IMG/VR virus record: IMGVR_UViG_3300049049_000183 | Span: 1-27,156 of that record | Length of the DNA stretch: 27,156 bases | Origin: a virus | Taxonomy: Duplodnaviria; Caudoviricetes | Reading direction: 5' to 3' (one strand) | In this document: positions 1-27,156 of the stretch, one piece after another | How positions within the stretch are numbered: the first letter of the stretch is position 1 | Layout: every line of letters begins with the position of its first letter | The notes under the pieces: model-generated | The model's input: the letters and a program-made list of their open reading frames with translations, nothing else | Told to the model about the DNA's origin: nothing | Databases searched by the model: none | Program-made: the position numbers and the translations under genes

Positions 1-242
1 CGCAGCTGATGCGCCTGCTCGACACCTCCAGCCGTGCCGAGGGCGTGCGCATCTACATCGGCGGCGAGAGCCAGGTCGTGCCGTACGAGGAGCTGTCCAT
101 CGTGTCCGCGCCCTACGAGGTCGACGGCCAGGTGGTCGGCACGCTGGGCGTCATCGGCCCGACGCGCATGGCCTACGACCGCATGATCCAGATCGTCGAC
201 ATCACGTCGCGGATGGTCGGGCAGGCGCTTTCCCAGCGTTGA
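1..242 (+). CDS. hrcA: Heat-inducible transcription repressor HrcA, C-terminal part (5' end outside window)
   Basis: Translation contains IYIGGES...[27 protein letters not shown], the characteristic HrcA C-terminal GVIGPTRM motif; TGA at 240-242. Confidence 0.95.
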
Positions 243-253
243 GCGGCGCTGAC

Positions 254-270
254 TAGAATCCGCGCCTCCT
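254..270 (+). promoter_or_regulatory. Probable stable-RNA promoter (-10 TAGAAT plus GC-rich discriminator) of the host tRNA
   Basis: TAGAAT at 254-259 followed by CCGCGCC, about 16 nt upstream of tRNA position 1; no convincing -35. Confidence 0.6.
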
Positions 271-275
271 TCCGG

Positions 276-314
276 GGGCCGTTAGCTCAGTTGGTCAGAG
301 CAGAGGACTCATAA
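276..314 (+). pseudogene. 5' half of host tRNA-Ile2 (anticodon CAT), truncated at the anticodon loop; prophage attachment junction
   Basis: GGGCCGT-TA-GCTC-AGTTGGTCA-GAGC-A-GAGGA-CTCATAA gives acceptor 5' strand, D arm, anticodon 5' stem and loop. The next bases (GGTCCC...) do not continue the cloverleaf and no T arm or CCA follows. C4/C5 favour Ile2 over Met. Confidence 0.9.
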
Positions 315-399
315 GGTCCCGGACAGACCGCCACGAATGGACGAAGACCCTTTACCCATGCGGGTTCTAAGGCGGCAGAGGTGCAACGTCTAAAAACTG

Positions 400-418
400 C
401 TTTCCACCAACTTTCCAC
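400..418 (+). repeat. Tandem direct repeat CTTTCCAC x2; candidate integrase arm-type binding sites
   Basis: CTTTCCAC at 400-407 and 411-418 (11-bp period), partial inverted copy GTGGAAG at 449-455, about 90 bp from the att core. Confidence 0.55.
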
Positions 419-468
419 TTTGGCCTGCGGCATATAAGTCACCGCCCGGTGGAAGGCTATCCGCGGCA

Positions 469-484
469 CTGTATGAAAATACAG
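469..484. promoter_or_regulatory. LexA (SOS) box
   Basis: CTGT-ATGAAAAT-ACAG, an exact CTGT-N8-ACAG match with AT-rich spacer in GC-rich DNA, 3 nt before ATG 488. Confidence 0.85.
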
Positions 485-487
485 TAC

Positions 488-859
488 ATGTTGGTCGACA
501 TCATCGAACTCAGGCACTGTGACCACGCCCGGGACCGCGATGCGGTGCGAGCGACGGTGCCTGTGCGGGTGACCATCGACATCGACAGGTTCTGGACGCA
601 CGAGAACCTGGACCGGCCCAAGGTCCACGCGAGCGTCCATCCGATGGTGCTCGAGCCGCTCTACGACGTGCGCATCCGATACTGGCGGCGCGTGAACATC
701 GTGTTGACCGGCCGCCAGCGGCAGGCCGTCCCTGGTCGCAAGAGCAGCGAGGCGATGTATGAGCAAACCTGGTGGTGCCGGCTCGTGTTGGACCCGACCG
801 TTCCACCCATGGCTCCCATCGCCAGGAAGCGTCTACCGGCGACCTACAATGCGTCTTGA
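488..859 (+). CDS. Hypothetical prophage protein (123 aa), probably SOS-inducible
   Basis: ORF with GC3-rich codons (MLVDIIELR...YEQTWWCRL); ATG 488 directly follows the LexA box (alternative ATG 473 lies inside the box). Confidence 0.7.
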   Translation: MLVDIIELRHCDHARDRDAVRATVPVRVTIDIDRFWTHENLDRPKVHASVHPMVLEPLYDVRIRYWRRVNIVLTGRQRQAVPGRKSSEAMYEQTWWCRLVLDPTVPPMAPIARKRLPATYNAS

Positions 860-861
860 GT

Positions 862-1154
862 GGGCCGGACGCCGTGTTGGTTGCAGGCAGCGGACTCATA
901 GCAATAGTTGTGCACCCCGTCGGAAACGGCGGGTGTGAATGGCGTCAAATTCGGTGGAACCTGACGGCTGCGATGCAGCGCAAGGCAATGCCGAGCCAAG
1001 CCCCGCGAGGGGAAGGTGTAGAGACTAGACGGCGCCCGCCTAACGCTCGAAGAGAGCCATGGTGAAGGCATAGTCCAGGGAGGTCGGAAACGACCACAAA
1101 CCGGAATCCGTCAGCGAAAGCTCATCGTGGGTTCGAACCCCACCCGGCCTACCA
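862..1154 (+). tRNA. Prophage-borne intron-containing tRNA(CAU), probably Ile2; exons 862-899 and 1105-1154, 88 nt spliced, long variable arm
   Basis: Acceptor GGGCCGG/CCGGCCT, D stem GCC/GGC with GG in loop, anticodon stem GCGGA/TCCGT, loop CTCAT^AA, V arm AGC-GAAA-GCT, T arm GTGGG-TTCGAAC-CCCAC, A73 and encoded CCA. Possible -10 TACAAT at 845-850. Confidence 0.9.
900..1104 (+). ncRNA. Group I self-splicing intron, subgroup IC3 (Azoarcus tRNA-Ile type), 205 nt, no ORF
   Basis: IGS GTG pairing with exon CAT (G.U at splice site), P2 with GAAA loop, P3 GGCGTC/GGCGCC, P4 TTCGGT/GCCGAG, P6a CCCC-GCGA-GGGG, GTGTAGAGACTAGACGG, P7 GACTA/TAGTC in AAGGCATAGTCC, P9 GGTCG-GAAA-CGACC, ends CAAACCGG (omega-G 1104) then exon AATCCG. 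Confidence 0.96.
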
Positions 1155-1164
1155 CTCACCCCCG

Positions 1165-2154
1165 CTACACCTTCTTGGTGTAGTGCTGGTCGAAGACCTG
1201 CAAGATGTTCGCATTGAAGTACGGCTTCTTCGGGCCGGCCGGGTTCTCCAGGTCCAGATAGCGAACCTTCGCGTAGCGCTCGTCGCCAAGCAATGGCTTC
1301 CGCACAGCGTGGAAGTCGTTGTTCATCTTGAAGTCGCTGTAGCGGTCGTTCAATCGCTTGCACAGCTCGTCGTAGGTCCAGGGATATCGTTCCTTGATGT
1401 CCTGTTCCCCAAGCGTCACTTTGATGGCATCGGCGTCCCTGGAGATTTGAACCTTCGACGCAGTGGCAAGGGCGCTTTTCTCCAGCTTGACCTGCAGGCG
1501 GATAGCCACGGCGTAGTCGCTGTCGCCATCGCCCACCTCTTGTGCGAGGTTCTTCAGGTGCTCGATGAGGCGAGATTCATCCGCGGAAACGACGACGGCG
1601 CCAGCCTCCTGCGCGGGGGCCACAAATGACAGCGGCAACACCAGGTTCAGGATGCCTGCGAAGTCCTTCGCGAACCAGCTCTTGGCCAGCAGGATGAAGT
1701 TTCTGACTGAAGCTGCCGCAAGCTCTTGGGTCTGTCGGGCCAGCGTCGCGCTTGCGGTGATGAAGTGAACGCTGTTGTCGCGGATTTCGACCAAAGCGTC
1801 GAGATTAGCCTTCACCTCCTTCGCCAGCTTGGTCGCGGGGGCCGCATCAAGCTTCGTGATGCAGGCACCCAATGTGATGGAGTGGGGGTTGCCGGCGCGG
1901 TTGCGCTTCAGGAACTTCCGCTCCGACTTGACACCGGCAGCAGTCAGGCGCGTCTCATACACCCGGAGGGCGGAGATGGCGTTGTTGGCATCTTTCAAAA
2001 CCTTGGCCTTGAGCAGCAATTCCCAAGCGTTCAGGGCCAAGATAGCGAAGGTCTCTTCCCTGTAGAGGAAGCTCGGCTTGTTGTAGACCTCCACCGCCGC
2101 GGTGAGCGCAGCTGCGGCTTTGTCCACGAACCTTTGATGCAGTGGCGGTCTCAT
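1165..2154 (-). CDS. DUF3644-domain protein (HEPN-like putative RNase), 329 aa, candidate defence/toxin
   Basis: N-terminal AVEVYNKPSFLYREETFAILALNAWELLLKA typical of DUF3644; RDNSVH is an Rx4H motif; ATG 2154 preceded by AGGGAGG. Confidence 0.82.
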   Translation of the reverse strand: MRPPLHQRFVDKAAAALTAAVEVYNKPSFLYREETFAILALNAWELLLKAKVLKDANNAISALRVYETRLTAAGVKSERKFLKRNRAGNPHSITLGACITKLDAAPATKLAKEVKANLDALVEIRDNSVHFITASATLARQTQELAAASVRNFILLAKSWFAKDFAGILNLVLPLSFVAPAQEAGAVVVSADESRLIEHLKNLAQEVGDGDSDYAVAIRLQVKLEKSALATASKVQISRDADAIKVTLGEQDIKERYPWTYDELCKRLNDRYSDFKMNNDFHAVRKPLLGDERYAKVRYLDLENPAGPKKPYFNANILQVFDQHYTKKV

Positions 2155-2202
2155 CGGACGCGTCCTCCCTGCTAGTGATTCTCGCCGCTTACAGTTGCTC
2201 TT

Positions 2203-2469
2203 GTGAGCAACACCAAGCCAGATACCCTTCACCTGTTCGAGATGCACGAGCGCTTCGGAGCGCTGTCTCGCGTGAGCTACTGCCTGCACCGGCCGGGCTA
2301 TCCGATTCCATACGTCAAACTCGGTGCGACCCTGGAAGAGGTGGCCGCTTACTTGCGGCAATCTGGACAGGAAGTGCTGCCGCTGCCGCTGGAAGAAGGC
2401 TGGCCCGACGAATGCCAGGACCTCACCGATGAGGCATGGGCGACCATCAGAAACCTGATGGCCAAGTAA
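2203..2469 (+). CDS. Small acidic hypothetical protein (88 aa)
   Basis: ORF fills the gap between DUF3644 and a terminator hairpin; plausible codon usage; start uncertain (GTG 2203 or ATG 2242). Confidence 0.6.
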   Translation: MSNTKPDTLHLFEMHERFGALSRVSYCLHRPGYPIPYVKLGATLEEVAAYLRQSGQEVLPLPLEEGWPDECQDLTDEAWATIRNLMAK

Positions 2470-2490
2470 AACGGCCCCCGAGGGGCCGTT
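2467..2490 (-). terminator. Intrinsic terminator at the end of the tail operon (possibly bidirectional)
   Basis: AACGGCCCC-CGA-GGGGCCGTT hairpin (2470-2490) between convergent genes; short T run on the minus strand. Confidence 0.75.
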
Positions 2491-2494
2491 GGGT

Positions 2495-3415
2495 TCAGTA
2501 CCAAATTTCGACCATGCCAGGGCCGCCAGGGCCGCCGCCGTTGCCGTTGGAACCGCCACCGCCACCGCCGCCAGGTGCGTGGCCTGTCTCGCCGCCGGAA
2601 TAGGCGTTGCCCGTGCCACCAACGCCGCCCATAGGGCTGCTACTGCCGTTGGCGGGATAAAGGGTGCTGCTAAAAACCGCGCCCATGCGGGAAGCTTCGC
2701 CGGTGAGGTTGATGTCGCCGCCCGAGGCGCTGCCGCCGTTGTGTGAGCCACCGCCGCCAGCAGTCATGCCAGCGCCAAAGCCTGTCGGCGGGCTTACAGA
2801 GCTGTCGCCGCCAGGGCCGGGCGAAGCGCCTGCAGAATTGCCAAAGGTGCCGCCATGCCCGACGACAATCGTCCAGACTTGGCCAGGAGTCACGTCGCGA
2901 ATGAACTCTGCATAACCTCCGCCAGCGCCGCCGCGGCCGAACGTGGTCGGTGTAGTGCCGGGGTTGCCTTCGCCACCTTCGCCGCCGCCCCATGCGCGGA
3001 AGCGGGCACGCGTAACGCCAAAGGGGACCGTCCAATAGAAGGTGCCGGCAATGTCGTAGCGCTGAACAGTCGTGAAGCCGCCACCACCTGGGGGGCCAAC
3101 CAACGAGATACCGGCAGGCCACGCGTCAGCGGACTTGGGGCCGTAGAGCGCGGTCGCAGTGATGTCAATGTAGAAGTCACCGTTGGCCCCAAGCGAGTCA
3201 TCCGGCGCGCCAGAGCCGCTGTGCAGGGAGTTGCCAGAACCTCCCGCGCCAATGAGTTCGGCGAGGTAGTTCGTGCGGGCTACCAGTGCGACGGCTTGGG
3301 CGTTCATCGTCCCGTCCGCGCCTCCCCGGGCGATGCAAGGGACGCTCAGTTGCGGCACATCGACCCAGGCCGGTGCGGCGACGACAACGCCATCGAAATC
3401 AGCAGGTGTGGACAT
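2495..3415 (-). CDS. Glycine-rich tail fibre / receptor-binding protein
   Basis: Fibre-type N-terminus (WVDVPQL..GGADG..NAQAVALVARTNYL), GSGAP..G.NGDFYID..LYGPK motif, Gly-rich C-terminal domain (WTVPFGVT..AWGGGEGG..GGAGGGY..GMVEIWY). Confidence 0.8.
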   Translation of the reverse strand: MSTPADFDGVVVAAPAWVDVPQLSVPCIARGGADGTMNAQAVALVARTNYLAELIGAGGSGNSLHSGSGAPDDSLGANGDFYIDITATALYGPKSADAWPAGISLVGPPGGGGFTTVQRYDIAGTFYWTVPFGVTRARFRAWGGGEGGEGNPGTTPTTFGRGGAGGGYAEFIRDVTPGQVWTIVVGHGGTFGNSAGASPGPGGDSSVSPPTGFGAGMTAGGGGSHNGGSASGGDINLTGEASRMGAVFSSTLYPANGSSSPMGGVGGTGNAYSGGETGHAPGGGGGGGSNGNGGGPGGPGMVEIWY

Positions 3416-3439
3416 TGTTGTTGTTCTCCATGCAGGGCG

Positions 3440-3976
3440 TCATCGCTTGATGCCGTCCAAGATTTGGCTGCCATCGAGGCGCCAGGTGCCGTCAAGGCGC
3501 AGCGGTGACTGCTGCGGGACGTCGACCGGGGTCAAGTGCTCCCAGTGCCCAAGTCCCCGCACGCCAATCTGAACCGGTGAGCGGCCGAAGCCCGCGACAT
3601 GCACAGTGATTTGCGCGCACAGCTCGTCGCTGCGATGCCATTCGACGTGGATGTCCACCTTCGTGGCCACACCGTCGTCGATGAGCCACTGAAGGGCCTC
3701 GGCGATGAATGCCTCGGCGAGACCAAGGGTCGCGGTCGTGTGCTTCGCTCGCGTGAGCAGCCACAGGCGCGAGCCGATGGCGTTGTTGGAGCTGTCCGCC
3801 CACCAGCCGCGGCGGTCGGTCGTGCCGTCTGTGAGAACGTCGTCCGGCCCAGCCAGGCGGTCGGTGAACAGCGAGATGAGGACTGCAGTGACGATGTCAT
3901 CCCCAGACTCCAGGTCGGCTCCCGCGAGCGACCAGTCGCCGTAGGTGGTGTGCCAGAGAGTGGAGATATCCGGCAT
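3440..3976 (-). CDS. Mu gp46-like baseplate wedge protein with C-terminal LDGxWxLDG extension
   Basis: TAVLISLFTDR...RGWWAD...IGSRLWLL.RAK...AEALQWLIDDGVA signature of the GP46 family. Confidence 0.9.
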   Translation of the reverse strand: MPDISTLWHTTYGDWSLAGADLESGDDIVTAVLISLFTDRLAGPDDVLTDGTTDRRGWWADSSNNAIGSRLWLLTRAKHTTATLGLAEAFIAEALQWLIDDGVATKVDIHVEWHRSDELCAQITVHVAGFGRSPVQIGVRGLGHWEHLTPVDVPQQSPLRLDGTWRLDGSQILDGIKR

Positions 3977-3978
3977 CG

Positions 3979-4692
3979 TTACGTCCGGATGATGTAGTTC
4001 AGCGCGACGTTGCGCGGCCGGGTTTCGGTGCCGATGACGCCCGGCGGGTTGACCGTGCCGTCGACGTCGCTTCCGTCGTTCGTCCAGTAGAGGTAGTCGT
4101 CGTTGTCGGTGCCAGCGTCAGAGCCGAAGTGGCCGCGGCTGTCGGAATGGCCGAACGGCGCGCCAGCTGGGTATTCGCCGAACGGGCTCGCGTGCTTGTG
4201 GGTTTGCACCTGGCCAGCTTGCGACGAACCGAGCGCACGACCGGCATCGACGCCACGACCGGCATCCGCGCCACGGATGAACTCGCCGCGCAGGTCAGGG
4301 ACGTTGAAGGTCGTGCTGCCGTCGCCGGCGCCGAACGTCGTCCCGATGGCAGCGAACAGCGCCGGGTAGTCGTCACGGCTTACCGCGGAGCCATCGCACA
4401 GCAACCAGCCCGTCGAGGGACTCGAGGATGCCGTGGCAACCACACTGCCTGTTGGCACTTGGTAGCGCATCTCCAGCGCCTGCTGAAGCTGCGTGACGTC
4501 GGTCGCCGAAGGCGTGAGGCCCGCGGCCTCGATGACACCAACAATTTCCTGCATCAGCTGATACCACGCGTAGGCACCGGGCACGGTGGGGGCTACCGAG
4601 CCCAACACGCCGTTGGTCGGGTAGCCCGCAGAGCCAGGTGACGGCGGGGTGGGCGGAGTCGGCGAAGCGCCGGACTCAAAAAGCATCTTCAT
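3979..4692 (-). CDS. Tail fibre protein with tail-collar domain
   Basis: Mu-type fibre N-terminus (QEIVGVIEAAGLTP..TQL), collar motif GWLLCDG.AVSR..YPALFAAIGT.FG.GDGSTTFNVPDLRGEFIRG, C-terminal ETRPRNVALNYII. Confidence 0.9.
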   Translation of the reverse strand: MKMLFESGASPTPPTPPSPGSAGYPTNGVLGSVAPTVPGAYAWYQLMQEIVGVIEAAGLTPSATDVTQLQQALEMRYQVPTGSVVATASSSPSTGWLLCDGSAVSRDDYPALFAAIGTTFGAGDGSTTFNVPDLRGEFIRGADAGRGVDAGRALGSSQAGQVQTHKHASPFGEYPAGAPFGHSDSRGHFGSDAGTDNDDYLYWTNDGSDVDGTVNPPGVIGTETRPRNVALNYIIRT

Positions 4693-4705
4693 TGGCAGGG
4701 TCCAA

Positions 4706-5338
4706 TCAGGCGAACACAACGTTGGTGTGCGCAGGGGCGTAGCGGCTGATAACCGCTTGCAGGGCCGCGTTGCCGCTCGCTCCGGTCACCAGCCATGAAA
4801 ACGCCCACGCGTTGCCGCGTATAGGAACCGTGCAGTCGTCCGTGGTGAAGGTCGGACGGTATTGCGTGATGCCGATGGTCACGCCGAACGCGGCAGCGAC
4901 CCCGACGAAGTAGGCGATGCTGGCGCCGCCCACGGAGGACAGCGCGGCAATGACCTGTGCCTGTTGGCCAGCGAGCGTTGGAGCGAGCGCTGTGCCGTCC
5001 GCTGGCAGACCGAGGGTCGACTGCCACTCCGCGAGCAGGTATTGGGACGATGCGGGGAACGCGTCTTCGATGAGGTCGTTGGCGTTCGCACTGACCCGTT
5101 GAAAACTCGCCGCCAGAGCTCGAACCACGGCCGTCTGCGTGGAGTCTGGGTCGCGTGGCCATGCCCGCCCCACCGGCAGGAGGTTCTGCAGCGCGCCGGC
5201 GTAGTCGGCCACCGTGTATTTCGGCGCGTTGCCAGGCGGCGTTACCGCGGCCAGAGCTGCGGCGTAGTCGGCGAGCGAGCCGCCACCGGGGACCGGCGAC
5301 ATGCCCCCGGCTTGAATGGCTTCGATGAGCGCGCTCAT
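4706..5338 (-). CDS. Mu gp48/YmfQ-like baseplate protein (DUF2313)
   Basis: DYAGALQNLLPVGRAWPRDP...LLAEWQSTLGLP...PAHT motifs; directly after baseplate J. Confidence 0.88.
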   Translation of the reverse strand: MSALIEAIQAGGMSPVPGGGSLADYAAALAAVTPPGNAPKYTVADYAGALQNLLPVGRAWPRDPDSTQTAVVRALAASFQRVSANANDLIEDAFPASSQYLLAEWQSTLGLPADGTALAPTLAGQQAQVIAALSSVGGASIAYFVGVAAAFGVTIGITQYRPTFTTDDCTVPIRGNAWAFSWLVTGASGNAALQAVISRYAPAHTNVVFA

Positions 5339-6468
5339 GCCCAGGTCACCGTGCCCATGGTCGGCAGATGGCCGACGGGGACAACGATGCTCGCTGCGGG
5401 AGTGGTGAGAACGCCGGCGCTGGTGCCCGGCACGTTGGAAATCGCGCCCTCCAGCGACAACACGCTAATGGTGCAGCCCAGGGCCGAGCCTTGTTCAGCA
5501 ATCACGGCAGCCAAGTTCGCCTGCACAGCGGCCTTGACGGTCGGGGAAGCAGCGCTCAGGCCGGTGATGGTTAGGTTGATGGGCTGCGGAACCGCAGCGA
5601 CAACGTAGACCAGGGCCGTGACGGGCTGCAGCGGCATGATGTAGTCCGCGACTGCCAGCAGGTCGCCGGTAGCCTGAACGCCGCGGGTCTCGCTGGTCGC
5701 TACGCCGTTCGTGCCTTGCGGGAAGCCACCGTGTGCGGCTTCCGCATGGTCGAACATCGGGTATACGACGACGCTTCCCGGGCCGTAGCCGTTCGGAGCG
5801 ACCCACACGCGCGTGACGCCTGGAACTTCGAGCGTCCACTGTTGATAGTCCGCGAGGCTGCCACCGTGACCAGGGTTGCGATACGCCCGCAGCATGCGGT
5901 CGCGAAGAGATTCATCAGTCTCCAGGTCGGCACCGCCGGTGAGCGCGTCAAACACCGTCACCGAGGACGGAACACCCGCGAACGGAACGCCAAAGGAGAG
6001 GATGGAGCCTGCAGGCGTGTTTTGAATCGCACCCACAAGGCCAGACGGGTCAGGAACACCCTTGACCGGAATCGTGAACGGTGAGGACGTGGACGTGGTG
6101 ATGGCCGCAGTCGTAACGAACTTCTGGCCGTCGCCGCGAACCAGCGTCGTGCCTTCTGGGATGACGACGCCTGGACCCGTCCCCATGTGCCCTTGAACGG
6201 AGCCGGTGGCGCTAGCCGCGGGCAGGCGATACACGCCCTTTACTGCTGCCCAGGACTCCAGGAACTCGCCCGTCGATGTGACCGGGGTCGACTGCTGCCC
6301 CACCCAGTCGATGTAGCCATAGAGCAGGTAGGTCAAGCCGGCGAGCGCCGTGCCCAGGATGCCCAGGTTGGAGAACCGGAGCAGCGGGTCTGAGCCAGGC
6401 AGCGCCGCGGCGATGTCTTGCGCGGCTTGCGTCTGTAGCTGTGAGATGGTTGGACGGGGAAACGGCAT
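5335..6468 (-). CDS. Baseplate J / Mu gp47-like protein
   Basis: MPFPRPT start, GGADLETDESLRDR..GG...DY..W..EVPGVTRVWV motif. Confidence 0.93.
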   Translation of the reverse strand: MPFPRPTISQLQTQAAQDIAAALPGSDPLLRFSNLGILGTALAGLTYLLYGYIDWVGQQSTPVTSTGEFLESWAAVKGVYRLPAASATGSVQGHMGTGPGVVIPEGTTLVRGDGQKFVTTAAITTSTSSPFTIPVKGVPDPSGLVGAIQNTPAGSILSFGVPFAGVPSSVTVFDALTGGADLETDESLRDRMLRAYRNPGHGGSLADYQQWTLEVPGVTRVWVAPNGYGPGSVVVYPMFDHAEAAHGGFPQGTNGVATSETRGVQATGDLLAVADYIMPLQPVTALVYVVAAVPQPINLTITGLSAASPTVKAAVQANLAAVIAEQGSALGCTISVLSLEGAISNVPGTSAGVLTTPAASIVVPVGHLPTMGTVTWA

Positions 6469-6479
6469 CGTTGTCTTTC

Positions 6480-7076
6480 TTATGCGATGGGCTGGCCAGT
6501 GGGATTGCCCGAGCTGGCGCTGGTGTGACGATGCGTCTTCAACGACAGGGCACCCAGCTTGACGTCAGGCGCGGAAATCACACCGGCCGAGGTCACGGGA
6601 CCGCCGAGGGTCACCGCGTCCGCACTGGTCTGCTCGATGACGCCATCAACGTGTAGGCCTTGGTTGGCGTGCAGCGGCGCATTGACGTCCACACGTGTAG
6701 CGTTCTGCAGGGTGATGGTGCGTGAGCCGCCGGCGTCAAGCACGATGCCCGAGGCAGAGAGGTGGATGTACTGGCCGCGGTTGTCGTAGATGGCAACGTC
6801 GCCGTTATCCAGCGCCTTCATGCGGAACTGCTGGTTGTTCGTTGCAACGATGATTCCGTTCGAGCGCTCGCCAGCGAGGAACACCACGATGGCGTCCGTG
6901 CCCACGGGAGGCACTGACGTGAACCCGTACTCGGCCGCCCGCGGAACGTCTCCAATGAGCTCATCGGCGCCCATGCGGACCTGCATGGTTTGCACAACGC
7001 CTGCGTCGTTGGTGTCCGTTGAGCGGCCACGGCCCACGACTTGCTGGATACGCCGCCAGAGGTGCTGCATCGACAT
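6480..7076 (-). CDS. Baseplate spike, Mu gp45-like
   Basis: EYGFTSVPP..AIVVFLAGERS..GDVAIYD motif; C-terminal HxH (THRH) metal-binding tip. Confidence 0.92.
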   Translation of the reverse strand: MSMQHLWRRIQQVVGRGRSTDTNDAGVVQTMQVRMGADELIGDVPRAAEYGFTSVPPVGTDAIVVFLAGERSNGIIVATNNQQFRMKALDNGDVAIYDNRGQYIHLSASGIVLDAGGSRTITLQNATRVDVNAPLHANQGLHVDGVIEQTSADAVTLGGPVTSAGVISAPDVKLGALSLKTHRHTSASSGNPTGQPIA

Positions 7077-7079
7077 CGG

Positions 7080-8210
7080 TCAGCCCCCCGGCTTCGGGGC
7101 AACCCCCGACAGCTCTTTGATGGGGTTGAGCTTGTTCAAGTCGTAGGGCTCTGGCTCGTAGGCGCCACTCAGCATCAGCGTCAGCTCGCACGAAGTGCCG
7201 GCTTCGTTGCGGTGATACGTGACCTCGCCGATGGTCAAGTTCGCGCTCTTGACCTGCAGCGTCGGCAGCTCGACCAACGCCTGGGTGTTCGGGCGATACA
7301 GCACGCCAGCGGAATCACGCCATGAGTCGGTGATGAGCTGCACGACGTTCGAGCGGCCGATGCGTCGGTTCTTCTCCCACGCCGCTCGCTGGCCAGCGAT
7401 GGCGAGGCTGGAGACACCGTTGATTTCGACGATAAAAATCTTGCGGCGATGCCGTGGCACCGTCGGGTCCTGCACTGCGGCGATGAGGTCGGAGCCAATG
7501 CCGGCGTCCTTGAACATCTCGACGCTTTGCATGTAGGACTCGTATTCGCTGTAGCGCTGGTCCAGCATTGCCGAATAGGTGGCGCGCTGGACGTTGATGC
7601 CTTCCCGGAACCCGGAGGCGGCTTGTTCCTCTTGCAGCGCTGAGAGCATCAGACTGCCATCGGGCATGTCATACGCGAGCAGCTGTGCTGCGCGACAGAG
7701 CCGCTCGATGATTTCAAACGGGGTCTCGCCGCGGTTCAGGTTGAACTGGGGAATGGCCGGGCCGTCGTTGCCATCGTGCGAGGCCACGGTGATGCCGTAG
7801 GGCGCCGCCAGCTTCTGGGCAATCTCAAGGACGGAGGAGCCGACGATTTGGCCACCAGGCCACTCGGCTGAGCAGTCCACCAGGTCGGCGCACTTGCTGC
7901 GGCCCACGATGGTGACGCTGTGCGACCGCGCGTCGTAGGTGCGCGTGACGCGGTCCACATAGCCGGTCAGCACAAGGTCCCGCCCAATCTTCACCTTGAC
8001 CGTGGCGCCGCGCAGAATCTTGATGGCGTCCTGGCCGGGGATGAACTCCGTCAGGCGCACTTCAAAATCGGAGGGGCACCGCTCGACGCCGCGCGTGATG
8101 CGCACGTCGGTCCAGCCAGTCCACGCGAGACCGTCGATTTCCAAAGTCACGTCGTCGTCAGGCAGAGACCTCTGCTCAACAATTTCGGTGGAAGTGGCGT
8201 CGACGGTCAT
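7080..8210 (-). CDS. Baseplate hub, Mu gp44 (gpP)-like
   Basis: GWTDVRITRGVE..F, TGYVD, GRSKCADLVDCSA, GETPFEIIERLCR motifs. Confidence 0.92.
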   Translation of the reverse strand: MTVDATSTEIVEQRSLPDDDVTLEIDGLAWTGWTDVRITRGVERCPSDFEVRLTEFIPGQDAIKILRGATVKVKIGRDLVLTGYVDRVTRTYDARSHSVTIVGRSKCADLVDCSAEWPGGQIVGSSVLEIAQKLAAPYGITVASHDGNDGPAIPQFNLNRGETPFEIIERLCRAAQLLAYDMPDGSLMLSALQEEQAASGFREGINVQRATYSAMLDQRYSEYESYMQSVEMFKDAGIGSDLIAAVQDPTVPRHRRKIFIVEINGVSSLAIAGQRAAWEKNRRIGRSNVVQLITDSWRDSAGVLYRPNTQALVELPTLQVKSANLTIGEVTYHRNEAGTSCELTLMLSGAYEPEPYDLNKLNPIKELSGVAPKPGG

Positions 8211-8214
8211 CAGG

Positions 8215-9525
8215 TCAGGAGCTCAAGGCGGAGAAGGTGGTTGGCATGAACGCTGGGTTCGGGCAGTCAGCACGCCGGACCAATTCGGGCTCGCGCCCGA
8301 TGTCTTGATACAGCCGCTGCGCCAAGACCAGCGAAGGGACAGAGCTAGGTGTAGCTACCGTCACCAGGGATGGCAGCCTCGCGCCTTTGGCGTTCATGTC
8401 GCGGATGACCTCGGCCCGCGCAGCTCGGAGCGCAGCGTAGACAGCGTCGTTGCCCTGCTCACCCGCCACCTTGATTTCGGAGTCGACGTAGCTCAAGACC
8501 TCATCGCGCACCGCAGTGGCTTCCAGTGCCGTGCTGGGCTGGTAGTCGCCCGAAGCGGTGCAGAGCTGGGTGACGGCGAGCCGGCGCAGGTAGTCGGCCG
8601 TAGAGGCGGAGGTGAGCGAGGTCGCAGCCGCCAACTTGGTCATGGCGATGGCTGTGGCAATCGCAGACGCTGGCGAGAAGCTGGCTGCCTTGACCGCGGC
8701 CACATGCCCCGTGACGGCCAGTGTGAAGAGCGCTGACGTTGTCGCCGTCAGGTTGGCAGCTGCGGAGGACACTGCCCGAGCCGACACGTCAACGGAGAGG
8801 CGAGCTGCAGCTGCGGCTCCGTAGAGCGCCGACACAGGCTTGGAGACAGTCTGGATGGCACCGATGACGATGCCGGTGGCCTGCCCGACCATCCGGCCGA
8901 AGTTGCCGGAGGCCTGCGTAGCAATGCTGACCAGGTTCGTGGCGCTTGCCACGGCGGATTTGCTGCGCGAGAGCCAGTCCGTTGACACCGCGGCCACCGT
9001 GGGCTGAACGGGAGCATTGGCGGCGAACTGAGCGTTGATTTCGTCGAGCCATTGTTGCGTTGACTTGGACTGCACCTCTGCGGCAGCAGCGTTGATGGCG
9101 TCGGCGCTAGCCACCGCAGTGCCCGGAAATTGGCGAGCCGCGGTGTCTTCGACAAACGTGGCCTCGAACTCGAACACCCGGCCGCGTTCCCAGTGCTCGT
9201 TGGTAGAGAAATCCAGCAGCTTGACAGTGAGGCGGCCGAAAGTGGGATGCACAAGCTCGCCGGGGCCTGGCTTCTCGCAGGCCGCAATGAGGGCATCCCG
9301 CTGGGCGATGGCGTCGTCGCCGACGACAAACCCAGAGATGGAGTAGCGCCGCAGGCCGCGGCCCAAGTCCTCCACCCATGCGGTGTCTTTGAAGGGGTAC
9401 TCATGGACGGCGGTCCGGCGACCGAACTTCGCGCTTCCGCCGAACGTCTTGAAGGGCACGCCACGCCAGGAGGCCGGCTGCAGCTGAGCGAAGAACGAGC
9501 TGGGGTTCTGTGTAGTAGTCATCAC
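8215..9525 (-). CDS. Mu gp43 (N)-like DNA circularisation / tail protein
   Basis: ASWRGVPF..GRRTAVHEYPF.D..WVEDLGR..GPGELVHPTFG; C-terminal PSLVLAQRLYQD..R..EL. Confidence 0.92.
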   Translation of the reverse strand: MMTTTQNPSSFFAQLQPASWRGVPFKTFGGSAKFGRRTAVHEYPFKDTAWVEDLGRGLRRYSISGFVVGDDAIAQRDALIAACEKPGPGELVHPTFGRLTVKLLDFSTNEHWERGRVFEFEATFVEDTAARQFPGTAVASADAINAAAAEVQSKSTQQWLDEINAQFAANAPVQPTVAAVSTDWLSRSKSAVASATNLVSIATQASGNFGRMVGQATGIVIGAIQTVSKPVSALYGAAAAARLSVDVSARAVSSAAANLTATTSALFTLAVTGHVAAVKAASFSPASAIATAIAMTKLAAATSLTSASTADYLRRLAVTQLCTASGDYQPSTALEATAVRDEVLSYVDSEIKVAGEQGNDAVYAALRAARAEVIRDMNAKGARLPSLVTVATPSSVPSLVLAQRLYQDIGREPELVRRADCPNPAFMPTTFSALSS

Positions 9526-11102
9526 GAGTCGATGTCAGCCATGGAACGGGTGACCTTCACGGAAGCAGGCTGGCCACCTGAAGAAGCGTTCGAGACGACC
9601 ATGCCCCGCGGCGCGTTCTCGAACTTGACGTGTAGGGTGTGGTTGAGCGCTGTCTGTCCCGCCTGAGCGGTATCGCCGCCTTGTCCGGGAGGGTTGGACG
9701 GTGGGGCGATGGGCGGAAGCGCGAGCTGTTTGTTGGCCGCGGCAAGGTAGTCCTCGACGGAGTCACCTTTGGCGGGTGGCTTCGGCGGCGCGAACTTGGC
9801 GATGTTGTCGCTGACGGTCGCGAGCCCGTCCCGGTCTGTCGGGAGCGCGGGCCGGGGAAGGGCACCCGACAGCAGGCCCGGCGGCACGGGAATGGCCGGC
9901 GGCAGGCGGCCCATCACCACCGACGTATGCGGCGGTGGGATAAATGGAGCGGCAGCGCCCGCGGTAGGCGATGCGAGCTGGACCCGCGCCGCCTTGGCAC
10001 CCGCAGGTGCAGCGCCTGTCGCCGCACCTGTTGTAGACGGCGCAGCGGGCACTGCCGTCTTGCTCTTGGAGCCCGCTGCTTTCAGGGCAAGAAGCCCCGG
10101 CAGAAGCGCGGTGCCTCCTGGCATCACGGCAGACAGCGCAAACAGAGACGAAGTCGGCATGTTGGCCGTCTTACGCTCCAGCGTATCCAAGAAGCTGCTA
10201 GAGCTGTCCGCGTTGGCCAAGTCGTCGATGCCCCGGATGATTTTCTCTAGAACCGGGTAAACCTTCGAGCCGATGGTGTTGCCCAGGCCGTCCGCGGAGG
10301 CCTTCAGCTTGTTGAGCGCCTTGGCGTAGGCCTCGGCGTTCTTGATAGCCTGGGGGCTCAGCACAGCGCCCAGCTTGTCGGCCTGCTTCGCGTTCTCCTC
10401 GAGCGCATCGGCTCCCTTCATCATCTGAGGAAGGACCTTCACGTAGCCGACCATGTTGGCGGCAATCTCTTTAGCTTGTGGCGTGAGGTCGGTGCGCGCG
10501 GAGTAGTCGGCAAGCTTCTTGAGGGCGTATTCGACGTCCCAAGCGCCGTCCTTCGTGCGGCGGAGCTCGATTCCCGCTGCGTTGAAGAACTGCAGCAGCG
10601 GGCCGCCTTCGTAGTAGGCGTTGCGCATCGAGCGGCCAATGTTGGCCATCGCCTCCTGCATGTCGTCGCCTGAGCCACCCATGAGCTTCACGGCGCCCGC
10701 GTAGCGCTGCAGGGCATCGGTGGAGATGCCTGTGACGGTAGAGAGCTGAGAAACCCTGAAGCCTGCGTTCGCGACTTTGGACCCCAGGACTGTCAGACCT
10801 GCGCCGATGGCGGCGATGCCAGCGACTACGCCCCCCGCTGCGCCGGCCGCTCCAATACCGAGCAGCCCCTCCATCGACGCCGAGCTGATTCCGATGTTTT
10901 TCGCTAGCTTTGCTGCGGAGTTTGCTGCGGTGCCGAAGCCCTTCGCCAGCGCCGGGAGGTGCATCTCCTTGCCCAGGGCACCGAGGGACCGGCCCATGCG
11001 CTGCACGGGCCGAACCGCCTTGCCAAACCGCTCGTTTATGCGATTGACGACCGCAGTGGCTTTGTCGACCGCGGTGACGGTGATTTGAAAGGTGTTGGAC
11101 AC
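9522..11102 (-). CDS. Tape-measure-like protein (526 aa)
   Basis: ITVTAVDKAT N-terminus, Ala/Gly-rich helical body, position between tail chaperone and gp43; GTG start. Confidence 0.8.
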   Translation of the reverse strand: MSNTFQITVTAVDKATAVVNRINERFGKAVRPVQRMGRSLGALGKEMHLPALAKGFGTAANSAAKLAKNIGISSASMEGLLGIGAAGAAGGVVAGIAAIGAGLTVLGSKVANAGFRVSQLSTVTGISTDALQRYAGAVKLMGGSGDDMQEAMANIGRSMRNAYYEGGPLLQFFNAAGIELRRTKDGAWDVEYALKKLADYSARTDLTPQAKEIAANMVGYVKVLPQMMKGADALEENAKQADKLGAVLSPQAIKNAEAYAKALNKLKASADGLGNTIGSKVYPVLEKIIRGIDDLANADSSSSFLDTLERKTANMPTSSLFALSAVMPGGTALLPGLLALKAAGSKSKTAVPAAPSTTGAATGAAPAGAKAARVQLASPTAGAAAPFIPPPHTSVVMGRLPPAIPVPPGLLSGALPRPALPTDRDGLATVSDNIAKFAPPKPPAKGDSVEDYLAAANKQLALPPIAPPSNPPGQGGDTAQAGQTALNHTLHVKFENAPRGMVVSNASSGGQPASVKVTRSMADIDS

Positions 11103-11128
11103 GGTGACCGCCTGTTCTTGTTGTTAGC

Positions 11129-11308
11129 TCATGCGCCAGCTTGTTGGGTGCTGGCGATGCGCTTTGATTGGTCGTACCACCACAGCAGCTTGGGCAATGT
11201 CAGCTGCTCCGCGTCTTTTGGCCCCCAGCGATAGAAATAGGTGACGTCGGCGATTACGTCGAGGATGTGGACGCCTTCTCGGGGAGTTTGTTGAATCCGT
11301 CCAAAAAA
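11129..11308 (-). CDS. -1 frameshift extension of the tail assembly chaperone (P2 gpE'-like)
   Basis: Slippery T TTT TTG (11308-11302) opens a 59-codon -1 frame ..IADVTYFYRWGPKDAEQLTLPKLLWWYDQSKR..; TGA at 11131-11129. Confidence 0.8.
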   Translation of the reverse strand, partial: FFGRIQQTPREGVHILDVIADVTYFYRWGPKDAEQLTLPKLLWWYDQSKRIASTQQAGA

Positions 11309-11526
11309 TCAGCGCACCTCGCCAAGTCACGTTGCGTCATCTTGTTCAGGACCTGTGGAGGGACCTTGCCCACGAGCTCGATGAGCTTGAGGACGCTGCG
11401 GAGCCCAGTGAAATCGGCTGCGGCGAGTAGATGCTCGACCAGCGGCTGAGTTAGCGTGAGCGACTCGTACACGGCGGTGCCCACGGTGATGGGCTTCTCG
11501 AAGGTCAGGTGGAGGGTGTCGTCCAT
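11254..11526 (-). CDS. Tail assembly chaperone (Mu gp41/P2 gpE-like)
   Basis: 90 aa between tube and tape measure; L..PI...Y..LTL..P and M..RD....DF pattern. Confidence 0.82.
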   Translation of the reverse strand: MDDTLHLTFEKPITVGTAVYESLTLTQPLVEHLLAAADFTGLRSVLKLIELVGKVPPQVLNKMTQRDLARCADFLDGFNKLPEKASTSST

Positions 11527-11529
11527 TGC

Positions 11530-11898
11530 TTAGGCCTCCTCGACCAGCGGACCCTGGAACTCCACGTCGAACGTGCCTTCCTGAGTCTTCACTTCTTGGG
11601 CGCTGACGGTCCACATTCCGCCGCCGGTGATGTTCTTGCCGTTGGCCAGCTGAGCAATCACGGAGACGTTTGTCATGGCATTGATGCTCGCAACGGAGAG
11701 GTTCGACGCATCGCGCAACTGCCCTTTGATGAAGCCGGCGACCGGCTTCTCGGAGTAGCCGTGAACGGAGTCCTGTCCAACGAGCGTCTCGCGCTCGACG
11801 GTGGCAACGCGGTACTCGAGGTCGCCCGCGAGCATGTACTGGACGCCGTCGACGCTGATGTATGCGACGCCGGCAAGGCGTGGGGATGCGATGGCCAT
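11530..11898 (-). CDS. Tail tube protein (Mu gpM-like)
   Basis: RLAGVAYISVDG..RETLVGQD.VHGYSEKP..LANGK motif; AAGGAG RBS. Confidence 0.92.
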   Translation of the reverse strand: MAIASPRLAGVAYISVDGVQYMLAGDLEYRVATVERETLVGQDSVHGYSEKPVAGFIKGQLRDASNLSVASINAMTNVSVIAQLANGKNITGGGMWTVSAQEVKTQEGTFDVEFQGPLVEEA

Positions 11899-11918
11899 AG
11901 GCGGCTCCTTGTGAGATG

Positions 11919-11942
11919 AAAAAAGCCGCCCTCAGGCGGCTT
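11919..11942 (-). terminator. Terminator-like hairpin between sheath and tube genes
   Basis: Minus strand GCCGCC-TGAG-GGCGGC followed by TTTTTT. Confidence 0.7.
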
Positions 11943-11966
11943 GGGGTAACTTGTGTAGCTACCGAC

Positions 11967-13448
11967 TCACTGGAGGCGAAATTGGGCCAGCACAGCGAAG
12001 ATGCGCAGCTGGGCAACCAAGGTAGGCGGATACAGCACGTCGACCCGGTTCGGGTTGGTCTTGTTCTGCTCGACCACCAGTTCTTGCTTGAACTGTTCGA
12101 TGTTCTGCAGATAGCCCTGCGCTTCGAGCGCGCGTGCTTGGTTAATGATGGCCGCGCGGATGATGGCCGGCGTCACGATGGCCGCGCCGGCGGCGAACCG
12201 GGTGCCGTCGGCGGCCAGCTTGACGCGTGCGAACTTCGAGGTCACTACGGAGCGCAGGTTGCGTAGCACGTAGGCCAGCGTGTAGAGCGTCTCGACTTGC
12301 AGGTAGCTGTTGTCAGCGTCGCCGAACGCGTTGGTCTGGTAGGTCGTGATGGCGTTCTCGATGCTCACGGTGCCATCGGCGGCCACGTCGAACGTGGAGA
12401 TGCCGGTGTAGAGCAGCGTGTTGCGGTCAGTCAGCGCAAACCGGCTGGCCAGGGGAGGCGGCAGGATGCCTGGCAGCACGACGGTCTGCAGCGGCAGCGC
12501 GGGGTCGACCTTCAGGCTGGCCGCAGCTGCTCCGCAGTAGACCGCGGCGCGCAGGTGTGCGGGCGTCGGGCAGTTTTTGAAGCCGATGATGGACTCGTAG
12601 GGGTTGTTTCGCGCCGCACCGAGGGTCGTCAGCGCGCCGAGCGTGCCATCAGCCGAGGCGAACACACCGCCGTAGAGCTGCTCGCTCCAGGACCAACGAC
12701 CCGTCGAGGCGTTCAGCAGCGTCTTGAGCGCGTCCAGCGACGTCGTGTCGGTATACGGGGAGCAGATGAAGTCGAACGTGTGCGAGCCCAGGTTCGCCAG
12801 AGCAGCGGTCAGGTCCGGAGCGCCGGCACCGCCATGAGGCTGGGTGATGCTGAACGTCAGGCCAGCTGGGGTCGCTTCGCCACCCAGGGTGCCACGGTAG
12901 TTCGTCTGGAGGATGTAGCCGTTGCCGCATGGTCCCTTGTTGGCGGCGGTCAGCGTTACTTCGGCGCTGTCGGCTACCGCAGTGAACGGGCAACTCGTGT
13001 CGGAGTTGATGAGCGCGGCCAGGGCGGTCGCAATCTGGGCGGGCGTCTGCGTCGTCAGCACCGGAAGCTGGTAGCGAACGTCGCCGATGTAGAGGCTCAG
13101 GACGCCGTTCGCGGTGGCAGCTGCCGTGAACTCAATGGAGCCAACTGCGGCGACGGAGCCGGCGGCGTCAGCCAGAGGGAGATACCAGACTTCGCCCAGC
13201 GAGTCAGCCAGGCGATATTTCGCCAGCATCGCCGCGAGCATCGACCGCGGTCCGCCAACAGCTTGTGCGTCGCCCAGGCCCTGAGAGATGACGGGGACGT
13301 TGGCAACGCCGGTGCCGTCAGCGGTCATCTGACCAATGATGAGAGACCGTTGGGTGGCAGTCGCCGAGTTGGCGTGCGAGTTGTCAACTTCCGCGTAAAA
13401 GAGCGGAACGCGGATGTTCGACGGAAGGTTTTTGAAGGGGATGGTCAC
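11967..13448 (-). CDS. Tail sheath protein (Mu gpL-like)
   Basis: IPF..LPSNIRVPLFYAEVDNS N-terminus; TTYQTNAFGDADNSYL; NPNRVDVLYPP.L..QLRIFA C-terminus. Confidence 0.96.
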   Translation of the reverse strand: MTIPFKNLPSNIRVPLFYAEVDNSHANSATATQRSLIIGQMTADGTGVANVPVISQGLGDAQAVGGPRSMLAAMLAKYRLADSLGEVWYLPLADAAGSVAAVGSIEFTAAATANGVLSLYIGDVRYQLPVLTTQTPAQIATALAALINSDTSCPFTAVADSAEVTLTAANKGPCGNGYILQTNYRGTLGGEATPAGLTFSITQPHGGAGAPDLTAALANLGSHTFDFICSPYTDTTSLDALKTLLNASTGRWSWSEQLYGGVFASADGTLGALTTLGAARNNPYESIIGFKNCPTPAHLRAAVYCGAAAASLKVDPALPLQTVVLPGILPPPLASRFALTDRNTLLYTGISTFDVAADGTVSIENAITTYQTNAFGDADNSYLQVETLYTLAYVLRNLRSVVTSKFARVKLAADGTRFAAGAAIVTPAIIRAAIINQARALEAQGYLQNIEQFKQELVVEQNKTNPNRVDVLYPPTLVAQLRIFAVLAQFRLQ

Positions 13449-13678
13449 GAGCGGCGCTCCTGCTGAATGTTGTTGGAATTGGCCTTACGCGGCGGATTGG
13501 CCGGAGCGGCACTCGGGTCGACGCCAACGCTAACGTCCGCGTCAGCAATGCGCCGAGCCCAGTAGTGACTGAGCTCGACCAAGCGGCCCTCCGCGGGCAG
13601 ATATCGAGCCGGCGTTCGGACTACCGCCGGGTCGACGATTTGCATGCCCGGCTTGGGAACGACGTAGACGTGTGACAT
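13445..13678 (-). CDS. DUF2635 / Mu gp38-like small tail protein
   Basis: VVPKPG..I.DP....LP.EG..V....YW.RR..D.DV motif; overlaps the sheath start. Confidence 0.85.
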   Translation of the reverse strand: MSHVYVVPKPGMQIVDPAVVRTPARYLPAEGRLVELSHYWARRIADADVSVGVDPSAAPANPPRKANSNNIQQERRS

Positions 13679-13742
13679 TGCGTGGCGCGGCATTCGGTTT
13701 GTGTGGCTCGTATAGGCACCTGCCACGCGCACCTGCGCCAGC

Positions 13743-13856
13743 TCAGGCTTCCATGCCTGCCGCGAAGGCCTCGGCGGCTTCACGAGTGGCGAAAGTCCGG
13801 AAGACCACGCCACCGATGACGACTGCGTAGCGGCCGAAGTAGGGTTTGATTTCCAT
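13743..13856 (-). CDS. Small hypothetical protein, 37 aa (MEIKPYFGRYAVVIGGVVFRTFATREAAEAFAAGMEA)
   Basis: ATG 2 nt after the upstream TGA, GC3-rich codons; below the ORF-track cutoff. Confidence 0.6.
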   Translation of the reverse strand: MEIKPYFGRYAVVIGGVVFRTFATREAAEAFAAGMEA

Positions 13857-13858
13857 CG

Positions 13859-15244
13859 TCAGTCCTTCACTGCTTTGCGCTCAAAGCCGGCTTTCAATGC
13901 GGTGTAGTCGCAGTTCAGAGCCCTGTTTGGTGTGCCGTTGAAATACATCAACACGTAGTTGTCAGCGCCGTAGCCGAGGCCGTTGACCACGCCGCCAAAG
14001 CTGTCATGCGGATGGCGTGCGGAGGTCTGGCGCACGAAGACATCGACCACGCCGCCTGTGGGCGTGCTGTGGCGAATCTCGAAGAATCCCAGCTTGGTGT
14101 ATGCGAGGAAGGCGGTTGGCTGGTCTTCGCCCACCAGTGGGCGCACGACCGCGGACTTCTCTGGGGCGCCGACGACCATGCTCACGGCTTGCGCGCACAT
14201 GACGTCGTTCTCGGCGTCGTAATACACGCCCACGCGTGAGCGCATGGCACTGTCGCTGTCCATGACGCAGATGAAAGCCTTCTCAGCGGGGTGATACGCC
14301 AGCACACGACGCACCGAGCTTCGGTTGGCGTTCAGTGCGGCTTGGCTGACCGAGGTGTCGCCGTTGGTCACGCGCAGGTTCAGCGTCTCGCCAAGGTCCC
14401 AAAGCAGCCACTTCGCGAAGGTCAGGCTGCCCAGTCGCATCGCGCATACCTGCGCACCCTCGCCGGCGGTTGAGTCCGCGACGAAGGAACACTGCGTCTC
14501 GCTGCCCCAGTCATCAAAGAGGAAAGCGAATTCGGCCACCAGGTCGAGTTCGCCTTGCGTGTTGATGACGAACTGACCCATATCGCCATCAGGCAACATG
14601 CGCAGCACTACCAGCTTGGTCTGGCCGTCCGCTGTCTTGACCGCCTTCAGCACCAGATACAGGCAGCTCGGCTCGCCAGGCACGAACAGGGCGCTGACGA
14701 CAGCGGCGCTGCTGTATTCGGCGGAGAGGTCGTAGCCGAAGGAGAAGGACGAGATGTCGCCCAAGTTCGGGTCGTAGATGGGCTCGCCCACGCTGTGTGC
14801 GTAGCCCACCAGCGCGTTGCCGTCCCCAATCTGGTCAATAACGGTCAGCCCGGCATCGACGGCCCTCGCGCTCTCGGCAACTGCGTCGTAGTAGGCGCAG
14901 CCCTGTTCGGTGGCGTTCGTCACCTGCGTGTCCAGGAACGTGAAGCCAGCCGGTGCGGGGTGGTTGCCCTGGAGCTTGATGACGGCGCCGGATGGCAGGC
15001 CGGTGGCGGGCGAAGAAAGCTCGCCGATGGCATCAAGCACCGGCTGCAGGTCTGCGCTTGGGATGGCGGCGATAGCTGACATCAGCGTCGCCAGGTTTGC
15101 AGAGGACATGCCCGCGACGGCGTCGATGACCGCCTGCTTGTCTGCGTCTACAAGCGCGTCGATTGCCGCTTGGGCGGCCGCAACGGATTCCGTGGTTGCA
15201 AGGCCGGACAGGTTCGGGTTGATGTAGGTTGAGAGCAGGGACAT
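13859..15244 (-). CDS. Hypothetical 461-aa acidic protein, possible virion appendage
   Basis: Start overlaps upstream stop (TGATG); helical Ala-rich N-terminus, then beta-rich body; inside the structural operon. Confidence 0.75.
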   Translation of the reverse strand: MSLLSTYINPNLSGLATTESVAAAQAAIDALVDADKQAVIDAVAGMSSANLATLMSAIAAIPSADLQPVLDAIGELSSPATGLPSGAVIKLQGNHPAPAGFTFLDTQVTNATEQGCAYYDAVAESARAVDAGLTVIDQIGDGNALVGYAHSVGEPIYDPNLGDISSFSFGYDLSAEYSSAAVVSALFVPGEPSCLYLVLKAVKTADGQTKLVVLRMLPDGDMGQFVINTQGELDLVAEFAFLFDDWGSETQCSFVADSTAGEGAQVCAMRLGSLTFAKWLLWDLGETLNLRVTNGDTSVSQAALNANRSSVRRVLAYHPAEKAFICVMDSDSAMRSRVGVYYDAENDVMCAQAVSMVVGAPEKSAVVRPLVGEDQPTAFLAYTKLGFFEIRHSTPTGGVVDVFVRQTSARHPHDSFGGVVNGLGYGADNYVLMYFNGTPNRALNCDYTALKAGFERKAVKD

Positions 15245-16173
15245 CAGACGAGCCTCCAGCCAAGGGTGGAAACGAAGCGCAGCGTGATGCACACGCGGCG
15301 GTCGAGAGTGAGGTCCTCAACAACGCCGAGCAGCGGGTGGCCGCCGCAGAGGACGATGGGTGGGATGGTCGTGGCAACGTCCAGGGTCACCGTGGCCCCA
15401 TCAGTGGGGTCGGCCGGCAGCGCGACCTGCGTCGCGTCCGTCGTGCTGGCCAGGACGTAGTAGCCGCGGTCCACTGTGGTGACGGAGGCACCTGTGACGA
15501 TGACTGGGGTAGGAGAGACAGCAGCTGCCCCAACGGTGGCTGCTGCCGCCGCGGCAGCAGCGGCAGATGCGGCGGCTTGTGCGGCAGCTGTGGCGGACGC
15601 GAGGGCGTCGAGCTGTATTTGTGGGTTCACATCGTCTCCTTCGGAGCAGGTGTTTGGGTCGGCCCACAGTTCGGTGACGACGTTCACGGCCAGCGTTTCA
15701 GCCTCCGGGTACCAAGTGGGGTGGATTTCGGTGGGGTCGAAGTACTCGAAGGTCTCGATGTCGATGGTCATGTGCAGACCGGCGATGTGGAACTCGCCGT
15801 CTGCACTGACAGTGGAGTGCGTGGTGACGTTCGCGACCTGCTGACACATCTCAATGAGGGCCGGCTCACCAAGCACCGCGTTCTCGACACGTGCGCCAAG
15901 GTCCTCGAGGGCGTCCTGTGCGTCTTCGGCGGTGCGCGCCAACACGCGCGCGATGAGCTCGAGCGAGACCGTCGTTGTGAAGTTCGGCAGCGTCTTGGCG
16001 TTCGAGCTCTTGCGGTCAGGGCCGCAGCGCAGCTTGACCTGAGGGAAGTCGGTGGGCTGCGGACTTTCCGTGGCCTGCGAGTCCCAGACGCCAGGCGACT
16101 CAACGAGAACGCCCTCGAGCCGCTGGAGGGCGGCCAAGGCAAGTTCACGAAGTTTGCGACGTGCGAGCATCAA
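15244..16173 (-). CDS. Tail terminator/completion-like protein fused through a poly-Ala linker to a fibre-adaptor-like domain
   Basis: Position after head-tail joining gene; N-domain PNFTTTVSLE..D.LE.L...VE.A; C-domain LPADP.DG.TV...EDLTLD..FV..LGWRLV. Confidence 0.65.
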   Translation of the reverse strand: MMLARRKLRELALAALQRLEGVLVESPGVWDSQATESPQPTDFPQVKLRCGPDRKSSNAKTLPNFTTTVSLELIARVLARTAEDAQDALEDLGARVENAVLGEPALIEMCQQVANVTTHSTVSADGEFHIAGLHMTIDIETFEYFDPTEIHPTWYPEAETLAVNVVTELWADPNTCSEGDDVNPQIQLDALASATAAAQAAASAAAAAAAAATVGAAAVSPTPVIVTGASVTTVDRGYYVLASTTDATQVALPADPTDGATVTLDVATTIPPIVLCGGHPLLGVVEDLTLDRRVCITLRFVSTLGWRLV

Positions 16174-16523
16174 GAGATTCGATTCAGTTCGATACGGGCA
16201 TGCCCGTGGCCGTCGGGCTTGCCGGCTTTGACCGTGTAGCGAACGCCTGTGCTTACGCGGACGAGTTCGTCCTTTTGGGCCGCCTCTGGCTTAAACCCTG
16301 CGGGGAATTCCGACAGCCGAACGCCGCAGACCGGCCGGACCGAAATCACACCGGGGTCGCCGTTGCCGTCGAGTGCCACGTTGGTGTAGGCGGTGTCGAA
16401 CACGCCAGTGATATCGAACGGGGACCCGCTGCGCGGGTAGTACGTGATGCGCTCGCCAAAGACCGCGTTGAGCGGTGCAAGAACGAGGGCGTCCCAGTCA
16501 ATGGCCATTTCGTTGCGCTCCAT
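16170..16523 (-). CDS. Head-tail joining (head closure) protein
   Basis: IDWD..VL.P...VFGE..Y.P..G..F.ITGVFD..PDGHG..L motif; start 16523 or 16508. Confidence 0.8.
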   Translation of the reverse strand: MERNEMAIDWDALVLAPLNAVFGERITYYPRSGSPFDITGVFDTAYTNVALDGNGDPGVISVRPVCGVRLSEFPAGFKPEAAQKDELVRVSTGVRYTVKAGKPDGHGHARIELNRIS

Positions 16524-16577
16524 AGGGGAGCGACGGAATGCCGCTCTTGCAACGTATAGGCAAGGGTCGCTAGGGGC

Positions 16578-16606
16578 TTGCCGCGCGAAACCCCGCCCTG
16601 TAGATT
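16578..16606 (+). promoter_or_regulatory. sigma70-like promoter of the moron
   Basis: TTGCCG (16578-16583), 17 bp, TAGATT (16601-16606); GGGAGG RBS at 16620-16625. Confidence 0.6.
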
Positions 16607-16631
16607 ACAAAAGCTAACAGGGAGGCTTAGG

Positions 16632-16985
16632 ATGAAGAAACTTGCGCTCGTGGGCATGGCTACGTCCCTGCTGGGCATCGCTTCGGTGCCTGCCTCTGCG
16701 GCAACTAATGACTGCCAAGCTAAGGTGACCTTCGTGTCGGCAGTGCCGAAGGACGGCCAAGTGACCGTCACGTTCGATATCAAGACGTCGTGCCCTGGAA
16801 GCACTGGTCGGTTTGATTACACGTATCAGACCGCTCAGCGTGCCGGCGTCTCTACGACGAGGACGCTGCCATCCTGGAACGCAGCGAACAAGCAGAACTT
16901 CCAATGGACCGACGTGTTCAGCGAGCCTTCGACGGTGACCAACGTCAAGGTTGTGCCGGGCTCCATCCAGTCTTCCAAGTCATGA
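16632..16985 (+). CDS. Moron gene 1: small exported beta-rich protein (117 aa)
   Basis: Sec signal peptide MKKLALVGMATSLLGIASVPASA; two Cys; strong RBS; opposite strand to the late operon. Confidence 0.82.
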   Translation: MKKLALVGMATSLLGIASVPASAATNDCQAKVTFVSAVPKDGQVTVTFDIKTSCPGSTGRFDYTYQTAQRAGVSTTRTLPSWNAANKQNFQWTDVFSEPSTVTNVKVVPGSIQSSKS

Positions 16986-18118
16986 TGGCCGCTATGAAAC
17001 TCCGCGTTGCGCTGACTTCCAGTCTGTTGGCAGTTGCCTCAGGGTTGTCATACGGCGATGAATGCACTGAACTGGGCATCGCCGTGGGGCAGGAAATCGT
17101 TCGGTCGTCAGCAGCTCTGGACAAAGAGTCGCTCGACAAGTACGACTTCTGTAAATACGACTACAGCAAGGCAAGCAGCGCCGAGAAGGCAAGCATTGAG
17201 GCCAGCTACGTGAAGGTGGCGTCCGGCAGTGCAAGCAAGGAATCGAAGGCCATTCAGGAGCGGCAGTCGGAATTGTGCGAGGGACGTTTCGGCTATGCCA
17301 GGTCGATTGCTCTCAACACGAACGAATCGCGCACTTGGTCGCCCATGGGCAAGGAAGTCCTGGATGCCTGCTACGCGCAAGAGACGGTGCGCATCGTCGC
17401 TGCAACGTATTCGGCACGGCAAGTCCGCTTCACAGTGAGGAACGGAACCACCGAGAAGGCGCCAATCCGGGACTACAAGGTGAGCCCTAGGGCCATGGTG
17501 GACAACTGTGACATCGTCAACTACGAGACAAGCTTGCTGGGCACTGGCAAATACATCGCGCCCCACAAATCGGTGGAAGTCATCTGTGGACTGACGACGC
17601 GGACGAAGCCAGGAGCGGACCCTTCGCAACTCACGTATGGCGGCGGGTTTATCGCGCTGGATGCGCCGGGAACGACGTTGAAGAGCCTTCCGGTGCCCGA
17701 AGTGACAGAGCCGACACTCAGCCAGGCGCAGCGCGTCCTTGCAAGCAAGCTAGCCTCGGCGGAGGAAGCCATCAAATCGCTGCGCGTCGAATTGAAGGCG
17801 GCCACCGACAGGTCGACACAGGCAGAAGAATTGACAGCGAAGGTGCGCGCTGCAGCGGCGGAGGCGCAGACGTCATCAATCCAGCGTCTTCATGTGGTGA
17901 CTTTGGGAATTCCCAAGGTTGTCCCCAACACCCCGAGGTTTCATGCCCTTGAAGACAACGGCGTCGCATGTGTTCCCAATTGGGGGCCGGCAGCAAACGA
18001 ATTTGCAGCGAAGGTATGCGGCGCCGGAAACTACGCCATGGATTCGATGGTTTCAGTCAACGGCGGCCCCTGCGGGCAAACGGTCGCGGCATTCATGTGC
18101 AAGGCACCGATTCCCTGA
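16982..18118 (+). CDS. Moron gene 2: exported Cys-rich protein with coiled-coil segment (about 375 aa)
   Basis: ATGA overlap with gene 1 (alternative start 16994); signal-like MKLRVALTSSLLAVASGLSYG; several Cys; heptad-like LASKLASAEEAIKSLRVELKA. Confidence 0.8.
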   Translation: MMAAMKLRVALTSSLLAVASGLSYGDECTELGIAVGQEIVRSSAALDKESLDKYDFCKYDYSKASSAEKASIEASYVKVASGSASKESKAIQERQSELCEGRFGYARSIALNTNESRTWSPMGKEVLDACYAQETVRIVAATYSARQVRFTVRNGTTEKAPIRDYKVSPRAMVDNCDIVNYETSLLGTGKYIAPHKSVEVICGLTTRTKPGADPSQLTYGGGFIALDAPGTTLKSLPVPEVTEPTLSQAQRVLASKLASAEEAIKSLRVELKAATDRSTQAEELTAKVRAAAAEAQTSSIQRLHVVTLGIPKVVPNTPRFHALEDNGVACVPNWGPAANEFAAKVCGAGNYAMDSMVSVNGGPCGQTVAAFMCKAPIP

Positions 18119-18133
18119 CGCGTAGGCAGGAAG

Positions 18134-18189
18134 AAGCCCCCGAGGCTTGAGGCCTGGGGGCTTGGGGCAGAAGGCCTCTTATGAGGCTC
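18134..18189. terminator. Two hairpins between the convergent moron and capsid genes
   Basis: AAGCCCCC-G-AGGC-TTGAG-GCCT-GGGGGCTT (18134-18163) and GCCTC-TTAT-GAGGC; U tracts weak. Confidence 0.6.
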
Positions 18190-18195
18190 TTGGGA

Positions 18196-19230
18196 TTACG
18201 CTCCCGCGCGTGCCTTGAACAGCACTTCCGGACGGACCGGCAGCATCAGCGGGTAGGAATACGCCTCCATTTTGAAGAAGGTGCGGCGCTGCAGGTCGAG
18301 GATGGGCAGCACATAGACATCGCGGCCTGGCTCGTTCAGGAAGTCGGCAGACTCACCCGGGGCCATCACGTGCTGGTATAGGCCAGGGGCATCCGGGAAG
18401 ATGCGGCAGGTTCCCGAGGGAATGACGATGTCGGTCAGGTTGTCCGAACCGCGGTAGTCGATGAAGCTGATGCCAGCGAAGCTGAACTTCGAGAAGGCGC
18501 CACCGGTGTTGCCGCGCAGGTCAGCGGCGGCAGACCAGTTAAGGTAGGTCTGGCGAACTTCGGGGCAGGTGACCAGCGCATCGAAGAACTCACTCGAGCA
18601 CAGGGCGATGACTTCGGTGTTCGGCATGAAGGCGCCCTGGGCCTTCCGTGCGATGGCGCGGACGATTTCGTTGCACTTGCGGCGCACGTCACCGATTTGC
18701 GCGTTGGCGAAGTCGAATGCGATTTCGACGTTCGGCGTGATGCCGAACTCAGCGTTGAAGTCAAAGAGCACAGAGCCGGTCTTTGGGTCAACGCAGTAGC
18801 CACCGAGGGCAGCCAGGCGCATGGATTCCTTGGAATACTCCAGGGACGCGAGCAGGCCGGTTTCCCCGGTCAGACGACGCGCAACTTCTGCCTCGAGTTG
18901 CATCGGGACGTCAGTCGTGCCGAATTGGCGGATGTTCTGCAGCTCGCTGACGAAGATGGTGTCCTCGTGCATCAGGCGCGGGACATCGAAGTGGAACATC
19001 TTGCGCTGTTCCGTCTGGCGGTTTTGGCCTGCAGCGCCACGCTCGGAGAAGCCGACCAGAGTCAGAGCGCCCTGGCGGGATTCAATGGCGACGCTGGTGG
19101 TGCGGATGGGGTTGGGCTTGAACAGGTTCATCGCGCCCAGGCCCTGCGGCAGGAACGGGTTGCGCTGAACTGCGTCGCTCAGGGTGACGGCGGAGAAGGC
19201 ATCGCCGGCGAAGATGTCCAGAATGTCCAT
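18196..19230 (-). CDS. Major capsid protein (lambda gpE family)
   Basis: DIF.GDAFS..TL..AV..P..LG..LF....IRTT.V.IE; C-terminal SYPL...RPEVL. Confidence 0.94.
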   Translation of the reverse strand: MDILDIFAGDAFSAVTLSDAVQRNPFLPQGLGAMNLFKPNPIRTTSVAIESRQGALTLVGFSERGAAGQNRQTEQRKMFHFDVPRLMHEDTIFVSELQNIRQFGTTDVPMQLEAEVARRLTGETGLLASLEYSKESMRLAALGGYCVDPKTGSVLFDFNAEFGITPNVEIAFDFANAQIGDVRRKCNEIVRAIARKAQGAFMPNTEVIALCSSEFFDALVTCPEVRQTYLNWSAAADLRGNTGGAFSKFSFAGISFIDYRGSDNLTDIVIPSGTCRIFPDAPGLYQHVMAPGESADFLNEPGRDVYVLPILDLQRRTFFKMEAYSYPLMLPVRPEVLFKARAGA

Positions 19231-19256
19231 GGTCGGTCTCTTTCTTGTTATGGGGA

Positions 19257-19628
19257 TTAGCGCGCGACGATGGTCGCGGCCTTGAGCTGAGCGAGGCCGG
19301 CCGCGGCGTCAGCCGGGTTTGCCCACACGAGTTCGCCAGCGTTGACCTCGGCGAGGCGAACGACGACGGTCGCTGGCTGCGCGGCAGCGCTTGCCTTCTT
19401 GCCGGCGAACAGGATTGCCACAGCCACTTCGGTGCCGTCGCTGTGTGCGGAGGCGTAAGGGGCGTACTTGCCGTCAGCGGTCTTGACGCCGAGGACGGTG
19501 CCGGCGCTCAGCGCGACATTGGTCGCCGCCAGCGTGACTTGCTCGAACGCGAGGTGACCGTAGCTGTCAGCGACGGAGACGAGGAAGCCACCATCGTGAC
19601 GTGCTTCGATGAGAGGGGTTTGGGCCAT
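19257..19628 (-). CDS. Head decoration protein (lambda gpD-like)
   Basis: E.RH.GGFLVS.A, L.AGTVLG, DGTEVAVAIL, VVVRLAEVN..ELVW motifs; upstream of capsid. Confidence 0.9.
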   Translation of the reverse strand: MAQTPLIEARHDGGFLVSVADSYGHLAFEQVTLAATNVALSAGTVLGVKTADGKYAPYASAHSDGTEVAVAILFAGKKASAAAQPATVVVRLAEVNAGELVWANPADAAAGLAQLKAATIVAR

Positions 19629-19677
19629 GGTTCAGTCCTTTGGTGACTTGTTGTTGTTCGGTATAGGCACCGCCGCT

Positions 19678-20349
19678 TCAGCCCTGCTTTTTGAAGTGGG
19701 CATCCCAGCGCGCACCCAGTGCTTGCTTGCCCGTCAGGGGAGGCGTGTTGGCACCAAGGTTCGGATTGCGTGCAGCGCGGTCTGCGTGAACAGGGGCAGC
19801 CTGGGCAGCGGCAGCCGGAGTGCTCTCAAGCAGCCGAGTGGCAGCCGAAGCGCTTAGGCGGGTGGTGAAGGCCAGGTTCGCAGCGAGAACCGGGTTGCGG
19901 GCAGCAGCGGCAGACGCGAAGATGGAGGCGCAGCGAGCCTGTTCGCGCAGGCGGGCCTTGGCTGCGGCACTGGTGCCGGTCAGCTCTTCGTCTTCGCGCT
20001 TGTCGTCCTCGGCCTTGGCCTTCGCCTTGGCTTTGGGCTTCTTGTCGTCTTCTTCGGACTCGTCTTCGTCGTCGCTGGCGGACTGGCCACCGTTGGACTC
20101 GGACGGCGTGTCGTCGCCGAAGCCCTTGTCGTCGTCGCTTGCGGACTCGTTCTCGGACTCGTCTTCGGCGGTGGGCTTGGACTCGTCGTCGTCCTCAACC
20201 TTGGCCTTCGCTTTGGTCTTGGCTTTCTTGTCGTCTTCGGACTTGTCGGACGGAGCGGGTGCGCCATCTTCCGCAGCCACCTTGGCACGGCCAAGGGCTG
20301 CCAGGTGAGCGAAGCTCAGGGCGTTTTTGATTTTGGAGAGAGAAGCCAT
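19678..20349 (-). CDS. Putative scaffolding protein
   Basis: Low-complexity D/E/K-rich region then R.REQARCA.IF..AA..NP.LAA.LAF; between protease and decoration genes. Confidence 0.7.
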   Translation of the reverse strand: MASLSKIKNALSFAHLAALGRAKVAAEDGAPAPSDKSEDDKKAKTKAKAKVEDDDESKPTAEDESENESASDDDKGFGDDTPSESNGGQSASDDEDESEEDDKKPKAKAKAKAEDDKREDEELTGTSAAAKARLREQARCASIFASAAAARNPVLAANLAFTTRLSASAATRLLESTPAAAAQAAPVHADRAARNPNLGANTPPLTGKQALGARWDAHFKKQG

Positions 20350-20391
20350 GTTGGGAACCTCAGAGGGAAGTTGTGATGTGTAGGAACCGCG

Positions 20392-21231
20392 TTACGCCAG
20401 GCTGCCAAGCAGGGCGAGGAACGCTTCATCGGGTGGCATGACGGCGTCGACGAGGCCCACTGCCAGGCCTTCGGCGCCGAGGAACGTTCCGGCTTCGAGC
20501 GCTCGAACGTCAGCGGCGGGCAGGCCGCGATTGCGGGCAACGGTGTTGACGAAGAGGTCGCCGAGCGTGTCGACGTCTTTTTGGAATCGGGCGGCCGCTT
20601 CTGGGCTCAGCTTGATGGCCTCATGGCCGTCGGCCTTGCGAGCGCCGTGCTGGAAGACCTTGACCGCAACGCCAGCGTTGGCGAGGGCCTCGGAGACCTC
20701 CATGTGCACGCTGATGACGCCGATGGAGCCGGACCCGCCAGTGGCCGGCACCGTGACCACGTCGCAGGCGCTGGCAATGGCGTAAGCCGCGCTGTAGGCG
20801 CTGTCGTCGAGGATGGCCCAAATGGGCTTGGTGCCGCGCTGGTCGTAGATGGTCTGGGCGAAGTCAAAGCAACCCGAAACCTCGCCGCCGCCCGAGTTCA
20901 CGAAGAAGGCAATCGCCTTCACGTCGGGGTCACGCAGGGCGTTGAGGAAGTCCTTTTGCAGGCCGTCGTAGCCGCACATGCCGCACATCGAGTCCAGCCA
21001 ACTGGACTTGTGAACCAGCGTGCCGTTGACATTGATGGTGGCAATGCCGCGGACGACTTCGTAACCGCGGCTATCAAGAGGCTGGTCGCTGACGTAGCCT
21101 CCGTCGATGTCCTCAGCACGCGATTTCCCAAGGCAGTAGGCCGCCATGGTTGTGCCGAGCAGCTCGCCATGGCCGCTGTGCAGCGCCAGAGGCTTACCGA
21201 ATACGCGAGATGCAAGCAGCGGATATTTCAT
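20392..21231 (-). CDS. Prohead protease, peptidase S49 family (lambda gpC-like)
   Basis: NSGGGEVSG, AYSAAYAIASACD, GSIGV motifs. Confidence 0.93.
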   Translation of the reverse strand: MKYPLLASRVFGKPLALHSGHGELLGTTMAAYCLGKSRAEDIDGGYVSDQPLDSRGYEVVRGIATINVNGTLVHKSSWLDSMCGMCGYDGLQKDFLNALRDPDVKAIAFFVNSGGGEVSGCFDFAQTIYDQRGTKPIWAILDDSAYSAAYAIASACDVVTVPATGGSGSIGVISVHMEVSEALANAGVAVKVFQHGARKADGHEAIKLSPEAAARFQKDVDTLGDLFVNTVARNRGLPAADVRALEAGTFLGAEGLAVGLVDAVMPPDEAFLALLGSLA

Positions 21232-21302
21232 CGAAGGGGAGGCTCAACACGGGCAGATGCCGCGTGTAGCAACCGACGCGCAGGGCGTCGGTTTTCCTTC
21301 GA

Positions 21303-23012
21303 TTACTTCGGTGCTGGTGCCGCTGCGTTGGATGCGTCGGCAGACTCCGTTTCGCCAAACAGCTCCATGTTCGGGCTGACCATGTTGGACCAGCTCGGAG
21401 GCGCGATGCCGTGCTTCTTGAACAGTGCCATTTCGACCGCGCGCTGCTCGATGATGGCCTCGTAGTCGCGGCCTTGCTCTGCAGCTTCCTGCTTGAGCGT
21501 CGACACACCGGCGTCCATGCGCAGGATTGCGGCGCTTGCTTCCTTCGTGCCATCAATCCAACCGCGCGGAGGTCCAAGGAACATCGCCCTGCTGTAGGCC
21601 GTTCGGGCCTCGACGAACGAGGGCGCGCCGTATGGCAGGGGCAGCTCGCCCTTCTCCATGGCCTCTTGCAGCCAAGTGGCATACATCGGGCTGGCAACAC
21701 CTGTCGCGAAGTCCTCGCGGCGACGCATCAGCGTCTTCCACGTCTCGGCCAGCGAGGCCCGAGCGCTGGAGTAGGTGCTGCGTGTCCAGTCCTGCGTGAT
21801 GCTCTCGACGCTGAGACCGGTAGCGCTCGCGAAGATGCTCAGCATGGCGTTCGAGAACGCGCCGAAGTTTGTGTTCGGGTGCGTCGTCTCAACGGAGGCG
21901 ATTTGCTCGCCAGGTGCGAGCACCGGGACCCTGACGCCGTTGAACATGGCCGGGTGTTCCTTGTGCCACTCGCTACGCAGGCCCTGATACATCATCAGGT
22001 CGTCGTCGCCGCCGTCGCCGATGGCTTCCTGAACCAGGCCGGGGTCATACGGTGACTGCACGAACAGGCCCAACTGCGCAGCGACCGTAGCCGCTTGCAG
22101 CTCAACGCCCAAATACTGGGCCAACATCTTCATGTGAGCCAGGATAGGCACGAAGATTGAGATGCCACGGTGCTGGTCTGCGCGGTCTCGCTGGAAGCTG
22201 TGGAGGACTCGCTGCCATCCGTCCGGCTCGAATTTCTCCATACGCTCCCAGGTCACCGACTCCTGAGCGAGATACCAGTTGTTTGGCTCAGCCTTGCGGA
22301 CATGGAGCGCAACGACGCGGCCTGAGTTGTCTGTGTGCAGCTCGACGCCGCCACGCATGTAGGCGTTGTCGGGAGCCTGATACGGGTTCGAAAGCCGGTC
22401 GGTGTCGACCAGTTGGAAACAGGTCGCATAAGAAGCACCGCCATATCCGACGCGGTCGGGGCACCATTGCGAGATGAGTAGAGAGTCGCCGTCGATGAGC
22501 TCGTGACGCATGGCCAGGCGCTGCATTTGGCCGACGGTGAGCTCACATGAGTAGTCGTTGTGATGCCCCTGAGAGTGGCAGTAGTCTTGGTAGAGGGCCT
22601 CGGCGACTTGGGCAAACTCATGCGCCCAGACTGCGTCGAACGCCTTGATGCCAAACTTTGCTCGCAGAAATTGATAGTGTGGCTCTGCGTTCAGCCGGAG
22701 GTTCGTGCCGATGCAGTTATCAAGGATGCGGGTGATGCCACCAGACGCCCACCCGTCGTTGCGCACCAGGTCGCGGGCGCGAGCGACCATGCGGTCGCGG
22801 TAGGGCGTGGTTTCGGAGTCCGGGCCCTGGATGTGCGGGTGCCAGTTCGCCATCTCTGGCGTGGAGGGGTTGGCGGCGTTGTAGGGCGCGGAGTAGCCGA
22901 TGGGCCCGCCCAGACCGTTCCTCTGGCCGTGCACAGCGAGCGCGCGACCGTTGCCGCCGCTTGAGAGCGGTCGGCCGTTCACATCGACGATGAGCGACTT
23001 AGGGGGCGCCAT
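21303..23012 (-). CDS. Portal protein, lambda family
   Basis: ARARDLVRNDGWASG, RGGVE, QHRGIS, YSSARASL.E.W, GWID..KE motifs. Confidence 0.95.
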   Translation of the reverse strand: MAPPKSLIVDVNGRPLSSGGNGRALAVHGQRNGLGGPIGYSAPYNAANPSTPEMANWHPHIQGPDSETTPYRDRMVARARDLVRNDGWASGGITRILDNCIGTNLRLNAEPHYQFLRAKFGIKAFDAVWAHEFAQVAEALYQDYCHSQGHHNDYSCELTVGQMQRLAMRHELIDGDSLLISQWCPDRVGYGGASYATCFQLVDTDRLSNPYQAPDNAYMRGGVELHTDNSGRVVALHVRKAEPNNWYLAQESVTWERMEKFEPDGWQRVLHSFQRDRADQHRGISIFVPILAHMKMLAQYLGVELQAATVAAQLGLFVQSPYDPGLVQEAIGDGGDDDLMMYQGLRSEWHKEHPAMFNGVRVPVLAPGEQIASVETTHPNTNFGAFSNAMLSIFASATGLSVESITQDWTRSTYSSARASLAETWKTLMRRREDFATGVASPMYATWLQEAMEKGELPLPYGAPSFVEARTAYSRAMFLGPPRGWIDGTKEASAAILRMDAGVSTLKQEAAEQGRDYEAIIEQRAVEMALFKKHGIAPPSWSNMVSPNMELFGETESADASNAAAPAPK

Positions 23013-23293
23013 TAGCGGTGGCTCCCGAATACCGGCCGCATGGGCGCGCGACGGTTGACCCGCGGGGCGCCGGTGGCGATGTCGATTTGGGTTTGCAGCA
23101 GGAGGATGGTCTGCACCATCGCGGCCTGGTCCGCCTGCGTGTACGAGACCGAGCGGCTGCCGTCCCCTTGGGCGTAGCCAGCCACGGCCACCTTCGCGCC
23201 TGACTGGAGCTGCAGATACGCCGATTGCAACGCAGCCAGCTGAGCCTGAAGGTCAGCCACGTTCATGCCGTCGAGGATGGAGGTGCGGCGCAT
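23012..23293 (-). CDS. Head completion protein, gpW-like
   Basis: L..LQ.AY..L.SG.KV....Y..GDGSRSVSYT.A pattern; directly upstream of portal. Confidence 0.82.
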   Translation of the reverse strand: MRRTSILDGMNVADLQAQLAALQSAYLQLQSGAKVAVAGYAQGDGSRSVSYTQADQAAMVQTILLLQTQIDIATGAPRVNRRAPMRPVFGSHR

Positions 23294-23295
23294 GT

Positions 23296-23493
23296 TCACA
23301 GCCCCTGCTTGAGGAGCGCTTCGGGCTTCATCGCGCCGATGGCCTCGATGCACTCGTAGCGCACGGACTCCGCCACGAACTTGCGGAGTGCCGCAATGTC
23401 CACGGTCACGGTGGTCGAGCCCTGGCGGATTTCGACCGGGCCCTTGAAGTTGGGGGCGACTTCGAAAGTCGTTTGACCAGAGCGGATTTGCAT
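23296..23493 (-). CDS. Hypothetical protein (65 aa)
   Basis: ORF MQIRSGQTTFEV.. with good codon bias, ends 2 nt before the gpW start. Confidence 0.65.
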   Translation of the reverse strand: MQIRSGQTTFEVAPNFKGPVEIRQGSTTVTVDIAALRKFVAESVRYECIEAIGAMKPEALLKQGL

Positions 23494-23572
23494 TTGCGGG
23501 CGGCGGAAGATGTGCGGGCTGCGGGACTGCCCCGGGTTGTCATGTGCCGTATAGGCACAGACCGTTGGCCGC

Positions 23573-24334
23573 CTACTTCGCGGACGCCATGGCCTTGGCC
23601 AGCGCTCGACCGAACTCCCTGTGGAAGTTCTTGTCGACATAACTCTTCGCCACGTCGAACCAGTGCAGCTGCTGCGTCACGTCGCGGGGCGGCCGGAACG
23701 CAATCAGGAGCTTGAGCCTGCTGCCGTTTACGGAGGCCAGGCCGGAAACCCTGCGGACGACTTCGACCTTCTGCCCGGTTTTCTTGTTCACCCGGAACGC
23801 CTTGACAATCTTTCCGGCCTTGTCGAGCTTGTGCTTCACGACCTTCTTGACCTTACCCTTGGCGTCGAGGCCAGAGGTCCGCTGCCAGACGCCGTAGACG
23901 GTGCCGTTCTTCGTCTCCACGGGGCCCACGAAGACGTCGGTTCGGCCCTTGAGGCTCTGCGTGAGCCCGCGGGGGAGGTTGCCGTAGCCGTTCTCCAAGG
24001 CCTTGTCGACAGGGACCAGGACGTTCGTGTTGCCGGCATTGAGTTTGTGCGTGCCGCCGAACTCGAACGGCAGCATGTATGCCTCGGCGATGGGCTTCAT
24101 ATAGACCGTGCCCTTCGGTCGGTCCTTGCTGGCTCGCACGACGCCGATGCTGTTCAGCGTGAAGGGGGTCGGCTTGTCGAGAACCTTCCGCTCGTTCTCC
24201 TGCTCGACCTTCTTGATGCCGAGAATGAGCGCGTTTATGGCCTGAGAAGTCGCAAACGGGACTTGCTTGTAGGCAAAGTTGCTGAGCTTCTTCTCGATTT
24301 CCTTCAGGTTGGTTCGGATGTTGATGTCGGCCAT
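23573..24334 (-). CDS. Putative neck/tail completion protein (gpZ/HK97-gp10-like), basic
   Basis: KQVPFATSQAIN..LDKPTPFT.. N-terminus, A.A.A.ASAK C-terminus; GGGAG RBS before ATG 24334. Confidence 0.65.
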   Translation of the reverse strand: MADINIRTNLKEIEKKLSNFAYKQVPFATSQAINALILGIKKVEQENERKVLDKPTPFTLNSIGVVRASKDRPKGTVYMKPIAEAYMLPFEFGGTHKLNAGNTNVLVPVDKALENGYGNLPRGLTQSLKGRTDVFVGPVETKNGTVYGVWQRTSGLDAKGKVKKVVKHKLDKAGKIVKAFRVNKKTGQKVEVVRRVSGLASVNGSRLKLLIAFRPPRDVTQQLHWFDVAKSYVDKNFHREFGRALAKAMASAK

Positions 24335-24357
24335 GTCGCGCTCCCGGGACGTGGCGC

Positions 24358-26439
24358 TCAGTGCGCCATCTTTGCGATGAGCGCCTTCCAATCGCGCTTG
24401 CCAGGTGTAGCGACGGCAGCAGACTTGGCCGGTGGTGGAGCTTCAGTGGGTGGCGGACTGGGGGCCGGAGGTGTGGGCGGGGCGACTGGTGGCGCAGCGG
24501 GCGCGTTCAGCTGCCCAGGGGCGCGCGTGGCCGGCTCTGCCGACGCCCTGGGCTCTACATGTGCCGGCGTCGCCGCTGGAGGGGTCGGTTCAGCTGCGGT
24601 GTCCGCGGGTGCCTGGGCGGTCTTCGCCGCGGCTGCGCGGTCCAACTTCAGCCCCATGTGGGTGAGGCCGCATAGCGCGGCGTAGGCATAGACCCGGCAG
24701 TCGAGCGCTTCATTGGCGCGGCCGTTCGGCAGCACCCACACGCGGAACGTCTGGCCAGCCACGGTCTTGGGGATGAGCTTCTCGGCGGTGAGCTGGGCGT
24801 AGTAGCCCTCGCTGCGACCGACAGGGAAGTGCATGTAGCCGGGGCCTGGCTCCCTGAGGTGCAGACGCTGGCGGATGACGTCCTTGGCCGAGTTGACGCC
24901 GATGATGATGGGGCGGTATGTCGACTTGGTCTTCTTGCTGGGGCGCTTGGTTGGCCACACCGGCGAGCGCTGGCCGTTGCGGGCAGACTCGCCCTTGATG
25001 GCGTAGCACCTGCGGCCAATGTTCTTCTTCGACCATGCGTAGACCGCCTGCGTGTGGTGGCCGCCGGAGTCGATACACGTCGCGCTGACGTTGAAGCGCT
25101 GGCCGTCGGCGCCCTCGTAGACAGCTTGCAGCAGTTCGTCGAGCTGGGCTTGCACGAGGGGGTCAGAGAACTCCCCGTCAATGACGTAGTAGCCGACGGA
25201 CCAGGACTCTTCTGCAGCTCCCCACCCGACGAGCTCGACCTCAACTCGGTAGTCCTGCACGTCGACGCCGGCGGTGAGGATGCCTGTGCCGTTCGGGACT
25301 GTGTGGAGGTAGACCTCGGCGCGGGCGGCCAGCTCGCTCTCGTTCAGCGGGCGCTCGCCGACGTCCTCGTAGGTCTCTCCGAGGACCGTGTTGACGAAGG
25401 TCTTGCGGGTGAGCGGGTCGTCCTTGACCGCCAGCCACTCCTTCACCAGCAGCGGCCAGGCCGCTTTGGGGAAGAGGCTGTAGGCTGACCAGATGTGGAA
25501 GCCAGCGTGCCCTTTGAAGGGCTTGCTTGCTCGCCACTCGCCGAGCTTGATGATGTCGTGCTTGTCGGAGTCGTAGAAGATACAGCCGTTGTGCTTGCAG
25601 ACGTAGTAGGCCGTCTCGTAGAGTCCGTTGCCCTCCTCGTCGCAATCCCACTTCAGGCCATGCGCGGAGTCGGGGCCGCCCCACTCAAGGACCTGGTATT
25701 CACCGCAGTGCGGGCAGGGCACCCAGTAGCGGCGCTGGTCAGACTCCAGGTAGCTTTTCTCGATGCGGGACTCGCCCTTGGTCGTTGGCGTGGAACCCAG
25801 GATGATTTTGGAGTTCCAGAACGTCTCCGCCCGCTTCTTGCCAAGCGAGATTTGGTCGCCTTCGTCGCCGGCGCCGGCCTTCGGGTAGCCGTCGACCTCG
25901 TCGAACTCGACGATGCGACAGGTGATTCGCCTGAAGCCCCCAGGGCTGTTTGCACCGACGAACTTGATGCTCGCGCCATTGCGGAAAGACCGGCTGAGCA
26001 GCGTCTGCTTGGAGTCCTTCGCCTTGAGGTCGCCTGTGAGCTCTGCGAGGACCGGCGTGTCCCGCAACATCGGCTCGATTTCAGTGCTGGAGTAGCCTTC
26101 GGCGTCCTCCACGCGAGGCTGCACCACCAGGATGGGCGAAGGGTCCTGGTGGATGTAGTAGCCGATGATGTGGTCGAGCATCTTCGTATAGCCGACGCGG
26201 GCCGCCTTGATAACCGTGACCATCTCGACGGTCGGGTCAGTGACCGCATCCATCATTCCGTCCTGATAGGGGAACGAGCGGAAGCGCCCGGTGTCGGCGC
26301 TGGTTTCGCGGGACAGGACGGCATACGTGTTCGCCCACTGGCTCAGGGTCAGCTTTGGGGGCGGCGCCAGGTTCTTCCGAACCGCATCGCGGGTCAGAGC
26401 TTTGAGGGTCGCCAGGCCACGTGCATAGGCGCTAGTCAC
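24358..26439 (-). CDS. Terminase large subunit (lambda gpA family)
   Basis: KAARVGYTK Walker-A variant, DEVDGYP, STPT, VPCPHCG, LTAGVDVQ, CIDSGGH, NEALDC; Pro/Ala-rich C-tail. Confidence 0.97.
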   Translation of the reverse strand: MTSAYARGLATLKALTRDAVRKNLAPPPKLTLSQWANTYAVLSRETSADTGRFRSFPYQDGMMDAVTDPTVEMVTVIKAARVGYTKMLDHIIGYYIHQDPSPILVVQPRVEDAEGYSSTEIEPMLRDTPVLAELTGDLKAKDSKQTLLSRSFRNGASIKFVGANSPGGFRRITCRIVEFDEVDGYPKAGAGDEGDQISLGKKRAETFWNSKIILGSTPTTKGESRIEKSYLESDQRRYWVPCPHCGEYQVLEWGGPDSAHGLKWDCDEEGNGLYETAYYVCKHNGCIFYDSDKHDIIKLGEWRASKPFKGHAGFHIWSAYSLFPKAAWPLLVKEWLAVKDDPLTRKTFVNTVLGETYEDVGERPLNESELAARAEVYLHTVPNGTGILTAGVDVQDYRVEVELVGWGAAEESWSVGYYVIDGEFSDPLVQAQLDELLQAVYEGADGQRFNVSATCIDSGGHHTQAVYAWSKKNIGRRCYAIKGESARNGQRSPVWPTKRPSKKTKSTYRPIIIGVNSAKDVIRQRLHLREPGPGYMHFPVGRSEGYYAQLTAEKLIPKTVAGQTFRVWVLPNGRANEALDCRVYAYAALCGLTHMGLKLDRAAAAKTAQAPADTAAEPTPPAATPAHVEPRASAEPATRAPGQLNAPAAPPVAPPTPPAPSPPPTEAPPPAKSAAVATPGKRDWKALIAKMAH

Positions 26440-27043
26440 GATGCGCGACCGCGCTCAGTGCGTCGGTGATGGCCTCTAACAGCGCGTCCTGCAGCTCCTG
26501 CGCTGTTTTGAGGAGGACGAGGCGTGAGGCCTTCTCGGCCGGGATTGCCAGGAGCCGGGTGCGAACGGCGGCGAGCTCTGCGCCGAACACGGCGGCGACC
26601 TCGGACGCCAGCACGACCATGCCGCTCTTGGTGTCGTACTCGAGCTGCTTGAGGAGGCCGGCATAGCGGGTGTTGCGGGCCTTCGAGGCGTTGAAGGATT
26701 CGTCAGCCGTCGCCTCGGCCAGGCGTGCGGCGTATTCGGCAGTGGTCTCGCCTTCCAGGCGCTCCAGGTCGAGCGTCGGGTCAGGCGCCGTCGCTTCGTT
26801 AACCAAAGCGGTTGACGCGTCAACGCCGGCGGCGGCAGCCTTCGCCGCGGCTGACTTGCCACGGTTGATGGGCCGCGTCGTGTCGCGGTTCTTTTCCAGC
26901 ATCGCCATCGAACGCGCGATGTCGACCTTCCCCTCTGGGGTCACCATGATTTTTCCGGCGTTCGCCCATTTCGTGACGGCTGCGCGCGTCACGCCGATGC
27001 GCTTGGCGAATTCGGCCTTCGAGCAGTAGGCTGGGTCGGACAT
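26432..27043 (-). CDS. Terminase small subunit (Nu1-like)
   Basis: N-terminal HTH (SKAEFAKRIGVTRAAVTKW), G.VV..EV...VRTRLLAIP; overlaps the terL start. Confidence 0.9.
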   Translation of the reverse strand: MSDPAYCSKAEFAKRIGVTRAAVTKWANAGKIMVTPEGKVDIARSMAMLEKNRDTTRPINRGKSAAAKAAAAGVDASTALVNEATAPDPTLDLERLEGETTAEYAARLAEATADESFNASKARNTRYAGLLKQLEYDTKSGMVVLASEVAAVFGAELAAVRTRLLAIPAEKASRLVLLKTAQELQDALLEAITDALSAVAHRD

Positions 27044-27092
27044 TGAGATGCGCTGTTAACTGAACACAAAAGTTGTGTAGCTAGCGACGCAT

Positions 27093-27137
27093 CACGGCGC
27101 GCAAATGCCCGCAGGGAATCCAGGTGTGGAAGGACCC
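27093..27137 (-). other. Putative cos packaging site (cosQ-like GGGTCCT plus downstream cosN-like imperfect dyad)
   Basis: Minus strand GGGTCCT at 27137-27131 (identical to lambda cosQ), then about 20 nt later GCGG-GCATTTGCGCG-CCGT, upstream of terS. Confidence 0.6.
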
Positions 27138-27156
27138 GCGGCACCCGGGGTAGGGT

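Follow-up and report, generated by a model that had tools for sequence, protein, structure and literature searches.

When a prophage interrupts the host tRNA gene that serves AUA codons, how does the lysogen go on reading them? The left end of a 27,156-nucleotide stretch of viral DNA, an entire virus record (the window, meaning the whole stretch that was analysed) raises this question. A prophage appears to sit in the anticodon loop of an hrcA-linked tRNA-Ile2 gene, and it carries an intron-split CAU tRNA of its own that, after predicted splicing, would take the place of the AUA-reading tRNA, a reading that we consider very probable.

The broken host gene and the ends of the element

The left end of the window has the following features.

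1 to 242, plus strand: 3' end of host hrcA, recognized by protein-level identity
254 to 259, plus strand: -10-like hexamer TAGAAT ahead of the host tRNA, a consensus match only (1 site against 0.1 expected)
276 to 314, plus strand: orphan 5' half of the host tRNA-Ile2(CAU), positions 1-38, the same 5' half as in relatives' intact hrcA-linked genes
308 to 314, plus strand: 7-bp att core coinciding with the anticodon loop CTCATAA, the putative attL crossover, placed where identity with intact genes ends
315 to 460, no strand assigned: att arm on the phage side, its right edge placed approximately, in which an 8-bp sequence is directly repeated (400-407 and 411-418)

Over 78 amino acids the window's HrcA is 82% identical to the Pfam HrcA protein of a Hydrogenophaga MAG, and it is 88-90% identical to HrcA from other genomes of that family. 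The host CAU tRNA that follows stops after its anticodon loop, as the first-pass annotation had claimed. Relatives' intact hrcA-linked genes share the identical 5' half and then read TCCTTTGG; in the window the 3' half is absent after position 314, where non-tRNA sequence stands instead, and no orphan 3' half occurs anywhere in its 27,156 nt. The non-tRNA sequence rules out, at this junction, a canonical tRNA-targeting prophage whose 3' duplication restores the gene. The CTCATAA 7-mer is also the start of the orphan 3' halves in relatives, where cores span 7-10 bp, and comparable paired repeats lie some 80-110 bp from the core in related elements; by this resemblance, the 8-bp repeats in the window's arm are likely integrase arm sites.

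Contigs of four soil DNA runs, two of which are possibly the record's source, span the 314/315 junction with zero mismatches and 27-30 host-side letters, just short of the 31 that our bridging rule sets. Loose ends at 314 in the DNA runs read on as an intact tRNA, the configuration of an empty site. Contig depth, which is not the same as share of cells, is lower over the prophage than over the host flank in all four runs, and no attP joint was present in their assemblies. Of 14 genomes in the genus of G241, ten carry the gene uninterrupted at hrcA or close to it; of the other four, two have a broken gene and two a displaced, intron-bearing one.

In the mechanism that we propose, a tyrosine integrase would recombine at the 7-bp loop core and destroy the host gene, so that neither junction would rebuild it. 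Related elements at the same site have PF00589 tyrosine integrases alongside. Searches returned no close relative of this prophage that includes the far end, and far ends were inspected in these related elements. Eleven genomes with a broken half were searched genome-wide (G001-G005, G018, G042, G090, G103, G125 and G237). In ten of them there is an orphan 3' half that no 5' half precedes; in G002 the search found none. No far end inspected holds a convincingly rebuilt gene; a weak ARAGORN call of 71 nt at one G042 far-end half was judged spurious, having two acceptor mismatches and no proper D arm. Nine of the eleven genomes yielded no convincing uninterrupted Ile2-type gene, and the other two, G001 and G018, have an intronless replacement. 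In G090, assembled as a single 4.2-Mb contig, the intron-split tRNA of a 69-kb trb-type element is the only complete Ile2 gene found.

The first-pass annotation had proposed that the phage complements the gene instead of repairing it. At attL the gene is indeed not rebuilt, and the related elements support complementation well, although in one genome, G408, an intron-bearing copy adjoins an intact host gene, so that a spare copy does not always mean dependence. Were the host to keep an intact tRNA-Ile2, or the far junction to rebuild one with a phage 5' half, the phage tRNA would be dispensable. The record ends before the prophage's far end and the host genome is unseen, which leaves room for such a gene, and the extra copy in G408 would fit; against this stand the inspected far ends of relatives and the nine genomes lacking a second uninterrupted copy, and we regard dispensability as unlikely.

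Under complementation, the host would have no other copy of tRNA-Ile2 and the replacement tRNA likely keeps the lysogen alive. Dependence on the spare gene would last only as long as integration, and precise excision would restore the host gene. The earlier proposal that the prophage's cargo is protected from deletion is not supported: since precise excision would rebuild the host gene, only the spare tRNA would be locked in, and only while the element is integrated. Intron-bearing genes are, in addition, found without any visible att remnant.

The probable replacement tRNA and its neighbors

The remainder of the window is laid out as follows.

473 to 859, plus strand: 128-aa ORF with no assigned function and two homologues at 73-76% identity
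845 to 850, plus strand: -10-like hexamer TACAAT, 11 nt before the phage tRNA, absent from promoter-scan calls
862 to 899, plus strand: 5' exon of the replacement tRNA(CAU), ending at U36, with an unusual A8/U14 and 38/38 identity to the pHG1 intronless gene
900 to 1104, plus strand: ORF-less group I intron of 205 nt, similar to that of Azoarcus and of class Ile2.5Ug, assigned from Rfam Intron_gpI, core elements and covariation
1105 to 1154, plus strand: 3' exon with a long variable arm (3-bp stem, covarying among relatives), T arm and encoded CCA
1165 to 2154, minus strand: candidate defence gene, DUF3644 and PDC-S19 by PADLOC, in convergent orientation to the tRNA (E 9e-136)
2495 to 27043, minus strand: genes for tail, head, portal and terminase proteins; the record stops short of the integrase and the far att site

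Inspection of this region bears out the report of a second complete CAU tRNA inside the element, split into two exons by the intron. Joined in silico, the exons give an 88-nt tRNA(CAU) that ARAGORN accepts at default settings, with A8/U14, a G13.A22 pairing and a long variable arm that had been missing from the first-pass annotation. Among the junctions tested, a CAU loop of 7 nt arises only from those that yield the 88-nt product, and 899|1105 alone has U before the intron and G at its end; the intronless pHG1 allele, through its identical 5' exon, backs the same junction at U36|A37. Neither ARAGORN nor Rfam returned anything in whole-window scans at default and gathering settings, respectively, and ARAGORN with introns allowed joined the wrong exons.

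The sequence that the first-pass annotation called very different belongs to a gene of Burkholderiaceae type, 77-79/88 identical to intronless relatives. The spliced tRNA matches an intronless gene on the Cupriavidus necator H16 megaplasmid pHG1 (NC_005241.1) at 79 of 88 positions, and 10 Cupriavidus plasmid records match its 5' exon. The same intronless gene occurs in five viral records, in two of them (L338 and L341) directly behind rpoD. On the chromosome of G651 a long-arm gene (77/88 identical) follows dnaG-rpoD with no integrase nearby; ileX of E. coli likewise sits behind rpoD. A CAU search of G651 gave 34 pattern matches, mostly chance, and the long-arm gene is the only CAU gene beyond four initiator-type and one elongator-Met-type matches. 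In all, 16 complete relatives were found (the 10 plasmid records, the five viral records and G651), with no intron where inspected (nine full-length).

Because of these matches to Cupriavidus plasmid and rpoD-linked chromosomal genes, the replacement tRNA is most likely, judging from sequence, a Burkholderiaceae-type gene with Ile2 identity. A Burkholderia/Cupriavidus-type host is the likely source from which its body was captured, and the long-arm tRNA likely gained its intron within this lineage, from the host family's pool. The long-arm 5' exon was present in 1 of 33 genomes of the family and 0 of 191 of the order sampled, so the gene is not shown to be widespread. A search of one metagenome for a long-arm intron tRNA returned three chance matches only, BLAST of the whole 862-1154 gene against phages and plasmids gave partial matches only, and our literature search found no publication on long-arm tRNA-Ile2.

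The acceptor pairs C4-G69 and C5-G68 and A73, which are TilS and IleRS determinants, are all present, and the 3-bp stem of the variable arm covaries, its sequence changing while the pairs are retained. TilS and IleRS would accept the 88-nt long-arm tRNA, and the product would read AUA. The tRNA could instead be an elongator Met, be mischarged through its variable arm, or be inactive: the arm is class II-like, A8/U14 is non-canonical, long-arm tRNA-Lys genes in large phages have a similar 3' half, and charging with Ile is a prediction. However, a near-identical gene at the rpoD-linked locus is G651's only Ile2 candidate, the gene is conserved on the 10 Cupriavidus plasmid records, and the arm varies in sequence with its pairs kept, unlike a fixed synthetase determinant. 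We consider a non-Ile2 identity quite improbable.

A second divergent, intronless CAU lineage with A8 (L274 in G018, L366 in G409, and L290) has the acceptor and T arms of the window's tRNA. Large phages (L155-L160 and L337) encode tRNAs that have long variable arms, anticodons for Lys, Asn and Trp, and 3' halves like that of the window's tRNA; the copy in DSS3P8 is unannotated. The 3' half of the long-arm CAU tRNA also lies in attP sites of L292 and L297: a complete T7-like phage that encodes an integrase, and a Paraburkholderia element of 27.6 kb that is recorded as a plasmid.

The element itself is a tailed prophage combining lambda-type head genes with Mu-type tail genes. Between tail sheath and capsid (13862-18118), several long ORFs (13859-15292 and 16904-18118) have no Pfam, PHROG or PADLOC match, and profile searches found no family match for the product of the 473-859 ORF. 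AUA accounts for 3 of 6,256 codons across 19 window genes; the phage proteins therefore do not need this tRNA, and codon supplementation for phage growth was rejected on that count. The DUF3644/PDC-S19 gene is free of AUA codons, and 10 nt separate its end from the tRNA's CCA; its protein contains an R-x4-H motif, which is associated with HEPN nucleases. This adjacency, the PADLOC match and the motif would suit a tRNA that serves as antidote to a tRNA-cleaving defence nuclease, possibly the DUF3644/PDC-S19 protein itself. Yet the mature anticodon loop is the same as the host's, the neighbors of replacement tRNAs differ between elements, and the broken host gene already accounts for the tRNA. 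We think an antidote role highly improbable, and the idea that DUF3644 and the tRNA form a toxin-antidote pair found no support.

The intron and the census of broken genes

Positions 900-1104 match Rfam Intron_gpI at E 1.2e-9, although the 43.9 bits fall short of the gathering score, which is 50. The intron can form P1, with U899.G910, as well as P3, P4, P6, P7, P8 and P9, and ends in G1104. The P3/P4/P6/P7/P8 core with its G-binding pair, U-1 in the U.G pair of P1, the terminal G and the insertion after anticodon U36 place it in class Ile2.5Ug (IC3). In an alignment of the window with 21 related introns, 94.8% of 902 cells are paired, compared with 25-43% in slid controls, and both sides change at 18 of 41 pairs; the structure was drawn from the window sequence and hence favors the window. 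The nearest intron, 85% identical, occupies a native host locus (G051). These features predict self-splicing at U36|A37, and the ribozyme would release the 88-nt tRNA. Four RNA-library assemblies yielded no spliced joint. They cover the gene only in pieces (contigs 597-840, 704-842, 871-1043, 927-1112 and 1150-1320), from which neither splicing nor transcription is evident, and the 871-1043 contig carries an unspliced 5' junction.

An Azoarcus-type intron also splits the tRNA-Ile2 of an AT-rich phage record (L001:385-660, minus strand); no broken host half is visible there, which makes it a case of a phage tRNA intron without an att context. Run X3 contains a variant with 93 other letters at window 781-856 and a single intron change (989), and therefore a related element carrying the same tRNA.

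A census of 401 genomes in the family of G001 shows how often such arrangements occur. At least 19 of the 401 have a broken host 5' half: seven from a first scan, the seed G001 included, ten from further scanning, and two met incidentally (G049 and G254). The census largely misses halves that run on as TCC, and one of the 19 lies at a contig end. The replacement could be resolved in 18 cases, and all 18 differ from the host target at the DNA level. An intron sets 13 of them apart, 12 of these keeping the host anticodon stem and one having a changed stem; the other five are intronless and differ by a changed stem. An uninterrupted replacement with the host stem was found in none of the 18. A scan of 4 of the 64 parts of a larger collection, in which 105 of more than 120 matches were skipped as intact-like (intact Verrucomicrobia-type genes), gave at least 12 betaproteobacterial-type halves, with an intron in seven of the eight whose replacement is in view.

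Intron-type 3' junctions are present in 43 of the 401 genomes (46 pattern hits, less G167, G203 and G255, which did not fit the splice pattern). Kinship ignored, introns occur in 13 of the 18 replacement genomes and 30 of the 382 others (p 2e-10), and the host stem is kept in 12 of 13 intron-bearing but 0 of 5 intronless copies (p 7e-4). The introns of the replacements belong to three lineages, at two loop positions and in several element types; members of the two lineages other than the window's matched Intron_gpI in 5 of 5 tested, three above gathering. In G005 a second insertion has cut the spare itself, an intronless and host-like copy, and the last copy in the chain bears an intron.

One explanation of this pattern is that the intron splits the att core at the DNA level while splicing restores the loop in RNA, so that an intron would plausibly shield the spare gene from the integrase. 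We put the chances at about even that the intron persists partly through this splitting of the core. The wider proposal, that introns of replacement tRNAs are a self-avoidance device against the element's own or a rival integrase and that cut-and-replace elements are a main vehicle spreading tRNA group I introns, we advance tentatively, as somewhat more likely to be wrong than right. Counting against a shielding role are the native introns (at the native hrcA position in 15 of the 43 intron-positive genomes), the changed stems that are also native in five genomes, G163, in which a gene with the window's own stem is broken, and G408.

Alternatively, complementation holds and the intron is a selfish passenger that arrived by homing or reverse splicing and gives no shielding, its excess among replacements going back to a few founder elements. 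The native introns agree with this, as does the intron tree, where they intermingle with those of the elements and supported branches force at least three changes. Related elements are, moreover, not independent, bacterial tRNA group I introns are catalogued in the anticodon loop anyway, and the window gene's stem is already changed, so that its intron may be redundant here. Against a passenger stand both enrichments, uncorrected for kinship though they are, the spread over several lineages, sites and element types, and the twice-cut chain of G005. We give the passenger explanation a little under an even chance.

Further arrangements came to light. In Polynucleobacter sinensis (L045:3750-4500) a host half and arm are followed by a second broken, intronless half, a near-identical arm and an intron-bearing tRNA, a nested chain. 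In G231 and G238 (L244-L247), elements arranged in tandem bring together two or three Ile2 genes with introns, spaced 16-32 kb apart; those of G231 are of different intron lineages. In G217 (L146) an intron-bearing Ile2 gene is broken within its intron by foreign DNA, with the 3' part on another contig. A record titled Akkermansia muciniphila (L040) has a betaproteobacterial-type hrcA locus, and its label looks wrong.

Comparison with known systems

The idea of complementation is not new: it matches tRNA-dependent lysogeny as published by Guerrero-Bustamante and Hatfull (2024, mBio; PMC10865867), whose available text includes the Gordonia phages OneUp and Mollymur at tRNA-Ile2-CAT, and PMC12429752, in the part available, mentions such compensation for rhizobial prophages. 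As in that system, attB, judged from attL, overlaps a host tRNA gene with a short common core (~10 bp), and the replacement has the CAU anticodon, an Ile2-type acceptor and 77/88 identity to G651's only Ile2 candidate. Here, by contrast with what the available text of PMC10865867 describes, the host is betaproteobacterial, the tRNA combines a long variable arm with a group I intron, and among the relatives are, besides phages, trb-type conjugative elements and small islands; in that text the word 'intron' appears only in a reference. tRNA-dependent lysogeny would thereby reach beyond Actinobacteria into Betaproteobacteria, with a broken Ile2 gene in at least 19 of the 401 genomes sampled there, in an arrangement that standard tRNA and island finders miss. 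The long-arm tRNA(CAU) genes of Cupriavidus plasmids and the rpoD locus share length, D-arm oddities and 77-79/88 nt with the window's tRNA, but they are intronless where inspected, and the prophages at those genes either leave them intact or carry a duplicate of the 3' half, unlike in the window.

The class of the intron is classical and already known. Ile2.5Ug is one of four classical classes in the Williams 2020 preprint, which, as far as its available text goes, catalogues bacterial tRNA group I introns in the anticodon loop and leaves phage or island carriage unmentioned in the main text. Like the Azoarcus pre-tRNA-Ile intron, also 205 nt long according to the accessible part of PMC13168695, and others of its type, the window's intron is 205 nt and ORF-less, lies in a tRNA-Ile(CAU) anticodon loop, and has U-1 and a terminal G, a likeness of features as opposed to a direct alignment to Azoarcus sequence; it differs in residing on a prophage and in a long-arm tRNA. 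In the portions available, a 2014 review places phage group I introns all in protein genes (PMC3984707), and PMC11915505 is about tmRNA introns. A literature search of sources other than subscription journals found no publication on intron-bearing replacement tRNAs. What is new is the intron-bearing replacement tRNA in tRNA-dependent lysogeny, together with the census pattern in which 18 of 18 replacements differ from the host target.

That introns or splits block integration at tRNA genes was hypothesized by Randau and Soll (2008, as cited in PMC4033280 and PMC3293823). The accessible text of PMC3293823 speaks of 'no direct evidence' for the idea, and that of Sugahara (2012) notes that an integration-blocking intron could benefit the element itself. 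The likeness to our case is that an intron at the attachment site would prevent recombination. The introns of that hypothesis, as the available sources present it, are archaeal and protein-spliced, whereas those described here are ribozyme introns in element-borne bacterial tRNAs, and their pattern can be counted. The system lends itself to testing directly why bacterial tRNA genes retain self-splicing introns. If shielding is real, phages and conjugative elements would be spreading tRNA group I introns into bacterial chromosomes, and the census would constitute the first countable bacterial support for the Randau-Soll idea.

Follow-up and report, generated by a model that had tools for sequence, protein, structure and literature searches.

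A long-arm tRNA(CAU) with an A8/U14 core, split by a group I intron and lying behind a truncated host tRNA-Ile2 gene in a prophage, belongs to a conserved family of probable AUA-reading isoleucine tRNAs

Introduction

Positions U8 and A14 are near-invariant in tRNAs, and reviews list the bacterial tRNAs whose variable arm is long as those for Leu, Ser and Tyr, plus the Sec type. The gene for bacterial tRNA-Ile2(CAU) is called ileX, and the group I introns that follow U36 of tRNA-Ile(CAU) are of the Azoarcus type. Introns of tRNA genes, these included, were catalogued by Williams 2020 (10.1101/2020.01.27.920355). The acceptor-stem elements for TilS are C4:G69 and C5:G68 in E. coli, and the B. 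cenocepacia enzyme needs G3:C70 together with a D-loop element (PMC12514573). The elements for E. coli IleRS are U12:G23 and C29:G41 (PMC13433404). Long variable arms on tRNAs with anticodons other than those for Leu, Ser or Tyr have been described as nev-tRNAs (PMC4033280) and allo-tRNAs (PMC5389517), minor species that are mischarged with Leu or Ser, or inactive; the allo-tRNAs have 8/4 or 9/3 branches (PMC5389517).

tRNA-dependent lysogeny was defined by Guerrero-Bustamante and Hatfull 2024 (PMC10865867), who describe cases with actinobacterial hosts and tRNA-Lys, and call the spread of the strategy outside actinobacteriophages open. For Burkholderiaceae, the supplement of a tRNAscan-SE 2.0 study (PMC8450103) labels 88-nt genes on chromosome 2 of B. 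phymatum STM815 (66.4 bits) and B. xenovorans LB400 (62.1) as Ile2-CAT, and the study mentions intron-containing Ile2 genes in Acidovorax and Burkholderia; its accessible parts do not discuss the shape of the 88-nt genes. The main text of PMC1635315 mentions neither Ralstonia nor Burkholderia, nor a variable or extra arm. No description of a bacterial Ile2 with a long arm or with A8/U14 was found in the literature searched, most subscription papers lying outside its reach.

Results

Anatomy of the tRNA gene

The window, i.e. the whole stretch of DNA analyzed, is a virus record of 27,156 bases containing a prophage with a lambda-like head and a Mu-like tail according to PHROG and Pfam (Table 1). 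Joining the two exons gave an 88-nt cloverleaf called tRNA(CAU) by ARAGORN, whereas 0 of 300 dinucleotide shuffles of the spliced sequence were called a tRNA; its minimum free energy was unremarkable alone (-35.2 versus a shuffle mean of -29.6, sd 3.5). Neither ARAGORN with its intron option off nor Rfam at the gathering score detected the unspliced gene.

Table 1. Features of the window, in order of position.
Feature	Position	Strand	Basis
hrcA, 3' end, in the host DNA beside the prophage	3..242	+	Pfam PF01628, E 4e-19; intact Ile2 after hrcA in 4/5 closest relatives
Ordinary host tRNA-Ile2(CAU), 5' half up to and including the 7-nt anticodon loop (308-314), likely the attL core	276..314	+	sequence
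LexA-box-like palindrome just before ORF 488-859	469..484	+	CTGT-N8-ACAG match
123-aa ORF, stop 2 nt before the tRNA	488..859	+	no Pfam, PHROG, NCBIfam or PADLOC match
Long-arm tRNA(CAU), 5' exon (positions 1-36; A8, C9, G13, U14, C21, A22)	862..899	+	sequence, ARAGORN, family alignment
Group I intron, 205 nt, between U36 and A37, no ORF	900..1104	+	Rfam RF00028, conserved helices
Long-arm tRNA(CAU), 3' exon (positions 37-76; 15-nt variable arm, A73, CCA)	1105..1154	+	sequence, ARAGORN, family alignment
DUF3644 gene of the PADLOC candidate defence family PDC-S19, oriented toward the tRNA 3' end	1165..2154	-	PF12358, E 1e-47; PDLC04954, E 9e-136
Prophage structural genes (Mu-like contractile tail, lambda-like head, portal, terminase)	2495..27043	-	PHROG, Pfam

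Read from the sequence, the acceptor stem carries G1(862).U72(1150), G3:C70, C4:G69 and C5:G68. A8 is at 869, followed by C9, and U14 at 875, with G15 at 876, G18G19 at 879-880 and C21 at 884; the D stem has 3 bp (871-873/886-888), next to G13(874).A22(885). The anticodon occupies 897-899. The variable region (15 nt, 1112-1126) holds a 3-bp hairpin closed by GAAA (1113-1122) and ends on C48 (1126), and the T loop (1132-1138) precedes A73 (1151) and CCA (1152-1154). A sequence-only reading of this DNA, made earlier by a model, had listed the 15-nt arm, A8/U14, G13.A22, G1.U72, G15-C48, G18G19, TTCGA, A73 and CCA, and had pointed to C4:G69, C5:G68, CAU and A73 as E. coli TilS/IleRS determinants; every one of these was found in the sequence. 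The D arm of the minimum-free-energy fold (U14-A22, G15-C21) was ruled out because members of the family with A15 break it, while 13:21 covaries.

The long variable arm with a stem and the 3-bp D stem with G13.A22 are features of class II tRNAs. The anticodons and identities of Leu, Ser, Tyr and Sec tRNAs are absent, the anticodon being CAU and the ATA columns of homologues (see below) being Ile. The tRNA resembles nev-tRNAs and allo-tRNAs in combining a long variable arm with an anticodon that is not for Leu, Ser or Tyr, but lacks the 8/4 or 9/3 branch and the G73 or U73 of allo-tRNAs: it is 7/5, with A73 and a 3-bp arm, and its family is the sole candidate for reading AUA in whole genera.

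A conserved family with a covarying core

Altogether, 59 distinct A8/U14 long-arm sequences were collected from phages and Burkholderiaceae, all with their stems kept. Positions 15:48 are complementary in all 59 (33 GC, 26 AU), as are 13:21 (56 GC and 3 CG, the latter of which may stem from one event), and A22 is fixed. In all 54 arms of 15 nt, the three pairs of the variable arm are Watson-Crick, and two of these positions show four pair types. The reciprocal 8/14 swap had been taken from the sequence as a sign of selection rather than decay, a view borne out by this conserved family, in which the variable-arm pairs covary and the stems persist throughout. Of 88 positions, the window exons share 76-79 with four homologues and 58 with the host-type gene.

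The D-arm pattern was matched by 39 viral contigs and at least 120 genome stretches among those listed (about 190 estimated); the 120 comprise 117 Burkholderiaceae, two uncultured beta proteobacteria and one Acidobacteriaceae MAG. The patterns behind these genome and viral counts fixed A8, G13, U14 and C21 by design, and therefore only a viral scan with a free D arm is unbiased at these positions. That scan, which accepted any long-arm CAU tRNA, returned at least 120 loci (about 260 estimated), from which 72 distinct tRNAs were parsed; 18 of the 72 are A8/U14, with 13:21 as GC in 15 and CG in three. Among the long-arm tRNAs with C4:G69 (n = 21), 12 are A8/U14, eight U8/A14 and one A8/A14. Long arms on phage CAU tRNAs, initiator-like ones included, are therefore not rare. 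Many phage CAU tRNAs at loci L120-L239, initiator-like and of other types, have variable arms of 13-22 nt, and seven U8/A14 long-arm Ile2-like loci may form the sister group of the A8/U14 family. A one-mismatch D-arm search of 401 genomes of the order gave matches at control level and was uninformative. Genomes G181, G443 and G356 contribute solely to this search and to the tally of hrcA relatives.

Viral members vary more than chromosomal ones in the acceptor and anticodon stems, which would fit a phage origin of the family. The Acidobacteriaceae MAG, the sole non-betaproteobacterial genome match, has its tRNA 85 nt from a contig end, with the sequence of one from Paraburkholderia, and is possibly mis-binned. 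Orphan long-arm 3' halves beginning at the anticodon loop were seen at two loci (L144 and L156) and in five genomes (G459, G472, G497, G503 and G524): integration into the long-arm gene itself is common.

Genomic position, copy number and history

The long-arm gene lies 132-257 nt after rpoD in 70 of 80 genome loci with long flanks, and the short-arm Ile2 genes of relatives do likewise in 31 of 31 checked; in Paraburkholderia, Trinickia and Ralstonia it occupies the slot of their relatives' ordinary tRNA-Ile2. Seven Cupriavidus copies among the 80 loci lie away from rpoD, and one Cupriavidus genome (G005) has the long-arm type plus an intact ordinary Ile2. Long-arm copies were noted at nine Cupriavidus loci, some genomes having them in two or three places.

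Within 121 genomes of the genus Paraburkholderia, 103 have the long-arm gene only, two have both types, 13 the short-arm type only and three neither, counts that are not phylogenetically independent. The long-arm gene is present in 105 of these genomes, one of them unpublished (G511) and not a basis for any claim, and 103 of the 105 show no other Ile2. A pattern for the 3' part of short-arm Ile2 matched 16 of the 121: the 13 genomes without a long-arm gene, whose short-arm Ile2 has a different intron, after U33; the two with both types, where the extra short-arm Ile2 sits in a Gly-Ser-Ile cluster; and one orphan 3' half of an elongator Met tRNA. A pattern for introns after U36 matched 0 of 121. 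An earlier Ile2 pattern demanding CC at 61-62 misses one ordinary Ile2 type, and so was not used to establish absence and was replaced by two other patterns.

The genomes G001 and G004 have initiator tRNAs and a separate elongator Met tRNA. Calling tRNAs in 30 loci gave none with UAU (for another 24 matches the text alone was judged), and no tRNA-like match to UAU occurred among the 150 matches listed out of 562. TilS scored above cut-off in 5/5 carriers and 5/5 host-like genomes. The homologue genomes, with separate fMet and Met genes, no other Ile2 and TilS present, have the place of the AUA decoder filled by the long-arm gene. ThiI was not found above cut-off in five of five carrier or host-like genomes; loss of s4U8, proposed from the sequence as a benefit of A8, is for this reason probably moot, and escape from s4U8 was rejected as a motive. 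Where ThiI is absent, U8 may be under weaker selection.

On a 101-row rpoD tree, the four tRNA body types need six changes (minimum three) and the long-arm label alone needs four, so the tRNA body at the rpoD locus has been replaced repeatedly. One clade of this tree (12 Burkholderiaceae genomes, L437-L448) has a short-arm Ile2 after rpoD in which A8 stands with A14 and 13:22 is a T:A pair, a second departure from U8 at this locus. Burkholderiaceae without the long-arm gene, noted at 22 loci, often have a short-arm Ile2 split after U33; these introns are group I, 248-304 nt long, and at one locus (L664) the intron is preceded by C.

A prophage behind a truncated host Ile2 gene

The palindrome at 469-484 resembles a LexA box. 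The host tRNA half upstream of it is near-identical to the 5' half of three intact genes (L614, L615 and L617), and no 3' half of the host tRNA-Ile2 is present within the window. Among the five genomes with the closest hrcA, four have an intact Ile2 after hrcA that is their sole match to the intron-less Ile2 pattern, and the fifth has no match. The long-arm tRNA starts 548 nt past the truncation point (314), and the longest word that it shares with the host half is 10 nt in the spliced and 9 nt in the unspliced gene. The sequence-only reading had mentioned neither that whole genera have this tRNA as a chromosomal gene nor that the copy here sits behind a truncated host Ile2.

Public DNA runs include a contig (147-314) that stops at 314, at depths of 79 (X3), 93 (X14) and 22 (X15), and further contigs that continue past 314 into an ordinary Ile2 3' half; the loose ends may belong to other organisms, and depth does not give the fraction of cells. 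Two contigs, 285-621 (X3) and 288-588 (X9), enter the phage at a depth of about 5, with short sides of 30 and 27 letters against a tool bar of 31. The layout at 314 would fit an attachment junction at which the host gene was not rebuilt. The record covers this one junction, the far junction and the integrase lying beyond it.

Judged on this arrangement, the truncated host Ile2 and the nearby phage tRNA are likely a case of tRNA-dependent lysogeny. As in the described systems (PMC10865867), truncation of the host tRNA falls at a short core, with no rebuilding at the one visible junction, and the phage tRNA nearby has the same anticodon and, by the family evidence, the isotype Ile2. The differences are a betaproteobacterial host and Ile2, instead of actinobacterial hosts and tRNA-Lys, and a replacement tRNA whose body is class II-like and which a group I intron interrupts, the likeness here being drawn from one junction. 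No other prophage with a long-arm tRNA behind a truncated ileX was present among the fetched loci, and the prophage closest by terminase (L649, record G657) has no CAU tRNA in five loci checked.

Alternatively, the gene could be a working tRNA-Ile2 but an accessory copy here, of use in lytic growth or in outlasting a tRNA nuclease of host or prophage, and unneeded for lysogeny. Most viral homologues do belong to tRNA arrays on large phage contigs, away from any att site, the Cupriavidus copies are extras away from rpoD, and the tRNA is adjoined by the candidate defence gene PDC-S19 and preceded by the LexA-like box. We regard this as unlikely, because the host gene, of which relatives have a single copy, breaks off 548 nt upstream precisely at the anticodon loop, because the 20 window genes (19 of the prophage and the hrcA end) use ATA in 2 of 6176 codons, and because DUF3644 is not linked to the tRNA elsewhere, being absent from every fetched locus, those of homologous tRNAs included. 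The same codon count ruled out compensation for the codon usage of phage genes.

The promoter scan found a sole site, that of the host tRNA (230-259), and no terminator. A TACAAT hexamer lies directly upstream of the long-arm tRNA. No relative was found for ORF 488-859. A 404-aa ORF (16904-18118, + strand) opposite to the structural genes has no match in Pfam, PHROG, NCBIfam or PADLOC.

Evidence for Ile2 identity

The meaning of ATA was examined in alignments of dnaG, rpoD and rpsU from carrier loci (68, 62 and 21 genes); yqeY had no ATA. Taking the consensus of the other rows, the 17 ATA-bearing columns were Ile in nine cases, Thr in four, Met in two, Val in two and Leu in none, the Thr and Val columns falling in a poorly aligned N-terminal region of rpoD. 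All six invariant columns were Ile, one of them with 13 ATA, and in the same alignments CTA fell in Leu columns in 45 of 55 cases. These columns argue for Ile and against recoding, and are compatible with low-level mischarging.

G3:C70, C4:G69 and C5:G68, all present in the window tRNA, are kept in 49, 49 and 53 of 59 members, respectively. The D-loop sequence needed by B. cenocepacia TilS differs in the window tRNA, and the E. coli IleRS elements are replaced by C12:G23 and G29:C41; ordinary Burkholderiaceae Ile2 genes also vary at 29:41, and the IleRS stem elements were therefore not treated as defining. Compared with bacterial tRNA-Ile2(CAU) of the ileX type (PMC12514573, PMC9976931), the tRNA is alike in CAU, A73 and the three acceptor pairs just named, and also in genomic position, copy number, the presence of TilS and the alignment of AUA with Ile. 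It is unlike in its length (88 nt versus 76-79), its variable arm of 15 nt, A8/U14 where ileX-type genes have U8/A14, G13.A22 alongside C21 (13:21 covarying), and in sharing just the 58 positions with the host-type gene. The 88-nt Ile2 genes of STM815 and LB400 are likely members of the long-arm family.

The sequence-only reading had weighed an Ile2 on a new scaffold against a tRNA charged by a V-arm-reading synthetase that mistranslates. The position after rpoD, the status of sole Ile2 candidate in 103 of 105 carriers and the occurrence of ATA in Ile columns support the former, and the latter runs against the 0 of 17 ATA-bearing columns with a Leu consensus. Mischarging would make the tRNA, through its long arm and A73, a substrate of LeuRS (or of TyrRS or SerRS), with AUA or AUG wholly or partly mistranslated as for nematode nev-tRNAs and allo-tRNAs. 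It has in its favor that E. coli LeuRS reads A73 and the tertiary core and not the anticodon (PMC9976931), that A15:U48 occurs in 26 of 59 members, and that nev-tRNA-Gly inserts Leu in vitro (PMC4033280). We nevertheless consider it highly improbable: besides the lack of Leu columns, the unanimity of the invariant Ile columns and the regular use of CTA for Leu, 103 genomes have no candidate AUA decoder other than the long-arm tRNA, the window copy has G15:C48 and U20a and not A15:U48 and A20a, and there is neither G73 for SerRS nor a GUA anticodon for TyrRS. An extra elongator tRNA-Met with C34 left unmodified, as the encoded CAU and the ARAGORN label Met might imply, is scarcely credible, since carriers own separate elongator Met and initiator tRNAs and would be without an AUA reader, and since the gene has the position of an Ile2 locus and G3:C70, C4:G69 and C5:G68.

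The group I intron

The intron scored 43.9 bits against Rfam RF00028 (E 1.2e-9), just below the gathering score of 50. U36 forms the U.G pair of the 5' splice site with G910, the terminal intron base is G1104, and P1, P3, P4, P7, P8 and P9 are all paired. Core helices, U.G pair, terminal G and position after U36 together identify a group I intron in a tRNA-Ile(CAU). Insertion site, U.G pair, terminal G and a length of about 205 nt are as in the Azoarcus-type introns; the exons differ, forming a long-arm body in the window, whereas every other intron found here is in a short-arm tRNA. Compared with the introns of three phage tRNA(CAU) genes (L521, L560 and L573), the differences are compensatory, with the same helices paired and the core conserved. 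A contig of soil run X14 provides a second copy across 856-1159 with 16 differences (13 displayed), six of which fall in three P9 pairs that retain pairing.

An intron-anchored pattern scan of a first set of loci gave chance matches and no intron, and two metagenome matches to the pattern were both due to chance. The scan of 119 loci yielded four introns of the same type, all within short-arm tRNAs. Four phage contigs (L521, L560, L573 and L579) have short-arm tRNA(CAU) genes with this intron type after U36, and L560 additionally holds an intron-bearing tRNA-Leu. None of the 159 pattern-matched homologues (39 viral, 120 genome) carries the intron, and a blastn search of GenBank phages returned T-arm or intron fragments only.

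The spliced joint was not seen in the contigs of four RNA runs (X19-X22), which are short unspliced pieces (597-840, 871-1043, 927-1112 and 1150-1320) and as contigs are uninformative on transcription or splicing; a 314-1012 joint among them has a short side and is likely another organism's. The window copy of an otherwise functional family might be inactive, its intron unspliced or the gene silent, as the sub-threshold Rfam score, the unseen spliced form and the lack of the intron in the 159 homologues would allow, but this is very improbable given that all tested helices pair, that the diverged X14 copy has paired changes in P9, and that the exons agree so closely with those of homologues.

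Discussion

The feature is real and conserved, and its most probable identity is an isoleucine tRNA that reads AUA and has an unusual architecture. The explanation that we hold with good confidence is that the conserved long-arm A8/U14 tRNA(CAU), split by an intron, is likely self-spliced, likely given lysidine by TilS and Ile by IleRS for reading AUA, and here likely a replacement for the truncated host Ile2. Integration of the phage would fall at the 7-nt anticodon loop of the host's one ileX and leave that gene unrestored, and the phage tRNA would be transcribed in the lysogen and its intron spliced out. TilS would then convert C34 to lysidine by way of G3:C70, C4:G69 and C5:G68, and IleRS would charge the tRNA, whose altered core (A8.U14, possibly G13-C21 with A22 unpaired) is expected still to fold into the L shape. 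The divergent body, and the intron interrupting the shared loop, may spare the phage copy from serving as an integration target.

More tentatively, and with somewhat more doubt than belief on our part, a phage-borne class II-like Ile2 with a rewired core (A8.U14, G13-C21) may enter genomes by tRNA-dependent lysogeny and become the sole AUA decoder after decay of the prophage. The state of Paraburkholderia, Trinickia and Ralstonia would have arisen in this way, with the window as the first step. Under such a tRNA swap, the six or more body changes after rpoD on the tree would mean that phages repeatedly exchange an essential host tRNA.

The intron and the replacement strategy are known already, and the gene has likely been annotated automatically. 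The class II-like A8/U14 body as the sole Ile2 of a whole genus was not found described in the literature searched. A natural, apparently essential Ile2 that breaks both the long-arm and the U8/A14 rules in genera widely used in laboratories would imply that a class II-like core is acceptable to TilS, IleRS, EF-Tu and the ribosome, and would raise the question of how LeuRS rejects such a tRNA. The window would extend the layout of tRNA-dependent lysogeny to a betaproteobacterial Ile2 gene, and suggests a possible route by which phage tRNAs replace those of their hosts.

Follow-up and report, generated by a model that had tools for sequence, protein, structure and literature searches.

A prophage junction inside a host tRNA(CAU) gene and a candidate replacement tRNA split by an Azoarcus-type group I intron

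Introduction

The Azoarcus intron is a 205-nt group I intron of the IC3 class located in a tRNA-Ile gene (PMC3895272). The Ile2.5Ug introns are a classical class in Williams 2020, and such introns have been reported from Acidovorax and Burkholderia (Chan 2021, PMC8450103); the accessible text of these two papers lists them with no tie to integrative elements, and no link between the intron and an integrative element was found in the literature searched. The spread of ORF-less tRNA introns, which have no homing endonuclease to move them, is a long-standing puzzle. In tRNA-dependent lysogeny, described from Actinobacteria (Guerrero-Bustamante and Hatfull 2024, PMC10865867), the published targets include tRNA-Ile2-CAT, used by the Gordonia phages OneUp and Mollymur. 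The accessible text of that study calls for work outside Actinobacteria, contains the word "intron" solely within a reference title and describes no intron-bearing replacement. The tRNA-Ile2 of all ten species in the available supplement of another study, B. cenocepacia included, have a normal shape, and the pairs C4:G69, C5:G68, and G3:C70 are given there as TilS elements (PMC12514573). Class II long arms have been described for tRNAs of Leu, Ser, and Tyr (PMC9976931), and no tRNA-Ile2 with a long arm and A8 was found in the literature searched.

Results

The prophage and its neighboring genes

The window analyzed here, the whole stretch of 27,156 bases, is a single contig and constitutes the entire record IMGVR_UViG_3300049049_000183. 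Profile searches identified tail, capsid, portal, and terminase genes around the intron, in agreement with a first-pass annotation that had placed the intron in a prophage. The structural module (2495..27043, minus strand) comprises a Mu-like contractile tail, a lambda-like head, portal, and terminase. The contig ends after the small terminase gene and stops short of the far end of the prophage; no integrase or attR was found on its 27,156 bases. The chromosomal flank of a Roseateles-like host is represented by the 3′ end of hrcA (9..242, plus strand; Pfam HrcA, E 2e-18), with 77 of 77 amino acids identical to two Roseateles loci.

A 123-aa ORF (488-859) lies behind a LexA-like box at 469-484 (together 469..859, plus strand). 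For this ORF no match was found in Pfam, PHROG, PADLOC, or NCBIfam and no relative among viral contigs, and an Atlas match of 0.75 was uninformative; judged from its sequence it is not recognizable as a homing endonuclease. A homolog and the LexA-like box are kept together in genome G047, distant from any tRNA. The neighboring cargo directly after the replacement tRNA is a DUF3644 gene (1165..2154, minus strand), a candidate defense gene assigned to PADLOC PDC-S19 (E 9e-136), the product of which has an RxxxxH motif, presumably the one typical of HEPN RNases. Within the head module, on the opposite strand, a 404-aa ORF (16904-18118, plus strand) without a match in four libraries is a possible moron.

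The attachment junction

An orphan 5′ half of the canonical host tRNA(CAU), of the Ile2 type, was identified at 276..314 (plus strand), preceded by a promoter-like site (230-259) and ending with the anticodon loop. The closest relative has an intact intron-less gene whose 5′ half is identical to this orphan, and a matching 3′ half was found nowhere in the window. An intact intron-less gene follows hrcA in 17 close relatives among the 30 loci listed. Similarity to these relatives stops at the 8 bp ACTCATAA (307..314, plus strand), the putative attL common core, and the host tRNA is not rebuilt at this junction. Contigs of the independent runs X3 and X8 bridge attL without differences and run X5 contains a variant attL. 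One X3 contig has a different upstream region, which suggests a second element. Runs X1 and X2, which may be the source of this DNA, contain attR-type contigs in which foreign DNA meets the host 3′ half at these 8 bp, and the P arm of these contigs is nearly identical to the attR arm of an island in genome G049 described below; since these are metagenome contigs among which a second attR type is also present, the link of this attR to the prophage is unproven. Some 85 nt from the core lies a direct repeat (396..422, plus strand), a putative arm-type integrase site, and similar repeats with 11-nt spacing were observed at the same distance from the core at six other loci. One of these, L126, is from a record labelled as an Akkermansia MAG and yet has a Limnohabitans-type hrcA-tRNA-intron locus; the contig is probably mis-binned. 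Taken together, the sequence comparisons place the start of the prophage at 307-314, inside the host tRNA(CAU) gene after hrcA. The first-pass annotation was thus right about intron and prophage but had missed the cut host gene, the replacement role of the intron-bearing tRNA, and its long-arm exons.

The candidate replacement tRNA

About 550 nt inside the left end of the prophage, a tRNA(CAU) of the long-variable-arm type begins with a 5′ exon at 862..899 (plus strand) containing A8 and C9, with a -10-like hexamer at 845-850 (plus strand). The 3′ exon (1105..1154, plus strand) contains a 15-nt variable region with a 3-bp stem and a GAAA loop, the T arm, A73, and an encoded CCA. The unspliced gene was missed by plain ARAGORN and by Rfam; with the intron removed in silico, ARAGORN calls an 88-nt tRNA(CAT). 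In intron mode ARAGORN instead built a tRNA from the host 5′ half and the phage 3′ exon, bridging 792 nt. This join was rejected because its acceptor and anticodon stems mispair, whereas 862-899 pairs fully with the 3′ exon.

The exons are identical at 86 of 88 nt to an intron-less gene placed directly after hrcA, and at another locus (L379) hrcA is followed by an orphan half, an arm repeat, and then an intron-less long-arm gene. The family was also found in viral contigs and Cupriavidus plasmids (10 of 11 matches near full length). Cultured phages gave no full match. Order-wide, it was present in one of 401 genomes and is common around that genome. Metagenomes gave 89 matches in 87 loci, of which 88 are intact and lack an intron and the remaining one is truncated at the end of its contig; 57 of the 89 are intact and lie directly after rpoD. 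Searches with the exact pattern of a long-arm exon followed by this intron returned none in either the viral or the metagenome collections, and nine pattern matches were rejected as chance matches in coding DNA. In large Burkholderiales genomes with several replicons, long-arm tRNA(CAU) genes with A8 and C9 stand at the rpoD-linked site of tRNA-Ile2 (L342:1450-1540, L344-L371), and a long-arm tRNA(CAU) is located on Cupriavidus megaplasmids such as pHG1 (L320:5001-5088). Equating the long-arm tRNA with the tRNA-Ile2 studied in B. cenocepacia was considered and rejected, as the sequence in the available supplement has the normal shape (PMC12514573).

Several observations bear on whether this tRNA works. 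Over 37 long-arm variants the four stems pair in 258/259, 111/111, 185/185, and 182/185 cells. In all five genomes tested, the long-arm gene is the only non-initiator C32-type CAU tRNA found, and these genomes gave no match to a 5′ half of the normal Ile2 type. The pairs C4:G69, C5:G68, and G3:C70 are all present in the replacement tRNA, as are A73 and the CAU anticodon. From its anticodon and these Ile2 elements, the long-arm tRNA looks like a working tRNA-Ile2, and both the replaced and the replacement tRNA likely read the rare isoleucine codon AUA. Over 18 prophage ORFs, 2 of 6184 codons are AUA; the phage itself would thus hardly need the tRNA, and any benefit would fall to the lysogen.

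The group I intron

The ORF-less intron at 900..1104 (plus strand) is of the IC3 type, Ile2.5Ug, as assigned from Rfam, pairing, and covariation. The boundaries first proposed for it hold: it is 205 nt long, preceded by CAT with U-1 at 899, and ends with G1104, after which AATCC follows; the insertion point is position 5 of the anticodon loop of tRNA(CAU). The best Rfam Intron_gpI match (872-1097) has 43.9 bits (E 1.2e-9). As the gathering score is 50, Rfam gave no match in the window at this threshold; the cut-off given in the accessible text of Williams 2020 is 18-20 bits. The earlier claim that P1 to P9 are all present is likewise correct, as P1, its extension, P2 to P9, and P9.0 each pair in the window. 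P1 is formed by 897-899/910-912, with a U899.G910 wobble and a 3-bp extension, P3 by 941-946/1031-1036, and P7 by 1021-1027/1071-1076 with a bulged A1022; P4, P5, P6, P6a, P8, P9.0, and P9 also pair. The core is thus complete, with the P3-P7 pseudoknot, the G-C guanosine site, the bulged A, and P4-P6. In 24 related introns, picked by hand among the intron and hrcA-linked loci listed, U-1 (the U.G wobble of P1) and the terminal omega-G are invariant (24/24), and 98.3% of 925 cells pair, with two-sided change in 76 cells. None of 500 shuffles matched the observed pairing percentage, two-sided cell count, or covariation score, and slid-register controls gave 25-39% pairing. Further pair types did not rise above shuffles (145/500) over the same 24 introns. 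All helices of the intron are backed by covariation.

The length of 205 nt and the tRNA-Ile site agree with the Azoarcus intron, as the first-pass annotation had stated, within the accessible text of PMC3895272. No ORF was found in the intron, the longest stop-free stretch over six frames being 68 codons, and no neighbor on the contig has a match to a nuclease family of the homing kind; for the intron and its neighbors on the contig, the proposed absence of a homing endonuclease therefore stands. The suggestion of a natural variant of a model ribozyme holds in that P3 and P8 variants are present, but the intron is one of at least 85 such introns: the P3 variant is common to 23 of the 85 relatives listed, and the P8 receptor variant occurs in one of the 85. 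The P5 receptor alternates between two forms among the relatives (20/85 and 5/85 by strict pattern, alignment A1), a natural series for tetraloop-receptor studies. In contigs of the RNA libraries X19 and X20 no spliced joint was found, only unspliced sequence, and such contigs cannot decide splicing.

The intron by itself is an ordinary, catalogued class (Ile2.5Ug) that is frequent in Betaproteobacteria; its context is the finding. A 3′-end pattern identified at least 122 loci in GTDB genomes (about 250 estimated), mostly in Betaproteobacteria. Among the loci listed there are at least 85 distinct complete introns of 199-255 nt (median 206), the closest being 81-83% identical and from Roseateles. 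A P7 pattern identified at least 119 loci in viral contigs (about 250 estimated), of which, by pattern, 60 of the 119 listed are of the Leu type and five are CAT^AA. The phage-borne tRNA intron pointed out earlier is hence present, but not rare by itself. At four loci (L003, L032, L056, L111), tRNA-type IC3-like introns lie in apparent protein-coding phage genes. A tRNA-Leu(UAA) gene that is not listed lies at L120:2420-2725 (CP042640.1) between an IS6-family transposase and aac(3)-IId in a resistance module, and is interrupted by a group I intron without an ORF (Rfam E 8.7e-8); this split tRNA-Leu is found in 1280 plasmid records of PLSDB (1257 with at least 80% of the length, 1269 with at least 99% identity). 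Intron-split tRNA genes absent from gene tables were also observed on two large plasmids, Mycetohabitans pBRH01 (L121:3975-4322) and a Tritonibacter plasmid (L122:1921-2249).

Recurrence of the layout in other bacteria

Genome G049 contains a complete island of 9.7 kb, in which an orphan 5′ half is followed 139 nt on by an intron-bearing tRNA, a Phage_integrase gene, and an orphan 3′ half. The two orphan halves together equal the native gene exactly, and the replacement differs from it at 8 of 77 positions. The same layout was observed in G042 with a different group I intron (76 bits), the integrase lying by attR on a separate contig. Neither viral contigs nor 46 further genomes of the genus contained a close relative of the G049 integrase, and two integrases queried against viral contigs gave no relatives.

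The first-pass annotation had proposed a survey of related introns in element-borne tRNAs. Counting loci with at least 300 nt of upstream sequence, we found that 23 of 57 intron-bearing tRNA-Ile2 genes have a strict orphan 5′ half in the 600 nt before them, and that 31 of 57 have some att trace. Upstream of intron-less genes an orphan half was seen in 0 of 25 cases; because this control is enriched in Roseateles, an independent order-wide sample was drawn, and among the 30 loci listed from it the orphan half was again absent (0/30) and a trace, an att core, was present once (1/30). Many of the sampled loci come from related hosts, and these numbers therefore refer to species rather than to independent events. 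The hosts with this layout belong to Polynucleobacter, Limnohabitans, Methylotenera, Massilia, Duganella, Janthinobacterium, Gulbenkiania, Leptothrix, and Roseateles, and Roseateles genes without an orphan half still carry the end of the upstream spacer of the element. The remaining 26 of the 57 intron-bearing genes have no att trace, several being located directly after rpoD or hrcA, and an intact intron-less gene is present in 52 of 101 order-wide genomes. No intron-less 3′ half was found in three of five intron-bearing relatives, and the other two have it only as an orphan. A search for the orphan pattern found eight sites in 7 of 301 genomes, too few for the share of introns among replacements: three are introns starting with AA, two are orphans before an intron gene, and three are orphans that lack a visible replacement. 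At the five viral CAT^AA intron loci, three of which have only about 150 nt of upstream sequence, no att core was found upstream. At L127:5365-5829 and L466/L467, orphan 5′ halves of the tRNA occur in tandem with a spacing of about 230 nt, which would represent repeated nested integration into successive replacement genes.

In an intron tree of 43 rows, the bootstrap of which is not fully settled, the intron nests in a Sphaerotilaceae-dominated clade (17 rows, support 99/100), the other members of which lie in normal-shaped tRNAs. As the exons are of the long-arm type and the intron groups with those of normal-shaped genes, the intron appears to have moved between tRNA types. Sequence common to the two gene types is limited to 8 nt upstream and 5 nt downstream of the insertion site, so reverse splicing or a trans-acting endonuclease would be the simplest route from a normal-shaped tRNA-Ile2 into the long-arm type. 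This route is pure inference, and the accessible text of PMC3984707 reports no direct evidence for reverse splicing.

Discussion

Very probably, the prophage cuts the host tRNA(CAU) gene at the 8-bp core and carries an intron-split long-arm replacement, and we infer integration, splicing, dependence, and spread from the arrangement of the sequence. A tyrosine integrase encoded beyond the end of the contig would integrate the element and destroy the host AUA decoder. Transcription of the replacement may start from the -10-like site at 845-850, and self-splicing would proceed by attack of G after U899 and ligation at G1104, after which the tRNA would be lysidine-modified by TilS and read AUA. 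The replacement likely substitutes for the lost tRNA-Ile2, and the lysogen would then depend on it, as in tRNA-dependent lysogeny. Because elements of this kind put their own copy in place of the resident gene, an intron within that copy would be delivered to new hosts without a homing endonuclease and could persist once the rest of the element decays; the elements would deliver whatever their tRNA carries, be it an intron or a long arm. Carriage by an element as a spread route for an ORF-less intron, suggested in the first-pass annotation, is supported by the orphan-half counts and the layout in G049. To the broader reading, that the endonuclease-free Azoarcus-type intron travels mainly on break-and-replace elements, which overwrite the essential tRNA-Ile2, bind survival of the lysogen to splicing, and leave introns and long-arm tRNA-Ile2 fixed in genera after decay, we assign a probability of about 0.5.

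Tentatively, the intron could instead be adaptive for the element, hiding the crossover site in the replacement gene from its own and related integrases, with splicing restoring the tRNA. The intron begins inside the 8-bp core and displaces its right-hand flank, replacement genes have one or the other of two unrelated introns at this site, and intron-less long-arm genes have been struck by other elements, leaving copies of the 3′ half only at five loci; these observations weakly suggest a shielded att site. However, seven of the eight core bases remain in the window despite the intron, and 22 of the 85 introns listed start with AA and retain the whole anticodon-loop core. At four of the 122 loci listed, the arm is joined to the core and a full intron, so elements have recombined at intron-bearing copies. 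The tandem orphan halves at L127 and the existence of intron-less replacements (L379, L470) also count against shielding.

It is unlikely that the intron is an old chromosomal resident of betaproteobacterial tRNA-Ile2, inherited mostly vertically and repeatedly lost, which elements picked up from their hosts and spread little. The genes without an att trace, several of them directly behind rpoD or hrcA, agree with this, and intron clades broadly match host families; on these two grounds much of the inheritance is taken to be vertical. Yet the closest hosts are intron-less, as is the intact gene in about half of the order-wide genomes, the Roseateles genes without an orphan half retain the end of the element spacer, and where orphan halves and an intron gene occur together, it is the halves that match the native gene and the intron gene that has diverged as the newcomer.

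Still less probable is an ordinary accessory tRNA, for codon supply or to counter a tRNA-cleaving defense, with no relation to integration and with the intron as a neutral passenger. Long-arm tRNAs on apparently lytic viral contigs and Cupriavidus megaplasmids would fit, as would the candidate defense gene adjoining the tRNA, but the anticodon is that of the cut gene, the tRNA lies 550 nt from attL in a layout that recurs across families, and AUA is nearly absent from the phage codons. Finally, a degenerate pseudo-tRNA in a decaying scar or an assembly chimera is highly improbable: an isoleucine tRNA does not typically have A8, C9, or a long variable arm and the unspliced gene is overlooked by ARAGORN and Rfam, but the stems are compensated over the 37 variants, the gene is the sole candidate in five of five genomes, and the junctions were recovered from independent runs.

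The reading of replacement by integrative elements, for which whole-gene replacement would be a DNA-level route of spread that is visible and countable, is best judged beside the systems already described. With Azoarcus-type Ile2.5Ug introns, the window intron shares the 205-nt length, the lack of an ORF, U-1, omega-G, the site after CAU, and the helix set; it differs in its short P6a, its variant P5 and P8 receptors, and its location in a prophage-borne long-arm replacement gene beside an att junction. As in tRNA-dependent lysogeny, the core lies in the anticodon region (8 bp here, 8-17 bp in the accessible text of PMC10865867), the host tRNA is unrepaired, a cognate tRNA is on the element, and arm-type repeats are present; here attL of the 8-bp core comes from the window and attR from G049 and runs X1 and X2, physically unlinked to the prophage. 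In contrast to the published cases, the host is betaproteobacterial and the replacement is intron-split and structurally unlike the replaced gene. The similar elements of G049 and G042 share the tyrosine integrase, the anticodon-centered crossover, and the 3′ fragment at the far end with canonical tRNA-targeting islands (Islander, PMC4383910, as far as its accessible text describes them), whereas here attP would lack the tRNA 3′ half, so that both host halves are fragments and a whole gene is supplied. The long-arm family has the CAU anticodon, C4:G69, C5:G68, G3:C70, A73, and the rpoD- or hrcA-linked position of bacterial tRNA-Ile2 in the accessible parts of PMC12514573, and differs by A8 and a variable region of 13-15 nt with a stem-loop. 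If the proposed reading is true, tRNA-dependent lysogeny would extend to Proteobacteria and become dependent on splicing, and the layout would explain why tRNA and island finders miss such sites. The locus thus unites a known intron class with a new form of a known integration strategy, and adds an unusual tRNA and a link to the spread of the intron that can be counted.

Follow-up and report, generated by a model that had tools for sequence, protein, structure and literature searches.

An intron-split tRNA-Ile2 gene on a betaproteobacterial prophage as probable replacement for the host gene that it breaks, and as a possibly weakened integrase target

The prophage in the DNA analysed here (the window: the whole of IMG/VR record IMGVR_UViG_3300049049_000183, 27,156 nt) interrupts the anticodon loop of a host tRNA-Ile2 gene and brings a second tRNA-Ile2 gene, divided by a group I intron, which likely replaces the broken one. 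It is probably an intron-bearing form of tRNA-dependent lysogeny, and break-and-replace at the tRNA-Ile2 locus can be put forward with high confidence. The comparisons below lean, with less assurance, towards the intron having been kept for making the spare gene less usable by integrases, a protection that would be partial and leaky. Coordinates of the features are given in Table 1.

Table 1. Features of the window, with strand and basis of assignment.
Feature	Position	Strand	Basis
hrcA 3′ end, host	1..242	+	92% DNA identity to hrcA end of L255
-10-like hexamer, host tRNA promoter	254..259	+	consensus match only
Host tRNA-Ile2(CAU) 5′ half, orphan	276..314	+	tRNA identity, ARAGORN
Anticodon loop, probable 7-bp att core of left junction	308..314	+	tRNA identity ends at 314; 7 bp common to related attR sites
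8-bp direct repeat, 11 bp spacing, putative integrase arm-binding sites	400..418	+	shuffles and arms of related elements
136-aa ORF between junction and tRNA	449..859	+	no relative found
-10-like hexamer, possible promoter, 11 bp before phage tRNA	845..850	+	seen in sequence; promoter scan did not call it
Phage tRNA(CAU) 5′ exon, long-variable-arm family	862..899	+	ARAGORN
ORF-less group I intron, Azoarcus class (Ile2.5Ug), 205 nt	900..1104	+	Rfam, ARAGORN, alignment, tree, helices
Phage tRNA 3′ exon: long variable arm, T arm, encoded CCA	1105..1154	+	ARAGORN
DUF3644 gene, converging on phage tRNA	1165..2157	-	PHROG and Pfam searches
Prophage structural module: contractile tail, baseplate, lambda-like head, portal, terminase	2495..27043	-	PHROG matches

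The left end of the window is host DNA. Its assignment to hrcA comes from a complete protein of the same gene cluster, which is HrcA by Pfam (a Pfam search of the 1..242 fragment by itself gave no match), and among the loci compared this hrcA end was nearest to Roseateles- and Leptothrix-type genomes, at 87–92% identity. The tRNA sequence that follows is identical to the 5′ half of the hrcA-linked CAU tRNAs of relatives and stops directly after the anticodon loop, where non-tRNA sequence marks the start of the prophage. The host gene is not rebuilt at this junction; the right junction (attR) lies outside the contig, as does the integrase end of the prophage, no integrase gene being present within the 27,156 nt. 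The arm repeat nevertheless points to a tyrosine integrase by its likeness to the arms of related elements: a repeat of this type arises in 22/2000 shuffles, and the same spacing at a similar offset is found in elements with PF00589 integrases. A serine integrase was considered and rejected, as all integrases found beside related junctions were PF00589 (several elements had none in the stretch examined); in G530 and G709, trb genes adjoin attR.

Searches for close relatives of the prophage found none. The ORF between junction and tRNA had no PHROG, Pfam or viral-contig relative and no Atlas match worth naming, a search with the portal gave one locus at 57%, lacking any tRNA feature, and phage and plasmid BLAST gave no full-length match. 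The head-tail block contains one ORF of opposite orientation (16904–18118, +; 404 aa), which matched neither PHROG nor Pfam.

Default tRNA calling overlooks the phage gene, which ARAGORN reports as a tRNA(cat) at 862–1154 with a 205-nt intron only if introns are permitted. The acceptor stem contains C865-G1147 and C866-G1146, corresponding to C4:G69 and C5:G68, which we take to be the TilS determinants of tRNA-Ile2; by these pairs and its CAU anticodon the tRNA is of the tRNA-Ile2 type, with lysidine modification and isoleucine charging predicted. Members of the same long-arm CAU family occupy the Ile2 position, after rpoD, in L574, L129 and L167, and the 3′ half of the family forms an att-type junction in five viral loci. 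No second long-arm tRNA with the window's intron was recovered by a viral scan (six matches, none to a tRNA) or a metagenome scan (one short-arm artefact). Leader and trailer (857–868 and 1144–1157) can add several pairs to the acceptor helix, and the ending of the leader recurs before intron-bearing genes in relatives. This type of CAU tRNA, with its long variable arm and with A8/U14 swapped, also lies unannotated on Cupriavidus megaplasmids such as pHG1 (H37–H46).

The intron is inserted between anticodon positions 36 and 37. Its match to RF00028 (43.9 bits, E 1.2e-09) is below the 50-bit gathering score, and no Rfam match reached gathering level; helices P1, P2, P3, P4, P7, P9, P9.0 and P10 all pair, and the core is invariant across a 10-sequence alignment. 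A U-G pair at the 5′ splice site (U899-G910), a terminal G (G1104), the post-anticodon site and the conserved core together fit class Ile2.5Ug (subgroup IC3), that of the group I intron in Azoarcus pre-tRNA-Ile (Williams 2020, 10.1101/2020.01.27.920355). The Azoarcus intron, as described in the available text, likewise follows the anticodon U, with U(-1), a terminal G, a length of about 205 nt and no ORF; the window's copy differs in lying in a long-variable-arm tRNA on a prophage. That text, in the part available, makes no link between Ile2.5Ug introns and elements that break host genes. In an intron tree containing some duplicate rows with false starts, and with bootstrap unsettled, only one 12-row clade is used here (100/99): it places the window's intron with those of short-arm tRNAs from the host's relatives, and the intron therefore entered the long-arm tRNA secondarily. 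Four RNA-run assemblies covered parts of the intron thinly, with no spliced joint, and their contigs may be DNA.

The window's intron core matches 1,272 PLSDB plasmids at 60–80% identity; the one inspected (NZ_KT818627.1; L578, about 2430–2730) has, between IS3000 and aac(3)-IId, a tRNA-Leu(UAA) gene that is not annotated, looks complete and is interrupted by a group I intron. A related intron is present in at least 12 Rhodothermales loci (L230, L231, L238, L239 and others), in a different tRNA, apparently tRNA-Arg, with loop start CUUCU, and several viral contigs (L003, L006, L018, L098, L099, L114 and L118) carry the same intron class within what appears to be one conserved protein-coding gene.

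The preliminary description of this DNA held that the spliced phage tRNA would be identical to host positions 305–314, and the same 10 bases are indeed found; within the window the 10-mer is unique, at 305. Such a match is expected between any two CAU tRNAs with this stem, and so reflects shared tRNA structure rather than a chance-defying coincidence. Related attR sites whose arm is of the same type have only the 7-bp loop in common with the host, so the att core is probably 308–314. The further claim, that the intron splits the 10-base sequence in the DNA, needs rewording. Lost are the final base of the loop and all of the right stem arm, while 892–900 retains 9/10 bases, 6/7 of the loop among them, because the intron starts with A; 22/130 distinct intron starts are AA, which keeps all seven loop bases. 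The effect is thus better described as removing the right half-site than as splitting the core.

How a replacement gene might come under selection for such a change can be set out from the broken gene at 314. A tyrosine integrase would cross over inside the 7-bp loop, so that the host 3′ half would be orphaned at the unseen right end and the lysogen would depend on the phage copy. With a predicted self-splicing intron, that copy would be whole as RNA and interrupted as DNA. An intron-free copy with a host-like stem, by contrast, would give the element an attB of its own, where recombination would cut away an attP arm, collapse the element, or allow another element to destroy the only working gene. 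What the intron takes out is presumably the right integrase half-site, and a changed stem seems to serve the same purpose in elements that lack an intron.

The arrangement recurs in related loci. A genome scan with the intron's 3′ end covered 122 of about 260 loci, a set thus chosen by the intron; among 80 long-flank loci, 21 distinct places had the same order, with a core gene, the orphaned 5′ half and then a short arm leading to a complete gene that carries the intron. Thirty intron-bearing genomes contained 18 intron-free 3′ halves (in 14 genomes), all of them orphans and 2 to 60 kb away where placeable, and no complete intron-free Ile2 copy matching the pattern. An orphan 5′ half with an intron-bearing replacement is a common layout in betaproteobacteria.

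Since the first set of loci had been selected by the intron, genomes were also drawn evenly, 401 from the order of G009 and 381 and 371 from two families. The three draws yielded 36 genomes with a broken host gene, counting those whose orphan 5′ half itself matched the pattern and excluding the two draw centres: the replacement was intron-bearing in 26, intron-free in eight and unknown in two. Four further genomes, in which the broken gene was found by context alone (G601, G504, G477 and G468, all intron-bearing), were excluded from this count, and at least 12 of the 26 intron-bearing cases are related, being Polynucleobacter-like; in G699 the orphan half and the intron-bearing gene are on different contigs. 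In the order draw, with about 18 unclassified genomes left out, the intron was present in 5/9 classified replacements versus 23/371 intact genes (Fisher p 1.6e-4), a background that includes genomes with an intron after U33 as well as the unpublished genome G053; the family draws have no background of their own, and the pattern used in them overlooks about a quarter of the orphans. Among order-draw genomes without the 5′-half pattern, 15/41 carry the intron after U33. Three intron types occur at two positions, position 33 being followed by one of them and position 36 by the other two, and the same arm precedes different types in G298 and G173.

Several further observations came from these genomes. 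The native tRNA-Ile2 is interrupted after U33 by a different intron in 15/401 order-draw genomes, against eight with Azoarcus-position types (L619–L629, L613, L616). In G076, one Ile2 copy has an insertion-sequence-like stretch within its intron (L530, about 5413), while a second copy nearby, with another intron type, is intact. Very small genomes of 0.5–0.9 Mb (L482, L483, L462 and L360) have an intron-bearing Ile2 directly after rpoD.

The stem beside the core largely separates the two kinds of replacement. Positions 29–31 were host-like in 26/26 intron-bearing replacements and in 2/8 intron-free ones (p 2e-5, or about 0.005 when related cases are roughly merged into 12 and 6 lineages). In six of the eight intron-free replacements this stem was changed, at position 29 and its partner, each of these with a separate attR. 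The two with a host-like stem are G878, which looks like a collapsed element, its genome containing no further 3′ half, and G385, which is ambiguous, so that no clear intron-free, host-like replacement was seen on a whole element. The commonest donor, the intron-free host gene, is thus the one least seen on whole elements, as a filter against a second attB would predict. One integrase family contains both intron-bearing and changed-stem elements (in an integrase tree that is mostly unresolved). Introns are also present in the changed-stem tRNAs of four viral contigs (L327, L330, L332 and L333); a changed stem therefore does not exclude an intron.

Whatever protection the intron affords is incomplete. 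It had been proposed that the intron could stop the integrase, or competing elements, from using the replacement gene; the enrichment of introns in replacement genes and the altered stems of intron-free ones agree with this, but a complete block is not supported. At four attR-type junctions (L211/L526, L217/L525, L269 and L293) an element arm is joined to the loop and the whole intron, and related integrases therefore do recombine with intron-bearing genes. At one of the four the last loop base is of the intron-free type, which would fit a mismatched crossover. Besides an arm-intron junction, G003 contains a tandem pair of orphan halves, and the orphan half of L237 has a changed stem, so the stem-change route is leaky too. 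Arm-intron junctions were found in 2/26 selected genomes, both known beforehand, versus extra 3′ halves in 9/80 intron-free genomes, numbers too few to show protection from competitors.

Group I introns have been described as potentially neutral and mobile by homing (PMC3984707, as far as available), and the replacement could be real while the intron has no role in recombination, mobile DNA often meeting intron donors and a few intron-bearing founders spreading by hitchhiking or homing drive. We consider this somewhat unlikely. In its favour, ARAGORN found intron-split tRNAs in 88/119 viral loci with the intron motif, so the presence of an intron alone needs no att explanation; many of the intron-bearing cases are related; intron-bearing genes are still recombined; and the A or AA with which the introns start is explained by the splicing pairings P1/P10. 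Yet hosts are about 94% intron-free and have given no clear host-like, intron-free replacement to a whole element, the same arm precedes different intron types, introns of about 200–280 nt leave no room for a homing nuclease, and introns also occur in viral tRNAs whose stem has changed.

Shielding by the intron could also hold elsewhere and not in this prophage, if its foreign long-arm tRNA was already a poor attB and the intron a late passenger. Outside the stem-loop the phage exons differ widely from the host gene, stem position 28 differs as well, a single loop base is lost, and the long-arm family is intron-free in 29/29 viral-contig matches. However, an orphan half with one of those 29 next to it as replacement was not seen; if the 3′ stem of the host is like that of relatives, the match around the loop would extend over 13 bp; and in L260 an element with the same arm type is integrated in a gene with this stem. 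On balance this account seems improbable. Least probable, and by our estimate very much so, is that a 5′ half carried by the phage restores the host gene at the right end, outside the contig, the phage tRNA serving lytic translation or evasion of an anticodon nuclease: attR is not seen and G385 may be such a case, but in every clear case examined related elements end right in an orphan 3′ half.

The prophage resembles actinobacteriophages with tRNA-dependent lysogeny, as defined by Guerrero-Bustamante and Hatfull 2024 (PMC10865867), in its probable short core in the anticodon loop, a host tRNA that is not rebuilt at the left junction and its phage tRNA of the same isotype; the sites listed in the available part of that paper include tRNA-Ile2-CAT with a 10-bp core (OneUp). 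It differs in that the host is betaproteobacterial and the replacement intron-split. Within that part, no introns are reported for the phages ('intron' occurs only among the references), and the replacement gene is not discussed as a competing attB. Canonical tRNA-targeting islands and prophages cross over in the same loop, and extra 3′ halves of this kind were those of the 9/80 intron-free genomes; they rebuild the gene from a 3′ half borne on attP, however, and need no replacement.

The idea of a protective intron already exists for archaea: in the accessible portions of two reviews (PMC4390854, PMC4033280), Randau and Soll 2008 are credited with proposing that disruption of a tRNA gene guards it against integration. 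The likeness lies in the interrupted tRNA gene as a worse target for site-specific recombination. As cited there, that proposal concerned the host's own genes in archaea, either split or with introns removed by proteins, whereas here it is a mobile element that would benefit and the intron is a ribozyme. No paper describing intron-split replacement tRNAs was found in a search that left most subscription journals outside its reach.

More broadly, and tentatively, elements that break an essential tRNA may have repeatedly recruited group I introns as masks at the DNA level, with stem recoding as the alternative, and it may mainly have been through them that Azoarcus-type introns without a nuclease were spread and fixed in betaproteobacterial chromosomes; we hold this to be somewhat less likely than not. 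If the reading of the intron favoured here is right, a group I intron gains a selectable job at the level of DNA, and the old idea that tRNA introns guard against integration becomes directly testable. Lysogens of this kind appear to lack tRNA-Ile2, because default tRNA calls overlook intron-split genes. tRNA-dependent lysogeny would extend to Proteobacteria and to conjugative elements, and the patchy distribution of Azoarcus-type introns would have a route: arrival on replacement genes, after which the orphan half would decay, as seems still to be visible upstream of the gene in L423.
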